Assembly (NCBI GenBank): GCA_028826165.1 | Contig: JAPDFW010000059.1 | Location: forward strand, 1,054,001-1,118,000 | Direction: 5' to 3' | DNA: 64,000 nt | From: Anaeramoeba ignava BMAN | Lineage: Eukaryota > Protista > Anaeramoebae | Part shown: positions 1 to 64,000 of the stretch, piece by piece | Position numbering within the stretch: position 1 is the stretch's first letter | How the letters are laid out: each line of letters opens with the position of its first letter | The notes under the pieces: model-generated | Told to the model about the DNA's origin: nothing | Seen by the model: only the letters and a program-made list of their open reading frames with translations | Databases searched by the model: none | Position numbers and translations under genes: made by a program

Positions 1-510
1 ATAAATAAATAAATATAAATATAAATATAAATATAAATATAAATATAAATATAAATATAAATATAAATATAAATATAAATATAAATATAAATATAAATAT
101 AAATATAAATATAAATATAAAATATAAATAATACCCAAAAAATATAAAATATAAATATAAAAAAATATAAAATATAAATATAAATATAAATATAAAAATA
201 TAAATATAAATATAAATATAAATATAAATATAAATATAAATATAAATTTAAATATAAATATAAATATAAATATAAATATAAATATAAATATAAATATAAA
301 TATAAATATAAATATAAATATAAATATAAATATAAATATAAATATAAATATAAATCCTAAATATAAAAATACAAATATAAAATATAAATATAAAATCTCA
401 ATGTGCACCGTAAAAATATAAATATAAATATAAATATAAAATATAAATATAAATATAAATATAAATCAAAATATAAATATAAATATAAATATAATAAATA
501 AATATAAAAA
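1..510. repeat. (ATATAA)n microsatellite filling the last DRG intron
   Basis: Near-perfect hexamer repeat, followed by an AG acceptor at 511-512. Confidence 0.9.
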
Positions 511-512
511 AG

Positions 513-985
513 GTGTTCATAATGCAGAAATATTAGTGAGAGAAGATATCACAGTTGATCAATTTGTTGATGTTATTGTAGGAAATGCAAAATATATGAA
601 ATGCATGTATCTCTACAACAAAATAGACACAATAACAATGGAAGAAATAGATAGACTAGGAAGATCTGATCCAAATGGACTTGTATGTTCTTGCAAATTT
701 CAACTTAATTTAGATCGCGCAGTTGAAAAAATTTGGAGAACACTTGATTTTATGAGAATTTATACAAAGAAAAAAGGATCACCTCCAGATTTTGTTGATC
801 CTTTTGTTCTTCCTCGTGGAGGTGTTGTTGGTGACTTCTGTAAAGCTATTCATAAAGAACTTTTTAATAGAATGAGACATGCTGTTGTTTGGGGAAGAAG
901 TGTTAAGCATTCTCCTCAAAAAGTAGGAAAAAATCACCCTCTTGCTGATGAAGATGTTGTTCAAATAGTTACCAAAAATATTTAG
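513..985 (+). CDS. DRG2: Developmentally regulated GTP-binding protein (DRG2/Rbg2-like), last exon with TGS domain
   Basis: VHNAEILVREDITVDQFVDVI, YNKID (G4), IYTKKKG, VWGRSVKHSPQKVGKNHPLADEDVVQIV match the DRG family C-terminus. Upstream exons lie outside the window. Confidence 0.9.
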
Positions 986-1074
986 ATTTTCTTCCCTTTT
1001 TCATTCAAAAAGATCTTTAGATTTAAATTTTATTTTTTTCTTTTAAATTCATTCATTTTTTTTTTCGAGAATTA

Positions 1075-2325
1075 AATTAAATTGAATTGGATTGAAAATT
1101 AATTTAATCAAATTGAATTAAAATGAATTGAATATTGAATTAAATTTAAATTGAATTAAATTGAATTAAATTGAATTGAATTAATTTGAATTAAATTGAA
1201 TTAAATTGAATTAAATTGAAATGAATATTGAATTAAATTGAATTGAATATTGAATTGAATATTGAATTAAATTAAATTGAATTAAATTAAAAAATTGAAA
1301 TATAAATATTAATTGAATTGAATTGAATTAAATTGAATTGAATATTGAATTAAATTGAATTAAATTGAATAGGAAAAAAACAATGGAAGAAAATTGAATT
1401 TGAATTCAAAAGATTTTGAATTAAATTGAATTAAATTAAATTGAATTGAATTGAATTGAATTAAATTGAATTAAATTGAAAATTAATTTGAATTAAATTG
1501 AATTGAATTAAATTGAATTAAATTGAATTGGAATAGTGAAAAAAAATTTTCAAATTATAAATTGAATTCAAATTGAAAAAAAATTGAATTGAATTGAATT
1601 GAATTTTAAATAGAAAATTGAATTAAAAATTTTTAAAATTAAATTGAATTTAAAATTGAAATTGAATTTAAATTGAAATTGAATATTTAAATGGAAAAAT
1701 TGAATTTTTGAATTATTTTTGACTTTTGAAAAATTGAAAAAAATTGAAAAAATTGAAAAAAAATATAAAAATCAAAAATTGAATTAAATTGAATTGAATT
1801 GAATTAAATTTGATTAAAATTTGAATTAAATTTTATTTATTTGAATTAAAATTAAATTTAAATTTAAATTCGAATTAAACAATTTTGAATTAAGAATTGA
1901 ATTGAAAAATTAAATTGGAAAATTAATTTTTTGAATTAAAAATTGAATATTAATTGAAATTGAATATTTTAAAATCGAATTTTGTTTCTGAATATTGAAT
2001 TAAAAATTAAAAAATTTTAAATTGAATTAAATTTTGAATTTTTTGAATTTAAAGAAATTTGAATTAAATTGAATTAAAAAAAATTAAAAATTGGAATTAA
2101 ATTAAATTGAATTAAATTGAATTAAATTGAATTTTGAAATTAAATTGAATAAATTGAATTTTGGAATTAAATTAATAAATTGTTTTAAATTAAATTGAAT
2201 TATTTTTAAATTAAATTAAATTGAAATAAATATGAAAAATTGAAATAAATTTGAATTGAATTGAAAATTAATTTGAATTAAATTGAATATTGAATTGAAT
2301 TAAATTGAATTAAATTGAATTGAAT
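1075..2325. repeat. Degenerate (AATTG/AATTA)n pentamer simple repeat
   Basis: Visible repeats of ttgaattaaa in the intergenic region. Confidence 0.8.
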
Positions 2326-2516
2326 CAAAGATTCATTTTTTTATTCTGATCCAAAAAAAAAGGAAAAGAAAAAATTTTGAAAAAAAAAAGTAGAAAAATG
2401 ATCTTTGATTTTGATTTTGATTTTGATTTTGATTTTGATTTTGATTTTGATTTTGATTTGAATTTTAATTTTGATTTAGATTTTGATTTTGATTTGAATT
2501 TTAATTTTGATTTGGA

Positions 2517-2878
2517 TTATTTTTCGTGTTTAAAAATCATTTTTTGAACTTCAACAGTTTTGACTTTTTGAAGTTTTTCAAATAATTCATTTCTTTCTTT
2601 TTCTATTAAATTAAAAAGCAAAAAAAAATTTAATTTAATTGATTTTATTTATTTGAATTTAATTTATTTATTTTATTTATTTGGGGGTATTTTTATTCAA
2701 ATTTACCTTCTCCAACAATTTCAAGAAGAATTAATCCTGAAGGTGAACTGATATTATTGGAAACATCATGAAGTCCGAGTCTAGTTTTAATATTGGCTCC
2801 GTGTTCTGAAAGAATCTTTTGTAAATCACTGACATGTTCTCTAATAATATGAATTCCATAAATTACGTGATCTTCCAT
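2517..2878 (-). CDS. Small ACT-fold protein of the TM1266-like (iron-only hydrogenase system putative regulator) type, 85 aa, 2 exons
   Basis: Exon 1 2878-2707, GT-AG intron 2706-2603, exon 2 2602-2517. Spliced product MEDHVIYGIHII...HGANIKTRLGLHDVSNNISSPSGLILLEIVGEEKERNELFEKLQKVKTVEVQKMIFKHEK resembles bacterial proteins with IKTRLGLH...GLILLE...EVQxMxF motifs (from memory). Confidence 0.7.
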
Positions 2879-3687
2879 TTTAAAATCAATTTAAATTTTT
2901 GTTTTTTTTGGAATTAAAAAGAAAAAAAAAATGATTTAAATTTTTTATTAAAAAAAAAAGCAACAAAAAAAAAATTGGAAATAGATTTAATTTAATATCT
3001 AATTTGGAAATTAATTTGGAATATAATTTAATCTTTAATTTTATTATTAAATTAATAATTTAATGTTTTAGATTTAAATATTTTCTTATTTAAATATTAA
3101 ACATATAAATATAAAAATTGAAAATAGATTTAATTTAATATTTAATTTGGAAATTAATTTGGAATATAATTTAATCTTTAATTTTATTATTAAATTAATA
3201 ATTTAATGTTTTAGATTTAAATATTTTCTTATTTAAATATTAAACATATAAATATAAAAATTGAAAATAGATTTAATTTAATATTTAATTTATAAATTAA
3301 TTTTATTTTATATTTTATTAATATTTCTTTGTTTGAAATAATATTAAATTATTCTCAATAATTAAATAAAATTTAAAAGAAAGTTAAAACATTTTTAATA
3401 AAGATAAAAATGGGTTTTTGAATAGTATTTAATAATAAATTATAATAGATTTATTCATAATTTTATATTTTATAAAATGATTTAAATTTGATTATTATTA
3501 AAATTCAATTTTTATCTTTATTAAAATATTTTCATTTTCTTTTCCAAATTTTTAATAATATTTTTAAATTAAAATTAAATTGATTTAAAATTGGATTGGT
3601 TTCTTATTTATTGATTTAAAGAATTTAATTTGATTGAAAGTAAATGAAAATAAAATTGGATTTTGAAAAAAAATAAGAAAATTGAAA

Positions 3688-6675
3688 TTAAATGAAATAA
3701 GTCTCAAGTTCATCAACAACCCGTTTATCATAAGAACCAGCTAAATACCTAAAAGCTTCATTTGTTTTATATTTAATTCCATTAGGTAGATTGTAACTAT
3801 GACCAAAATTTGAGTATCTAGGTTGTAAATTAGAATTTAACTCAATATCAGCTATAAATATTTTAATAAAGATAAATATTTCATTTAATTAATATTAATA
3901 AAAAATATTTAATAAATAATTATTTACCATCTATTTTAATAAAGATAAATATTTAATTTTAATAATAATGATTTAATTTGAAATTTATTTCATTTTAAAT
4001 TGAAATAATATTATTATTTATTATAGTAATATTTTGGATTATTTATTAATTTAATTTTAATTATATTAATAAAATATTTACGATCTATTTTAATAAAGAT
4101 AAATATTTAATTTAAATTGAAATAATGATAATATTATTTATTATATTAATTATTTACAAACTATTTTAATAAAAGATAAATAAATAATTATTAATAATAA
4201 TATTAGCTATAACAAAGATTATTTACAATCTATTTTAATAAAGATAAATAATTAATTTTAATAATATTATTAATTATAATAATAAATATTTACCATCTAT
4301 TTTAATAAAGATAAATAATTAATTTTGATAATAATTATTATAATAAATATTTACCATCTATTTTAATAAAGATAAATAATTATCATTAATAATAATAATT
4401 ATTATTATTATAAATATTTACCATCTATTTTAATAAAAAGATAGATAATTAATTATTAATAATAATTATTATAATAAATATTTACCAACTATTTTAATAA
4501 AGATAAATAATTATCATTAATAATAATATTGATTATATTAATATTTTTGGATTATTAATTTAATTTTAATTATAATAAAAATATTTACAATCTATTTTAA
4601 TAAAGATAATCAATTAATTTTAATAATAATTTAATTTGAAATTTATTTTATTTTAAATTGAAATAATAATTTTAGTTATAGTAATTGTTATTTACTTGCT
4701 ATATTAATAGATAAATAATTAATTTTTAATAATAATTATAATAATAAATATTTACCCCCTATTTTAATAAAGATAAATAATTAATTTTGATAATAATAAT
4801 AATTATTTATTATATTAATATTTTGGATTATTTATTAATTTAATTTTAATTATAATAATTGTTATTTACAAGCTATTTTAAGAAAGATAATTAAATTTGA
4901 TAATAATTATTATTTATTAATTTAATTTAAAATTTAATTTATTTTAAATTGAAATAATATTATTATTTATTATATTAATATTTTTGGATTATTTATTAAT
5001 TTAATTTTAATTATATTAATAAAATATTTACGATCTATTTTAATAAAGATAAATATTTAATTTTAATAATAATATTTTGGATTATTTATTAAATAAAAAT
5101 TATTTACCATCTATTTTAATAAAGATAAATAATTAATTTTAATAATTTATTTATTAATTTAATTTTAGTTATAATAATAATTATTATTATTTACCATCTA
5201 TTTTAACAAAAATAATTGATGTGAGTTTGAATGATAATTATTAATAATTATAATACAAATTATTTACAATCTATTTTAATAATAATAAAGATAAATAAAT
5301 AATAATAATAATTTATTAAATAATAATATATATTATATTTACATCCAAAACTCGGTCCAAGATTTGATTTATAATAAATTGCATATTTTTCTTGACCTTG
5401 TTTAATTGCAAACTTCTCTGACTTTCTATCTCCTTTATCATTTCTTAATGAAAAAATAAATGAATTTGTATCTTTAATAAATCCATAATTTCCTTTATCT
5501 TCACTCCATTTTGATTTATTATTTGTAAATCCAACTTGAGTAAATCCTCCAAAAATAAAATTATCTTTGGTTTTGATAATAATTAATGTTTTTCCTTTGT
5601 TATCACAAATTGAATGCCATTTTTGAGAAGAAAATCCATCTCTTTTTGCTGAATATCCTTTTTTCATTTTGTAAAAGAATTTATTATCATTTATCCATTC
5701 TTGTAATTTATTAATATGCTCTTCTTCTTTTTGAATAATTTCTGAATCGAATTTAAATCTTGTTTGGAAATTTAATGAATTTTGATTTTGATTTTCTTTT
5801 TGGATAAATTGAGTTAATTCTTTTTCATTTTCTTCAAGTTTTTGGAATTGAATTAATTTTTGTGAAATTTGTTTTGGAATTAAATCTTCTTCTATAGTTT
5901 CTGTAAGTTCTTTGGATGTAAAATCAATAAATCTGATTTTATCAATAATATTTGAAATTTGATTTTGTAATTTTTCTTTTTCTTCTTTTTCAAGTTTTTG
6001 ATTTTCTTTTTCTTGATTAATATTTGATTTATGTTTTCCCCATTTTATTATTGATTGGAAATTTTCAAATCCATTTAAGAGAATTTTATCATTTGATAAT
6101 ATTGAATTTAAATGATTTTCTTCAAGTTCAAGAAAAAATGGAGTTTTGATAAATTTTGTAAAATGTTCTAAAATAAATTGATAAGAAGAATCCAATAAAT
6201 GATTTAAGTTCATTGATTCAGATAATTTAAGAACATCAACAATAGTTTCAATTTGTAAATTCTTTTTGATAAAATTTGAACAAATTTCAATTAATTCATC
6301 AATTAAATATTTTGATGAAAAAATTAAAATTTGAATTGCATTTTCTAAATTAATTTCAATCTTTCCTGAATAAAGATAATTCAAAATTGAAGATAGAATT
6401 GAACTTGAAACATCTTTTAGAATTAATTTATTTTCTTGATATTCTTTCATTTTGGATTTAAAAAGAGATTTAAAATATTCACTTCTTGAAGAAAGAATTG
6501 ATTTATGAGTTTTAAATGAAGTTTGGTTTTGTTCACAAATTATTTCAAAATCAAAATAACTTTCTTCTTCTTCTTCTTCTTCTTTTTTTGATTTTTGGTT
6601 TTGATTTTGATTTTGATTTTGAAATAAATTTTTTAAATCATTTGAAAGTTTTTCTAAATTTGAATAAGTTTCCAT
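3688..6675 (-). CDS. BTB-BACK-TLDc domain protein, copy 1
   Basis: Exon 6675-5343 has BTB (FKTHKSILSSRSEYF) and TLDc (RDGFSSQKWHSICDNKGKTL, FGGFT, GPSFG). Last exon 3851-3688 is (S)DIELNSNL...YLAGSYDKRVVDELETYFI*. The intervening region holds 16 candidate 3-nt microexons. Confidence 0.9.
3852..5342 (-). other. Array of 16 candidate 3-nt microexons (copy 1)
   Basis: Repeated minus-strand TTTATTAAAATAG-NNN-GTAAAT; triplets start (plus coordinates) at 5268, 5195, 5108, 5032, 4870, 4756, 4696, 4589, 4486, 4422, 4355, 4294, 4227, 4158, 4082, 3928. Confidence 0.8.
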
Positions 6676-7304
6676 TTTTAAAATAAAATGAAAAATGAAA
6701 AATGAAAAAAAAAAAAAATTTTTTGCTTTTTTTAAAATTAAATAAATCAATAATAATTTAATTTGAAATTAATTTTATTTTATATATTTTATTAATATTT
6801 CTTTGTTTAAAATAATATTAAATTATTCTCAATAATTAAATAAAATTAATAAAATATTTTAATTAATTTATTTCAAAAATTAAATCAATAATAATAAACA
6901 CTCCAATTTATAAATTAATTTTATTTTATATTTTATTAATATTTCTTTGTTTGAAATAATATTAAATTATTCTCAATAATTAAATAAAATTGAAAAGAGA
7001 GTTAAAACATTTTTAATAAAGATAAAAATGGGTTTTGAATAGTATTTAATAATAAATTATAATAGATTTATTCATAATTTTATATTTTATAAAATGATTT
7101 AAATTTGATTATTATTAAAATTCAATTTTTATCTTTATTAAAATATTTTCATTTTCTTTTCCAAATTTTTAATAATATTTTTAAATTAAAATTAAATTGG
7201 TTTAAAATTGGATTGGTTTCTTATTTATTGATTTAAAGAATTTAATTTGATTGAAAGTAAATGAAAATAAAATTGGATTTTGAAAAAAAATAAGAAAATT
7301 GAAA

Positions 7305-10300
7305 TTAAATGAAATAAGTCTCAAGTTCATCAACAACCCATTTATTATAAGAACCAGCTAAATAATTACGAGCTCCATCTGTTCCGTATTTAATTCCATT
7401 AGGTAGATTATAACTATGACCAAAATTTGAGTAACCAGATTTTAAATCAGAATCTAACTGAATATCAGCTATAAATATTTTAATAAAGATAAATAATTAA
7501 TTTTAATTTTAATTTTAATTTTAATATTAATTTTGATAAATATTTACGATCTATTTTAATAAAATTAATTTTAATAATAATGATATTATTTAGAATTTAT
7601 TTTATTTTAAATTGAAATAATAATATTATTTACAATCTATTTTAATATTTAATTTTGATAATAAATTAATTTAAAATTTATTTTATTTTAAATTGAAATG
7701 ATAATATTATTTATTATATTAATATTTTGGATTATTTATTAATTTAATTTTAATTATAATAAAAATATTTACTATCTATTTTAATAAAGATAAATAATTA
7801 ATTTTAATAATAATTAATTTAGAATTTATTTTATTTTTAAATTGAAATAATAATATTATTTATTATATTAATATTTTGGATTATTTATTAAATTTAATTT
7901 TTAGTTATAATAAATATTTATTTACCAACTTTAATAAAGATAATTAATTAATTTTAATAATAATTTAATTTAAAAATTTAAATAAAAATCATTTACCAAC
8001 TATTTTAATAAAATTAATTTTAATAATAATAATAATAATATTTAGAATTTATTTTATTTTAAATTGAAATAATAATATTTTTACAATCTATTTTAATAAA
8101 ATTAATTTTAATAATAATAATGATATTATTTAGAATTTATTTTATTTTAAATTGAAATAATAATATTATTTACAATCTATTTTAATATTTAATTTTGATA
8201 ATAAATTAATTTAAAATTTATTTTATTTTTAAATTGAAATGATAATATTATTTATTATATTAATATTATGGATTATTTATTAATTTAATTTTTAATTATA
8301 ATAAAATATTTACCATCTATTTTAATAAAGATAAATAATTAATTTTAATAATAATTAATTTAGAATTTATTTTATTTTAAATTGAAATAATAATATTATT
8401 TATTATATTAATATTTTGGATTATTTATTAAATTTAATTTTAGTTATAATAAATATTTATTTACCAACTTTAATAAAGATAATTAATCAATTTGAATAAT
8501 AATTTAATTTAAATTTAATTTTTATTTAATTTTTAAATTAAAAAATGATGATATTATTTATTACAATGTAACTTTCATTAGAATAAATATTATTTACCAT
8601 CTATTTTAATAAAGATAAATAATTAATTTTAATATTATTATTTATTATATTAATATTTTTGGATTATTTATTAATTTAAAATTATTTACTATCTATTTTA
8701 ATAAAGATAAATATTTATTATATTAATATTTTTGGATTATTTATTAATTATAATTATGATTTACAAGCTATTTTAATAAAGATAAATATTTAATCACAAT
8801 AATAATTAATAATAATTTAATTTAAAATTTAATTTTATTTTTAAATTTAAATAATAATATTATTGATTATATTAATATTTTTGGATTATTTATTAATTTA
8901 ATTTTAATTATAATAATAAAAATTATTTACAAGCTATTTTAATAAAGATAAATAATTAATTTTAATAATATTATTTTATTATATTAATATTTTTGGATTA
9001 GTTGTTAATTTAATTATAATTAATAATAAAATATTATTTACAATCTATTTTAATAAATATAAATAATAATAATTTTAATATTATTATTTATTATATTAAT
9101 ATTTTTGGATTATTTATTAATTTAATTTTAATTATAATAATAAAATTATTTACCAACTATTTTAATAAAGATAAATAATTTATTATATTAATATTTTGGA
9201 TTATTTATTAATTATAATTATGATTTACAAGCTATTTTAATAAAGATAAATATTTAATCACAATAATAATTAATAATAATTTAATTTTAAAATTTAATTT
9301 TATTTTAAATTTAAATAATAATATTATTGATTATATTAATATTTTTGGGTTATTTATTAATTTAATTTTAGTTATAATAATAAAAATTATTTACAAACTA
9401 TTTTAATAAAGATAAATAATTAATTTTAATATTATTATTTATTATATTAATATTTTGGATTATTTATTAATTTAATTATAATTAATAATAAAATATTATT
9501 TACAATCTATTTTAATAAATATAAATAATTAATTTTTAATATTATTATTGATTATATTAATATTTTTGGATTATTTATTAATTTAATTTTAGTTATAATA
9601 ATAAAATATTTACGATCTGTTTTAATAAAGATAATTAATAATAATAATATTTATTATATTAATATTTTGGATTATTTATTAAATAATTATTTACCATCTA
9701 TTTTAATAAAGATAAATAATTAATTTTATTAATTTATTTATTAATTCAATTTTAGTTATAATAATAAATATTTACCCCCTATTTTAACAAAGATAAATAA
9801 TTAATTTTAATAATATTAATAAAAATATTTATTAAATAATTATTTACAATCTATTTTAATAAAGATAAATAATTAATTTTGATAATAATTAATAATAATT
9901 TAAATTTTATTTTATTTTAAATTGAAATAATAATATTATTTAATTTAATTTTAATTATAATAATTGTTATTTACAAGCTATTTTAACAAAGATAAATAAT
10001 TAATTTTAATATTATTATTGATTATATTAATATTTTTGGATTGTTTATTAATTTAATTTTAGTTATAATAATTATAATAATAATAATAAATATTTACGAT
10101 CTATTTTAATAAAGATAATTAATAATAATAATATTTTGGCTTATTTATTAAATAAAAATTATTTACTTGCTATATTAATAAAGATAATTAATTTTGATAA
10201 TAATATTATTATTTATTATATTAATATTTTGGATTATTTATTTAATAATATTTAAAAATTATCTATTTTAACAAAGATAAATAATTAATTTTAATATTAT

Positions 10301-12067
10301 TATTTATTATATTAATATTTTTGGATTATTTATTAATTTAATTTTAGTTATAATAATAAATTATTTACAAGCTATTTTTTAATAAATATTATTAATTATA
10401 TTAATATTTTTGGATTATTTATTAATTTAATTTTAATTATATTAATAAAATATTTTACGATCTATTTTAATAAAGATAAATATTTAATTTTAATAATAAT
10501 ATTTTTGGATTATTTATTAAATAAAAATTATTTACTATCTATTTTAATAAAGATAAATAATTAATTTTAATAATTTATTTATTAATTTAATTATTATTTA
10601 CCATCTATTTTAACAAAAATAATTGATGTGAGTTTGAATGATAATTATTAATAATTATAATACAAATTATTTACAATCTATTTTAATAATAATATTGATA
10701 ATAAATAATAATAATTTATTAAATAATAATATATATTATATTTACATCCAAAACTCGGTCCAAGATTTGATTTATAATAAATTGCATATTTTTCTTGACC
10801 TTGTTTAATTGTAAACTTCTCTGACTTTCTATCTCCTTTATCATTTCTTAATGAAAAAATAAATGAATTTGTATCTTTAATAAATCCATAGTCTTCTTCA
10901 TCTTCACTCCATTTTGATTTATCATTTGTAAATCCAACTGAAGTAAATCCTCCAAAAATAAAATTATCTTTGGTTTTGATAATAATTAATGTTTTTCCTT
11001 TGTTATCACAAATTGAATGCCATTTTTGAGAAGAAAATCCATCTCTTTTTGCTGAATATCCTTTTTTCATTTTGTAAAAGAATTTATTATCATTTATCCA
11101 TTCTTGTAATTTATTAATATGCTCTTCTTCTTTTTGAATAATTTCTGAATCGAATTTAAATCTTATTTGGAAATTTAATGAATTTTGATTTTTGATTTTC
11201 TTTTTGGATAAATTGAGTTAATTCTTTTTCATTTTCTTCAAGTTTTTGGAATTGAATTAATTTTTGTGAAATTTGTTTTGGAATTAAATCTTCTTTCAAA
11301 GTATCTGTAAGTTCTTGTTTTGAGAAATCAATAAATCTGATTTTATCAATAAAATTTGAAATTTGATTTTGTAATTTTTCTTTTTCTTCTTTTTCAAGTT
11401 TTTGATTTTCTTTTTCTTGATTAATATTTGATTTATGTTTTCCCCATTTTATTATTGATTGGAAATTTTCAAATCCATTTAAGAGAATTTTATCATTTGA
11501 TAATATTGAATTTAAATGATTTTCTTCAAGTTCAAGAAAAAATGGAGTTTTGATAAATTTTGTAAAATGTTCTAAAATAAATTGATAAGAAGAATCCAAT
11601 AAATGGTTTAAGTTCATTGATTCAGATAATTTAAGAATATCAACAATAGTTTCAATTTGAAAATTCTTTTTAATAAAATTTAAACAAATTTCAATTAATT
11701 CATCAATTAAATATTTTGATGAAAAAATTAAAATTTGAATTGCATTTTCTAAATTAATTTCAATTTTTCCTGAATAAAGATAATTCAAAATTGAAGATAG
11801 AATTGAACTTGAAACATCTTTTAAAATTAATTTATTTTCTTGATATTCTTTCATTTTGGATTTAAAAAGAGATTTAAAATATTCACTTCTTGAAGAAAGA
11901 ATTGATTTATGAGTTTTAAATGAAGTTTGGTTTTGTTCACAAATTATTTCAAAATCAAAATAACTTTCTTCTTCTTCTTCTTCTTTTTTGTTTTGGTTTT
12001 GATTTTGATTTTGAAATAAATTTTTTAAATCATTTGAAAGTTTTTCTAAATTTGAATAAGTTTCCAT
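7305..12067 (-). CDS. BTB-BACK-TLDc domain protein, copy 2 (apparent 1-nt frameshift near 11190)
   Basis: Exon 12067-10746 is split into two ORFs by an extra base in a T-run. Last exon 7468-7305. Very similar to copy 1. Confidence 0.85.
7469..10745 (-). other. Array of 30 candidate 3-nt microexons (copy 2)
   Basis: Same AG-NNN-GT cassette, from 10675 down to 7548. One degenerate unit lacking a donor near 10261. Confidence 0.8.
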
Positions 12068-12856
12068 TTTTGAAATGAAAAATGAAAAATGAAAAATGAA
12101 AAATGAAAAAAAATTTATTTTTTGCTTTTTTTAAAATTAAATAAATCAATAATAATAAACACTCCAATTTGAAATTAATTCTATTTTATATATTTTATTA
12201 ATATTTCTTTGTTTAAAATAATATAAAATTATTCTCAATAATTAAATAAAATTAATAAAATATTTTAATTAATTTATTTCAAAAATTAAATCAATAATAA
12301 TAAAAACTCCAGTTTGAAATTAATTTTATTTTATATTTTATTAATATTTCTTTGTTTAAATTAATATAAAATTATTCTCAATAATTTAAATAAAATTAAT
12401 AAAATATTTTAATTAATTTATTTCAAAAATTAAATCAATAATAATAAACACTCCAATTTAAAAATTAATTTTATTTTATATTTTATTAATATTTCTTTTT
12501 GTTTGAAATAATATTAAATTATTCTCAATAATTAAATAAAATTGAAAAGAAAGTTAAAACATTTTTAATAAAGATAAAAATGGGTTTTGAATAGTATTTA
12601 ATAATAAGTTATAATAGATTTATTCATAATTTTATATTTTATAAAATGATTTAAATTTGATTATTATTAAAATTCAATTTTTATCTTTATTAAAATATTT
12701 TCATTTTCTTTTCCAAAATTTTAATAATATTTTTAAATTAAAATTAAATTGGTTTAAAATTGGATTGGTTTCTTATTTATTGATTTAAAGAATTTAATTT
12801 GATTGAAAGTAAATGAAAATAAAATTGAATTTTGAAAAAAAATAAGAAATTTGAAA

Positions 12857-15800
12857 TTAAATGAAATAAGTCTCAAGTTCATCAACAACCCATTTATCAT
12901 AAGAACCAGCTAAATACCTAAAAGCTTCATTTGTTTTATATTTAATTTCATTAGGTAGATTGTAACTATGACCAAAATTTGAGTATCTAGGTTGTAAATT
13001 AGAATTTAACTCAATATCAGCTATAAATATTTTAATAAAGATAAATAATTAACTTTAATTTTAATTTTAATTTTAATTTTAATTTTGATAAATATTTACG
13101 ATCTATTTTAATAAATATAATTAATTAATTTTAATAAATAATATTGATTATTTATTATATTGATATTTTGGATTATTTATTAAATAAAAATTATTTACAA
13201 GCTAATTTTAATAAGGATAAATATTTAATTTTAATAACAATAATAATAATTTAATTTTGAATTGAAATTTATTTTCTTAATATTTTGGATTTTTATTAAA
13301 TAAAAATTATTTACAATCTATTTTAATAAATATAATTAATTAATTTTAATAAATAATATTGATTATTTATTATATTGATATTTTGGATTATTTATTAAAT
13401 AAAAATTATTTACAAGCTAATTTTAATAAAGATTAATATTTAATTTTAATAACAACAATAATAATTTAATTTTGAATTGAAATTTATTTTCTTAATATTT
13501 TGGATTATTTATTAATTTAATTTTAGTTATAATAAATATTTATTTACAATCTATTTTAATAAAGATAAGTAATTTTAAATTAAAATGATGATATTATTTA
13601 TTAATGTAATTTTCATTATAATAAAAATTATTTACGAGCTATTTTAATAAAGATAATTAATTTTAATAATAATAATTTAATTTGAAATTTATTTCATTTT
13701 TAAATTGAAATAATATTATTATTGATTATATTAATATTATGGGCTATTTATTAAATAATTATGATTTACGAGCTATTTCAAGAAAGATAAATATTTAATT
13801 TTGATAATAATTAATAATAATTTAATTTAAAATTAATTTTATTTTAAATTGAAATAATAATATTATTTATTATATTAGTATTTTGGATTATTTATTAATT
13901 TAATTTTAGTTATAATAAATATTTATTTACCAACTATTTTTAATAAAGATAAATATTTAATTTTAATTATAATAATAAAATATTTACGACCTATTTTTAA
14001 TAAAGATAAATATTTCATTTAATTAATATTAATAAAAATATTTAATAAATAATTATTTACCATCTATTTTAATAAATATAAATAATTAATTTTGATAATA
14101 ATTAATAATAATTTAATTTGAAATTTATTTCATTTTAAATTGAAATAATATTATTATTGATTATATTAATATTTTGGATTATTTATTAATTTAATTTTAA
14201 TTATATTAATAAAAATATTTACGATCTATTTTAATAAAGATAAATATTTAATTTAAAATTTAATTTAAATTGAAATAATGATAATATTATTTATTATATT
14301 AATTATTTACAAACTATTTTAATAAAGATAAATATTTAATTTTTAATAATAATATTAGCTATAACAAAAGATTATTTACAATCTATTTTAATAAAGATAA
14401 ATAATAATAATAATAATATTAATTATAATAATAAATATTTACCATCTATTTTAATAAAGATAAATAATTAATTTTGATAATAATTATTATAATAAATATT
14501 TACCATCTATTTTAATAAAGATAAATAATTATCAATAATAATTATTATTATTATTATAATAAATATTTACCATCTATTTTAATAAAGATAGATAATTAAT
14601 TAATAATAATAATTATTATAATAAATATTTACCAACTATTTTAATAAAGATAAATAATTATCATTAATAATAATATTGATTATATTAATATTTTTGGATT
14701 ATTAATTTAATTTTAATTATAATAAAAAAAATATTTACAATCTATTTTAATAAAGATAATCAATTAATTTTAATAATAATTTAATTTGAAATTTATTTTA
14801 TTTTTAAATTGAAATAATAATTTTAGTTATAGTAATTGTTATTTACTTGCTATATTAATAGATAAATAATTAATTTTAATAATAATTATTATAATAAATA
14901 TTTACCATCTATTTTAATAAATATAAATAATTAATTTTGATAATAATAATAAATATTTATTATATTAATATTTTGGATTATTTATTAATTTAATTTTTAA
15001 TTATAATAATTGTTATTTACAAGCTATTTTAAGAAAGATAATTAAATTTGATAATAATTATTATTTATTAATTTAATTTAAAATTTAATTTATTTTAAAT
15101 TGAAATAATATTATTATTTATTAATTTAATTTTAATTATATTAATAAAATATTTACGATCTATTTTAATAAAGATAAATATTTAATTTTTTAATAATATT
15201 TTGGATTATTTATTAAATAAAAATTATTTACCCTCTATTTTAATAAAGATAAATATTTAATTTTAATAATTTATTTATTAATTTAATTTTAGTTATAATA
15301 ATAATAATTATTATTTACCCCCTATTTTAACAAAGATAATTGATGTGAGTTTGAATGATAATTATTAATAATTATATACAAATTATTTACAATCTATTTT
15401 AATAATAATAAAGATAAATAAATAAATAATAATAATAATTTATTAAATAATAATATATATTATATTTACATCCAAAACTCGGTCCAAGATTTGATTTATA
15501 ATAAATTGCATATTTTTCTTGACCTTGTTTAATTGTAAATTTCTCTGACTTTCTATCTCCTTTATCATTTCTTAATGAAAAAATAAATGAATTTGTATCT
15601 TTAATAAATCCATAATTTCCTTTATCTTCACTCCATTTTGATTTATTATTTGTAAATCCAACTGAAGTAAATCCTCCAAAAATAAAATTATCTTTGGTTT
15701 TGATAATAATTAATGTTTTTCCTTTGTTATCACAAATTGAATGCCATTTTTGAGAATCAAATCCATCTCTTTTTGCTGAATATCCTTTTTTCATTTTGTA

Positions 15801-16781
15801 AAAGAATTTATTATCATTTATCCATTCTTGTAATTTATTAATATACTCTTCTTCTTCTTGAATAATTTCTGAATCGAATTTAAATCTTATTTGGAAATTT
15901 AATGAATTTTGATTTTTATTTTCTTCTTGGATAAATTGAGTTAATTCTTTTTCATTTTCTTCAAGTTTTTGGAATTGAATTAATTTTTGTGAAATTTGTT
16001 TTGGAATTAAATCTTCTTTCAAAGTATCTGCAAGTTCTTTGGATGTAAAATCAATAAATCTGATTTTATCAATAAAATTTGAAATTTGATTTTGTAATTG
16101 TTCTTTTTCTTCTTTTTCAAGTTTTTGATTTTCTTTTTCTTGATTAATATTTGATTTATGTTTTCCCCATTTTATTATTGATTGGAAAATTTCAAATTCA
16201 TTTAAGAGAATTTTATCATTTGATAATATTGAATTTAAATGATTTTCTTCAAGTTCAAGAAAAAATGGAGTTTTGATAAATTTTGTAAAATGTTCTAAAA
16301 TAAATTGATAAGAAGAATCTAATAAATGGTTTAAGTTCATTGATTCAGATAATTTAAGAATATCAACAATAGTTTCAATTTGAAAATTCTTTTTGATAAA
16401 ATTTGAACAAATTTCAAATAATTCATCAATTAAATATTTTGATGAAAAAATTAAAATTTCAATTGCATTTTCTAAATTAATTTCAATTTTTCCTGAATAA
16501 AGATAATTCAAAATTGAAGATAGAATTGAACTTGAAACATCTTTTAGAATTAATTTATTTTCTTGATATTCTTTCATTTTGGATTTAAAAAGAGATTTAA
16601 AATATTCACTTCTTGAAGAAAGAATTGATTTATGAGTTTTAAATGAAGTTTGATTTTGTTCACAAATTATTTCAAAATCAAAATAACTTTCTTCTTCTTC
16701 TTTTTTTTTGTTTTGGTTTTGATTTTGAAATAAATTTTTTAAATCATTTGAAAGTTTTTCTAAATTTGAATAAGTTTCCAT
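12857..16781 (-). CDS. BTB-BACK-TLDc domain protein, copy 3
   Basis: Intact exon 16781-15470 and last exon 13020-12857. Confidence 0.9.
13021..15469 (-). other. Array of 25 candidate 3-nt microexons (copy 3)
   Basis: AG-NNN-GT cassettes from 15391 down to 13100. Confidence 0.8.
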
Positions 16782-16854
16782 TTTTGAAATAAAATGAAAA
16801 ATGAAAAATGAAAAATGAAAAAAAATTTATTTTTTGCTTTTTTTAAAATTAAAT

Positions 16855-17540
16855 AAATCAATAATAATAAACACTCCAATTTGAAATTAATTCTATTTTA
16901 TATATTTTATTAATATTTCTTTGTTTAAAATAATATAAAATTATTCTTAATAATTAAATAAAATTAATAAAATATTTTAATTAATTTATTTCAAAAATTA
17001 AATCAATAATAATAAACACTCCAGTTTGAAATTAATTTTATTTTATATTTTATTAATATTTCTTTGTTTAAATTAATATAAAATTATTCTCAATAATTAA
17101 ATAAAATTAATAAAATATTTTAATTAATTTATTTCAAAAATTAAATCAATAATAATAAAAACTCCAATTTGAAATTAATTCTATTTTTTATATTTTATTA
17201 ATATTTCTTTTATTTAAATTAATATAAAATTATTCTTAATAATTAAATAAAATTAATAAAATATTTTAATTAATTTATTTCAAAAATTAAATCAATAATA
17301 ATAAAAACTCAATTTAAAATTAATTCTATTTTATGTTTTATTAATATTTCTTTGTTTGAAATAATATTAAATTATTCTCAATAATTAAATAAAATTAATA
17401 AAATATTTTTAATTAATTTATTTCAAAAATTAAATCAATAATAATAAACACTCCAATTTGAAATTAATTTTATTTTATATTTTATTAATATTTCTTTGTT
17501 TGAAATAATATTAAATTATTCTCAATAATTAAATAAAATT
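16855..17540. repeat. ~147-bp tandem repeat between BTB-TLDc copies (about 5 units; about 2 units at 6740-6990 and 3 at 12140-12540)
   Basis: Recurring aaatcaataataataaacactccaatttgaaattaatt...tttctttgttt...attctcaataatt unit. Confidence 0.8.
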
Positions 17541-17853
17541 GAAAAGAAAGTTAAAACATTTTTAATAAAGATAAAAATAAGTTTTGAATAGTATTTAATA
17601 ATAAGTTATAATAGATTTATTCATAATTTTATATTTTATAAAATGATTTAAATTTGATTATTATTAAAATTCAATTTTTATCTTTATTAAAATATTTTCA
17701 TTTTCTTTTCCAAATTTTTAATAATATTTTTAAATTAAAATTAAATTGGTTTAAAATTGGATTGGTTTCTTATTTATTGATTTAAAGAATTTAATTTGAT
17801 TGAAAGTAAATGAAAATAAAATTGAATTTTGAAAAAAAATAAGAAATTTGAAA

Positions 17854-20566
17854 TTAAATGAAATAAGTCTCAAGTTCATCAACAACCCATTTATCATAAG
17901 AACCAGCTAAATACCTAAAAGCTTCATTTGTTTCATATTTAATTCCATTAGGTAGATTGTAACTATGACCAAAATTTGAGTGACCAGATTGTAAATTAGA
18001 ATTTAACTCAATATCAGCTATAAATATTTTAATAAAGATAAATAATTAACTTTAATTTTAATTTTAATTTTGATAAATATTTACCATCTATTTTAATAAA
18101 TATAATTAATTAATTTTAATAAATAATAATAATTATTTATTAAATAAAAATTATTTACAATCTATTTTAATAAAGATAAATATTTCATTTAATTAATATT
18201 TTGGATTATTTATTTAATAATATTTACTATCTATTTTAATAAATATAAATAATATTTATTATATTAATATTATGGATTATTCATTAAATTTAATTTTAAT
18301 TATAATAATAAATATTTATTTACCAACTATTTTAATAATTATAATAAATTAATTTAATTTTAATTATAATAATAAATATTTATTTACAAGCTAATTTTAA
18401 TAAAGATAAATAATTCATTTTCAATAATATTATTTGTTATATTAATATTTTGGATTATTCATTAATTGAAATTATTTACCAACTATTTCAATAAAGATAA
18501 ATAATTCATTTCAATAATATTATTATTTATTAATTAAAATTATTTACAAACTATTTTTAATAAAGATAAATATTTAATTTAATTTTAAATGTAATAAAAA
18601 TTATTTACTATCTGTTTTTAATGAAGATAAATATTTAATTTAATTTTAGTTATAATAATATTGATTATTTACGAGCTATTTTAATAAATATAAATATTTA
18701 ATTTAATAATAATATTGATTATATTAATATTTTGGATTATTCATTAAATTTAATTTAATTTTAATTATAATAATAAAGATTATTTACCATCTATTTTAAT
18801 AAAGATAAATATTTAATTTAATTTAATAATAATATTTTGGATTATTCATTAATTTAATTTTAATTATAATAATAAATATTTACCAACTATTTCAATAAAG
18901 ATAATAAATTAATTTAATTATATTATAATTATAATAATAAAATATTTATTTACCAACTATTTCAATAAAGATAAGTACTTAATTTTAATAATATTAAATA
19001 TTTATTTACACTCTATTTTAATAAAGATAAATATTTAATTTTAATAATTTATTTATTAATTTAATTTTAGTTATAATAATAATAATTATTATTTACCATC
19101 TATTTTAACAAAAATAATTGATGTGAGTTTGAATGATAATTATTAATAATTATATACAAATTATTTACAATCTATTTTAATAATAATAAAGATAAATAAA
19201 TAATAATAATTTATTAAATAATAATATATATTATATTTACATCCAAAACTCGGTCCAAGACTTGATTTATAATAAATTGCATATTTTTCTTGACCTTGTT
19301 TAATTGTAAACTTCTCTGACTTTCTATCTCCTTTATCATTTCTTAATGAAAAAATAAATGAATTTGTATCTTTAATAAATCCATAATATCCTTCATCTTC
19401 ACTCCATTTTGATTTATTATTTGTAAATCCAACTTGAGTAAATCCTCCAAAAATAAAATTATCTTTGGTTTTGATAATAATTAATGTTTTTCCTTTGTTA
19501 TCACAAATTGAATGCCATTTTTGAGAAGAAAATCCATCTCTTTTTGCTGAATATCCTTTTTTCATTTTAGAAAAGAATTTATTATCATTTATCCATTCTT
19601 GTAATTTATTAATATGCTCTTTTTCTTGAATAATTTCTGAATCGAATTTAAATCTTATTTGGAAATTTAATGAATTTTGATTTTGATTTTCTTCTTGAAT
19701 AAATTGAGTTAATTCTTTTTCATTTTCTTCAAGTTTTTGGAATTGAATTAATTTTTGTGAAATTTGTTTTGGAATTAAATCTTCTTCTATAGTTTCTGCA
19801 AGTTCTTTGGATGTAAAATCAATAAATCTGATTTTATCAATAAAATTTGAAATTTGATTTTGTAATTGTTCTTTTTCTTCTTTTTCAAGTTTTTGATTTT
19901 CTTTTTCTTGATTAATATTTAATTTATGTTTTCCCCATTTTATTATTGATTGGAAAAGTTCAAATTCATTTAAGAGAATTTTATCATTTGATAATATTGA
20001 ATTTAAATGATTTTCTTCAAGTTCAAGAAAAAATGAAGTTTTGATAAATTTTGTAAAATGTTCTAAAATAAATTGATAAGAAGAATCCAATAAATGGTTT
20101 AAGTTCATTGATTCAGATATTTTAAGAATATCAATAATAGTTTCAATTTGAAAATTCTTTTTGATAAAATTTGAACAAATTTCAATTAATTCATCAATTA
20201 AATATTTTGATGAAAAAATTAAAATTTCAATTGCATTTTCTAAATTAATTTCAATCTTTCCTGAATAAAGATAATTCAAAATTGAAGATATAATTGAACT
20301 TGAAACATCTTTTAGAATTAATTTATTTTCTTGATATTCTTTCATTTTGGATTTAAAAAGAGATTTAAAATATTCACTTCTTGAAGAAAGAATTGATTTA
20401 TGAGTTTTAAATGAAGTTTGATTTTGTTCACAAATTATTTCAAAATCAAAATAACTTTCTTCTTCTTCTTCTTCTTTTGATTTTTTGATTTTGAGTTTTG
20501 ATTTTGATTTTGAAATAAATTTTTTAAATCATTTGAAAGTTTTTCTAAATTTGAATAAGTTTCCAT
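17854..20566 (-). CDS. BTB-BACK-TLDc domain protein, copy 4 (apparent frameshift in the low-complexity tract ~20470-20500)
   Basis: METYSNLEK start at 20566, exon ends 19241, last exon 18017-17854. Confidence 0.85.
18018..19240 (-). other. Array of 15 candidate 3-nt microexons (copy 4)
   Basis: AG-NNN-GT cassettes from 19169 down to 18085. Confidence 0.8.
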
Positions 20567-20653
20567 TTTTGAAATGAAAAAAAATGAAAAAAAATTTATT
20601 TTTTGCTTTTTTTTTTTTTTTGAAAGATTTTTAATCTAAAAAAAGTTTGAATT

Positions 20654-22333
20654 TTAAAATAAATTCCAAGTTTCTTTTTTTATTCTTTGAAATTTCAAAT
20701 ATTCTATTAAATTTTCTGATATGAATTGTTTATCAATTTGGAATTGATTCCGAAAACAATATTTAATACACTTGTCTTTAATTAGCTTTAAACAAAGTTG
20801 CTTTTGGATATCATTTTCTGGAGTTGAAATGATTTTTAGTTTATTAAAAATTTCTTTTACTAATTCGATGTTTGGACTGGGGATTGATTTATCAAATTTT
20901 AACTTGAAATAATCAAGAATTAATTTTGTTAAAGGATCAAATTTGTGAGTTTTTTCCTTTTTTACGAGAATAATTAACTCATTCATTTCATTTTTTTGGT
21001 TTAAAATGAGAGATTTCTGTAAATTTTGAGACAAAACCAAATCAGATATTTTTTGATTTTGAATTTTTTGGTGAATTTTTTGTGATTCTTTTTTCCAACT
21101 TTCAATATTTTCTTTCAAATAATGTGAATCAATTTGAAAAAAATTTTGAGAATAATCCCAGTAAATCATTGATTGAATTAATGAATGAAATTCAAGTGAT
21201 ATTGCCAATTGAAATGATTGATTCCATAAACCAAGTGATTGTAAATCAAGCAAATAATTTCTTGCTGATTTTGCGATTTGATTTCCAATTTGATTTTCCT
21301 TCTTTTTGTGGAAAGTGATTGAATTATCAGCTAAACATTTTTCTAATTGAAAAATAAAAGAATTTGGATAATTATTTAATGGTTTGATGTCATTTAAATC
21401 TATTGATTTTTTCAAGAGAATCTGAATCAATTTAATTTCAATATTTTCGGTTTGAATTTGAGTTTCTTTTTTTTTGAAAAATTCTTGATAATTTTGTACA
21501 AAAATCGACAGTATTTGGCTTATTGAGTAATTTGAGGGAGAAGACCAAATTTGAATCGCTAGTAATTCTTCCCAGATAACATTTTGAGTGAGAAATAAAT
21601 CATTTATTTTTTCTGATTTTTTTGATGCCAGAAGATGATAAATTTTGAGTAAATAATCATCTATTTTCGTTTTTGGATTTGTTTGTTTTTCTTCCAAAAA
21701 ATTTAAATGGTTTGCAATTAACTTTTGGGATTCATTATCAAAATAATCTGTGATTAAAATTGCAAGTTGATATTCTTGGTTAATAATTGCTTCTTTGCAA
21801 GCCTTCTCAAATTGGTTTGTTATTAGAAGATGATAAATTTTTTGAAAATAATTTGGATGGTTGATTTTTTGGAAATTCTTTTGGATTCTTTGTTTTAGAA
21901 AGTTGGAAATTTTTTTGGTTGAAAAAGAATTTGGTTCATTTTGATTTTCTCTATTGATGAAATGATATAATAATTCCCAGATCTTTTGTATTGATGAAAA
22001 ATATTGATTCAATTCTGATTTTTCTTCAATTTTTTTCACAAAATTATCCAAAAAATCAAGATGAGTTTTGCTTAAATAATCGAATTGTTCTAAATTCATT
22101 CTTTCTATGGATTCAAAGTAAAATTTATGGAATTGCTTAATTTTTTCAAGTGATTCTTTATTTTGAATAAATTTTGAGAAAGAATCTAGTAAAATTAATT
22201 TTGGATAAATTGATATTTTTTTTGGTATTGATTGATTTGATATTTTATCATTTTTTGGGTTTATTGGAATAATTATTTTCCCATCAAAAGTAAAAGAAAC
22301 TTTAAAAGAAGAATTAAATCTAATTTTTTGCAT
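20654..22333 (-). CDS. Nup96-like nucleoporin (stand-alone, divergent)
   Basis: SSFKVSFTFDGKII resembles the Nup96 RSFRVGWGPNG motif. KIYHLLITNQFEKACKEAIINQEYQLAILI, LLKIYHLLA and QSLGLWNQS match the Nup96 helical domain pattern. Confidence 0.65.
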   Translation of the reverse strand: MQKIRFNSSFKVSFTFDGKIIIPINPKNDKISNQSIPKKISIYPKLILLDSFSKFIQNKESLEKIKQFHKFYFESIERMNLEQFDYLSKTHLDFLDNFVKKIEEKSELNQYFSSIQKIWELLYHFINRENQNEPNSFSTKKISNFLKQRIQKNFQKINHPNYFQKIYHLLITNQFEKACKEAIINQEYQLAILITDYFDNESQKLIANHLNFLEEKQTNPKTKIDDYLLKIYHLLASKKSEKINDLFLTQNVIWEELLAIQIWSSPSNYSISQILSIFVQNYQEFFKKKETQIQTENIEIKLIQILLKKSIDLNDIKPLNNYPNSFIFQLEKCLADNSITFHKKKENQIGNQIAKSARNYLLDLQSLGLWNQSFQLAISLEFHSLIQSMIYWDYSQNFFQIDSHYLKENIESWKKESQKIHQKIQNQKISDLVLSQNLQKSLILNQKNEMNELIILVKKEKTHKFDPLTKLILDYFKLKFDKSIPSPNIELVKEIFNKLKIISTPENDIQKQLCLKLIKDKCIKYCFRNQFQIDKQFISENLIEYLKFQRIKKETWNLF

Positions 22334-22507
22334 TATTAGAAAAGGAAAAAAGAAATGAAAAAAATGAAAAATGAAATTATTCGTTAAATTAAAATTAAAT
22401 TTTTTTTTTTCCAAACACTTTAAAAAATAATTAAAAAAAATTTTTTTTTTTTCATTTTTCCTTTTTCCTTTTTTTTTTTTTTTAATAAATAAATAAATAA
22501 ATAAATA

Positions 22508-24178
22508 ATGGAAAAAAAGAAAAGATTAAAAAATCAACTTCAATCATTTCCAGAAGGTTTTTTTTTTAATTTAAAATTTAAAATTTTTTTTTTATTAATA
22601 AAAAATTAAAAAAAAAAAATAGTTTATCAATCAATTAAACATTTTCATAAAAATAATAAACTTATTGAATCTTTTCATCAATTTCTATTTGATAAAAAAG
22701 AAGCAAATATTTCAAAATCCAAATCAAATATTCTTAAATTTTCAGGTTTTGGAAAAGATCCAGTAAATTAAATTGAAATCAAAACAAATCAAAATAACAA
22801 ATTTTTTTACTTTCTTTTTTCTTTTTTCTTTTTTTCTAATTTAGAAAATAATTTCATCTTTTCAATCAAAATTAAATAATTGGAAAATTATTGATTTGAG
22901 AAATTTATCTCAATTAATTCAACTTAAAAAAATTGGAAGTAAAGTAAATATTTAAAGGAATTTAAAAAAAAAGTTTATGAGAAAAAAAAAATCAATTCAA
23001 ACAAATTTTCTTTCTTTATTTTTCATTTTTTTCTTAGAAAGATATCATTTCAAGAATTATTCAATTTCTTTCTAATCCTCAAGAAAAATATTTAAAATCT
23101 AAATCAAGAAAATCAATTCAACAATTTTGGAACAAAAATGAAAATAAAGAAAATGAATCAACAAATCATAAAAAAAGAAAAAGCAAATCAATAAATCACA
23201 ATTCACGAACGAGTCAACCAACATCTAAATATAAATCTAAATATAAATCTAAATATAAATCTAAATCTAAATCAAAATCTAAATCTAATTCAAAATATGA
23301 ATCAAAATCAAAATCAAAATCTAAATCAAAATCAAATTCAAAATCAGAATCAAAATCAAAATTCAAAAAGAATCAAAATCAAAATCAAAATCAAAATCAA
23401 AAAAATCAAATTCAATCAAAATCAAAATCAAAATCAAAATCAAATTAAAAAAAAAAATCAAAATCAAAATGAAATCAAATTTCAAAATCAAAAAAATCAA
23501 AAAATCAAAATCAAAATCAAAAATTCAAAAAAAATCAAAATTCAAAATCAAATTCAAAATCAAAATCAAAAATCAAAATCAAAATCGAAAAAATCAAAAT
23601 CAAAATTCAAAAAAAAAATCAAAATCAAAATCAAAATAAAAAAAATCAAAAATCAAAAATCAAAATTTCAACAATTCAAAATCAAAAAATCAAAATCAAA
23701 TTCAAATTCGAAAAATCAAAATAAAATGAATCCAAATTCAAAAGAATCAAAATGAATTCAAAAAAAAATCAAATTCAAAAAAATCCGAATTCAAAATCCA
23801 AAATTTCAAAATTCTTTTGATGAAAATCTAAAAATAAAAATCAATTTTTAAAATTTTCAAAAATGATAAATTCAAAAAATTCTTAAAATTCAAAAATTTC
23901 AAAATCAAAAAAAAAATCAATTAATAATTAAAAATTCAAAATCAAATTCAAAATCTAAATCAAATTCAAAATCTGAAATTTCAACTGAAAATTCTTTTGA
24001 TGAAAATGAAATTATTAAAGAAACAATTTTTAATATGATTTCTTCTTGTGATCTTGATAAACTTACAGTGAGAGATATTCTTAATCGACTTTCTATTGAA
24101 TTTCCAAATATTTCAGAAAAAAGAGGATATGTTGATCAATTAATAATTAAAGCACTTAAAGTTATAGCTCAAAAATAA
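22508..24178 (+). CDS. DEK-like chromatin protein (multi-exon, low-complexity middle)
   Basis: Not in the ORF track. Exons read ...KSNILKFSGF..., ...KDIISRIIQFLSNP... and C-terminal IKETIFNMISSCDLDKLTVRDILNRLSIEFP (DEK_C-like). The central Q/N/K/S repeat has an unreliable frame. Confidence 0.7.
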
Positions 24179-24391
24179 AAAAATCAAAAGAAAAATCAAA
24201 GAAAAAGAATGATTAGAAAAACGATTAGAAAAAAAAATGAAACTATTTTTTTTTAAATCATTTTTCAAAATTGTTTAATAAATTCAAAAAATATGAAAAT
24301 TATTTAAAATTATTTTTATTATTAAATTATTTGAATTGAATTGAATTGAATAGAATTGAATATTAAATTAAATTGAATATTGAATAGAAAT

Positions 24392-27300
24392 TTATTTTTG
24401 TTTAAAAAGTAATGATGATTGATTTTTTCTTCTTAATTCTTTAAATTCTTCAGAATCAAAAAATTTTGAATAAAAATTATTGTAATCAAGACGAGTAATT
24501 AAATCAATCATATGAGGATCAGCATCAGTATGAGTATAAGCTTGTAAAGATTTAATTAACATTCCAAGATGAAAAATAAATTTTTCTTCTGAATTTCTAA
24601 CCATTCCTAAATAACCTTTTTCTTGAAACATTTTATGAACATGAGCTGTTTGAACATCAATTCTTTGAGCACGCTAAATAAGAGGAAAAAAAAAAGAAGA
24701 ATAAATATTTCATTTTTTTAGTTTTGAATTTTAATTTTAATTTTAATTTTTAATTTTAATTTTGATTTTAATTTTGATTTTAATTTTAATTTTAATTTTG
24801 AATTTTAATTTTAATTTTAATTTTAATTTTAATTTTGATTTTGATTTTGATTTTAATTTTAATTTTAATTTTAATTTTAATTTTAATTTTAATTTTAATT
24901 TTAATTTTGATTTTAATTTTAATTTTAATTTTAATTTTGATTTTAATTTTAATTTTGATTTTGATTTTGATTTTGATTTTGATTTTGATTTTGATTTTAA
25001 TTTTTGATTTTGATTTTAATTTTAATTTTGATTTTGATTTTGATTTTGATTTTGATTTTTGATTTTTGGTTATAATTTTTGATTTAATTTTTTAATTTTG
25101 ATTTTAATTTTGATTTTGATTTTGATTTAGATTTTAATTTTAATTTTGATTTTGATTTTTTTTGATTTTGATTTTAATTTTAATTTTGATTTTAAATTTT
25201 GATTTTAATTTTTGATTTTAATTTTGATTTTAATTTTGATTTTGATTTAGATTTTAATTTTGATTTTTAATTTTAATTTTGATTTAAATTTTAATTTTGA
25301 TTTTGATTTTGATTTTGATTTTAATTTTTTAATTTTAATTTTAATTTTAATTTTAATTTTGAATTTTGATTTTAATTTTAATTTTAATTTTAATTTTTTA
25401 ATTTTAATTTTGATTTTGATTTTAATTTTGATTTTAATTTTTTTGAAATTTTGATTTTAATTTTGATTTTGATTTTAATTTTGATTTTGAATTTTTTGAT
25501 TTTAATTTTGAATTTTGAATTTTGATTTTGAATTTTAAATTTTAATTTTAATTTTAAATGGATTTTTTCTACTTTTGAAAATCTCGTTTTATGATCTTCA
25601 ATCGATTTTAAATGTTCCTGATTTTCTTTTGGAGTTAATAAATCACTTAATGAATCATTGTATTGAGAAGAAAAAGAAGGTAAACGAGATTCTAAAGGAA
25701 GTTCATCATGTTTAGTGACAGTTAATGATTCAGTTAATCTAGTTGTATGAGTTGAAAAAATTTCACAAGTCATCAACAACTTGCTCATAATCCTCAAAAG
25801 TCTTGGATTAGTCAGAAGACATTCCTTCAAACACGAATCAAGAAAATCATTGTGATAAAGCATAAGTTCATCCACACTCGATACATCAGCTAGTCGAGCA
25901 ATGAATTTTTTCCAGTTTTGTTCAATTACTTCAAAATGCATATAATATTGTAAATGTTGAAGAAAATATAACATTTTCTGACGCAAAGTGTAAGCGCCAA
26001 GAAGTGCAAGTTCAAGATCAATTTCTTTTGTGCTTTGTTGTGCAGCCCAAGTATCACAAATCTGCTTCTCAATTTTTTTACAGTTGAACAAATGCCTGAA
26101 GATTATTTGATATTTTGTTAGTGCTTTGCGATTAATGACAAGTGAAACAGGCCATTTTACTTCATAATCCAGTGAGAAGGCATCAAACCCAGTCACGTTT
26201 GGTTGCTGTTGGTTGATGATTGCGTCCAACATTGGGATATTTTCATCACTTTCATTTTCATCATTTTCATTTTGATTTAAATTTTGGTTTTGGTTTTCAT
26301 TTTCGATTATTTTTTCAAATAGTTCTTTTTCTTCGCTTTTGATCGGATTTTTGGCTTGATAAACAAACATATTTTTGCCTGTGAATTTTGCTTTAATTTT
26401 ATCGGCTTTTTCCTTTTCCAAATGTTTGATATTCAAGATGGTTAATAGTTGACTAATCAAGTTATTTGGAAGTAATTGACAGCTAAGATTATCCTTCATC
26501 AAATCTCTTGAAGAAACGGAAGAAGAAAGCGCAATTCCCAGAAATGAAACGAGTTTTGAAGGAACAACTTCAATCACATTTTTGTCGAGTTCTTCCTTTG
26601 CAGTGTCAATAAATAGGGACATAAAATCGCCAGTTCCAAGTAGAAAATAACGCTTTAACGCGTTTAAATGGTCAAACAATTTATTCTCTTTGATCATAAT
26701 GTCAAGAAGTAGTGTGCTTGCATAGGAATGGGCTTTGTCAATCATTTCAATATATTCCTGTTCATTTGGTGTGTAATAAAACTTTTCTTCGTAAGGATAA
26801 TTGATTTCGATTCCACATTCTTTAATCACATTTAAATATTTCCCAGTCATCAACAATTTCTCTGTTGAAAGAGCAAGAAAAAAAGGAACGGAACTAAGAA
26901 ATGAATCTGGTGAAGAGCGCAATCTTTCTCGCTCTTCATGACTCCTTCTTGATTTATAATTCCGACTGGGTTTGATTTCATCCTTGCGAAGTGTGTATCT
27001 TCTTTCCCAATAAGCATCATTAAAATCCCTTTTCAAATTTTCTTTGTGAACTCGTTTGTTTTCCACAACAAGAAATTCCGAATGTGGATCGTTGATTGAT
27101 CCTTTGTAAACCCAATTCCCCACCATTTCTAAATAGGGTTGGGCTGCTTTTTCTAATAGATATTCAAATAATTCCATTGTTTTTGTGTCTCCTCCAAATA
27201 AATTATTTTGTTGATGAATTAAATTTATTAATTGACCTCCTCTTGCCTTCATTTTTTTGGATTCTATTATTAATCTACTCAATGTTGCGAATGTTTTTAT

Positions 27301-30300
27301 TGAAGGCTGTAGAAGATACCAAAGTTTTTGTAGTGTAAGTTGACCTGTTCTTTGTTGGTATTCAAAAGTTGTTACCAACGAATGATAATCCTAATTTTAT
27401 GAAGAAAAATTTTAATTTAATTTTAAAATTTAAAAATTTAAAAATTATTTGATTTCTACTTGAAGTAATTGATTAATTGCTGCGCAAAAAGCATGATTTG
27501 TTAATCCATATTGAAAATCAAAACGAGAATCTACAAATTCAGAAATTATATAAAAATTTGTGCAAAGTGGAAGTATTTGATGGAGAAGCGAAGATAAAGA
27601 AATATCTAGCGTATTATCAAATATAAAAATGGGTTGTTCTGGATTTGAAGGTTGTTTGACTTTTATATATTTTCCTTCGATTCCCTTTTTTTTTCAATTT
27701 AAAAATTAATTCAATTTAAATATTTAATTCAAAAATTAATTCAATTTAAAAAATATTCAATTCAAAAATATTCAATTCAAAAAATAATTCAATTCAAAAA
27801 TATTTAATTTAAAAATCAATTCAAAAAATATTCAATTTAAAAATTAATTCAATTCAAAAATTAATTCAAAAAATAATTCAATTAAAAAATCAATTTAAAA
27901 ATTAATTCAATTCAAAAATATTTAATTTAAAAATTAATTCAAAAATATTCAATTCAAAAATATTCAATTTAAAAATCAATTCAAAAAATATTCAATTCAA
28001 TAATTCAATTTAAAAATTAATTCAAAAATATTTAATTTAAAAATTAATTCAATTTAAAAATATGAGTGATTCTGTTGCAAAAAAAATCAATAAAAAAAAA
28101 AGCCTCTTGAGCCTCAAAATTAAAATATCAAATAATCAATTTATTGAGTGATTTTTTTTATATTGTTCCAAAAAATTCTCATCAAATTTATTTACTTTTG
28201 ATTTTATTAATAAAGGAATTTTTTTAAAAAAGGAATTTAAATTTCATATATGTCTTCTTTTTTAAATCTCTTAAAAAAATAAAAGAGAAATTTTAGACTT
28301 CTTTTTTTAAAATAACTTTTTTTGAATCATATTTTAATCAATCAAAATCAAAAAGATCAGATTTTTCATTTTGCTTTTCTTCTCCCTTTCAATTTGTTTT
28401 TATCGATAATTTAATTACAAAATATCTTTACATATTAGACATTTGTATTTTGATTGAAGAATCAATTTTTCTTTGGTTTTTTTCTTTTTTTGGAAATAAG
28501 ATCAAGAAGATTTTTCCTTTTCTTTCTTTTTTTTAATTAAATCAATGTCCACTTTTTCCTTTCAATTTCTTTTTTTCTTCAAATAGTTTAAAGAATCAAT
28601 TTTTCTTTGGTTTTTCTTTTTGAAATAAGATCAAGAAGATTTTTTTCCTTTTCTTTCTTTTTTTTAATTAAATCAATGTCCACTTTTTTGAGGATTTCAA
28701 AAGGAATTTTTTGATAAAATCTCAATTCATTTTTTCTTTTAAATGAAGCTTTTTTTTATTCGTTTTCAAGGAAATTTTTGTGTGTTTGATGCTGAAAAGA
28801 TCCTAAACTTTAAAACCTTAATTAAAGATGTGAAAGATAACTTCAACATTCGACAAAAGATTCAAGCATTCACCTATCTCTTTCAAGATAAAACTGTTCG
28901 TATTTCAAACAATTCACAACTTGTAATCTTCCTAAATTGTGTTAAAGAAAAAGTTCTTCTAATAACTTCAGAGGAAATTCCTATTTTGAATGTTCAAATC
29001 ACTATTTCAAAAAATGGAAAGAAAGTGCCAATGAGTATTCAAAAAATGATCGATCAGGATCCATTTCTTTCATATAATTTAGATACACAAAAAGTTTTTT
29101 GTTCTTCTTGTGATAAGGAATTGAAAAATTTAAATTCATGGAAGCTAAAGAGACATTTAAATTGTGAACATCATCGTTTTAAGATTCCATTTTACCTAAA
29201 ATCTCAAACAAAATCAAAAGAATGGGTTTTCACAAATCATGAAAAAAATATCCTTCGAATTTTAGATCATTTAGAAACATTTACAACGATTGATTTTTAC
29301 AGCAGAAAAGATATACCTGTTTTCCGCACAAGTTTGACAAAGAAAAGACTTTTTAATCAAATACAGGATAAAGGAAATGATCTTAAATATGGGACTTTCT
29401 GCTCACTTCTTCAAAAGTATTTTTCAATTCATTCTGCAACAGCTTTTTTTTTCCAGTGTCCAAAATGTTCTAATCCAATCATGAAAAAAAGGCAGAATCA
29501 CCAAAGAAAAGTTCTTGAAATGAGAAATTTATACAAATCGGAAATTCAACTTCTTGATCAAATTATTTTATTCTTGGACTTTGCAGTCAATTTTCAAGAG
29601 TATCGAGATAATTGGGAAACACAAGAATTCTATCATAAAAAATCATGGGTGATCTTCAATATTACTATTCAGTTTGAAAAACAGTTGTTCTATTTCGATT
29701 ATATTTCAGAGGATCAAACTAAAGTAAGTTTAAAAATTGAATTCCTTTTTGATTCTATTAATTTTCTATTTCTCTTATAGGATTCCCAATTTGTTCTTCA
29801 AAGTTTTCAAGATTTTCGATATAAATTCCATGAATGGCAACATAAAAGAAATCTATTAAACATATCAAAACTAAGGATTTTTTCTGATAATGGAGGACAC
29901 ATTAAAAATAACTTTGTTCTGGGGATGATTTTTGATGCTTTTAGTTCGCAATTTTTAGATATTAAGGTAATTTTCTTTCTCAGAAATCATGCTAAACATA
30001 TGTCTGATCGTCATTTTGGTAACATATCAAGGAATAAGGCAAATTTTGGGGATATTACAACTATTAATTTACTTTTTGATTATTTATCTCAACTTAGTAA
30101 CACAACACCAATTATTTTAAATGTGAATAGAGCACTCAAATTTCTTTACAAGAATCCAATTGCAAAAATTCAAAAATCACACATTTTTATTTTCTTAAAA
30201 GGAAACTTGAAAACTGCAAGAATGCCAAACACCAATTTTCGAAAAAGAAGAATACCTATAATTGAACAAATTTTTCAAGAGAAAGAATTTGGAATTAAAC

Positions 30301-32644
30301 AAAATTCAGCATTAATTCAGGAGAATTATTCTATTCCTTTCTTTAATACTCAAATGACAAATTCCAAAAATGAAAAGGTGATTCCAAATGAAACACAAAA
30401 ATTTCATTCGCAAAGAGAAAAGAAGATGAAGGAAATGAATCATATGAATGGAAATCTACGAAGTTCTTCCAGAAAACATCAACAAATCAAGAGAAAAATT
30501 GAATTTGAAGAAAAAGAAGAAATCAAAAATTTGCGCATTTCAAAATTTCAAGATAATCTCCCAAAACAAAAGAATTTTACATCATCAATATCCATTTGCA
30601 AAACAGGAGTAAGAAAATTCTTCTTTTATTATTTTTTTCTTTTTGATTTTCTCATTTTAATTTTTGATTAGAATTTAAGAAAGATTCCAAATTCACACAA
30701 TTCATGCTATATCGCTTCCATCATTCAAGTGCTTTTAAGAACTTCTGTAATTGAACTATTAGGTTTAGGTGATATTTCTGAAACTTTGAGCGATATTTTA
30801 CAATCTTCAGAAGAATCGATTAATATAACTCCACTAAGAAAGGTAATAGGAGAACATGTGACTCAATTTTCCAACACTAATGAACAAGATATACATGAAT
30901 TTTTTGTTTCCTTGATGGATTTAATATCAAATGAGAATATTTCAGATTTCAATGTTCCATATGATCTTCTTTATCAAGAATTTGATATTCACAATCGAGC
31001 TATAATAAATGATTTTCGCATTCGTATTGTGCAAAAAGTGACATGTAAGAAATGTAAAAGATTTACTTATTCCTTTCCTCAAGAAACAAGTCTTGTGATT
31101 AGCTTTCCAATTTTGAACGGAGAAATTAGCATTTCTTCAATGCTCGATAATTATTTCGCTGAAAAGGATTTAGATTTCTCTCAACATTATCACTGTGAAA
31201 ATTGTGACCAAAAAGTAGAAAGCTCCATTAAATTGTCTCTTTTGACTATTCCTAAATATTTGGTTATTTTTTTCAAGAGAACTTATTATGATTCCTTGAC
31301 TCAATCTACAACAAGAATTGGAACCAAAATTCAATGTGAAGAAAAGATCAATGTCAAATCTTTCATGTTTCAGAGTTGTCCTAATCAAGAAACTGAAATG
31401 AAATTACTTGGATCAATACACCATATTGGAAATGCCAATGAAGGTCATTATTGGACTGAAATCTTAGAAACCGAAACTAGTTCAAATTTTTTTGGAATAA
31501 GTGATGCTCATATATTTCCCGTGAATCCTTTTAGAACAAAAGATACTTTTACAATGATGATTTTTACAAGAGAAGATTAAGAAAAAATAATCACTCTTTC
31601 TATTCCTTTTTTCTTTGACAAGAATCTAATTCATTTTTCTTTTTTTTTTGATTGATTTTTGATTGATTTTTTTTGATTGATTTTTTTTGATTCAATTTTT
31701 CTAATTCTCAAAGAAATAAACCTTTATCGTGCCTCAGGAAGCACCAAAATTTGAGGCTTTTATCGAGATTTCTTGTTCAATTTTAATTAAAAAAGGGAAA
31801 AAAAATAAACAAAAAAAAATTTTTCACATCAGCCTCAAATCACTCATATTCAATTCAATAAATTAATTCAATTTAAAAATCAATTTAAAAATATTTAATT
31901 CAAAAATTAATTCAATTTAAAAAATATTTAATTTAAAAAATCAATTCAAAAATTAATTCAAAAATATTTAATTCAAAAATTAATTTAAAAATATTCAATT
32001 CAAAAATTAATTCAATTTTAAAAATATTCAATTCAAAAATTAATTCAATTTAAAAATTAATTCAATTTAAAAATCAATTCAATTCAAAAATTAATTCAAT
32101 TTAAAAATATTCAATTCAAAAATTAATTCAATTTAAAAAATATTCTTCATTTACAATCAAACAATATAATAAATCTTCAATAATTAATATTTCTTGTACT
32201 TCAACTGGAAAAACATCTAATTCTAATGGTTCTGCTTCTGGTTCATTCAGAAATAAATGTTTTCCTGTAAGAAAAGGTCTTTCAGAAACCCAATCAGGAA
32301 AAATTGGTTTTCTTAAATTATCATCTTTTTGTTGAAATTTTTTCTCATTTTTTAATTGCATTGAATAAAGTTCCTCTAAATTTTCATCATTTTTTTTTAA
32401 ATTGAATTATTAAATTGATTGTTTTAAATTAAAATTCTTGTTCCATTATTTGAATACTTTGTAATTCTTTATGATCAGTTGATGTTGAAAGTCGAAAATA
32501 ATCAATATCTTCAATTTTATTTTTCTGATTTTCAAATGAATCATTTTCTGAATATTGAAGTTTTTGTAATAAATGATTTTCAAGTTTTTCTAAAAGATTT
32601 TTATTCTTGATAATTAATGAAAAAACTCCAAAAATCACAGCGTT

Positions 32645-32679
<35 letters not shown>

Positions 32680-33069
32680 TATTGTTGCTTTTTCTTTTAG
32701 ATTTAAAGATTTAAAAATTTTAAAAATTTGTATTTGAATTAAATTTTTTTTTTCTTCATTTTTGAAAATTAACTTTTTTAATTCTTTTCTTTCTTGTAAT
32801 TTTTTTTCATATAATTTTGAAATTAACGGAAAATTTCCAGCTTCAGAAAGCATAAAAGTAATTTTTTTTGGTACAATCTTTTTTAAATTTCAAATTCAAT
32901 TCCAAAATTTAAATTGTTTTATTTTTTTTTTATAATTTTTGTTTTTTTTTTTTTTTGATACTTTTGGTATATGTAATTGTTTTGTAGATTTTAATAATTC
33001 TGTTGCATAAAAATCTGGTTTTTCATCGATTCCAAGCCATTTAAATAATTGTTCAATTAAATCTTTCAT
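24392..33069 (-). CDS. TUBGCP2: Gamma-tubulin complex component 2 (GCP2/Spc97), multi-exon
   Basis: VQEILIIEDLLYCLI|GIEGKYI, LTLQKLWYLLQP, FNDAYWERRY, FSLDYEVKWPVSLVINRKALTKYQIIFRHLF, FLDSCLKECLLT, LITRLDYN. Exons include 27684-27460, 27390-25573, 24673-24392. The 5' exons (33069-32155) are less certain. Confidence 0.92.
28064..31845 (+). mobile_element. Sola-like (probably Sola2-type) DDE DNA transposon inserted in a GCP2 intron
   Basis: Termini GAGTGATT...AATCACTC are flanked by ATAT on both sides (alternatively a TA duplication with a 9-bp TIR). Removing it restores the intron's aaaaatattcaatt repeat unit. AGCCTC motifs occur near both ends. Confidence 0.8.
28743..31580 (+). CDS. Transposase-USP fusion: PB1-like N-terminus, zinc finger, Sola-like DDE transposase and C19 ubiquitin-specific protease (~905 aa, 3 exons)
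   Basis: Exons 28743-29723, 29781-30608, 30672-31580 join in frame via GT-AG introns. Motifs: CSSC..HLNCEHH, CPKC, LDFAVNF, FSDNGGHIKN, HAKHMSDRHFG, Cys box NSHNSCYIASIIQVL, EQDIHEF, His box HIGNANEGHYW..ISD. Confidence 0.78.
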
Positions 33070-33189
33070 TATTGTTTCAAAAAAAAAATGAAATTTAAAA
33101 AAAATGAAATTTAAAAAAATTTTTCTGAAGTTTTTCTCAATAAATGATTCTTATTTCATTTATTTAAAAATCTCTTTAAAATCTTTTTG

Positions 33190-35220
33190 AAAATAAAAAG
33201 AAAAAGTGGAATAAGAAATAAATTAATCTATAATTTAATTTTATTATTATTTTTATTTAAATTTATTATTAATCCCTTTTTCAAAATTGAAATAAATAAG
33301 GAAAAAGTGGAATAAATTTTGTAAGAAATAAATTGAAATTTAATCAATAATTTAATTTAAAATTTAAGAAATATTTAATTTTATTTTATTTATATTTATT
33401 ATTAATCCCTTTTTTAAAATTGAAAAAAATTAAAGAAAAAAGTGGAATAAAATATAATAAGAAATAAATTTAAATTTAATTAATAATTTAATTTAAAATT
33501 TCTTTATAATTTAATTTAATTATTATTTATATTTATATTTATTATTAATCCCTTTTTAAAATTGAAATAAAAAGAAAAAGTGGAATAAAATATAATAAGA
33601 AATAAATTTAAATTTAATCAATAATTTAATTTAAAATTTCTTTATAATTTAATTTAATTATTATTTATATTTATATTTATTATTAATCTCTTTTCCAAAA
33701 TTGAAAATAAAAAGAAAAAGTGGAATAAAAATTATAATAAGAAATAAATTTAAATTTAATCAATAATTTAATTTAAAATATCTTAATAATTTAATTTAAT
33801 TATTATTTATATTTATATTTATTATTAATCTCTTTTTCAAAATTGAAAATAAAAAGAAAAAGTGGAATAAAAATTATAATAAGAAATAAATTGAAATTTA
33901 ATCAATAATTTAATTTAAAATTTCTTTATAATTTAATTTAATTATTATTTATATTTAAATTTATTATTAATCTCTTTTTCAAAATTGAAATAAATTAAAA
34001 GAAAAAGTGGAATAAAAATTATAATAAGAAATAAATTAAAATTTAATTAATAATTTAATTTAAAATTTCTTTTATAATTTATTTTAATTATTATTTATAT
34101 TTATATTTATTATTAATCTCTTTTCCAAAATTGAAAATAAAAAGAAAAAGTGGAATAAAAATTATAATAAGAAATAAATTTAAATTTAATCAATAATTTA
34201 ATTTAAAATATCTTAATAATTTAATTTAATTATTATTTATATTTATATTTATTATTAATCTCTTTTTTAAAATTGAAGGAAATTAAAGAAAAAAGTGGAA
34301 TAAATTGTAATAAGAAATAAATTGAAATTTAATCAATAATTTAATTTAAAATTTCTTTATAATTTAATTTAATTATTATTTTTATTTATATTTATTATTA
34401 ATCTCTTTTTAAAATTGAAAATAAAAAAGTATGGAATAAAAATTATAATAAGAAATAAATTAAAATTTAATTAATAATTTAATTTAAAATTTCTTTATAA
34501 TTTAATTTAATTATTATTTTTATTTATATTTATTATTAATCTCTTTTTAAAATTGAAATAAAAAGAAAAAAGTGGAATAAAAATTATAATAAGAAATAAA
34601 TTTAAATTTAATTAATAATTTAATTTAAAATTTCTTAATAATTTATTTTTATTATTATTTATATTTATATTTATTATTAATCTCTTTTTTAAAATTGAAA
34701 AATTAAAGAAAAAAGTGGAATAAATTTTAATAAGAAATAAATTGAAATTTAATTAATAATTTAATTTAAAATTTCTTAATAATTTATTTTAATTATTATT
34801 TTTATTTATATTTATTATTAATCTCTTTTTAAAATTGAAGGAAATTAAAGGAAAAAGTGGAATAAAATTAAATAAATTTAAATTTAATTAATTTAATTTA
34901 AAAATAATTTAAAATTATTATTTATAATTATATTTATTATTAATCTCTTTTCAAAATTGAAAATAAAAAAGTGAATAAATTTAATAAGAAATAAATTTAA
35001 ATTTAATCAATAATTTAATTTAAAATTTATTTTAATTATTATTTTTAATTATATTTATTATTAATCTCTTTTTCAAAATTGAAAATAAAAAGAAAAAGTG
35101 GAATAAATTTTTTTAAATAAAGAAATTAAATAATTTAAAAAATTTATAATTTAAATTAAAATATCTTAATAATTTAATTTTATTATTATTTATAATTATA
35201 TTTATTATTAAATTTTATTA
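33190..35220. repeat. ~140-bp AT-rich satellite (also 36300-37050 and 38470-39460)
   Basis: aaaagtggaataaa recurs every ~138-145 bp together with attaatctctttttcaaaattgaaa. Confidence 0.9.
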
Positions 35221-35590
35221 AATTTATATTTAAAAAATTAATCAATTTTTTTTCCCTTTTATTCTTTTTTTTTTCTCATTTATCCTTTTTTTTGAGAATT
35301 TTCGTTTGCTAAATCAACTTAGATCGTTTTATATTTTGATTTAAATTAAATTAATTAAAAAATAAATTTATAATTAATAGATTAAAAGGATAATAAATTA
35401 ATTAAAAAAAAAAATTTTTTTTTAAATTTTTTACTTTAAAAAAATTTTAATTTGTAAAAAAGAACCATTTTTTCATTCAATTGTTTTGTTTATTCAAGTT
35501 TTTTAATTTTTAATTTTTAATTTTAATTTTAATTTTTACTTTTAACTTTTCTTCTTCTTTTTTTTTGTGGAACAAGAACAACAAAAAAAA

Positions 35591-36205
35591 ATGTCAAATT
35601 CAAATTTTGGAATAGAAACAAATTTTGAAATGAATTCATTTGATGAAGAATCATTACCATTACCATTTCAAAGTGATTTACTTCTCTCTTCTTTGGATTT
35701 CCTTGGTTATGATTTTTTGGATTCAAAATCAATTGATTTTAATAACATTGATTCAGTCCAACTTACAACAGCAACAACAATAATAAATCCTTCAACAGAT
35801 GATCCAAAAACATCAACAGACTTAAAGGAAAAAATAGAAGAATTAATTCAAAATCGAAAGAAAAAAAGAAATCAAACAAAAACAGCTTTTCGACTTCAAT
35901 GTTTTTCTCAAATTTCACCAAAGGAATTTGTTTATATTCGTAGAAATAAAAAGAGAATTCAAATTGGTAAAAATTTTTCACTTAAAAAACATGGAATGGA
36001 AATTAGTGATAAAATTGTTATTACAAGTAAATTAATTGATCTTGAAACTCAAATTAACAAAAGAAATAAAAATCTTATTAGAAGAAGTTATCGGAATGCG
36101 TTTAAACCAAAAGGATTCATAATTGCAAAACCTCATAAAAGAGGAGATTTAGTTTTTAAATTTGTAGGAAAACACAAAAAACAAAACAGAAATATCAGAA
36201 ATTGA
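35591..36205 (+). CDS. Uncharacterised protein, acidic N-terminus and basic conserved C-terminal domain (putative DNA-binding family member 1)
   Basis: Shares FRLQCFSQI...RRSYRNAFKPKGF...RGDLVF with three other ORFs in the window. Confidence 0.75.
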   Translation: MSNSNFGIETNFEMNSFDEESLPLPFQSDLLLSSLDFLGYDFLDSKSIDFNNIDSVQLTTATTIINPSTDDPKTSTDLKEKIEELIQNRKKKRNQTKTAFRLQCFSQISPKEFVYIRRNKKRIQIGKNFSLKKHGMEISDKIVITSKLIDLETQINKRNKNLIRRSYRNAFKPKGFIIAKPHKRGDLVFKFVGKHKKQNRNIRN

Positions 36206-37418
36206 AAAAACAAAAACAGAAAACAATTTCCAATTTAATTTTTCTTTGATTTTAATTTTAATTTCCAATTTAATTTTTCTTTGATTTTGAATTAAATAAA
36301 TTAAAAAAAGGAAAAAAGTGGAATAAATTTTTTATTTAAAATATAAGAAATAAATTGAAATTTAATTAATAATTTAATTTAAAATTTATTAATAATTTAT
36401 TTTAATTATTATTTATATTTATATTTATTATTAATCCCTTTTTTAAAATTGAAAGAAATTAAAGAAAAAAGTGGAATAAATTATAATAAATGAAATTTAA
36501 TTAATAATTTTAAATTTAAAATTTATTTAATTTATTATTATTTATATTTATATTTATTATTAATCTCTTTTTAAAATTGAAAAATTGTAATAAGAAATAA
36601 ATTCAAATTTAATTAATAATTTAATTTAAAATTTCTTTATAATTTAATTATAATTATTTATTATTAATCTCTTTTTAAAATCTCTTTTTAAAATTGAAAA
36701 TAAAAAGAAAAAGTGGAATAAATTGTAATAAGAAATAAATTGAAATTTAATTAATAATTTAATTTAAAATATCTTAATAATTTAATTTAATTATTATTTA
36801 TATTTATATTTATTATTAATCTCTTTTTCAAAATTGAAAATTAAAAAGAAAAAAGTGGAATAAATTATAATAATTTAAAATTTATTAAATAAATTAAATT
36901 TAAATTTAATAATCTTTTAATTAAAAAGAAAAAAAGTGGAATAAATTATAATAAGAAATAAATTGAAATTTAATTAATAATTTAATTTAAAATATCTTAA
37001 TAATTTAATTTAATTATTATTTAATTATATTTATTATTAAATTTTATTAAATTTATATTTAAAAAATTAATCAATTTTTTTTCCCTTTTATTCTTTTTTT
37101 TTTTCTCATTTATCCTTTTTTTTGAGAATTTTCGTTTGCTAAATCAACTTAGATCGTTTTATATTTTGATTTAAATTAAATTAATTAAAAAATAAATTTA
37201 TAATTAATAGATTAAAAGGATAATTAATTAATTAAAAAAAAAAATTTTTTTTTAAATTTTTTACTTTAAAAAAATTTAATTTGTAAAAAAGAACCATTTT
37301 TTCATTCAATTGTTTTGTTTATTCAAGTTTTTTAATTTTTAATTTTAATTTTAATTTTAATTTTTACTTTTAACTTTTCTTCTTCTTTTTTTTTGTGGAA
37401 CAAGAACAACAAAAAAAA

Positions 37419-38390
37419 ATGTCAAATTCAAATTTTGGAATAGAAACAAATTTTGAAATGAATTCATTTGATGAAGAATCATTACCATTACCATTTCAAA
37501 GTGATTTACTTCTCTCTTCTTTGGATTTCCTTGATTATGCTTTTTTGGATTCTCATTTTCATTCCATTTTGTTTACTAATCTTGATCGCAATTATTATTC
37601 AAATTTTGGTAATAATTTCGATTTTGATCTTGATTCTCTAAGTCCCTTTTCTATTAATAATGATTTCCCTGATTTTTTTCAACCGATTAATCAACCACGA
37701 ATTTTTACATTTGAATTAGATAAAAATTCTTTTTTTGATTCCCCAATGAATGATAACTCAGAATATCAAGAATTTTTCTCAATTTTTCCCAATTTCACAA
37801 CAAATGAAGAGTCTAAGTTATTCAATTCGAACCCCATTTCATTTCAACAAAAAGAACAAAAAATGGATCTAAAAGAAGAAGAGCAAAAAATGGATTTAAA
37901 AGAAGAACAAAAAATGGATTCAAAAGAAGAACAACAAACATCAACAGACTTAAAGGAAAAAATAGAAGAATTAATTCAAAATCGAAAGAAAAAAAGAAAT
38001 CAAACAAAAACAACTTTTCGACTTCAATGTTTTTCTCAAATTTCACCAAAGGAATTTGTTTATATTCGTAGAAATAAAAAGAGAATTCAAATTGGTAAAA
38101 ATTTTTCACTTAAAAAACATGGAATGGAAATTGGTGATAAAATTGTTATTACAAGTAAATTAATTAATCTTGAAACTCAAATTACTAAAAGAAGTGTAGA
38201 TCTTATTAAAAGAAGTTATCGGAATGCGTTTAAACCAAAAGGATTCATAATTAGTGAAAGATATTCAAGAGGAGATTTGATTTTTGAATTTGAAGGAAAA
38301 CCTAAAAGTAAAACAGAAAGAAAACCTAAAAGGCAAACAAAAAGAAAACCTAAAAGTAAAACAAAAAGAAAATCAAACAATTTAACTTAA
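37419..38390 (+). CDS. Same family, member 2
   Basis: 5' flank, N-terminus and most of the C-terminal domain are nearly identical to member 1. The middle is a different D/F/N-rich segment. Confidence 0.75.
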   Translation: MSNSNFGIETNFEMNSFDEESLPLPFQSDLLLSSLDFLDYAFLDSHFHSILFTNLDRNYYSNFGNNFDFDLDSLSPFSINNDFPDFFQPINQPRIFTFELDKNSFFDSPMNDNSEYQEFFSIFPNFTTNEESKLFNSNPISFQQKEQKMDLKEEEQKMDLKEEQKMDSKEEQQTSTDLKEKIEELIQNRKKKRNQTKTTFRLQCFSQISPKEFVYIRRNKKRIQIGKNFSLKKHGMEIGDKIVITSKLINLETQITKRSVDLIKRSYRNAFKPKGFIISERYSRGDLIFEFEGKPKSKTERKPKRQTKRKPKSKTKRKSNNLT

Positions 38391-39773
38391 TTGAGCAAAT
38401 CGATATCAGAAATTGAAAAAAACATTTTAATTTTAATTTAATTTTAATTTAATTTTAATAAAAAAAAAAAAGAAAAAAAAGTGGAATAAATTTTTTATTT
38501 TAAATATAATAAGAAATAAATTAAAATTTAATTAATAATTTAATTTAAAATCTCTTTATAATTTAATTTTATTATTATTTATATTTATATTTATTATTGA
38601 TCTCTTTTTCAAAATTGAAAATAAAAAAAGAAAAAAGTGGAATAAATTTTAATAAGAAATAAATTGAAATTTAATTAATAATTTAATTTAAAATTTCTTA
38701 ATAATTTAATTTAATTATTATTTATATTTATATTTATTATTAATCTCTTTTTCAAAATTGAAATAAATAAAGAGAAAAAAGTGGAATAAATTTTAATAAG
38801 AAATAAATTTAAATTTAATTAATAATTTAATTTAAAATATCTTAATAATTTAATTTAATTATTATTTATATTTATATTTATTATTGATCTCTTTTTCAAA
38901 ATTGAAATAAATAAAGAGAAAAAAGTGGAATAAATTATAATAAGAAATAAATTGAAATTTAATTAATAATTTAATTTAAAATTTCTTAATAATTTATTTT
39001 TATTATTATTTTATTTATATTTATATTTATTATTAATCTCGAAAGAAAAAGAAAAATTGAAATAAATAAAGAGAAAAATTTGGAATAAAATTTAATAAGA
39101 ATTTAAATTTAAATTTAATCAATCAAAATTTAAATTTAAAATTTATTAATAATAAATTTTATTTTAATTTATTTATTTTTAATAATTTAATTTATTATTA
39201 ATCTATTTTTTTATTAATTCTTTTTAAAAGAAATAAAAAAGAAAAAAGTGGAATAAATTATAATAAGAAATAAATTAAAATTTAATTAATAATTTAATTT
39301 AAAATTTCTTTATAATTTAATTTAATTATTATTTTTATTTATATTTATTATTAATCTATTTTTCGAATTTGAAAGAAAAAAAAGAAAAAAGTGGAATAAA
39401 TTTGAAAAAAATTAAATAAATAAAAAAGTGGAATAAATTTTAATAAGAAATAAATTTAAATTTTAACTAAATTTGAATTAAAATAGTTTTGAAATATTAA
39501 CTGTAAATTAATTATTTATTTTTCCCTTTTTTAAAAAAATTTTTTTTCCTTTTAAAATTAAATAAAAACAAAAGATCAAAATAAAGGAAAAAAAAATTAA
39601 AATTAAAATTTTTTATTCAAAAGGGCAAATAAATTATTTTTTATTTTTAAAGCAGAATTTAATTTTAATAAAATCATTTTTCATTTATTTTATTTTTTAC
39701 TTTAATTTTTAAACAATTTTCAATTCTTTTTTTTTTTTTTTCAAATTAAAACAAATCAAAATAAATCAAAACA

Positions 39774-40910
39774 ATGTTCGTTTCAGATTTTTATACAGAT
39801 CCTATTTTCGATGTTTATCTTCAAGACGAGAATGCTTTTGGGGGTGAATATTCTAGTAATTCAATTTCTCAACAATCTTTGAATCGTTTTTATTCAAATT
39901 TTACGAATTTTGAAAATGATTATTCAACTAATTTTTTTGAAGAAGAAAATTCCAAAAAAGAAATGGATTTTAATTTAAAATTTGAAGATGATCAATCAGT
40001 TAATTTCTCAGTTAATTTCTCAGGTCAATCAAAAGAACAAATTGAAGAACAAATTGAACAAGAAATTCAAGAAGAAATTCAAGAAGAACAAATTGAAGAA
40101 CAAATTCAAGAACAAATTCAAGAACAAATTCAAGAACAAATTCAAGAACAAATTCAAGAACAAATTCAAGAACAAATTCAAGAACAAATTCAAGAACAAA
40201 TTCAAGAACAAATTCAAGAACAAATTCAAGAACAAATTCAAGAACAAGAACAAATTGAAGAACAAGAAGAAATTCAACAAGAAATTGAAAAAGAAGAAAT
40301 TGAAAAAGAACAAATTGAAAAAGAACAAATTCAAGAACAAATTGAAAAAGAACAAATTGATGAAAATGGAGATGATGAAAATGGAGATGATGAAAATGGA
40401 GATGATGAAAATGGAGATGATGAAAATGGAGATGATGAAAATGGAGATGATGAAAATGGAGATGATGAAAATGGAGATGATGAAAAAGAAGAAATATCAA
40501 CAGAATCAAAGAAAGAGTTACAAGAATTGTTTCAAAACAGAAGTCCAAAAAAAGGTGAAACAAAAATATCTTTTCGACTTTCATGCTTTTCTCAAGTTAC
40601 ACAAAAGGAATTTGTTTATATCCTTAGAAATAAAAATAAGTGCCAAATTAATCATAATTTTTCACTTAAAAATCCTGGAATGGGAATTGGTGATTTTCTT
40701 GTTATCAAAAAAAGATTAATGGTAACTGAAAGAGAAATAGAAGGAAGAAAGAGAGATAATGTTAGAAAAAGCTACCGAGTTGGTTTTAAACGAAAAGGAT
40801 TTGAAATTGTAAAACCACATAAAAGAGGAGATTTGATTTTTAAATATCTTGGATTCACACCAAAACCAAAAAAAACAAAAGGAGAAAGACAAAGAAAATC
40901 TTGGAAATAA
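39774..40910 (+). CDS. Same family, member 3, with (QEQI)n and (DENGD)n repeats
   Basis: FRLSCFSQV...RKSYRVGFKRKGF...HKRGDLIF domain. Confidence 0.75.
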   Translation: MFVSDFYTDPIFDVYLQDENAFGGEYSSNSISQQSLNRFYSNFTNFENDYSTNFFEEENSKKEMDFNLKFEDDQSVNFSVNFSGQSKEQIEEQIEQEIQEEIQEEQIEEQIQEQIQEQIQEQIQEQIQEQIQEQIQEQIQEQIQEQIQEQIQEQIQEQEQIEEQEEIQQEIEKEEIEKEQIEKEQIQEQIEKEQIDENGDDENGDDENGDDENGDDENGDDENGDDENGDDENGDDEKEEISTESKKELQELFQNRSPKKGETKISFRLSCFSQVTQKEFVYILRNKNKCQINHNFSLKNPGMGIGDFLVIKKRLMVTEREIEGRKRDNVRKSYRVGFKRKGFEIVKPHKRGDLIFKYLGFTPKPKKTKGERQRKSWK

Positions 40911-40914
40911 TTTT

Positions 40915-42000
40915 CCAATTTTGAATTTGAATTTGATTTTCATTTTGAATTTGAAAAAATAAATTGAATTTGATTTTTGATTTTGAATTTGAATTTGAAT
41001 TTGAATTTGAATTTGAATTTGATTCATATTTTGATTTTTGATTTTGATTTTGAATTTGAATTTGAATTTGATTTTGATTTTGATTTTGATTTTGATTTTG
41101 AATTTGATTCATATTTTGAATTTGAATTTGATTTTGATTTTGAATTTGATTTTGAATTTGATTTTCAATTTGAATTTGAATTTGAATTTGAATTTGAATT
41201 TGATTTTGATTCATATTTTGATTTTTGATTTTGATTTTGAATTTGAATTTGAATTTGATTTTGATTTTGATTTTGATTTATTTTGATTTTGATTTTGAAT
41301 TTGATTTTGATTTTGAATTTGATTTTGAATTTGATTTTGAATTTGATTTTGAATTTGAATTTGATTTTGATTTTGAATTTGAAAAAATAAATTGAATTTG
41401 ATTTTGAATTTGATTTTGATTTTGATTTTGAATTTGAATTTGATTTTGAATTTGTTTTTGATTTTGATTTTCATTTTGAATTTGCATTTGATTTTGATTT
41501 TGATTTTGATTTTGAATTTGAATTTGATTCTGATTCTGATTCATATTCATATTCAGATTCAGATTCGGGTTCATATTCAGATTCAGATGTTGATTTTGAA
41601 TTTGAATTTCATTTTGAATTTGAAAAAATAAATTGAATTTGATTTTGAATTTGATTTTGATTTTAAATTTGATTTTGAATTTGATTTTGATTTTGATTTT
41701 GATTTTGATTTTGATTTTGATTCATATGTTGATTTTGAATTTAATTTTAATTTTGATTTTGATTTTGAATTTGAATTTGAATTTGAATTTGAATTTGATT
41801 TTGATTTTGAATTTGATTTTGATTTTGAATTTGAATTTGATTTTGAATTTGATTTTGATTTTGAATTTGATTTTGATTTTGAATTTGATTTTGATTTTGA
41901 ATTTGATTTTGATTTTGAATTTGAATTTGATTTTGAATTTGATTCTGAATTTGATTTTGATTTAGAATTTGAATTTGAATTTGATTTTGAATTTGAATTT
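40915..42000. repeat. (TTTGAA/TTTGAT)n hexamer simple repeat
   Basis: Directly visible; generates many spurious ORFs. Confidence 0.9.
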
Positions 42001-42155
42001 AAGTTTTAAAAATATTCCTCCATTGAATATTAATTTAATGTAATTGAAAAAAAAATTTATTTGAAATGAAAAAAAAATTTAAAAAAAAAAAATGAAAATT
42101 AAAAAAATTTTTTTTAAATTTTAATTCTCATTTTTTTTTTTTAATTTATTTTAGA

Positions 42156-45100
42156 ATGGCAAATCCAAATCGAGTAACAATTTCAAATTATGTTTATAAA
42201 CCGAAAATCAGAGTTTTAAATGCAGAAAATTCACAACAAATTTATCAAAATATTAAAAACAATTTTTTAATTGAACAAAATCCATCCCTTTTTGAAAACA
42301 ATTCAGAAAGAAAATCCCCTTTAAACATAATCAAAGCAACACCTCAAAATAACACAAAATTTAATTCTTTTGAAAACCAAAACAAAACGAAAGTTTATTC
42401 TTACAAACCAAAGAATCAAAAATATAATTCAAAATTAGATTCTCCAAAAACAACATATAAATCAAATTCTCCAAAAACAACATATAAATCAAATTATAAA
42501 TCAAATTCTCCAAAAACAACATATAAATCAAATTCTCCAAAAACAACATATGAATCAAATTATAAATCAAATTCTCCAAATTCAAATTCTCCAAAAACAA
42601 GTTATAAATCAAATTCTCCAAAAACAAGTTATAAATCAAATTATAAATCAAATTCAAATTCTCCAAAAACAACATATAAATCAAATTCTCCAAAAACAAC
42701 ATATGAATCAAATTATAAATCAAATTCTCCAAATTCAAATTCTCCAAAAACAACATATAAATCAAAATCAAATTATAAATCAAATTCAAATTCTCCAAAA
42801 ACAAGTTATAAATCAAATTCTCCAAAAACAAGTTATAAATCAAATTCTCCAAAAACAACATATAAATCAAATTCTCCAAAAACAACATATGAATCAAATT
42901 ATAAATCAAATTCTCCAAATTCAAATTCTCCAAAAACAACATATAAATCAAATTCTCCAAAAACAACATATAAATCAAATTCAAATTATAAATCAAATTA
43001 TAAATCAAATTCAAATTATAAATCAAATTATAAATCAAATTCAAATTCAAATTCTGAATCAAATTCTCCAAATTCAAATTCTCCAAAAACAACATATAAA
43101 TCAAATTCTCCAAAAACAAGTTATAAATCAAATTATAAATCAAATTCTCCAAATTCAAACAATATAATAAAGGATAATAATCAATCAATAGTTTTACATA
43201 GGCCTCAAAGAAGTACTTCATTATATTCTAAACGAGAAAATTACCAAAATAACAATTCACCTTATGATTCTTTTCATGATCAAAAATCAAGAATAAAAGA
43301 TACAAAAATTCCACAATTTCTCTCAAAAAAAGATGAATCAATTTTTGATTCAAAATCAGAATCAAATTTACCAATAGAATTAGAATCAAAATCACAATCA
43401 GAACCACAATTCAAATTTAATCCAAATTTTGCTCGTTTTGCAAGAAATACAACAGCTCCAACTCATAATCCAATACAATTTGAAAAAAAAATCAATAATA
43501 TAGATTCAAATAAAAAATTTGGAAAACAAAAAAAAGTTAAATTTAAAATCGATCAAGAAAATACTTTTAATTCAAAAAAACCTGAAAAAATTGAAATCAA
43601 AAATAATCATCAAGAAAATACTTTTAATTCAAAAAAAATTGAAAAAACTGAAATCAAAAATAATCAAGAAAATACTTTTAATTCAAAAAAAATAGAAAAA
43701 ACTGAAATCAAAAATAATCAAGAAAATACTTTTAATTCAAAAAAAATAGAAAAAACTGAAATCAAAATCGATCAAGAAAATACTTTTAATTCAAAAAAAA
43801 TAGAAAAAACTGAAATTAAAAATAATCAAGAAAATACTTTTAATTCAAAAAAAATTGAAAAAACTGAAATCAAAAATAATCATCAAGAAAATACTTTTAA
43901 TTCAAAAAAAATTGAAAAAACTGAAATCAAAAATAATCAAGAAAATACTTTTAATTCAAAAAAAATAGAAAAAACTGAAATCAAAAATAATCAAGAAAAT
44001 ACTTTTAATTCAAAAAAAATAGAAAAAACTGAAATCAAAATCGATCAAGAAAATACTTTTAATTCAAAAAAAATTGAAAAAACTGAAATCAAAAATAATC
44101 AAGAAAATACTTTTAATTCAAAAAAAATAGAAAAAACTGAAATTAAAAATAATCAAGAAAATACTTTTAATTCAAAAAAAATTGAAAAAACTGAAATCAA
44201 AAATAATCATCAAGAAAATACTTTTAATTCAAAAAAAATAGAAACAAACCAACAAATTTTGGAAACAGAAAAATTTATTCCAAAAAATCATACAAAAAAT
44301 CATACTCAAAAAATATCAAAAAAATTATCCAATAAACCATCAAGAGTAGCACCAGAACCTGAATTACCACCAACAATGTCAGAATATAAGAAACTTCAAG
44401 TGATTTTTTTTAATAATATTAACAAAAAAAAGAAAGAAAGAAAGAAAGAAATAATTTTAAAAATTTATAAAATAATAATTTTAATAATTTAACAGGAAAT
44501 TATTGGGTTTCCTCCAATTAGAAATTTACCACAAGAAGAAACAGATTTAATTTTTCAATTTAGAGATTATTTAAAATTTCAAACAAGAGCTTTTCCTAAA
44601 TTCATGAAATCAGTTAATTGGGGGAATAAAGAAGAAGAAAAAGAAGGAAAAAAATTGATTTCTGAATGGCAACCACTTGATATAGTATCTGTTTTGGAGC
44701 TTTTATCTTGTGAGATTGAAGAAGAATTTATTAAAGAATTTACAGTTAGTCAACTTGAACAATTTAGTGATGATGTAAATATTTATTTTATTGATTAATT
44801 TAATTTAATTTGATTTAATTTAATTGATTTAATTAATTTATTTAATTGATTTAATTTAATTTAATTGATTTGATTTAATTGATTTGATTTAATTGATTGA
44901 TTTGATTTAATTGATTGATTTGATTTGAATTGATTGATTTGATTTAATTGATTGATTTGATTTAATTGATTGATTTAATTATTAGGAACTTATGCTATAT
45001 TTATTGCAACTTGTACAAGGTTTAAGATATGAAAAATCATTGAAATCACCATTTATTCAATTTTTAATTAAAAGAGCCACAACTAATTTTGTATTTGGAA

Positions 45101-46786
45101 TTCTGTTTTATTGGTATGTTTGGGTAGAAAGAAATGATAAAGATTATAGTATTTTTGGAAAAGTTCAATTAGAATTCGCAAAATCTTGTCTTGAATCACC
45201 AAAAGGAAATTACACACTGCAAATAATTACAAGACAAGAAAAATTATTGAAGAGTTTAATTGATATGAGCCAAGAAATTTCAAACTCAAAACAATCAAGA
45301 AGAAAAAAAATACAATTTTTAAAATCAGGATTTAAAAAACAAGGCAAATTTCATTCTTTACTTAAATTTGAAAGTCTTCCTCTTCCACTTGATCCATTGG
45401 TTGTTGTGGATTCAGTTATTCCTGAAATGATCCATATTTTTAAAAGTGCACTTAATCCAATTAAGGTTTCGTTTGGTTTTCCAATGAAAAATATAATTTA
45501 TTCAATTATTTTTAAGTTTGGTGATGATATAAGACAAGATAATTTGGTTATCCAAATGATTATTTTGATAGATAAATTACTCAAAAATCAACATTTAGAT
45601 TTGCGATTCACACCTTATAAAGTTCTTCCTTTTGGTTCAAATGCTGGTATTATGGAATTTGTAAATGCAAAACCTTTATCTCATATTATTTCAGAGTATT
45701 CTAAACTTTCAGAATATTTCAAGTCGATTGAACCTGATTCTGGAACTGAATATGGATTTAGTCCTACAATTATGGATACTTATGTTAAATCTTGTGGTAA
45801 TTTAATTATTTAATATTTAATATTTAATATTTAATATTTAATATTTAATATTTAATATTTAATATTTAATATTTAATATTTATTATTTAAAATTTAATAT
45901 TTAATATTTAATATTTAATATTTAATATTTAATATTTAATATTTAATATTTAATATTTATTATTTATTATTTAATATTTATTATTTAATATTTATTATTT
46001 ATTATTTAATATTTAATATTTAATATTTAATATTTAATATTTAATATTTAATATTTATTATTTATTATTTAATATTTATTATTTAATATTTAATATTTTA
46101 TATTTATTATTTATTTAATATTTAATATTTAATATTTAATATTTAATATTTAATATTTATTATTTAATATTTATTATTCATTATTTAATATTTATTATTC
46201 ATTATTCATTTCGTAAATTCAAGCTGGTTATTCTCTTGTTACATTTTTACTTGGAGTTGGAGATCGCCATTTAGATAATCTCATGCTTTGTCCTGATGGA
46301 AGATTACTTCATATTGATTTTGGATATATTTTTGGACATGATCCAAAACCATTTCCACCACCAATGAAACTTTGTAAAGAAATGATTGATGCAATGATGG
46401 GAACTCAAAGTACTCATTATAAATATTTTAAAGTTTTGTGTTGCTCAGCTTATAATATTTTAAGAAAATCTGCTCATTTGATTTTAAATCTTCTTTCTTT
46501 AATGGTTGATGCTAAAATTCCTGATTTAGAAGGTGATCCTTTAGGTTGTATTCTTAGAGTAATTTTTTTTATTTAAAAATTTTCGAAATCGGAAAAAAAT
46601 TATTCAAAATCGGAAAAAATTATTTTTTTTTCCTTTCTTTTTTAGATTCAAGAAAAATTTCAATTAAATTTATCTGACCAATTAGCTTCTCAATATCTTG
46701 AAAATGTTATTGATGAATCTGTAAATGCATTATTTCCACAAGTTTTTGAAAAAATTCACCAATGGGCTCAATATTGGAGAAGTTAA
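42156..46786 (+). CDS. VPS34: Class III PI3-kinase (Vps34-like) with long repetitive N-terminus, 5 exons
   Basis: Exons 42156-44399, 44496-44774, 44986-45796, 46224-46558, 46646-46786. Motifs [67 protein letters not shown]. Confidence 0.93.
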
Positions 46787-47076
46787 ACTGCAATTTATTT
46801 TAAAACAATTTTATTTCAAAAGAATTTATTTCAAAAGAATTTTATTTCAAAACAATTATTTTAAAAAACTTTATTTCAAAACAATTTTATTTCAAAGAAT
46901 TTTATTTCAAAAAAGATTAAATGTATTCAAATTAATTAACTTTTTTTTTTTGTTTTTGAGAAAAACTCGGAAAAAAAATCGGAAAAAAAACACGGAAAAA
47001 ACTGAAGACGGAAAAAAAAAAAGAGGATCATTTTTTGAATCATTTTTTTCTGTATTTGAAAAGCAAAAAAAAAAAA

Positions 47077-47475
47077 ATGGGCAAAAAAAATAGACAAAAA
47101 AATGCACAAAAAACAAAAAATCTCAAAGAAATTATTCAGAGAAGAAAACAAAGAAGAAAAAGAAAAGGAGAAACAACAACAATTTGGAGATTAAAATGCT
47201 TTTCAAAAATTTATGGAATAGATTATGTTTATATTTGCAGAAATGGATCCAAAATTAAAATTCCAAAAAGTTTTACTTTGAAAAACCCAAACTTGAAAAA
47301 AGGTGATTTAATCAAAATTGATTCACGTCTTTTTAGAATTGAACAAGCAATAGGAAAAAAAAGACCAATTGATTCAATAAGAAGATCGTATAGAAAAGCT
47401 TTTTCAGATCACGGCTTCAAAATTAATAAAGCTTACAACAGAAATTATTTAGTTTTTGAGTTTTTAGGTAAATAA
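47077..47475 (+). CDS. Same putative DNA-binding family, member 4 (domain only, no acidic region)
   Basis: WRLKCFSKI...IRRSYRKAFSDHGF...LVFEFLGK aligns by eye with members 1-3. Confidence 0.7.
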   Translation: MGKKNRQKNAQKTKNLKEIIQRRKQRRKRKGETTTIWRLKCFSKIYGIDYVYICRNGSKIKIPKSFTLKNPNLKKGDLIKIDSRLFRIEQAIGKKRPIDSIRRSYRKAFSDHGFKINKAYNRNYLVFEFLGK

Positions 47476-48184
47476 AAAAATTCAAAACGTTTAAAAAGAA
47501 AAAAATTCTATTTTTTATTAAAATTCTTTTTACAAAGTACTTTTTTTTTTGTTTTTAATAAATTCATTCTTGTTCCAATCCACTTTTTTTTTTATTCCAA
47601 TTTTCAAAAGAAAAAAAAAAAGGGAAAAATTGAAAGGGAGAAAAATTTTTGAAATTAATTAAAAAAAATAAAAGAGTGATCTTTTTCATTTTTTCTTTTG
47701 TTTTTTTTTTAGTTTGTTTATTTTTTAATTTTTTTTTTGGTTTTAAATGAATTGTCTTCATCAAAATGATAGTTCTCAAGATTTTGTAAATAATGATGAA
47801 GGAATTAATGGAAGAAATCCCTTTGATCCGGGTTATGATGGCTCCGATAATAACCAACAAAAATTCATAGAACAAACACAGCAAAAATTGAAGTTGTTAA
47901 TTTCACAGGATGTTTTCGATTGCAAAAATACAGAGAAGATGATTTGAATTGAATTGATTTTTGTTATTTTTTTTAAGTTTTTTTTATTATTTTTTTTGTT
48001 AAATTTTTTAAGTTTTTTTGTTTAAATTTTGTTTGGAACAAAATAAAATTTAATCAGAAATTGTTTTTAATTCCCTTTTTCTTTTGTTTTTTAATTTTGT
48101 TTTTTAATTTTATTCTTAATTCCCCTTTTAACCATTTTTTAACCATTTTTAATTTATTATTTTGTTTGAATTTTGTTTTTTGAA

Positions 48185-48492
48185 TTTGATAAACAAATTG
48201 AAGTTGAATTATAACTAAATGAATAACTTTTTAATCCTTTTGATAAACTCAATGAATTTCATTCACAATAAAATTCTGAAGATGTTGAATATTTTAATCA
48301 AGAAATATTTCCTAATTTTGGAATAATTGGAATAATTGGAATTGATAAACTTGATAATCCAAATGAATCAATTGTACAACTTGAATCAGTACATCCTTTA
48401 ACTGAAACTAAATATTCAACATTTCCTGCTAATAAATTTTTATTTATAATAATATTATATATATTTATATTAATTGAAGTGAAATTAATCAA
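48185..48492 (-). pseudogene. Decayed fragment of the FN3-like repeat of the surface protein at 56808-60027
   Basis: KNLLAGNVEYLVSVKGC...KLGNIS and LSKGLKSYSFSYNSTSICLS with indels and stops. Confidence 0.8.
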
Positions 48493-48680
48493 ATTTGATC
48501 AATTTTTTTGAAATTTCTGAATTTTAAATTAAGAATTTTTGGAACAGAAAAAAAATTTTTTTTGAATTTTTATGATCAAAAACTAATCAAAAAATTTTTT
48601 CATTTTTTTCATTTTTTTCATTTTTTAATTTTTCATTTTTTTCATTTTTTTCATTTTTCATTTTTCATTTTTTAGTTTTA

Positions 48681-51600
48681 ATGGATTTTCAAGAAATTTC
48701 AGAAGATAATAATGAAGAACAAAATCAAAATAATCCACCTTGGTTGAAAATTATTCGAAAAGATAAAACATTTGGTAATCCAGTTATAATTCTTCGCAAT
48801 ATATCAAAAGATTATGATTTAGGAGGAGAAGGACAAGTACATGCTCTAGTTGATATAAATATCTCATCAAACTCTGAATATTATCCAGTTCTTGAAGGTT
48901 TAAAAAAAAAATTTAAAAAAATATTTAAAAAAACAAAATTTAATTTATTAATTCTTTAAATAGGTGAATTACTAATGTTAAGAGGACCATCAGGATGTGG
49001 GAAAACTACTTTACTTAATATTATGGGCACTTTTGATAAAGCAACATCTGGAATTGTGGGTATGAATTTATATTTATATTTATATTTATATTTATATTTA
49101 TATTTATTATATTTATATTTATATTTATATTTATATTTATATTTATATTTATATTTATATTTATATTTATATTTATATTTATATTTATATTTATATTTAT
49201 ATTTATATTTATATTTATATTTATATTTATATTTATATTTATATTTATATTTATATTTATATTTATATTTATATTTATATTTATATTTATAATTTATATT
49301 TATATTTATATTTATATTTATATTTATATTTATATTTATATTTATATTTATATTTATATTTATTTATATTTATATTTATATTTATATTTATATTTATATT
49401 TATATTTACTTTATATTTATATTTATATTTTATATTTATTTTTATATTTATATTTATATTTATATTTATTTTTATATTATGTTTATATTTATATTTATAA
49501 TTATATTTATATTTATATTTTATATTTTATTATATTTTATATTTTATATTTTTATTTATATTTATATTTATATTTTATGTTTATATTTTATTTTTATATA
49601 TTTATATTTATTTATATTTATATTTATATTTATATTTATATTTTCATTTATATTTATATTTATATTTATATTTATATTTATATTTATATTTATATTTATA
49701 ATTATATTTATATTTATATTTATATTTATATTTATATTTATATTTATATATATTTATATTTATATTTATATTTTATATTTATATTTATATTTATATTTAT
49801 ATTTATATTTATATTTATATTTATAATTTATATTTATATTTATATTTATATTTATATTTATATTTATATTTATATTTATATTTATATTTATATATTTATA
49901 TTTATATTTATATTTATTTTATATTTTATATTTATATTTATATTTATATTTATATTTATATTTTATATTTATATTATATTTATATTTATATTTATATTTA
50001 TATTTATATTTATATTTATATTTATTTTATATTTATTTATATTTATTTTATATTTATATTTATATTTTAATTTATATTTATATTTATATTTTATGTTTAT
50101 ATTTATATTTATATTTATATTTATATTTATATTTTATATTTATATTTATATTTATATTTATATTTATATTTATATTTATATATTTATATTTATATTTATA
50201 TTTATATTTATATTTATATTTATATTTATATTTATATTTATATTTATATTTAATTATATTTATATTTATATTTATATTTATATTTATATTTATATTTATA
50301 TTTATATTTATATTTATATTTATATTTATATTTATATTTATATTTATATTTATATTTATATTTATATATATTTATATATTTATATTTATATTTATATTTA
50401 TAATTATATTTATATTTTAAATATTTATATTTATATTTATATTTATAATTATATTTAAATTTATATTTATATTTATATTTTGATTAATATTTATATTTAA
50501 AATAGAAATAATGGGAACAAGAATTGATACAAAAGCTTCAGATAAATTTCTTGCAAATCTTCGTCTTGAAAAAGTTGGATTTGGTAAACAAAACTAGCAA
50601 AATAATTTAGATTTAATTTTATTTATAATTTTAATTTTAATTTTAATTAGTTTTCCAAACATTTAATTTACTTGCAACTTTAAGTGCATTTGAGAATGTT
50701 GAATTACCTATGCTTATTCAAAATAAATTATCAAAGAAAAAAAGAAGAGCTCGCACAAAAAAGTTATTAACAAGAGTTGGTCTTGGTGATCGTATGGACC
50801 ATCTTCCTTCAGAGTTATCAGGTGGTGAAAAAGTAAATTAAACTGTTTTTTCTTTATCAAATTTCAGATTATAATTGTATTTTTAAATTTTTCATTTACT
50901 TTTTTTTTAAAAAATTTTTAGCAAAGAGTTGCTATTGCTAGAGCACTTTCAAATAAACCAAATTTATTGTTACTTGTATTTTTATCAAAATCAAATTTAA
51001 AATTTAAAATTTAAAATTTAAAATTAAAATCAAAATCAAAATTAAAATTAAAATTAAAATTAAAAATCAAAATTAAAATTAAAATCAAAATTAAAATCAA
51101 AATTAAAATTAAAATTAAAATTAAAATTAAAAATTTAAAATGAAAATCAAAATTAAAATCAAAATAAAAATTCAAATCAAAATTAAAATCAAAATTAAAA
51201 TCAAAATCAAAATCAAAATTAAAATTAAAATCAAAATAAAAATCAAAATTAAAATTAAAATTAAAATTAAAATCAAAATCAAAAATTAAAATTAAAATTA
51301 AAATTAAAATTAAAATTAAAATCAATTAAAATTAAAAATTTATTGATTCTATTTTAGGATGAAGTAACAGCTGATTTATCTACTAAAGGAACTATTCATA
51401 TTATGAATCTCCTTTTAGATCTTAATTTAAAAAAAAAAGTTACAATGGTTTTAGTTACTCATAATCCAGATCTTGAGGTTTAAAATTCAAATCAAATTTA
51501 TATTTTAATTCAAATCAAATTTATATTTTAATTCTTAATTTAAAAGGTTTATGCAGATCGTATATTATATTTTCGTGATGGAAAAATTGAAAGACAAGTC

Positions 51601-52061
51601 ATAAATACACAACAAACAGCTTTGAATTTCAAAGTAAATCAAATCTTAATTCAAATTTTGATTTAAATTTTAATTTTAATTTTAATTTTAATTTTAATTT
51701 TGATTTTAATTTTAATCTTAATTCAAATTTTAATTTTAATTTTAATTTTAATTTTAATTTTAATTTTAATTTTAATTTTAATTTTTTTAAAAAGGAATAT
51801 ATGGCTTTTTTAAGAGAAACTGAAAATCAAATGGTTAAAGAGAATGACAATGAAAAAAATGATAAAGAAAAAATAAATTTATCTCAAACAAGTGATTCAT
51901 TTAATGATGAACTTTCTGATCAAGAATCTCCAAATGAAGTTTCTTTTGATGATGATGATTTTTCATCAGAACATAATTTTCCAAATCAAAAGAAAAAGAA
52001 AAATAAAATTAGAAACAGAAACAAGAACAAAAATAACAATAATAATAACAATAACAACTAA
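48681..52061 (+). CDS. Stand-alone ABC ATPase of the LolD/MacB/FtsE (MJ0796) family, 8 exons
   Basis: [58 protein letters not shown] across GT-AG introns. One intron is a ~1.45-kb (TTTATA)n tract. Confidence 0.88.
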
Positions 52062-52288
52062 AAAAAAAGATAATTGATAAATTGATTAAATGAGAAAATT
52101 AGATAATTTTCTATTCTTTTTTTAATAATAATTTTTTTTTTTAAAAGAAAAAATCCAAAACAATTACCAAAAAAATAAAGAATTGAATTTTAAAAGGAAA
52201 ATAAAATGAATTCTAAATAAACAGTAAATGAATATAAAAATTTTTTTTGTTGGAAAATGTTGAAATAATTAATTAATTAATTAATAAA

Positions 52289-54899
<2,611 letters not shown>

Positions 54900-55009
54900 T
54901 TTTTTTTTATTAATTATTAAAAAAAAGAAAAAAATGAAAAAAATGAAAAAATGAAAAAAAAATAATTTTTTAATTTTTTTCTTATCACACGTCATTATTA
55001 TTTTATTAA

Positions 55010-56030
<1,021 letters not shown>

Positions 56031-56807
56031 TGATGATGTTTTAATGTTTATTTCTAAATAATTTCTTTTTTTCTTTGTTTTTGAATTTTATAAAATTCAA
56101 ATTTCTAATTATTATTTAAATGATTTGTTGTAATTATTTTATATTTTTTTTTTCACCCCCCAAAAAAAAATAAAAATAATTCTTTTTCTTTTGTTATTTG
56201 AATGTTAATTATTTTTTCCTTTGTTGTTGATCAAAACAAAAATTAAAAAGAATTTTGTGTTGTTTTTTTGTTGTTTTTGGATTATTTTTATTTTTTGTTG
56301 TTTTATTGAAAATTTTTTACAACTCATATCAATTTTGAATTATATTTTAAGTTTAAAAATTTAAAAAAAGAAAAAGAAAAAAAAAAAATTTTTTTTTTAT
56401 TTACAGGGGTTCGTTTTAATAAAGAAAAGATCAATAAAAAAAAAATAAAAAATAATAAAAATAAACATTATTATGATTCGTCAGATTTTTTTTCTAATTC
56501 AAATTTCTTTTTAATTATAAATAAAAAAAAAGAATTTCCAAAAAATTCCATTCAGATTTTTATTCTTTTAAAAAATTAAATTTATTTGCCATTTTTTGGA
56601 AAATTAAATAAAAAAAAAATCGATCTTGATGAAACATTTTTCTTTTTCTATTTTGAAAAAAAAACAACATTAAAAACTTGAAAAAAACAAACAAAAACAA
56701 TTTGCTTTTTCAAAAAGTAATTAAAAATTAAAAATTAAAAATTTATTGAAAGAAAAATTTTTTCGTTTTATTAATTTGTTTTAATTAACAAAAAAAATTT
56801 TTAGTAA

Positions 56808-59800
56808 ATGAAAATTAAACAACTTACAGTTACTTTCTTTTTAGTCTTGGTTTTTCTTGCATTTGCTAAACAAACAAATGATTTTGCCACAAATTCAAAT
56901 ACACAATGGGAAATGATTGCAAATTTGACTCAGCAAACAAGCACAACAACTTTTGGTGAATGTGTTTCCATTTATGGTGATTTTGTTGTTATTGGAGATT
57001 CTGGAGACAGTGCGGCCTTCATCTATCAGAACAATGGCTCGGCATTCAATTTAGAACAAACTTTGAACATCACCAATTTCTCTTCTTGTGACTCAATTGA
57101 AATTTCCAATCTTTTTCTCACAATCGTCGATTCTGGAAACTTTCAAATCTTGATTTATTATTATAATGGAAGCTATTGGAATTTAAACCAAACTTTGATT
57201 GGCACAGATGATCATTTTGGAGAAAGTGTTTCTTTTACAAACAAATATCTTGTTGTTAGTGATCCTCACAATTCTCAAGTCTTGATTTATTATTATAATG
57301 GAAGCTATTGGAATTTGAATCAAACTTTGACTAGTACAAACGGTCATTTTGGAGAAAGTGTTTCAATTTCGAATAATATTCTTGTTGTTAGTGATCCTCA
57401 CAATTTACAAGTGTTGATTTATTATTATAATGGAAGCTATTGGAATTTGAATCAAACTTTAACTGGAACTGGTACAGACGATCATTTTGGAGAGAAAGTC
57501 GCAATTTCAAAGAATAATCTTGTTGTTAGTGATTCGGATAATTCTCAAGTGTTGATTTATTATTATAATGGAAGTTATTGGAATTTGAACCAAACTTTGG
57601 CTGATCCTAGTTCATCCACTTCTTTTGGAGATAGTCTTTCAGTTTCAAATAAATTCATTGTTGTTAGTGATCCTGATTTGAATCAGGTATTCTTTTATGA
57701 ATTCAATGGAACTTATTGGAATCAAAAACAAAATTGTAACTCAATCATTATCTAGTTCTTTTGGAATAAGTCTTTCGATTTCAAGCAATTTCACGGTTAT
57801 CGGATCTTCATCTACTGAAGCATTTATTTACCAAAATCTTGTGATTCCTCAAGTTAGTCTTATAAATTGCACATCTTTGTTTGCCTCATTTGAATGCTAT
57901 TGGGATGAAGTGGAACTCCCAACTAGTCTGAAGTATCAAATCAATTTTGAAACTAATTGGATCGATATTAATACCCCTTTAGAACAGGGAGATGTGATGT
58001 ACAAGCTTTTTGACTCCTCATTTGATAGCATGATTAAGGGAAATATCAACTATTCAATCCAAATTAGAGTTTGTGATTTATCAAATTTCTGTGGTGATCC
58101 TTCTTCAGTATTAAGTGTTTTCACAAGAATTGGTTCTGTGCAAAATTTCCAAATCTCAAATCTGACAACAGATTTCTTGAATTTTTCTTGGAATTCGCCA
58201 AATGTTCCAATAATCAATACAATTCCTGATCTCGACCACTATGTTTTTTCCTATCTTAATGAAACAGATAAGATAGTAACAAATGTTTCACTCGTTAATT
58301 CAATAACTTCATTTTCTTTGGATAATTTGCAATGTGGGACTGATTACAACATTTCAATTTGGGCTTGCAGAACTTTATTATGCGAAGGGGATGATCAAGG
58401 TGAAATTTTGGAATTAAGTGTCATAACCAAATTTCAAGAAGTCACAAATCTATCTTGTTCAGTTGATGGTGTGAATATTACCTGCTCTTGGATCTCTCCA
58501 GGAAATTGCACTGAAATTCCAGTTTATTACAATTTGACTTTCAAATCAACTCTCGACAATGTAACAGGAATTATTCAAGCTAATTATACAGATTCTAATT
58601 TCATTCTAGATATTCCAAATCAACAATTTGAAATCAATGTTTCTGCATGTGATTCAATAAATGTTTGTGGAACAATATTAACAACATCAATTACAACTGG
58701 AAATCTTTCTGCTCCAACAATCCTCAATTCAACTTCAGAAATTGAAGAAATTGAATTAAATTTCACAAAAGTCAATCAAGCTGTTAATTATGCAATCTCA
58801 TTAGATAATGGAACAAATTGGATTAATTTCACTTCAATTAATACAAATGGAACTAATGTTATTGGAACTAAAAATTTATTAGCTGGAAATGTTGAATATT
58901 TAGTTTCAGTTAGAGGATGTGCTGATTTAAGTTGTAACCTTGCATCATTTGGATTACCAAGTTTATCAACTCCAATTATTGCAAAATTAGGAAATATTTC
59001 TTCATTAAAATGTAGTTCAACATCTTCAGAATTTTATTGTGAATGGAATCCATTGAGTTTATCAGAAGGATTAAAAGGTTATTCATTTAGTTATAATTCA
59101 ACTTCAATTTGTTTATCAAATTCAACAACAAATTATTCAGTTTCAAATTTAACAGAAGGAGAAATTTATATCATTTCAGTTTATGCATCAGATGATTCAA
59201 ATTGTAGTTTAAATCAATACTCTGGATTACCTTCAACAACATCAATTATAATTCAACAATTAACTGCTCCAACAATTCTTAATTCAACTTCAGAAATTGA
59301 AGAAATTGAATTAAATTTCACAAAAGTTAATCAAGCTGTTAATTATGCAATTTCAATAGATAATGGAACAAATTGGATTAATTTCACTTCAATTAATACA
59401 AATGGAACTAATGTTATTGGAACTAAAAATTTATTAGCTGGAAATGTTGAATATTTAGTTTCAGTTAGAGGATGTGCTGATTCAAGTTGTAACATTGCAT
59501 CATTTGGATTACCAAGTTTATCAACTCCAATTACTGCAAAATTAGGAAATATTCCCTTCTTTGAATGTATTCCACTAATTACTGGATTTTATTGTGAATG
59601 GAATCCATTAAGTTTATCAGAAGGGGTAAAAGCTTACACTTTAAGTTATAATTCAACTTCAATTTGTTTAGAAAACTCAACAAGGAATCACTCAGTTTCA
59701 TATTTAAAAGGAGGAGAAACTTATAAAATTTCAATTTATGCATCAGCTGATTCAAATTGTAGCGTCAATCAATATTCTGGATTACCTTCAGAAGTTTTTG

Positions 59801-60027
59801 TTACAACATTTCTCCCTACTCCAACTCCAGAAACTTCAACAGGTGAGAGTTCCCCGTTAATTACGAAAATATTCATCGGAGTTGCTATTCCTCTTTTTGG
59901 TATTGTTTGTATTGTTGCGCTTGGAGTGGTTATTAAAAAATATTGTGCTAGAAAGAGAAAACCAAAACATGCAACAAAAATTGATGAGCAAGAAATTGAT
60001 CTTGAAAATGATTTGGAATATAACTAA
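56808..60027 (+). CDS. Type I membrane protein: signal peptide, FG-GAP-like beta-propeller repeats, FN3-like repeats, TM helix (1-nt frameshift near 57730)
   Basis: Hydrophobic N-terminus. Repeats FGESVS...LVVSDP...VLIYYYNGSYWNLNQTL, a duplicated ~185-aa FN3-like block, many N-x-S/T sites, TM IFIGVAIPLFGIVCIVALGVVI, short tail. Confidence 0.8.
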
Positions 60028-60249
60028 AAAAGATCCAAATTTTTCTTTTCTTTTCTTTTCTTTTCTTTTTTCTTTTTCTTTTTTCTTTTTCTTTTTCTTT
60101 TCTTCAAAGCAATTTAAATCAAAACTTTATTCAGAAAAACAATAAAACCCAAAAAATTTGAATTGATCAAAATTTTATTTTTCTAATTTATTTCCTATTC
60201 CAAAAAAAGAAAACAAATCAAAGCAAAACAAAGAAAAAAAAAAAACAAT

Positions 60250-62168
60250 CTAATAACCGATATGTTTAAGTGGTGGAGTTAATTCGCCTCTAAGATTTGT
60301 CAATAGAAATTGACGAACTTGATTTAAAGTCAAATCTTGGCCAAGCAAAAAACACAACTTAGTAAAAGCAGCTTCTGAAGTTAAATCCAAACCAGGAAGA
60401 CAACCAACTTCTATTAATTGAGCACCAGCAGAATATTGACCCAAATCAACTTTTCCCATTTGGCACTGAGAAGTCACTACGGCAATCACTCCGCGTTTTG
60501 TTGCTTGTGAAATAACGCGGATCAGACCAGGATCAGATGGAACATTTCCTGATCCATAAGCTTCAATAACAACTCCTTTAATTTTTGGATCGGCCAAAAC
60601 TGCTTTTGCAAGATGTTTTGCCCCCGGAAAAATTTTCAAAAGCACAACTTTCTTTTGCATTTTGTCGTAGATCTTGAAGGGTTTTGAAGGGGTTCTGCGG
60701 ATCAAGCGTTTGTTGAAGGTAATTTTGATACCGCATTCACCTAATTGAGGAAAATTGTCAGAATGGAAAGCTTCGACATTCCAAGAGTTTATTTTGCGAG
60801 TACGATTTCCGCGAAGAATCAAACGGTCGAAAACAACCATTACTTCAGGAATTTTGCTATATCCAGCAACAAGGAGCGAATCAATCAAGTTTGACTGTGC
60901 ATCACTTCTTATAACACAAAGAGGAATTTGACTTCCTGTCAAAATGACAGGTTTTCCCAAGTTCTCAAGAAGAAAAGAAAGTGCTGATGCTGTATATGCC
61001 ATTGTGTCAGTTCCGTGGATTATCACAAACCCGTCGAAACTGTCATAAACTTGTGCAATCACCTTTGCAATTGAGATCCAGTTTCGAGTGTTCATATCTG
61101 AACTGTCAATTATTGGTTCAACGTGATTCAAAACAAGTGTAGGAACAATTGGATCCGAAAATGCTGGCATTTTTTGAAGCAATTCCTCAAGAAAATTGGG
61201 ATCCGGCGTTAATGTTCCTTTGTCATCATGTTTCATTCCCAAAGTTCCTCCTGTGTAAAGAATAAAAACTCTTGGTTTTTTTTGGGGTTTTTCTTCTTGT
61301 TTTTGGATCTGAATTTTTCGCCATCCTTTTTTGCCTTTTTTGCCTTTTTTGTTCATTTGAAGTGGGATTGATTGAGATCGGGAAAGTTCATTTGTTGGTG
61401 AATTCACTTTGTTGATCCAATAATCTTGTGTAACCGGCATTTTTCGTAGTGGTTCAATTACTTCCACGTTGTTTTCTTCAATGTTTGGTGGTGATGTTGA
61501 TATTTGTAATTGGATTTGATTATTTTGTATTTGGAGTTGGATTTGATTATTTTTAAATGGATATGATTGTCTTGGATTTGTAATTGGATTGGGTTGTCTT
61601 TTTTGCTTTTTGTGTTGGATTTGATGTTGTTTTTTGTATATCCGTTTTTTTGAATTTGTGTGAATTGACTTGATTGACTTTTTTGGATTTGATTTGAATG
61701 ATTTTTTGTATATCCATTTTTTCTGATTTGTGTGAATTGACTTGATTGATTTTTTTGAATTTGATTTGAATGATTTTTTGGATGAACTTTTTTTAAATTT
61801 TGATTTTGATTTAAATTTTGATTTTGATTTTGATTTTGATTTTGAATTTGATTTTGATTTTCAATTTGATTTTGATTTTGATTTTGAATTTGATTTTCAA
61901 TTTGATTTTGAATTTGATTTTCAATTTGATTTAAATTTTGATTTTTCTGATCATGAATTTTTTGATCTTCAATTTTTATTTCTTCAATTTTTATTTCTTT
62001 AATTTCATTTTTTTGATTATTCTGTTCGTGAATTATTTGATCTTCTTGTGTTTTTTGATTTTGTTGGTTTTTTGGATCCTTTTCATTGATTTTTTCTTTT
62101 TTAATTGGTTTTTGTTTTTGATTTAATTTTTGATTTGGTTTTTCTGTTTGATTTCTGTTTGTGTTCAT
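60250..62168 (-). CDS. Type I (cytosolic, AnsA-like) L-asparaginase with probable Q/N-rich N-terminal extension (frame break upstream of ~61470)
   Basis: LYTGGTLGM, IDSSDM, HGTDTMAYTASALSF, TGSQIP, RGNRTRK, TNLRGELT. Confidence 0.9.
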
Positions 62169-62313
62169 TTTATTATTATTATTATTTTTTATTAAAAATG
62201 TTTAAAAAAAAATGAAAAAATAAAAATTTTTTTTTCAATTTTTTTTTTAAAAAATTATTTTTCATTTTTTTCCTTTTTTTATTTTAAAATTTAATTAATT
62301 AACAATAAATAAA

Positions 62314-62850
62314 ATGCAATCTAAATTAAATTTATTTCGAGATTTAGCAAGGTTTTAATTTAAAATGAAATAAAAATTTAAAAATAAAAATTTAAAAATA
62401 AAAATTTAAAAATAAAAATTTAAAAATAAAAATTTAAAAATAAAAATTTAAAAATAAAAATAAAAAGTCGATTTGTTATCAATTCAGAAGAATTTAAAAA
62501 TGAAGATTTAATTGGAATTATTTTTAATATTGAAAAAGCTTACTGGTTTTATTTAGATTATTATTATCTAAAGTTTCAAAATGATCAAAAGTTTCCTAAA
62601 TTTAGTTTCCATGATTTTTATAAAAAATATATCCTTTTAAAATTTTTTAAAACAAATTGATTTTTTTTTTAAAAAAGCAATTTTCTTAAAATTTGTTTGT
62701 TTTCTTTGATTTCTCTTTCATTATGATTGATTACTTTGTGAATTTATTTTTGAAAGTTATGACGGAATGGATTTAAAAAAGGATTATTTTTTTGAATATA
62801 CAAAAAGAATTCCATCACATGGAGTTGTTTTCTGTAATGACAAGAAAGAA
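62314..62850 (+). CDS. DCP2: mRNA decapping enzyme Dcp2, first three exons (continues beyond the window)
   Basis: Exons 62314-62351, 62468-62628, 62735-62850 give FRDLASRFVIN...FNIEKAYWFYLDYY (Box A) ...EYTKRIPSHGVV (start of the Nudix domain). Confidence 0.8.
62629..62734 (+). other. U12-type AT-AC intron
   Basis: 5' ATATCCTTT, branch-like TTCTTTGAT at 62702, 3' AC. Removal restores the Dcp2 frame. Confidence 0.8.
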
Positions 62851-62854
62851 GTAA

Positions 62855-64000
62855 TTCAATTTCAATTTCAATTTCAATTTCAAATTCAAAATCAAATTCA
62901 AAATCAAAATCAAAAATTTAATTTCAAATTCAATTTCAAATTCAAATTCAATTTCAATTTCAATTTCAATTTCAAATTCAATTTTAAATTCAATTTCAAT
63001 TTCAAATTCAATTTCAAATTCAATTTCAATTTCAAATTCAATTTTAATTTCAATTTTAATTTCAATTTCAATTTCAATTTAAAATTTAATTTCAATTTCA
63101 AATTCAATTTCAATTTCAATTTCAATTTCAAATTCAATTTCAATTTCAATTTTAATTTCAATTTCAATTTCAATTTTAATTTCAATTTCAATTTCAATTT
63201 CAATTTCAATTTCAATTTCAATTTCAAATTCAATTTCAATTTCAAATTCAAATTCAAATTCAATTTCAAATTCAAATTCAATTATAATTTCAATTATAAT
63301 TTCAATTTCAAATTCAATTTCAATTTCAATTTCAATTTCAAAATCAATTTCAATTTTAATTTCAATTTCAAATTCAATTTCAATTCCAATTTCAATTTCA
63401 ATTTCAATTTCAATTTCAATTTCAATTTCAATTTCAATTTCAATTTCAATTTCAATTTCAAATTCAATTTTAATTTCAATTTCAAATTCAAATTCAATTT
63501 CAAATTCAATTTTAATTTCAATTTCAAATTCAAATTCAATTTCAATTTCAATTTCAAATTCAATTTCAATTTCAATTTCAAATTCAAATTTAATTTCAAT
63601 TTCAATTTCAATTTTAATTTCAATTTCAAATTCAATTTCAATTTCAATTTCAATTTCAATTTCAAATTCAATTTCAATTTCAAAATCAAATTCAATTTCA
63701 ATTTTAATTTCAATTTCAATTTCAATTTCAATTTCAATTTCAATTTCAATTTCAATTTCAAATTCAAATTCAATTTCAATTTCAAATTCAATTTCAATTT
63801 CAAATTCAATTTCAATTTCAATTTCAATTTCAATTTCAATTTCAAATTCAATTTCAAATTCAATTTCAATTTCAATTTCAATTTCAATTTCAATTTCAAT
63901 TTCAATTTCAATTTCAAATTCAATTTCAATTTCAATTTCAATTTCAAATTCAATTTCAAATTCAATTTCAATTTCAATTTCAAATTCAATTTCAATTTCA
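62855..64000. repeat. (TTTCAA)n microsatellite within a Dcp2 intron
   Basis: Hexamer repeat after the GT donor at 62851. Confidence 0.9.

Follow-up and report, generated by a model that had tools for sequence, protein, structure and literature searches.

In a stretch of 64,000 nucleotides from the Anaeramoeba ignava genome (the window), four BTB-BACK-TLDc genes lie in tandem, each carrying an array of AG-NNN-GT units in a phase-1 intron. We give about an even chance to the reading that these units are real 3-nt exons that are joined into the mRNA for the most part in the order in which they lie on the DNA, and that diversify a hairpin loop between gene copies. The architecture of the arrays, their phase, the excess variability of the triplets and the match of composition to phase are established below; splicing of the units, in-order inclusion and an origin from the start of the last exon are what the sequence suggests. 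A preliminary description had called the triplet alphabet almost stop-proof in any combination and taken it as a sign of coding selection. It is partly supported: coding-like selection is supported, and any-combination stop-proofing as a selected trait is not.

Positions below are those of the window, and the four genes, all on the minus strand, are named G1 to G4:

3688..3851, minus strand: G1 last exon of 164 nt, coding for the C-terminal TLDc segment; starts with CT and then the conserved Asp codon
3852..5342, minus strand: G1 array, 17 short GT-AG introns and 16 three-base units (5270 to 3928)
5343..6675, minus strand: G1 exon 1, BTB-BACK and most of TLDc; open frame, ends 1 base past the Gly codon of GPSFG
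7305..7468, minus strand: G2 last exon
7469..10745, minus strand: G2 array, 30 units of three bases (10677 to 7548), plus one at about 10262-10260 that has lost its donor
10746..12067, minus strand: G2 exon 1, with a +1 frameshift in an A-run near 11193
12857..13020, minus strand: G3 last exon
13021..15469, minus strand: G3 array, 25 units (15393 to 13100), the first 16 orthologous to the G1 array
15232..15234, minus strand: G3 AG-starting unit after a G-ending unit; gives Glu when read in order, and would give a stop behind a T
15470..16781, minus strand: G3 exon 1, frame open
17854..18017, minus strand: G4 last exon
18018..19240, minus strand: G4 array, 15 units (19171 to 18085)
19010..19012, minus strand: G4 AG-starting unit after a G-ending unit
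19241..20566, minus strand: G4 exon 1, put out of frame by two +1 changes within the N-terminal repeat near 20490

Exon-1 frameshifts are thus present in two of the four window genes (G2 and G4), and that of G2 is either an assembly error or a pseudogene mark. Array introns measure 53-199 nt in the window (median 84) and about 180 nt in paralogs.

A minus-strand pattern count between 3928 and 19171 returned exactly 86 units in blocks of 16, 30, 25 and 15, as first described; one extra match at 7372 sits within a coding exon and was not counted. The recount also gave the same 13 triplet types, with no unit starting in AA or GA (0 of 86) and only two starting in AG (15234-15232 and 19012-19010), both of which follow G-ending units and give Glu when read in order. 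In all four genes, the exon-1 donor lies one base past the Gly codon of GPSFG, which sets the junction in phase 1, and the claim that skipping would alter residue identity stands, given that phase. All four window arrays are stop-free when read in order, as are all other local arrays but one, whereas reading the arrays in phase 2 produces 66 stops. Three long arrays outside the window hold an in-order stop. The residues read in order, in the window and local arrays, are mainly D/Y/N/F/S/V/A/I/H/W, in keeping with the set reported before, and the bias toward Y/D/N/H is inherited in part from an AT-starting ancestral unit.

The units occur far above chance: a 19-base flank pattern has 346 exact matches in the genome, against one for the reversed control. 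The 86 window units are not independent, forming 58-65 clusters by flank identity, with 16 orthologous units common to G1 and G3. Among local arrays, the spacer between AG and GT is 3 nt in 236 of 244 units and 4 nt in the other 8; three variable bases, and never 0-2, separate the two signals, and we therefore rejected ratchet (recursive) splice sites. AG and GT are intact at 260 junctions, and one or the other is broken at only about 5. We counted 13 four-base units in about 11 genes, each of which would shift the frame; the flanking intron runs show +1 changes just as often (3-6%). Every last exon examined (23 of 23) starts NT(G/T), matching the unit alphabet, and unit number varies across paralogs from a single intron with no units through 1, 2 and 3 up to 30.

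About 49 related genes, spread over many contigs, carry arrays of this kind, and the codon and domain that hold the array never vary; the BTB-BACK-TLDc family to which they belong has expanded to 592 candidates. The protein has about 500 aa, BTB then BACK then TLDc, with no apparent N-terminal signal peptide, and the units would add 15-30 codons. Exon 1 of G1 matches PF00651 (BTB, 82 bits), PF07707 (BACK, 42 bits) and PF07534 (TLD, 59 bits from exon 1 alone; cut-off 24.5 bits), all above cut-off. A structure predicted for the public gene model P0163, which omits the array, has the TLDc fold (pLDDT 96; Foldseek E 2e-7, TM 0.71 to 6r82) and places the array site at the turn of a two-strand hairpin. 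Among annotated paralogs, this hairpin loop has 1 to 12 residues, two internal duplications apart; full in-order inclusion would give D/Y/F/N-rich loops of 16-31 residues in the four window genes, longer than any ordinary paralog loop. We take BTB-BACK to be a Cullin-3 adaptor architecture, and domain order alone would link these proteins to Cullin-3; in a ubiquitin ligase adaptor of Cullin-3 type, the loop may then form the variable surface that binds targets.

The triplets appear to behave as coding sequence does, and not as repeats in neutral decay, a claim supported by their excess variability and their GC content of 28%, against 2-5% (under 6%) in the introns. Column heterozygosity over 150 units is 0.64, 0.28 and 0.70 at the three triplet positions versus an intron mean of 0.041, so that variability in the triplet columns is 7-17 times that of the cloned introns, and the least variable base is the one at the wobble position. 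Between nearest-neighbour units, introns differ at 1.1% of bases and triplets at 69, 31 and 62%. Orthologous units of G1 and G3 differ at 5 of 48 triplet bases versus 23 of 1331 intron bases (P=0.002); units 2 and 6 show two-base switches despite near-identical flanks, and triplet identity is unrelated to flank relatedness. G at position 2 was seen 48 times versus 0.14 expected from intron T columns.

A second array family has a different alphabet. By hand count, 45 of its 100 units start with AA, AG or GA, 98 end in T or A, and none is a stop triplet, which would fit phase 0; between the two families, the alphabet differs with the apparent reading phase. The free use of such starts argues against a general splicing ban on AA, GA and AG triplets, and the 2% G at position 3 in this family argues against donor strength as the cause of position-3 G. 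We also set aside a composition-only null, in which A-rich introns predict many AA starts, since the source of the units is an exon start and not arbitrary intron sequence.

The genome-wide depletion check named in the preliminary description does not support selection for an alphabet that is stop-proof in any combination. Stop-capable starts occur at the expected frequency, 29 of 362 units against 34.5 expected from position marginals (P=0.19), in a wider census made from short pattern listings. AG-starters are common genome-wide (23 of the 362 units), and the chance of a stop does not make A scarcer at position 2 (6/240 where a stop is possible, 6/122 where it is impossible). The window is unusually poor in stop-capable units (2/86 versus 27/304, P=0.04), its units being copies of each other, and its absence of AA and GA is not beyond chance, with 0.98 expected from a T-bearing ancestor (P(0)=0.37). 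The near-absence of stops in the window is mostly inherited, not selected for mix-and-match splicing: T at position 2 is ancestral and mostly kept, with a near stop-proof alphabet as by-product. Stop-capable units follow T in 3 of 26 cases versus 7.2 expected under within-array shuffling (P=0.039), a marginal, hand-tallied result on non-independent units (local arrays alone, P=0.14). This avoidance of T-ending neighbours in genomic order suggests that in-order inclusion is favoured over free skipping.

From these observations, we propose the following course for in-order inclusion:

(i) The ancestral state would have been one phase-1 intron in the hairpin turn after GPxFG. This intron, together with the three bases that open the following exon, may then have been duplicated in tandem repeatedly.

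(ii) The short introns would be removed one after another, with the units entering the mRNA mostly in genomic order. Diversity would arise mainly between gene copies, as units are gained or lost one codon at a time.

(iii) Duplication or conversion would hold the introns alike, while selection would retain changes at the first and third triplet positions, which are codon positions 2 and 1. At triplet position 2, the wobble base, the ancestral T would mostly be kept.

If spliced, the arrays comprise up to 30 consecutive 3-base exons, at the limit of spliceosome exon definition, and would allow a binding loop to grow, shrink or change its sequence by single codons.

A possible, though less probable, alternative is that each transcript takes a variable small subset of units, yielding hundreds of loop variants per gene from an alphabet kept stop-free. 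No subset of G1 or G2 units makes a stop, a choice of three units would yield 172-479 different peptides per gene, and inclusion of 1-5 units would match the usual paralog loop length. Skipping would also tolerate the four-base units, the lost-donor units and the three in-order stops. Two splice sites separated by 3 nt cannot both be bound at one time, and this spacing could favour skipping. Against such subsets stands the genome-wide lack of depletion of stop-capable starts, as do some arrays that lie behind a T-ending exon 1 and are rich in AG-starters (9/17 and 4/12 listed units): free skipping would often truncate their transcripts, whereas in-order inclusion gives 1 and 0 stops and would leave them intact. 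The larger proposal that variable subsets of one-codon, phase-shifted exons build a loop like an antibody CDR3 on an intracellular ubiquitin-ligase adaptor, and with it a somatic recognition repertoire in a unicellular eukaryote, we hold to be doubtful.

It is unlikely that the array is only a tandemly duplicated intron junction, removed mostly as one long intron in the way public gene models assume, or the mark of a decaying pseudogene, its triplets drifting from an ancestral ATN/NTG. The ancestral-unit model does account for position-2 T and position-3 G/T, the NCBI models of G1, G2 and G4 skip the entire array and keep a complete TLDc domain, G2 and G4 carry frameshifts, and degenerate arrays occur elsewhere. 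EukProt has entries for the species, and none of them shares a cluster with the array-gene models checked; a last-exon search for a transcript protein gave no match. Against this reading stand GC-rich triplets 7-17 times more variable than the surrounding introns, the excess of position-2 G, splice signals that are nearly all intact and an alphabet that shifts with apparent reading phase. A targeted mutational or templating process that writes new triplets at intron-copy junctions, free of protein-level selection, would suit the two-base switches and the independence of triplets from flanks; we consider it very improbable, as a blind writer would not give a composition that tracks codon position in each of two phases, the switches are explained by short gene conversion between units, and no enzyme or template is seen in the window. 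Least credible of all is an assembly artefact. For the assembly, nanopore data of 2017 were used together with Nanopolish and Pilon (PMC11550330), and the arrays often show +1 homopolymer changes; yet the same codon of the same domain is affected at about 49 loci on many contigs, unit order is common to G1 and G3, and errors cannot hit three bases while leaving introns 98-99% alike.

We found no paper holding both Anaeramoeba and microexon, nor any equivalent architecture, and the main text of the genome paper (PMC11550330) mentions neither TLD nor BTB. The micro-exon genes (MEGs) of Schistosoma mansoni string together 10-20 tiny exons, most with a length divisible by three and most of 15 bp (6-81), between introns of 0.1-5 kb; they form multi-gene families with secreted products, are missed by automatic annotation, and have been proposed to vary their protein by alternative splicing (PMC10526429). 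The A. ignava arrays, known from DNA alone, resemble these in their 15-30 very short putative exons per gene in multiples of three; they are not homologous, and differ in having introns of 53-199 nt that are near-identical copies, 3-nt units with codons straddling units, and a product that is one loop of a folded BTB-BACK-TLDc protein and not the body of a secreted one. Plant microexons of 1-15 nt are spliceable at 3 nt or less, occur in all phases, usually enter the main isoform and are commonly misannotated (PMC8831610), but they are single or few and conserved per gene, in contrast to 15-30 hypervariable units between cloned introns.

PF07534 and the fold match (TM 0.65-0.72) ally the A. 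ignava protein with the TLDc proteins Skywalker/TBC1D24 (6r82), NCOA7, mEAK-7 and Oxr1, and the array site aligns with a short Gly-rich turn of Skywalker; unlike these, the A. ignava TLDc is fused to BTB-BACK and present in several hundred copies. In recursive (ratchet) sites, no base separates AG from GT and nothing of the site stays in the mRNA; the arrays share with them an acceptor and donor almost adjoining inside a long intron, and differ in the three variable bases between. Introner-type mobile introns invite comparison, as the array introns are near-identical, yet these are tandem at the same codon in every gene examined. Dscam1 encodes a recognition protein through tandem duplicated alternative exons, each half a domain and mutually exclusive. 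Tandem duplicated coding units are common to both systems; the A. ignava unit is one codon, the evidence leans to in-order inclusion, and the order-dependent stop pattern argues against a Dscam1-type choice of a single unit per transcript. Since public gene models skip or misread the arrays, mis-annotation would affect the recognition surfaces encoded by about 49 TLDc genes and by the apparently phase-0 family.

G1-G4, the four tandem genes, each consist of an exon 1, an array of three-base units and a last exon. Their BTB, BACK and TLDc domains score above the Pfam cut-offs, and in each gene TLDc is split one base past the Gly codon of GPSFG, with the rest in a 164-nt last exon. Between the donor and the last acceptor lie 86 units (AG, three bases, GTAAAT), each a putative microexon, numbering 16, 30, 25 and 15 in G1-G4. 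The NCBI models of G1, G2 and G4 skip the whole array, and that of G3 uses the first acceptor and then reaches a stop. In G2 and G4, +1 changes break the exon-1 frame; they may be assembly errors or mark pseudogenes.

Window 3.7-20.6 kb, minus strand: tandem genes G1-G4, exon 1 ~98% identical among copies
Window 11193, minus strand: G2, +1 change in an A-rich repeat; exon 1 out of frame, NCBI model starting downstream
Window 20488-20495, minus strand: G4, +1 changes in A-rich repeats; exon 1 out of frame, NCBI model starting downstream

The spacers between gene copies hold tandem repeats of ~143-144 nt, differing in copy number, at window 2970-3303 and 12142-12543 (TRF) and at ~16850-17530 (by eye).

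Searching for the unit pattern, we recovered the same triplet types as the preliminary description, with no unit starting AA or GA and both AG-starters placed after G-ending units. Of the three phases, phase 1 agrees best with host codon usage (mean log-likelihood -3.67, against -3.87 and -4.39 for the other two), and a phase-2 reading of the units meets 66 stops. In phase 1, a codon joins the last base of one unit to the opening two bases of the unit that follows, which makes triplet position 2 the wobble base, and stops can arise only from AA, AG or GA starts, which 84 of the 86 units lack. No subset of units can yield a stop in G1 or G2; in G3 and G4, a stop would occur in 4-17% of subsets that hold one to three units.

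With 592 candidates in the genome, the TLDc family runs to several hundred members, and ~49 loci carry the same array type at the identical codon, with 0 (a lone 187-nt intron), 1, 2, 3 and up to 30 units per locus. In intronless paralogs and in other annotated models, the array site is occupied by a loop whose length varies from 1 to 12 residues. In a domain model (pLDDT 96, TLDc fold) the site is a turn joining two short strands and corresponds to the Gly-rich turn of Skywalker. All 23 last exons examined begin NT followed by G or T, which is the units' own alphabet; duplication of a block made of the intron plus three exon bases would account for the sharing. At one paralog locus (L048, G000:C66:447185), the last three bases of exon 1 are those of the common GG-class unit, and that class may derive from the exon-1 end instead of from mutation.

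Sequence comparison gives good evidence that these putative exons evolve in a coding-like manner and have diversified at the coding level. Among 150 units of paralogs, mean heterozygosity is 0.041 in intron columns and 0.64, 0.28 and 0.70 in the three triplet columns, the lowest value falling on the wobble base. Between units whose introns are only 1.1% apart, the three triplet positions show 69, 31 and 62% difference, a comparison in which intron homogenisation blurs true ancestry, although conversion would level the triplets too unless something kept them different. Orthologous units of G1 and G3 differ at 5/48 triplet bases vs 23/1331 intron bases (P=0.002), GC content is 28% in triplets and 2-5% in the surrounding introns, and splice signals are intact in nearly all units. 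The earlier proposal of coding selection rather than neutral repeat decay is supported, in that the triplets do not drift in step with the introns. That the arrays are skipped, as the NCBI models would have it for three of the genes, or are decaying repeats, we consider improbable.

The further proposal, that selection made the alphabet stop-proof, finds no support: ancestry, unit kinship and a genome-wide census all stand against it, and the property is, in this window, a side effect of ancestry and the wobble position. Ancestry accounts for most of it, because the units share the last-exon alphabet NT(G/T). At the T-to-A rate of intron T columns (1.8%), only 0.98 AA/GA units would be expected in the window, so that finding zero is unremarkable (P=0.37), and the 86 units reduce to 58-65 clusters. 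The census (362 exact-flank units, ~80% capture) contains 29 stop-capable units (8.0%; AG 23, AA 5, GA 1) where position frequencies predict 34.5 (P=0.19); about 8 of the 362 are isolated matches probably in other genes, and their removal leaves the outcome the same. A stands at position 2 in 6/240 units where a stop is possible and in 6/122 where it is not. GA starts are rare beside GG starts (1 vs 17), a contrast of limited force because the GG class looks like a single lineage spread by copying. A smaller subset of arrays, which happens to lack the AG-rich ones, has fewer stop-capable units than expected (7 vs 15.8). Of the simple drift that the preliminary description had set against selection, stop-capable triplets do occur genome-wide at the expected frequency, but triplets do not drift along with introns.

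A second AG-NNN-GT array family, with a different acceptor flank and 226 exact matches in the genome, serves as a control: it uses AA, AG and GA starts freely, which shows such triplets to be compatible with the array architecture. By hand count, 45 of its first 100 listed units start this way, T or A is the last base of 98, and stop triplets are absent; the C87 array reads mostly as hydrophobic residues in phase 0. The family would fit phase 0, in which its triplets read as sense codons, and the alphabet apparently shifts with phase between the two families.

G000:C1:409300-412870, outside the window: second-family array
G000:C57:593650-597560, outside the window: second-family array
G000:C87:271570-274720, outside the window: second-family array

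How the units would be used is a separate question. The stop pattern modestly favours inclusion in genomic order over free skipping: stop-capable units with a known upstream neighbour follow a T-ending one in 3/26 cases, vs 7.2 expected under within-array shuffling (P=0.039, hand-tallied). In certain arrays whose exon 1 ends in T, 4/12 or 9/17 listed units start with AG, so that a combinatorial cassette, in which each transcript splices a variable subset of units, would be truncated frequently; we regard the cassette reading as rather doubtful. Three in-order stops, which occur in long arrays that have partly degenerated, speak against genomic-order inclusion, as do 13 four-base units in the TLDc arrays.

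G000 contigs C21, C24, C35, C56, C64, C73, C93, C112 and C114: TLDc-array units four bases long; units of 5-9 bases absent

Each of the 13 includes a homopolymer run, and flanking intron runs show +1 changes at the same rate (3-6%), so the four-base units may be noise of the assembly, which was built from 2017 nanopore data (PMC11550330). We give inclusion in order, with diversification between genes, about an even chance of being correct, and explanations beyond in-order inclusion, the cassette and skipped or decaying repeats very little weight. Read in order, the predicted loops are rich in D (50/245 codons), Y (41), N (24) and F (19), in keeping with the residue set proposed earlier; AT-starting units supply all of the D/Y/N/H excess, part of which is inherited. 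No transcript-derived A. ignava protein in the protein collection was assigned to an array gene.

The nearest described system, the schistosome micro-exon genes (MEG), likewise has runs of many tiny exons, but there the exons are longer, the introns are long and the products are secreted (PMC10526429). The A. ignava arrays work somewhat like MEG but are not MEG, as two defining features fail. Plant microexons of 1-15 nt are spliceable and usually included (PMC8831610). Our literature search found no paper describing three-base unit arrays of the A. ignava type; the architecture is real and unusual.

Several other features were observed in the window.

Window 2517-2878, minus strand: short gene with an intron, possibly acquired by lateral transfer; its product presumably resembles bacterial hydrogenase-associated ACT-type regulators
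Window 28743-31580, plus strand: three ORFs, the last of which we take to resemble a USP-type deubiquitinase
Window 35567-47475, plus strand: small tandem family of four ORFs (35567, 37395, 39774, 47035), sharing an unnamed basic C-terminal domain of ~100 residues after acidic low-complexity regions
Window 56808-60027, plus strand: two adjoining ORFs that probably make up a single surface protein interrupted by a frameshift, with what we take to be short repeats, fibronectin-like domains and a hydrophobic C-terminal stretch
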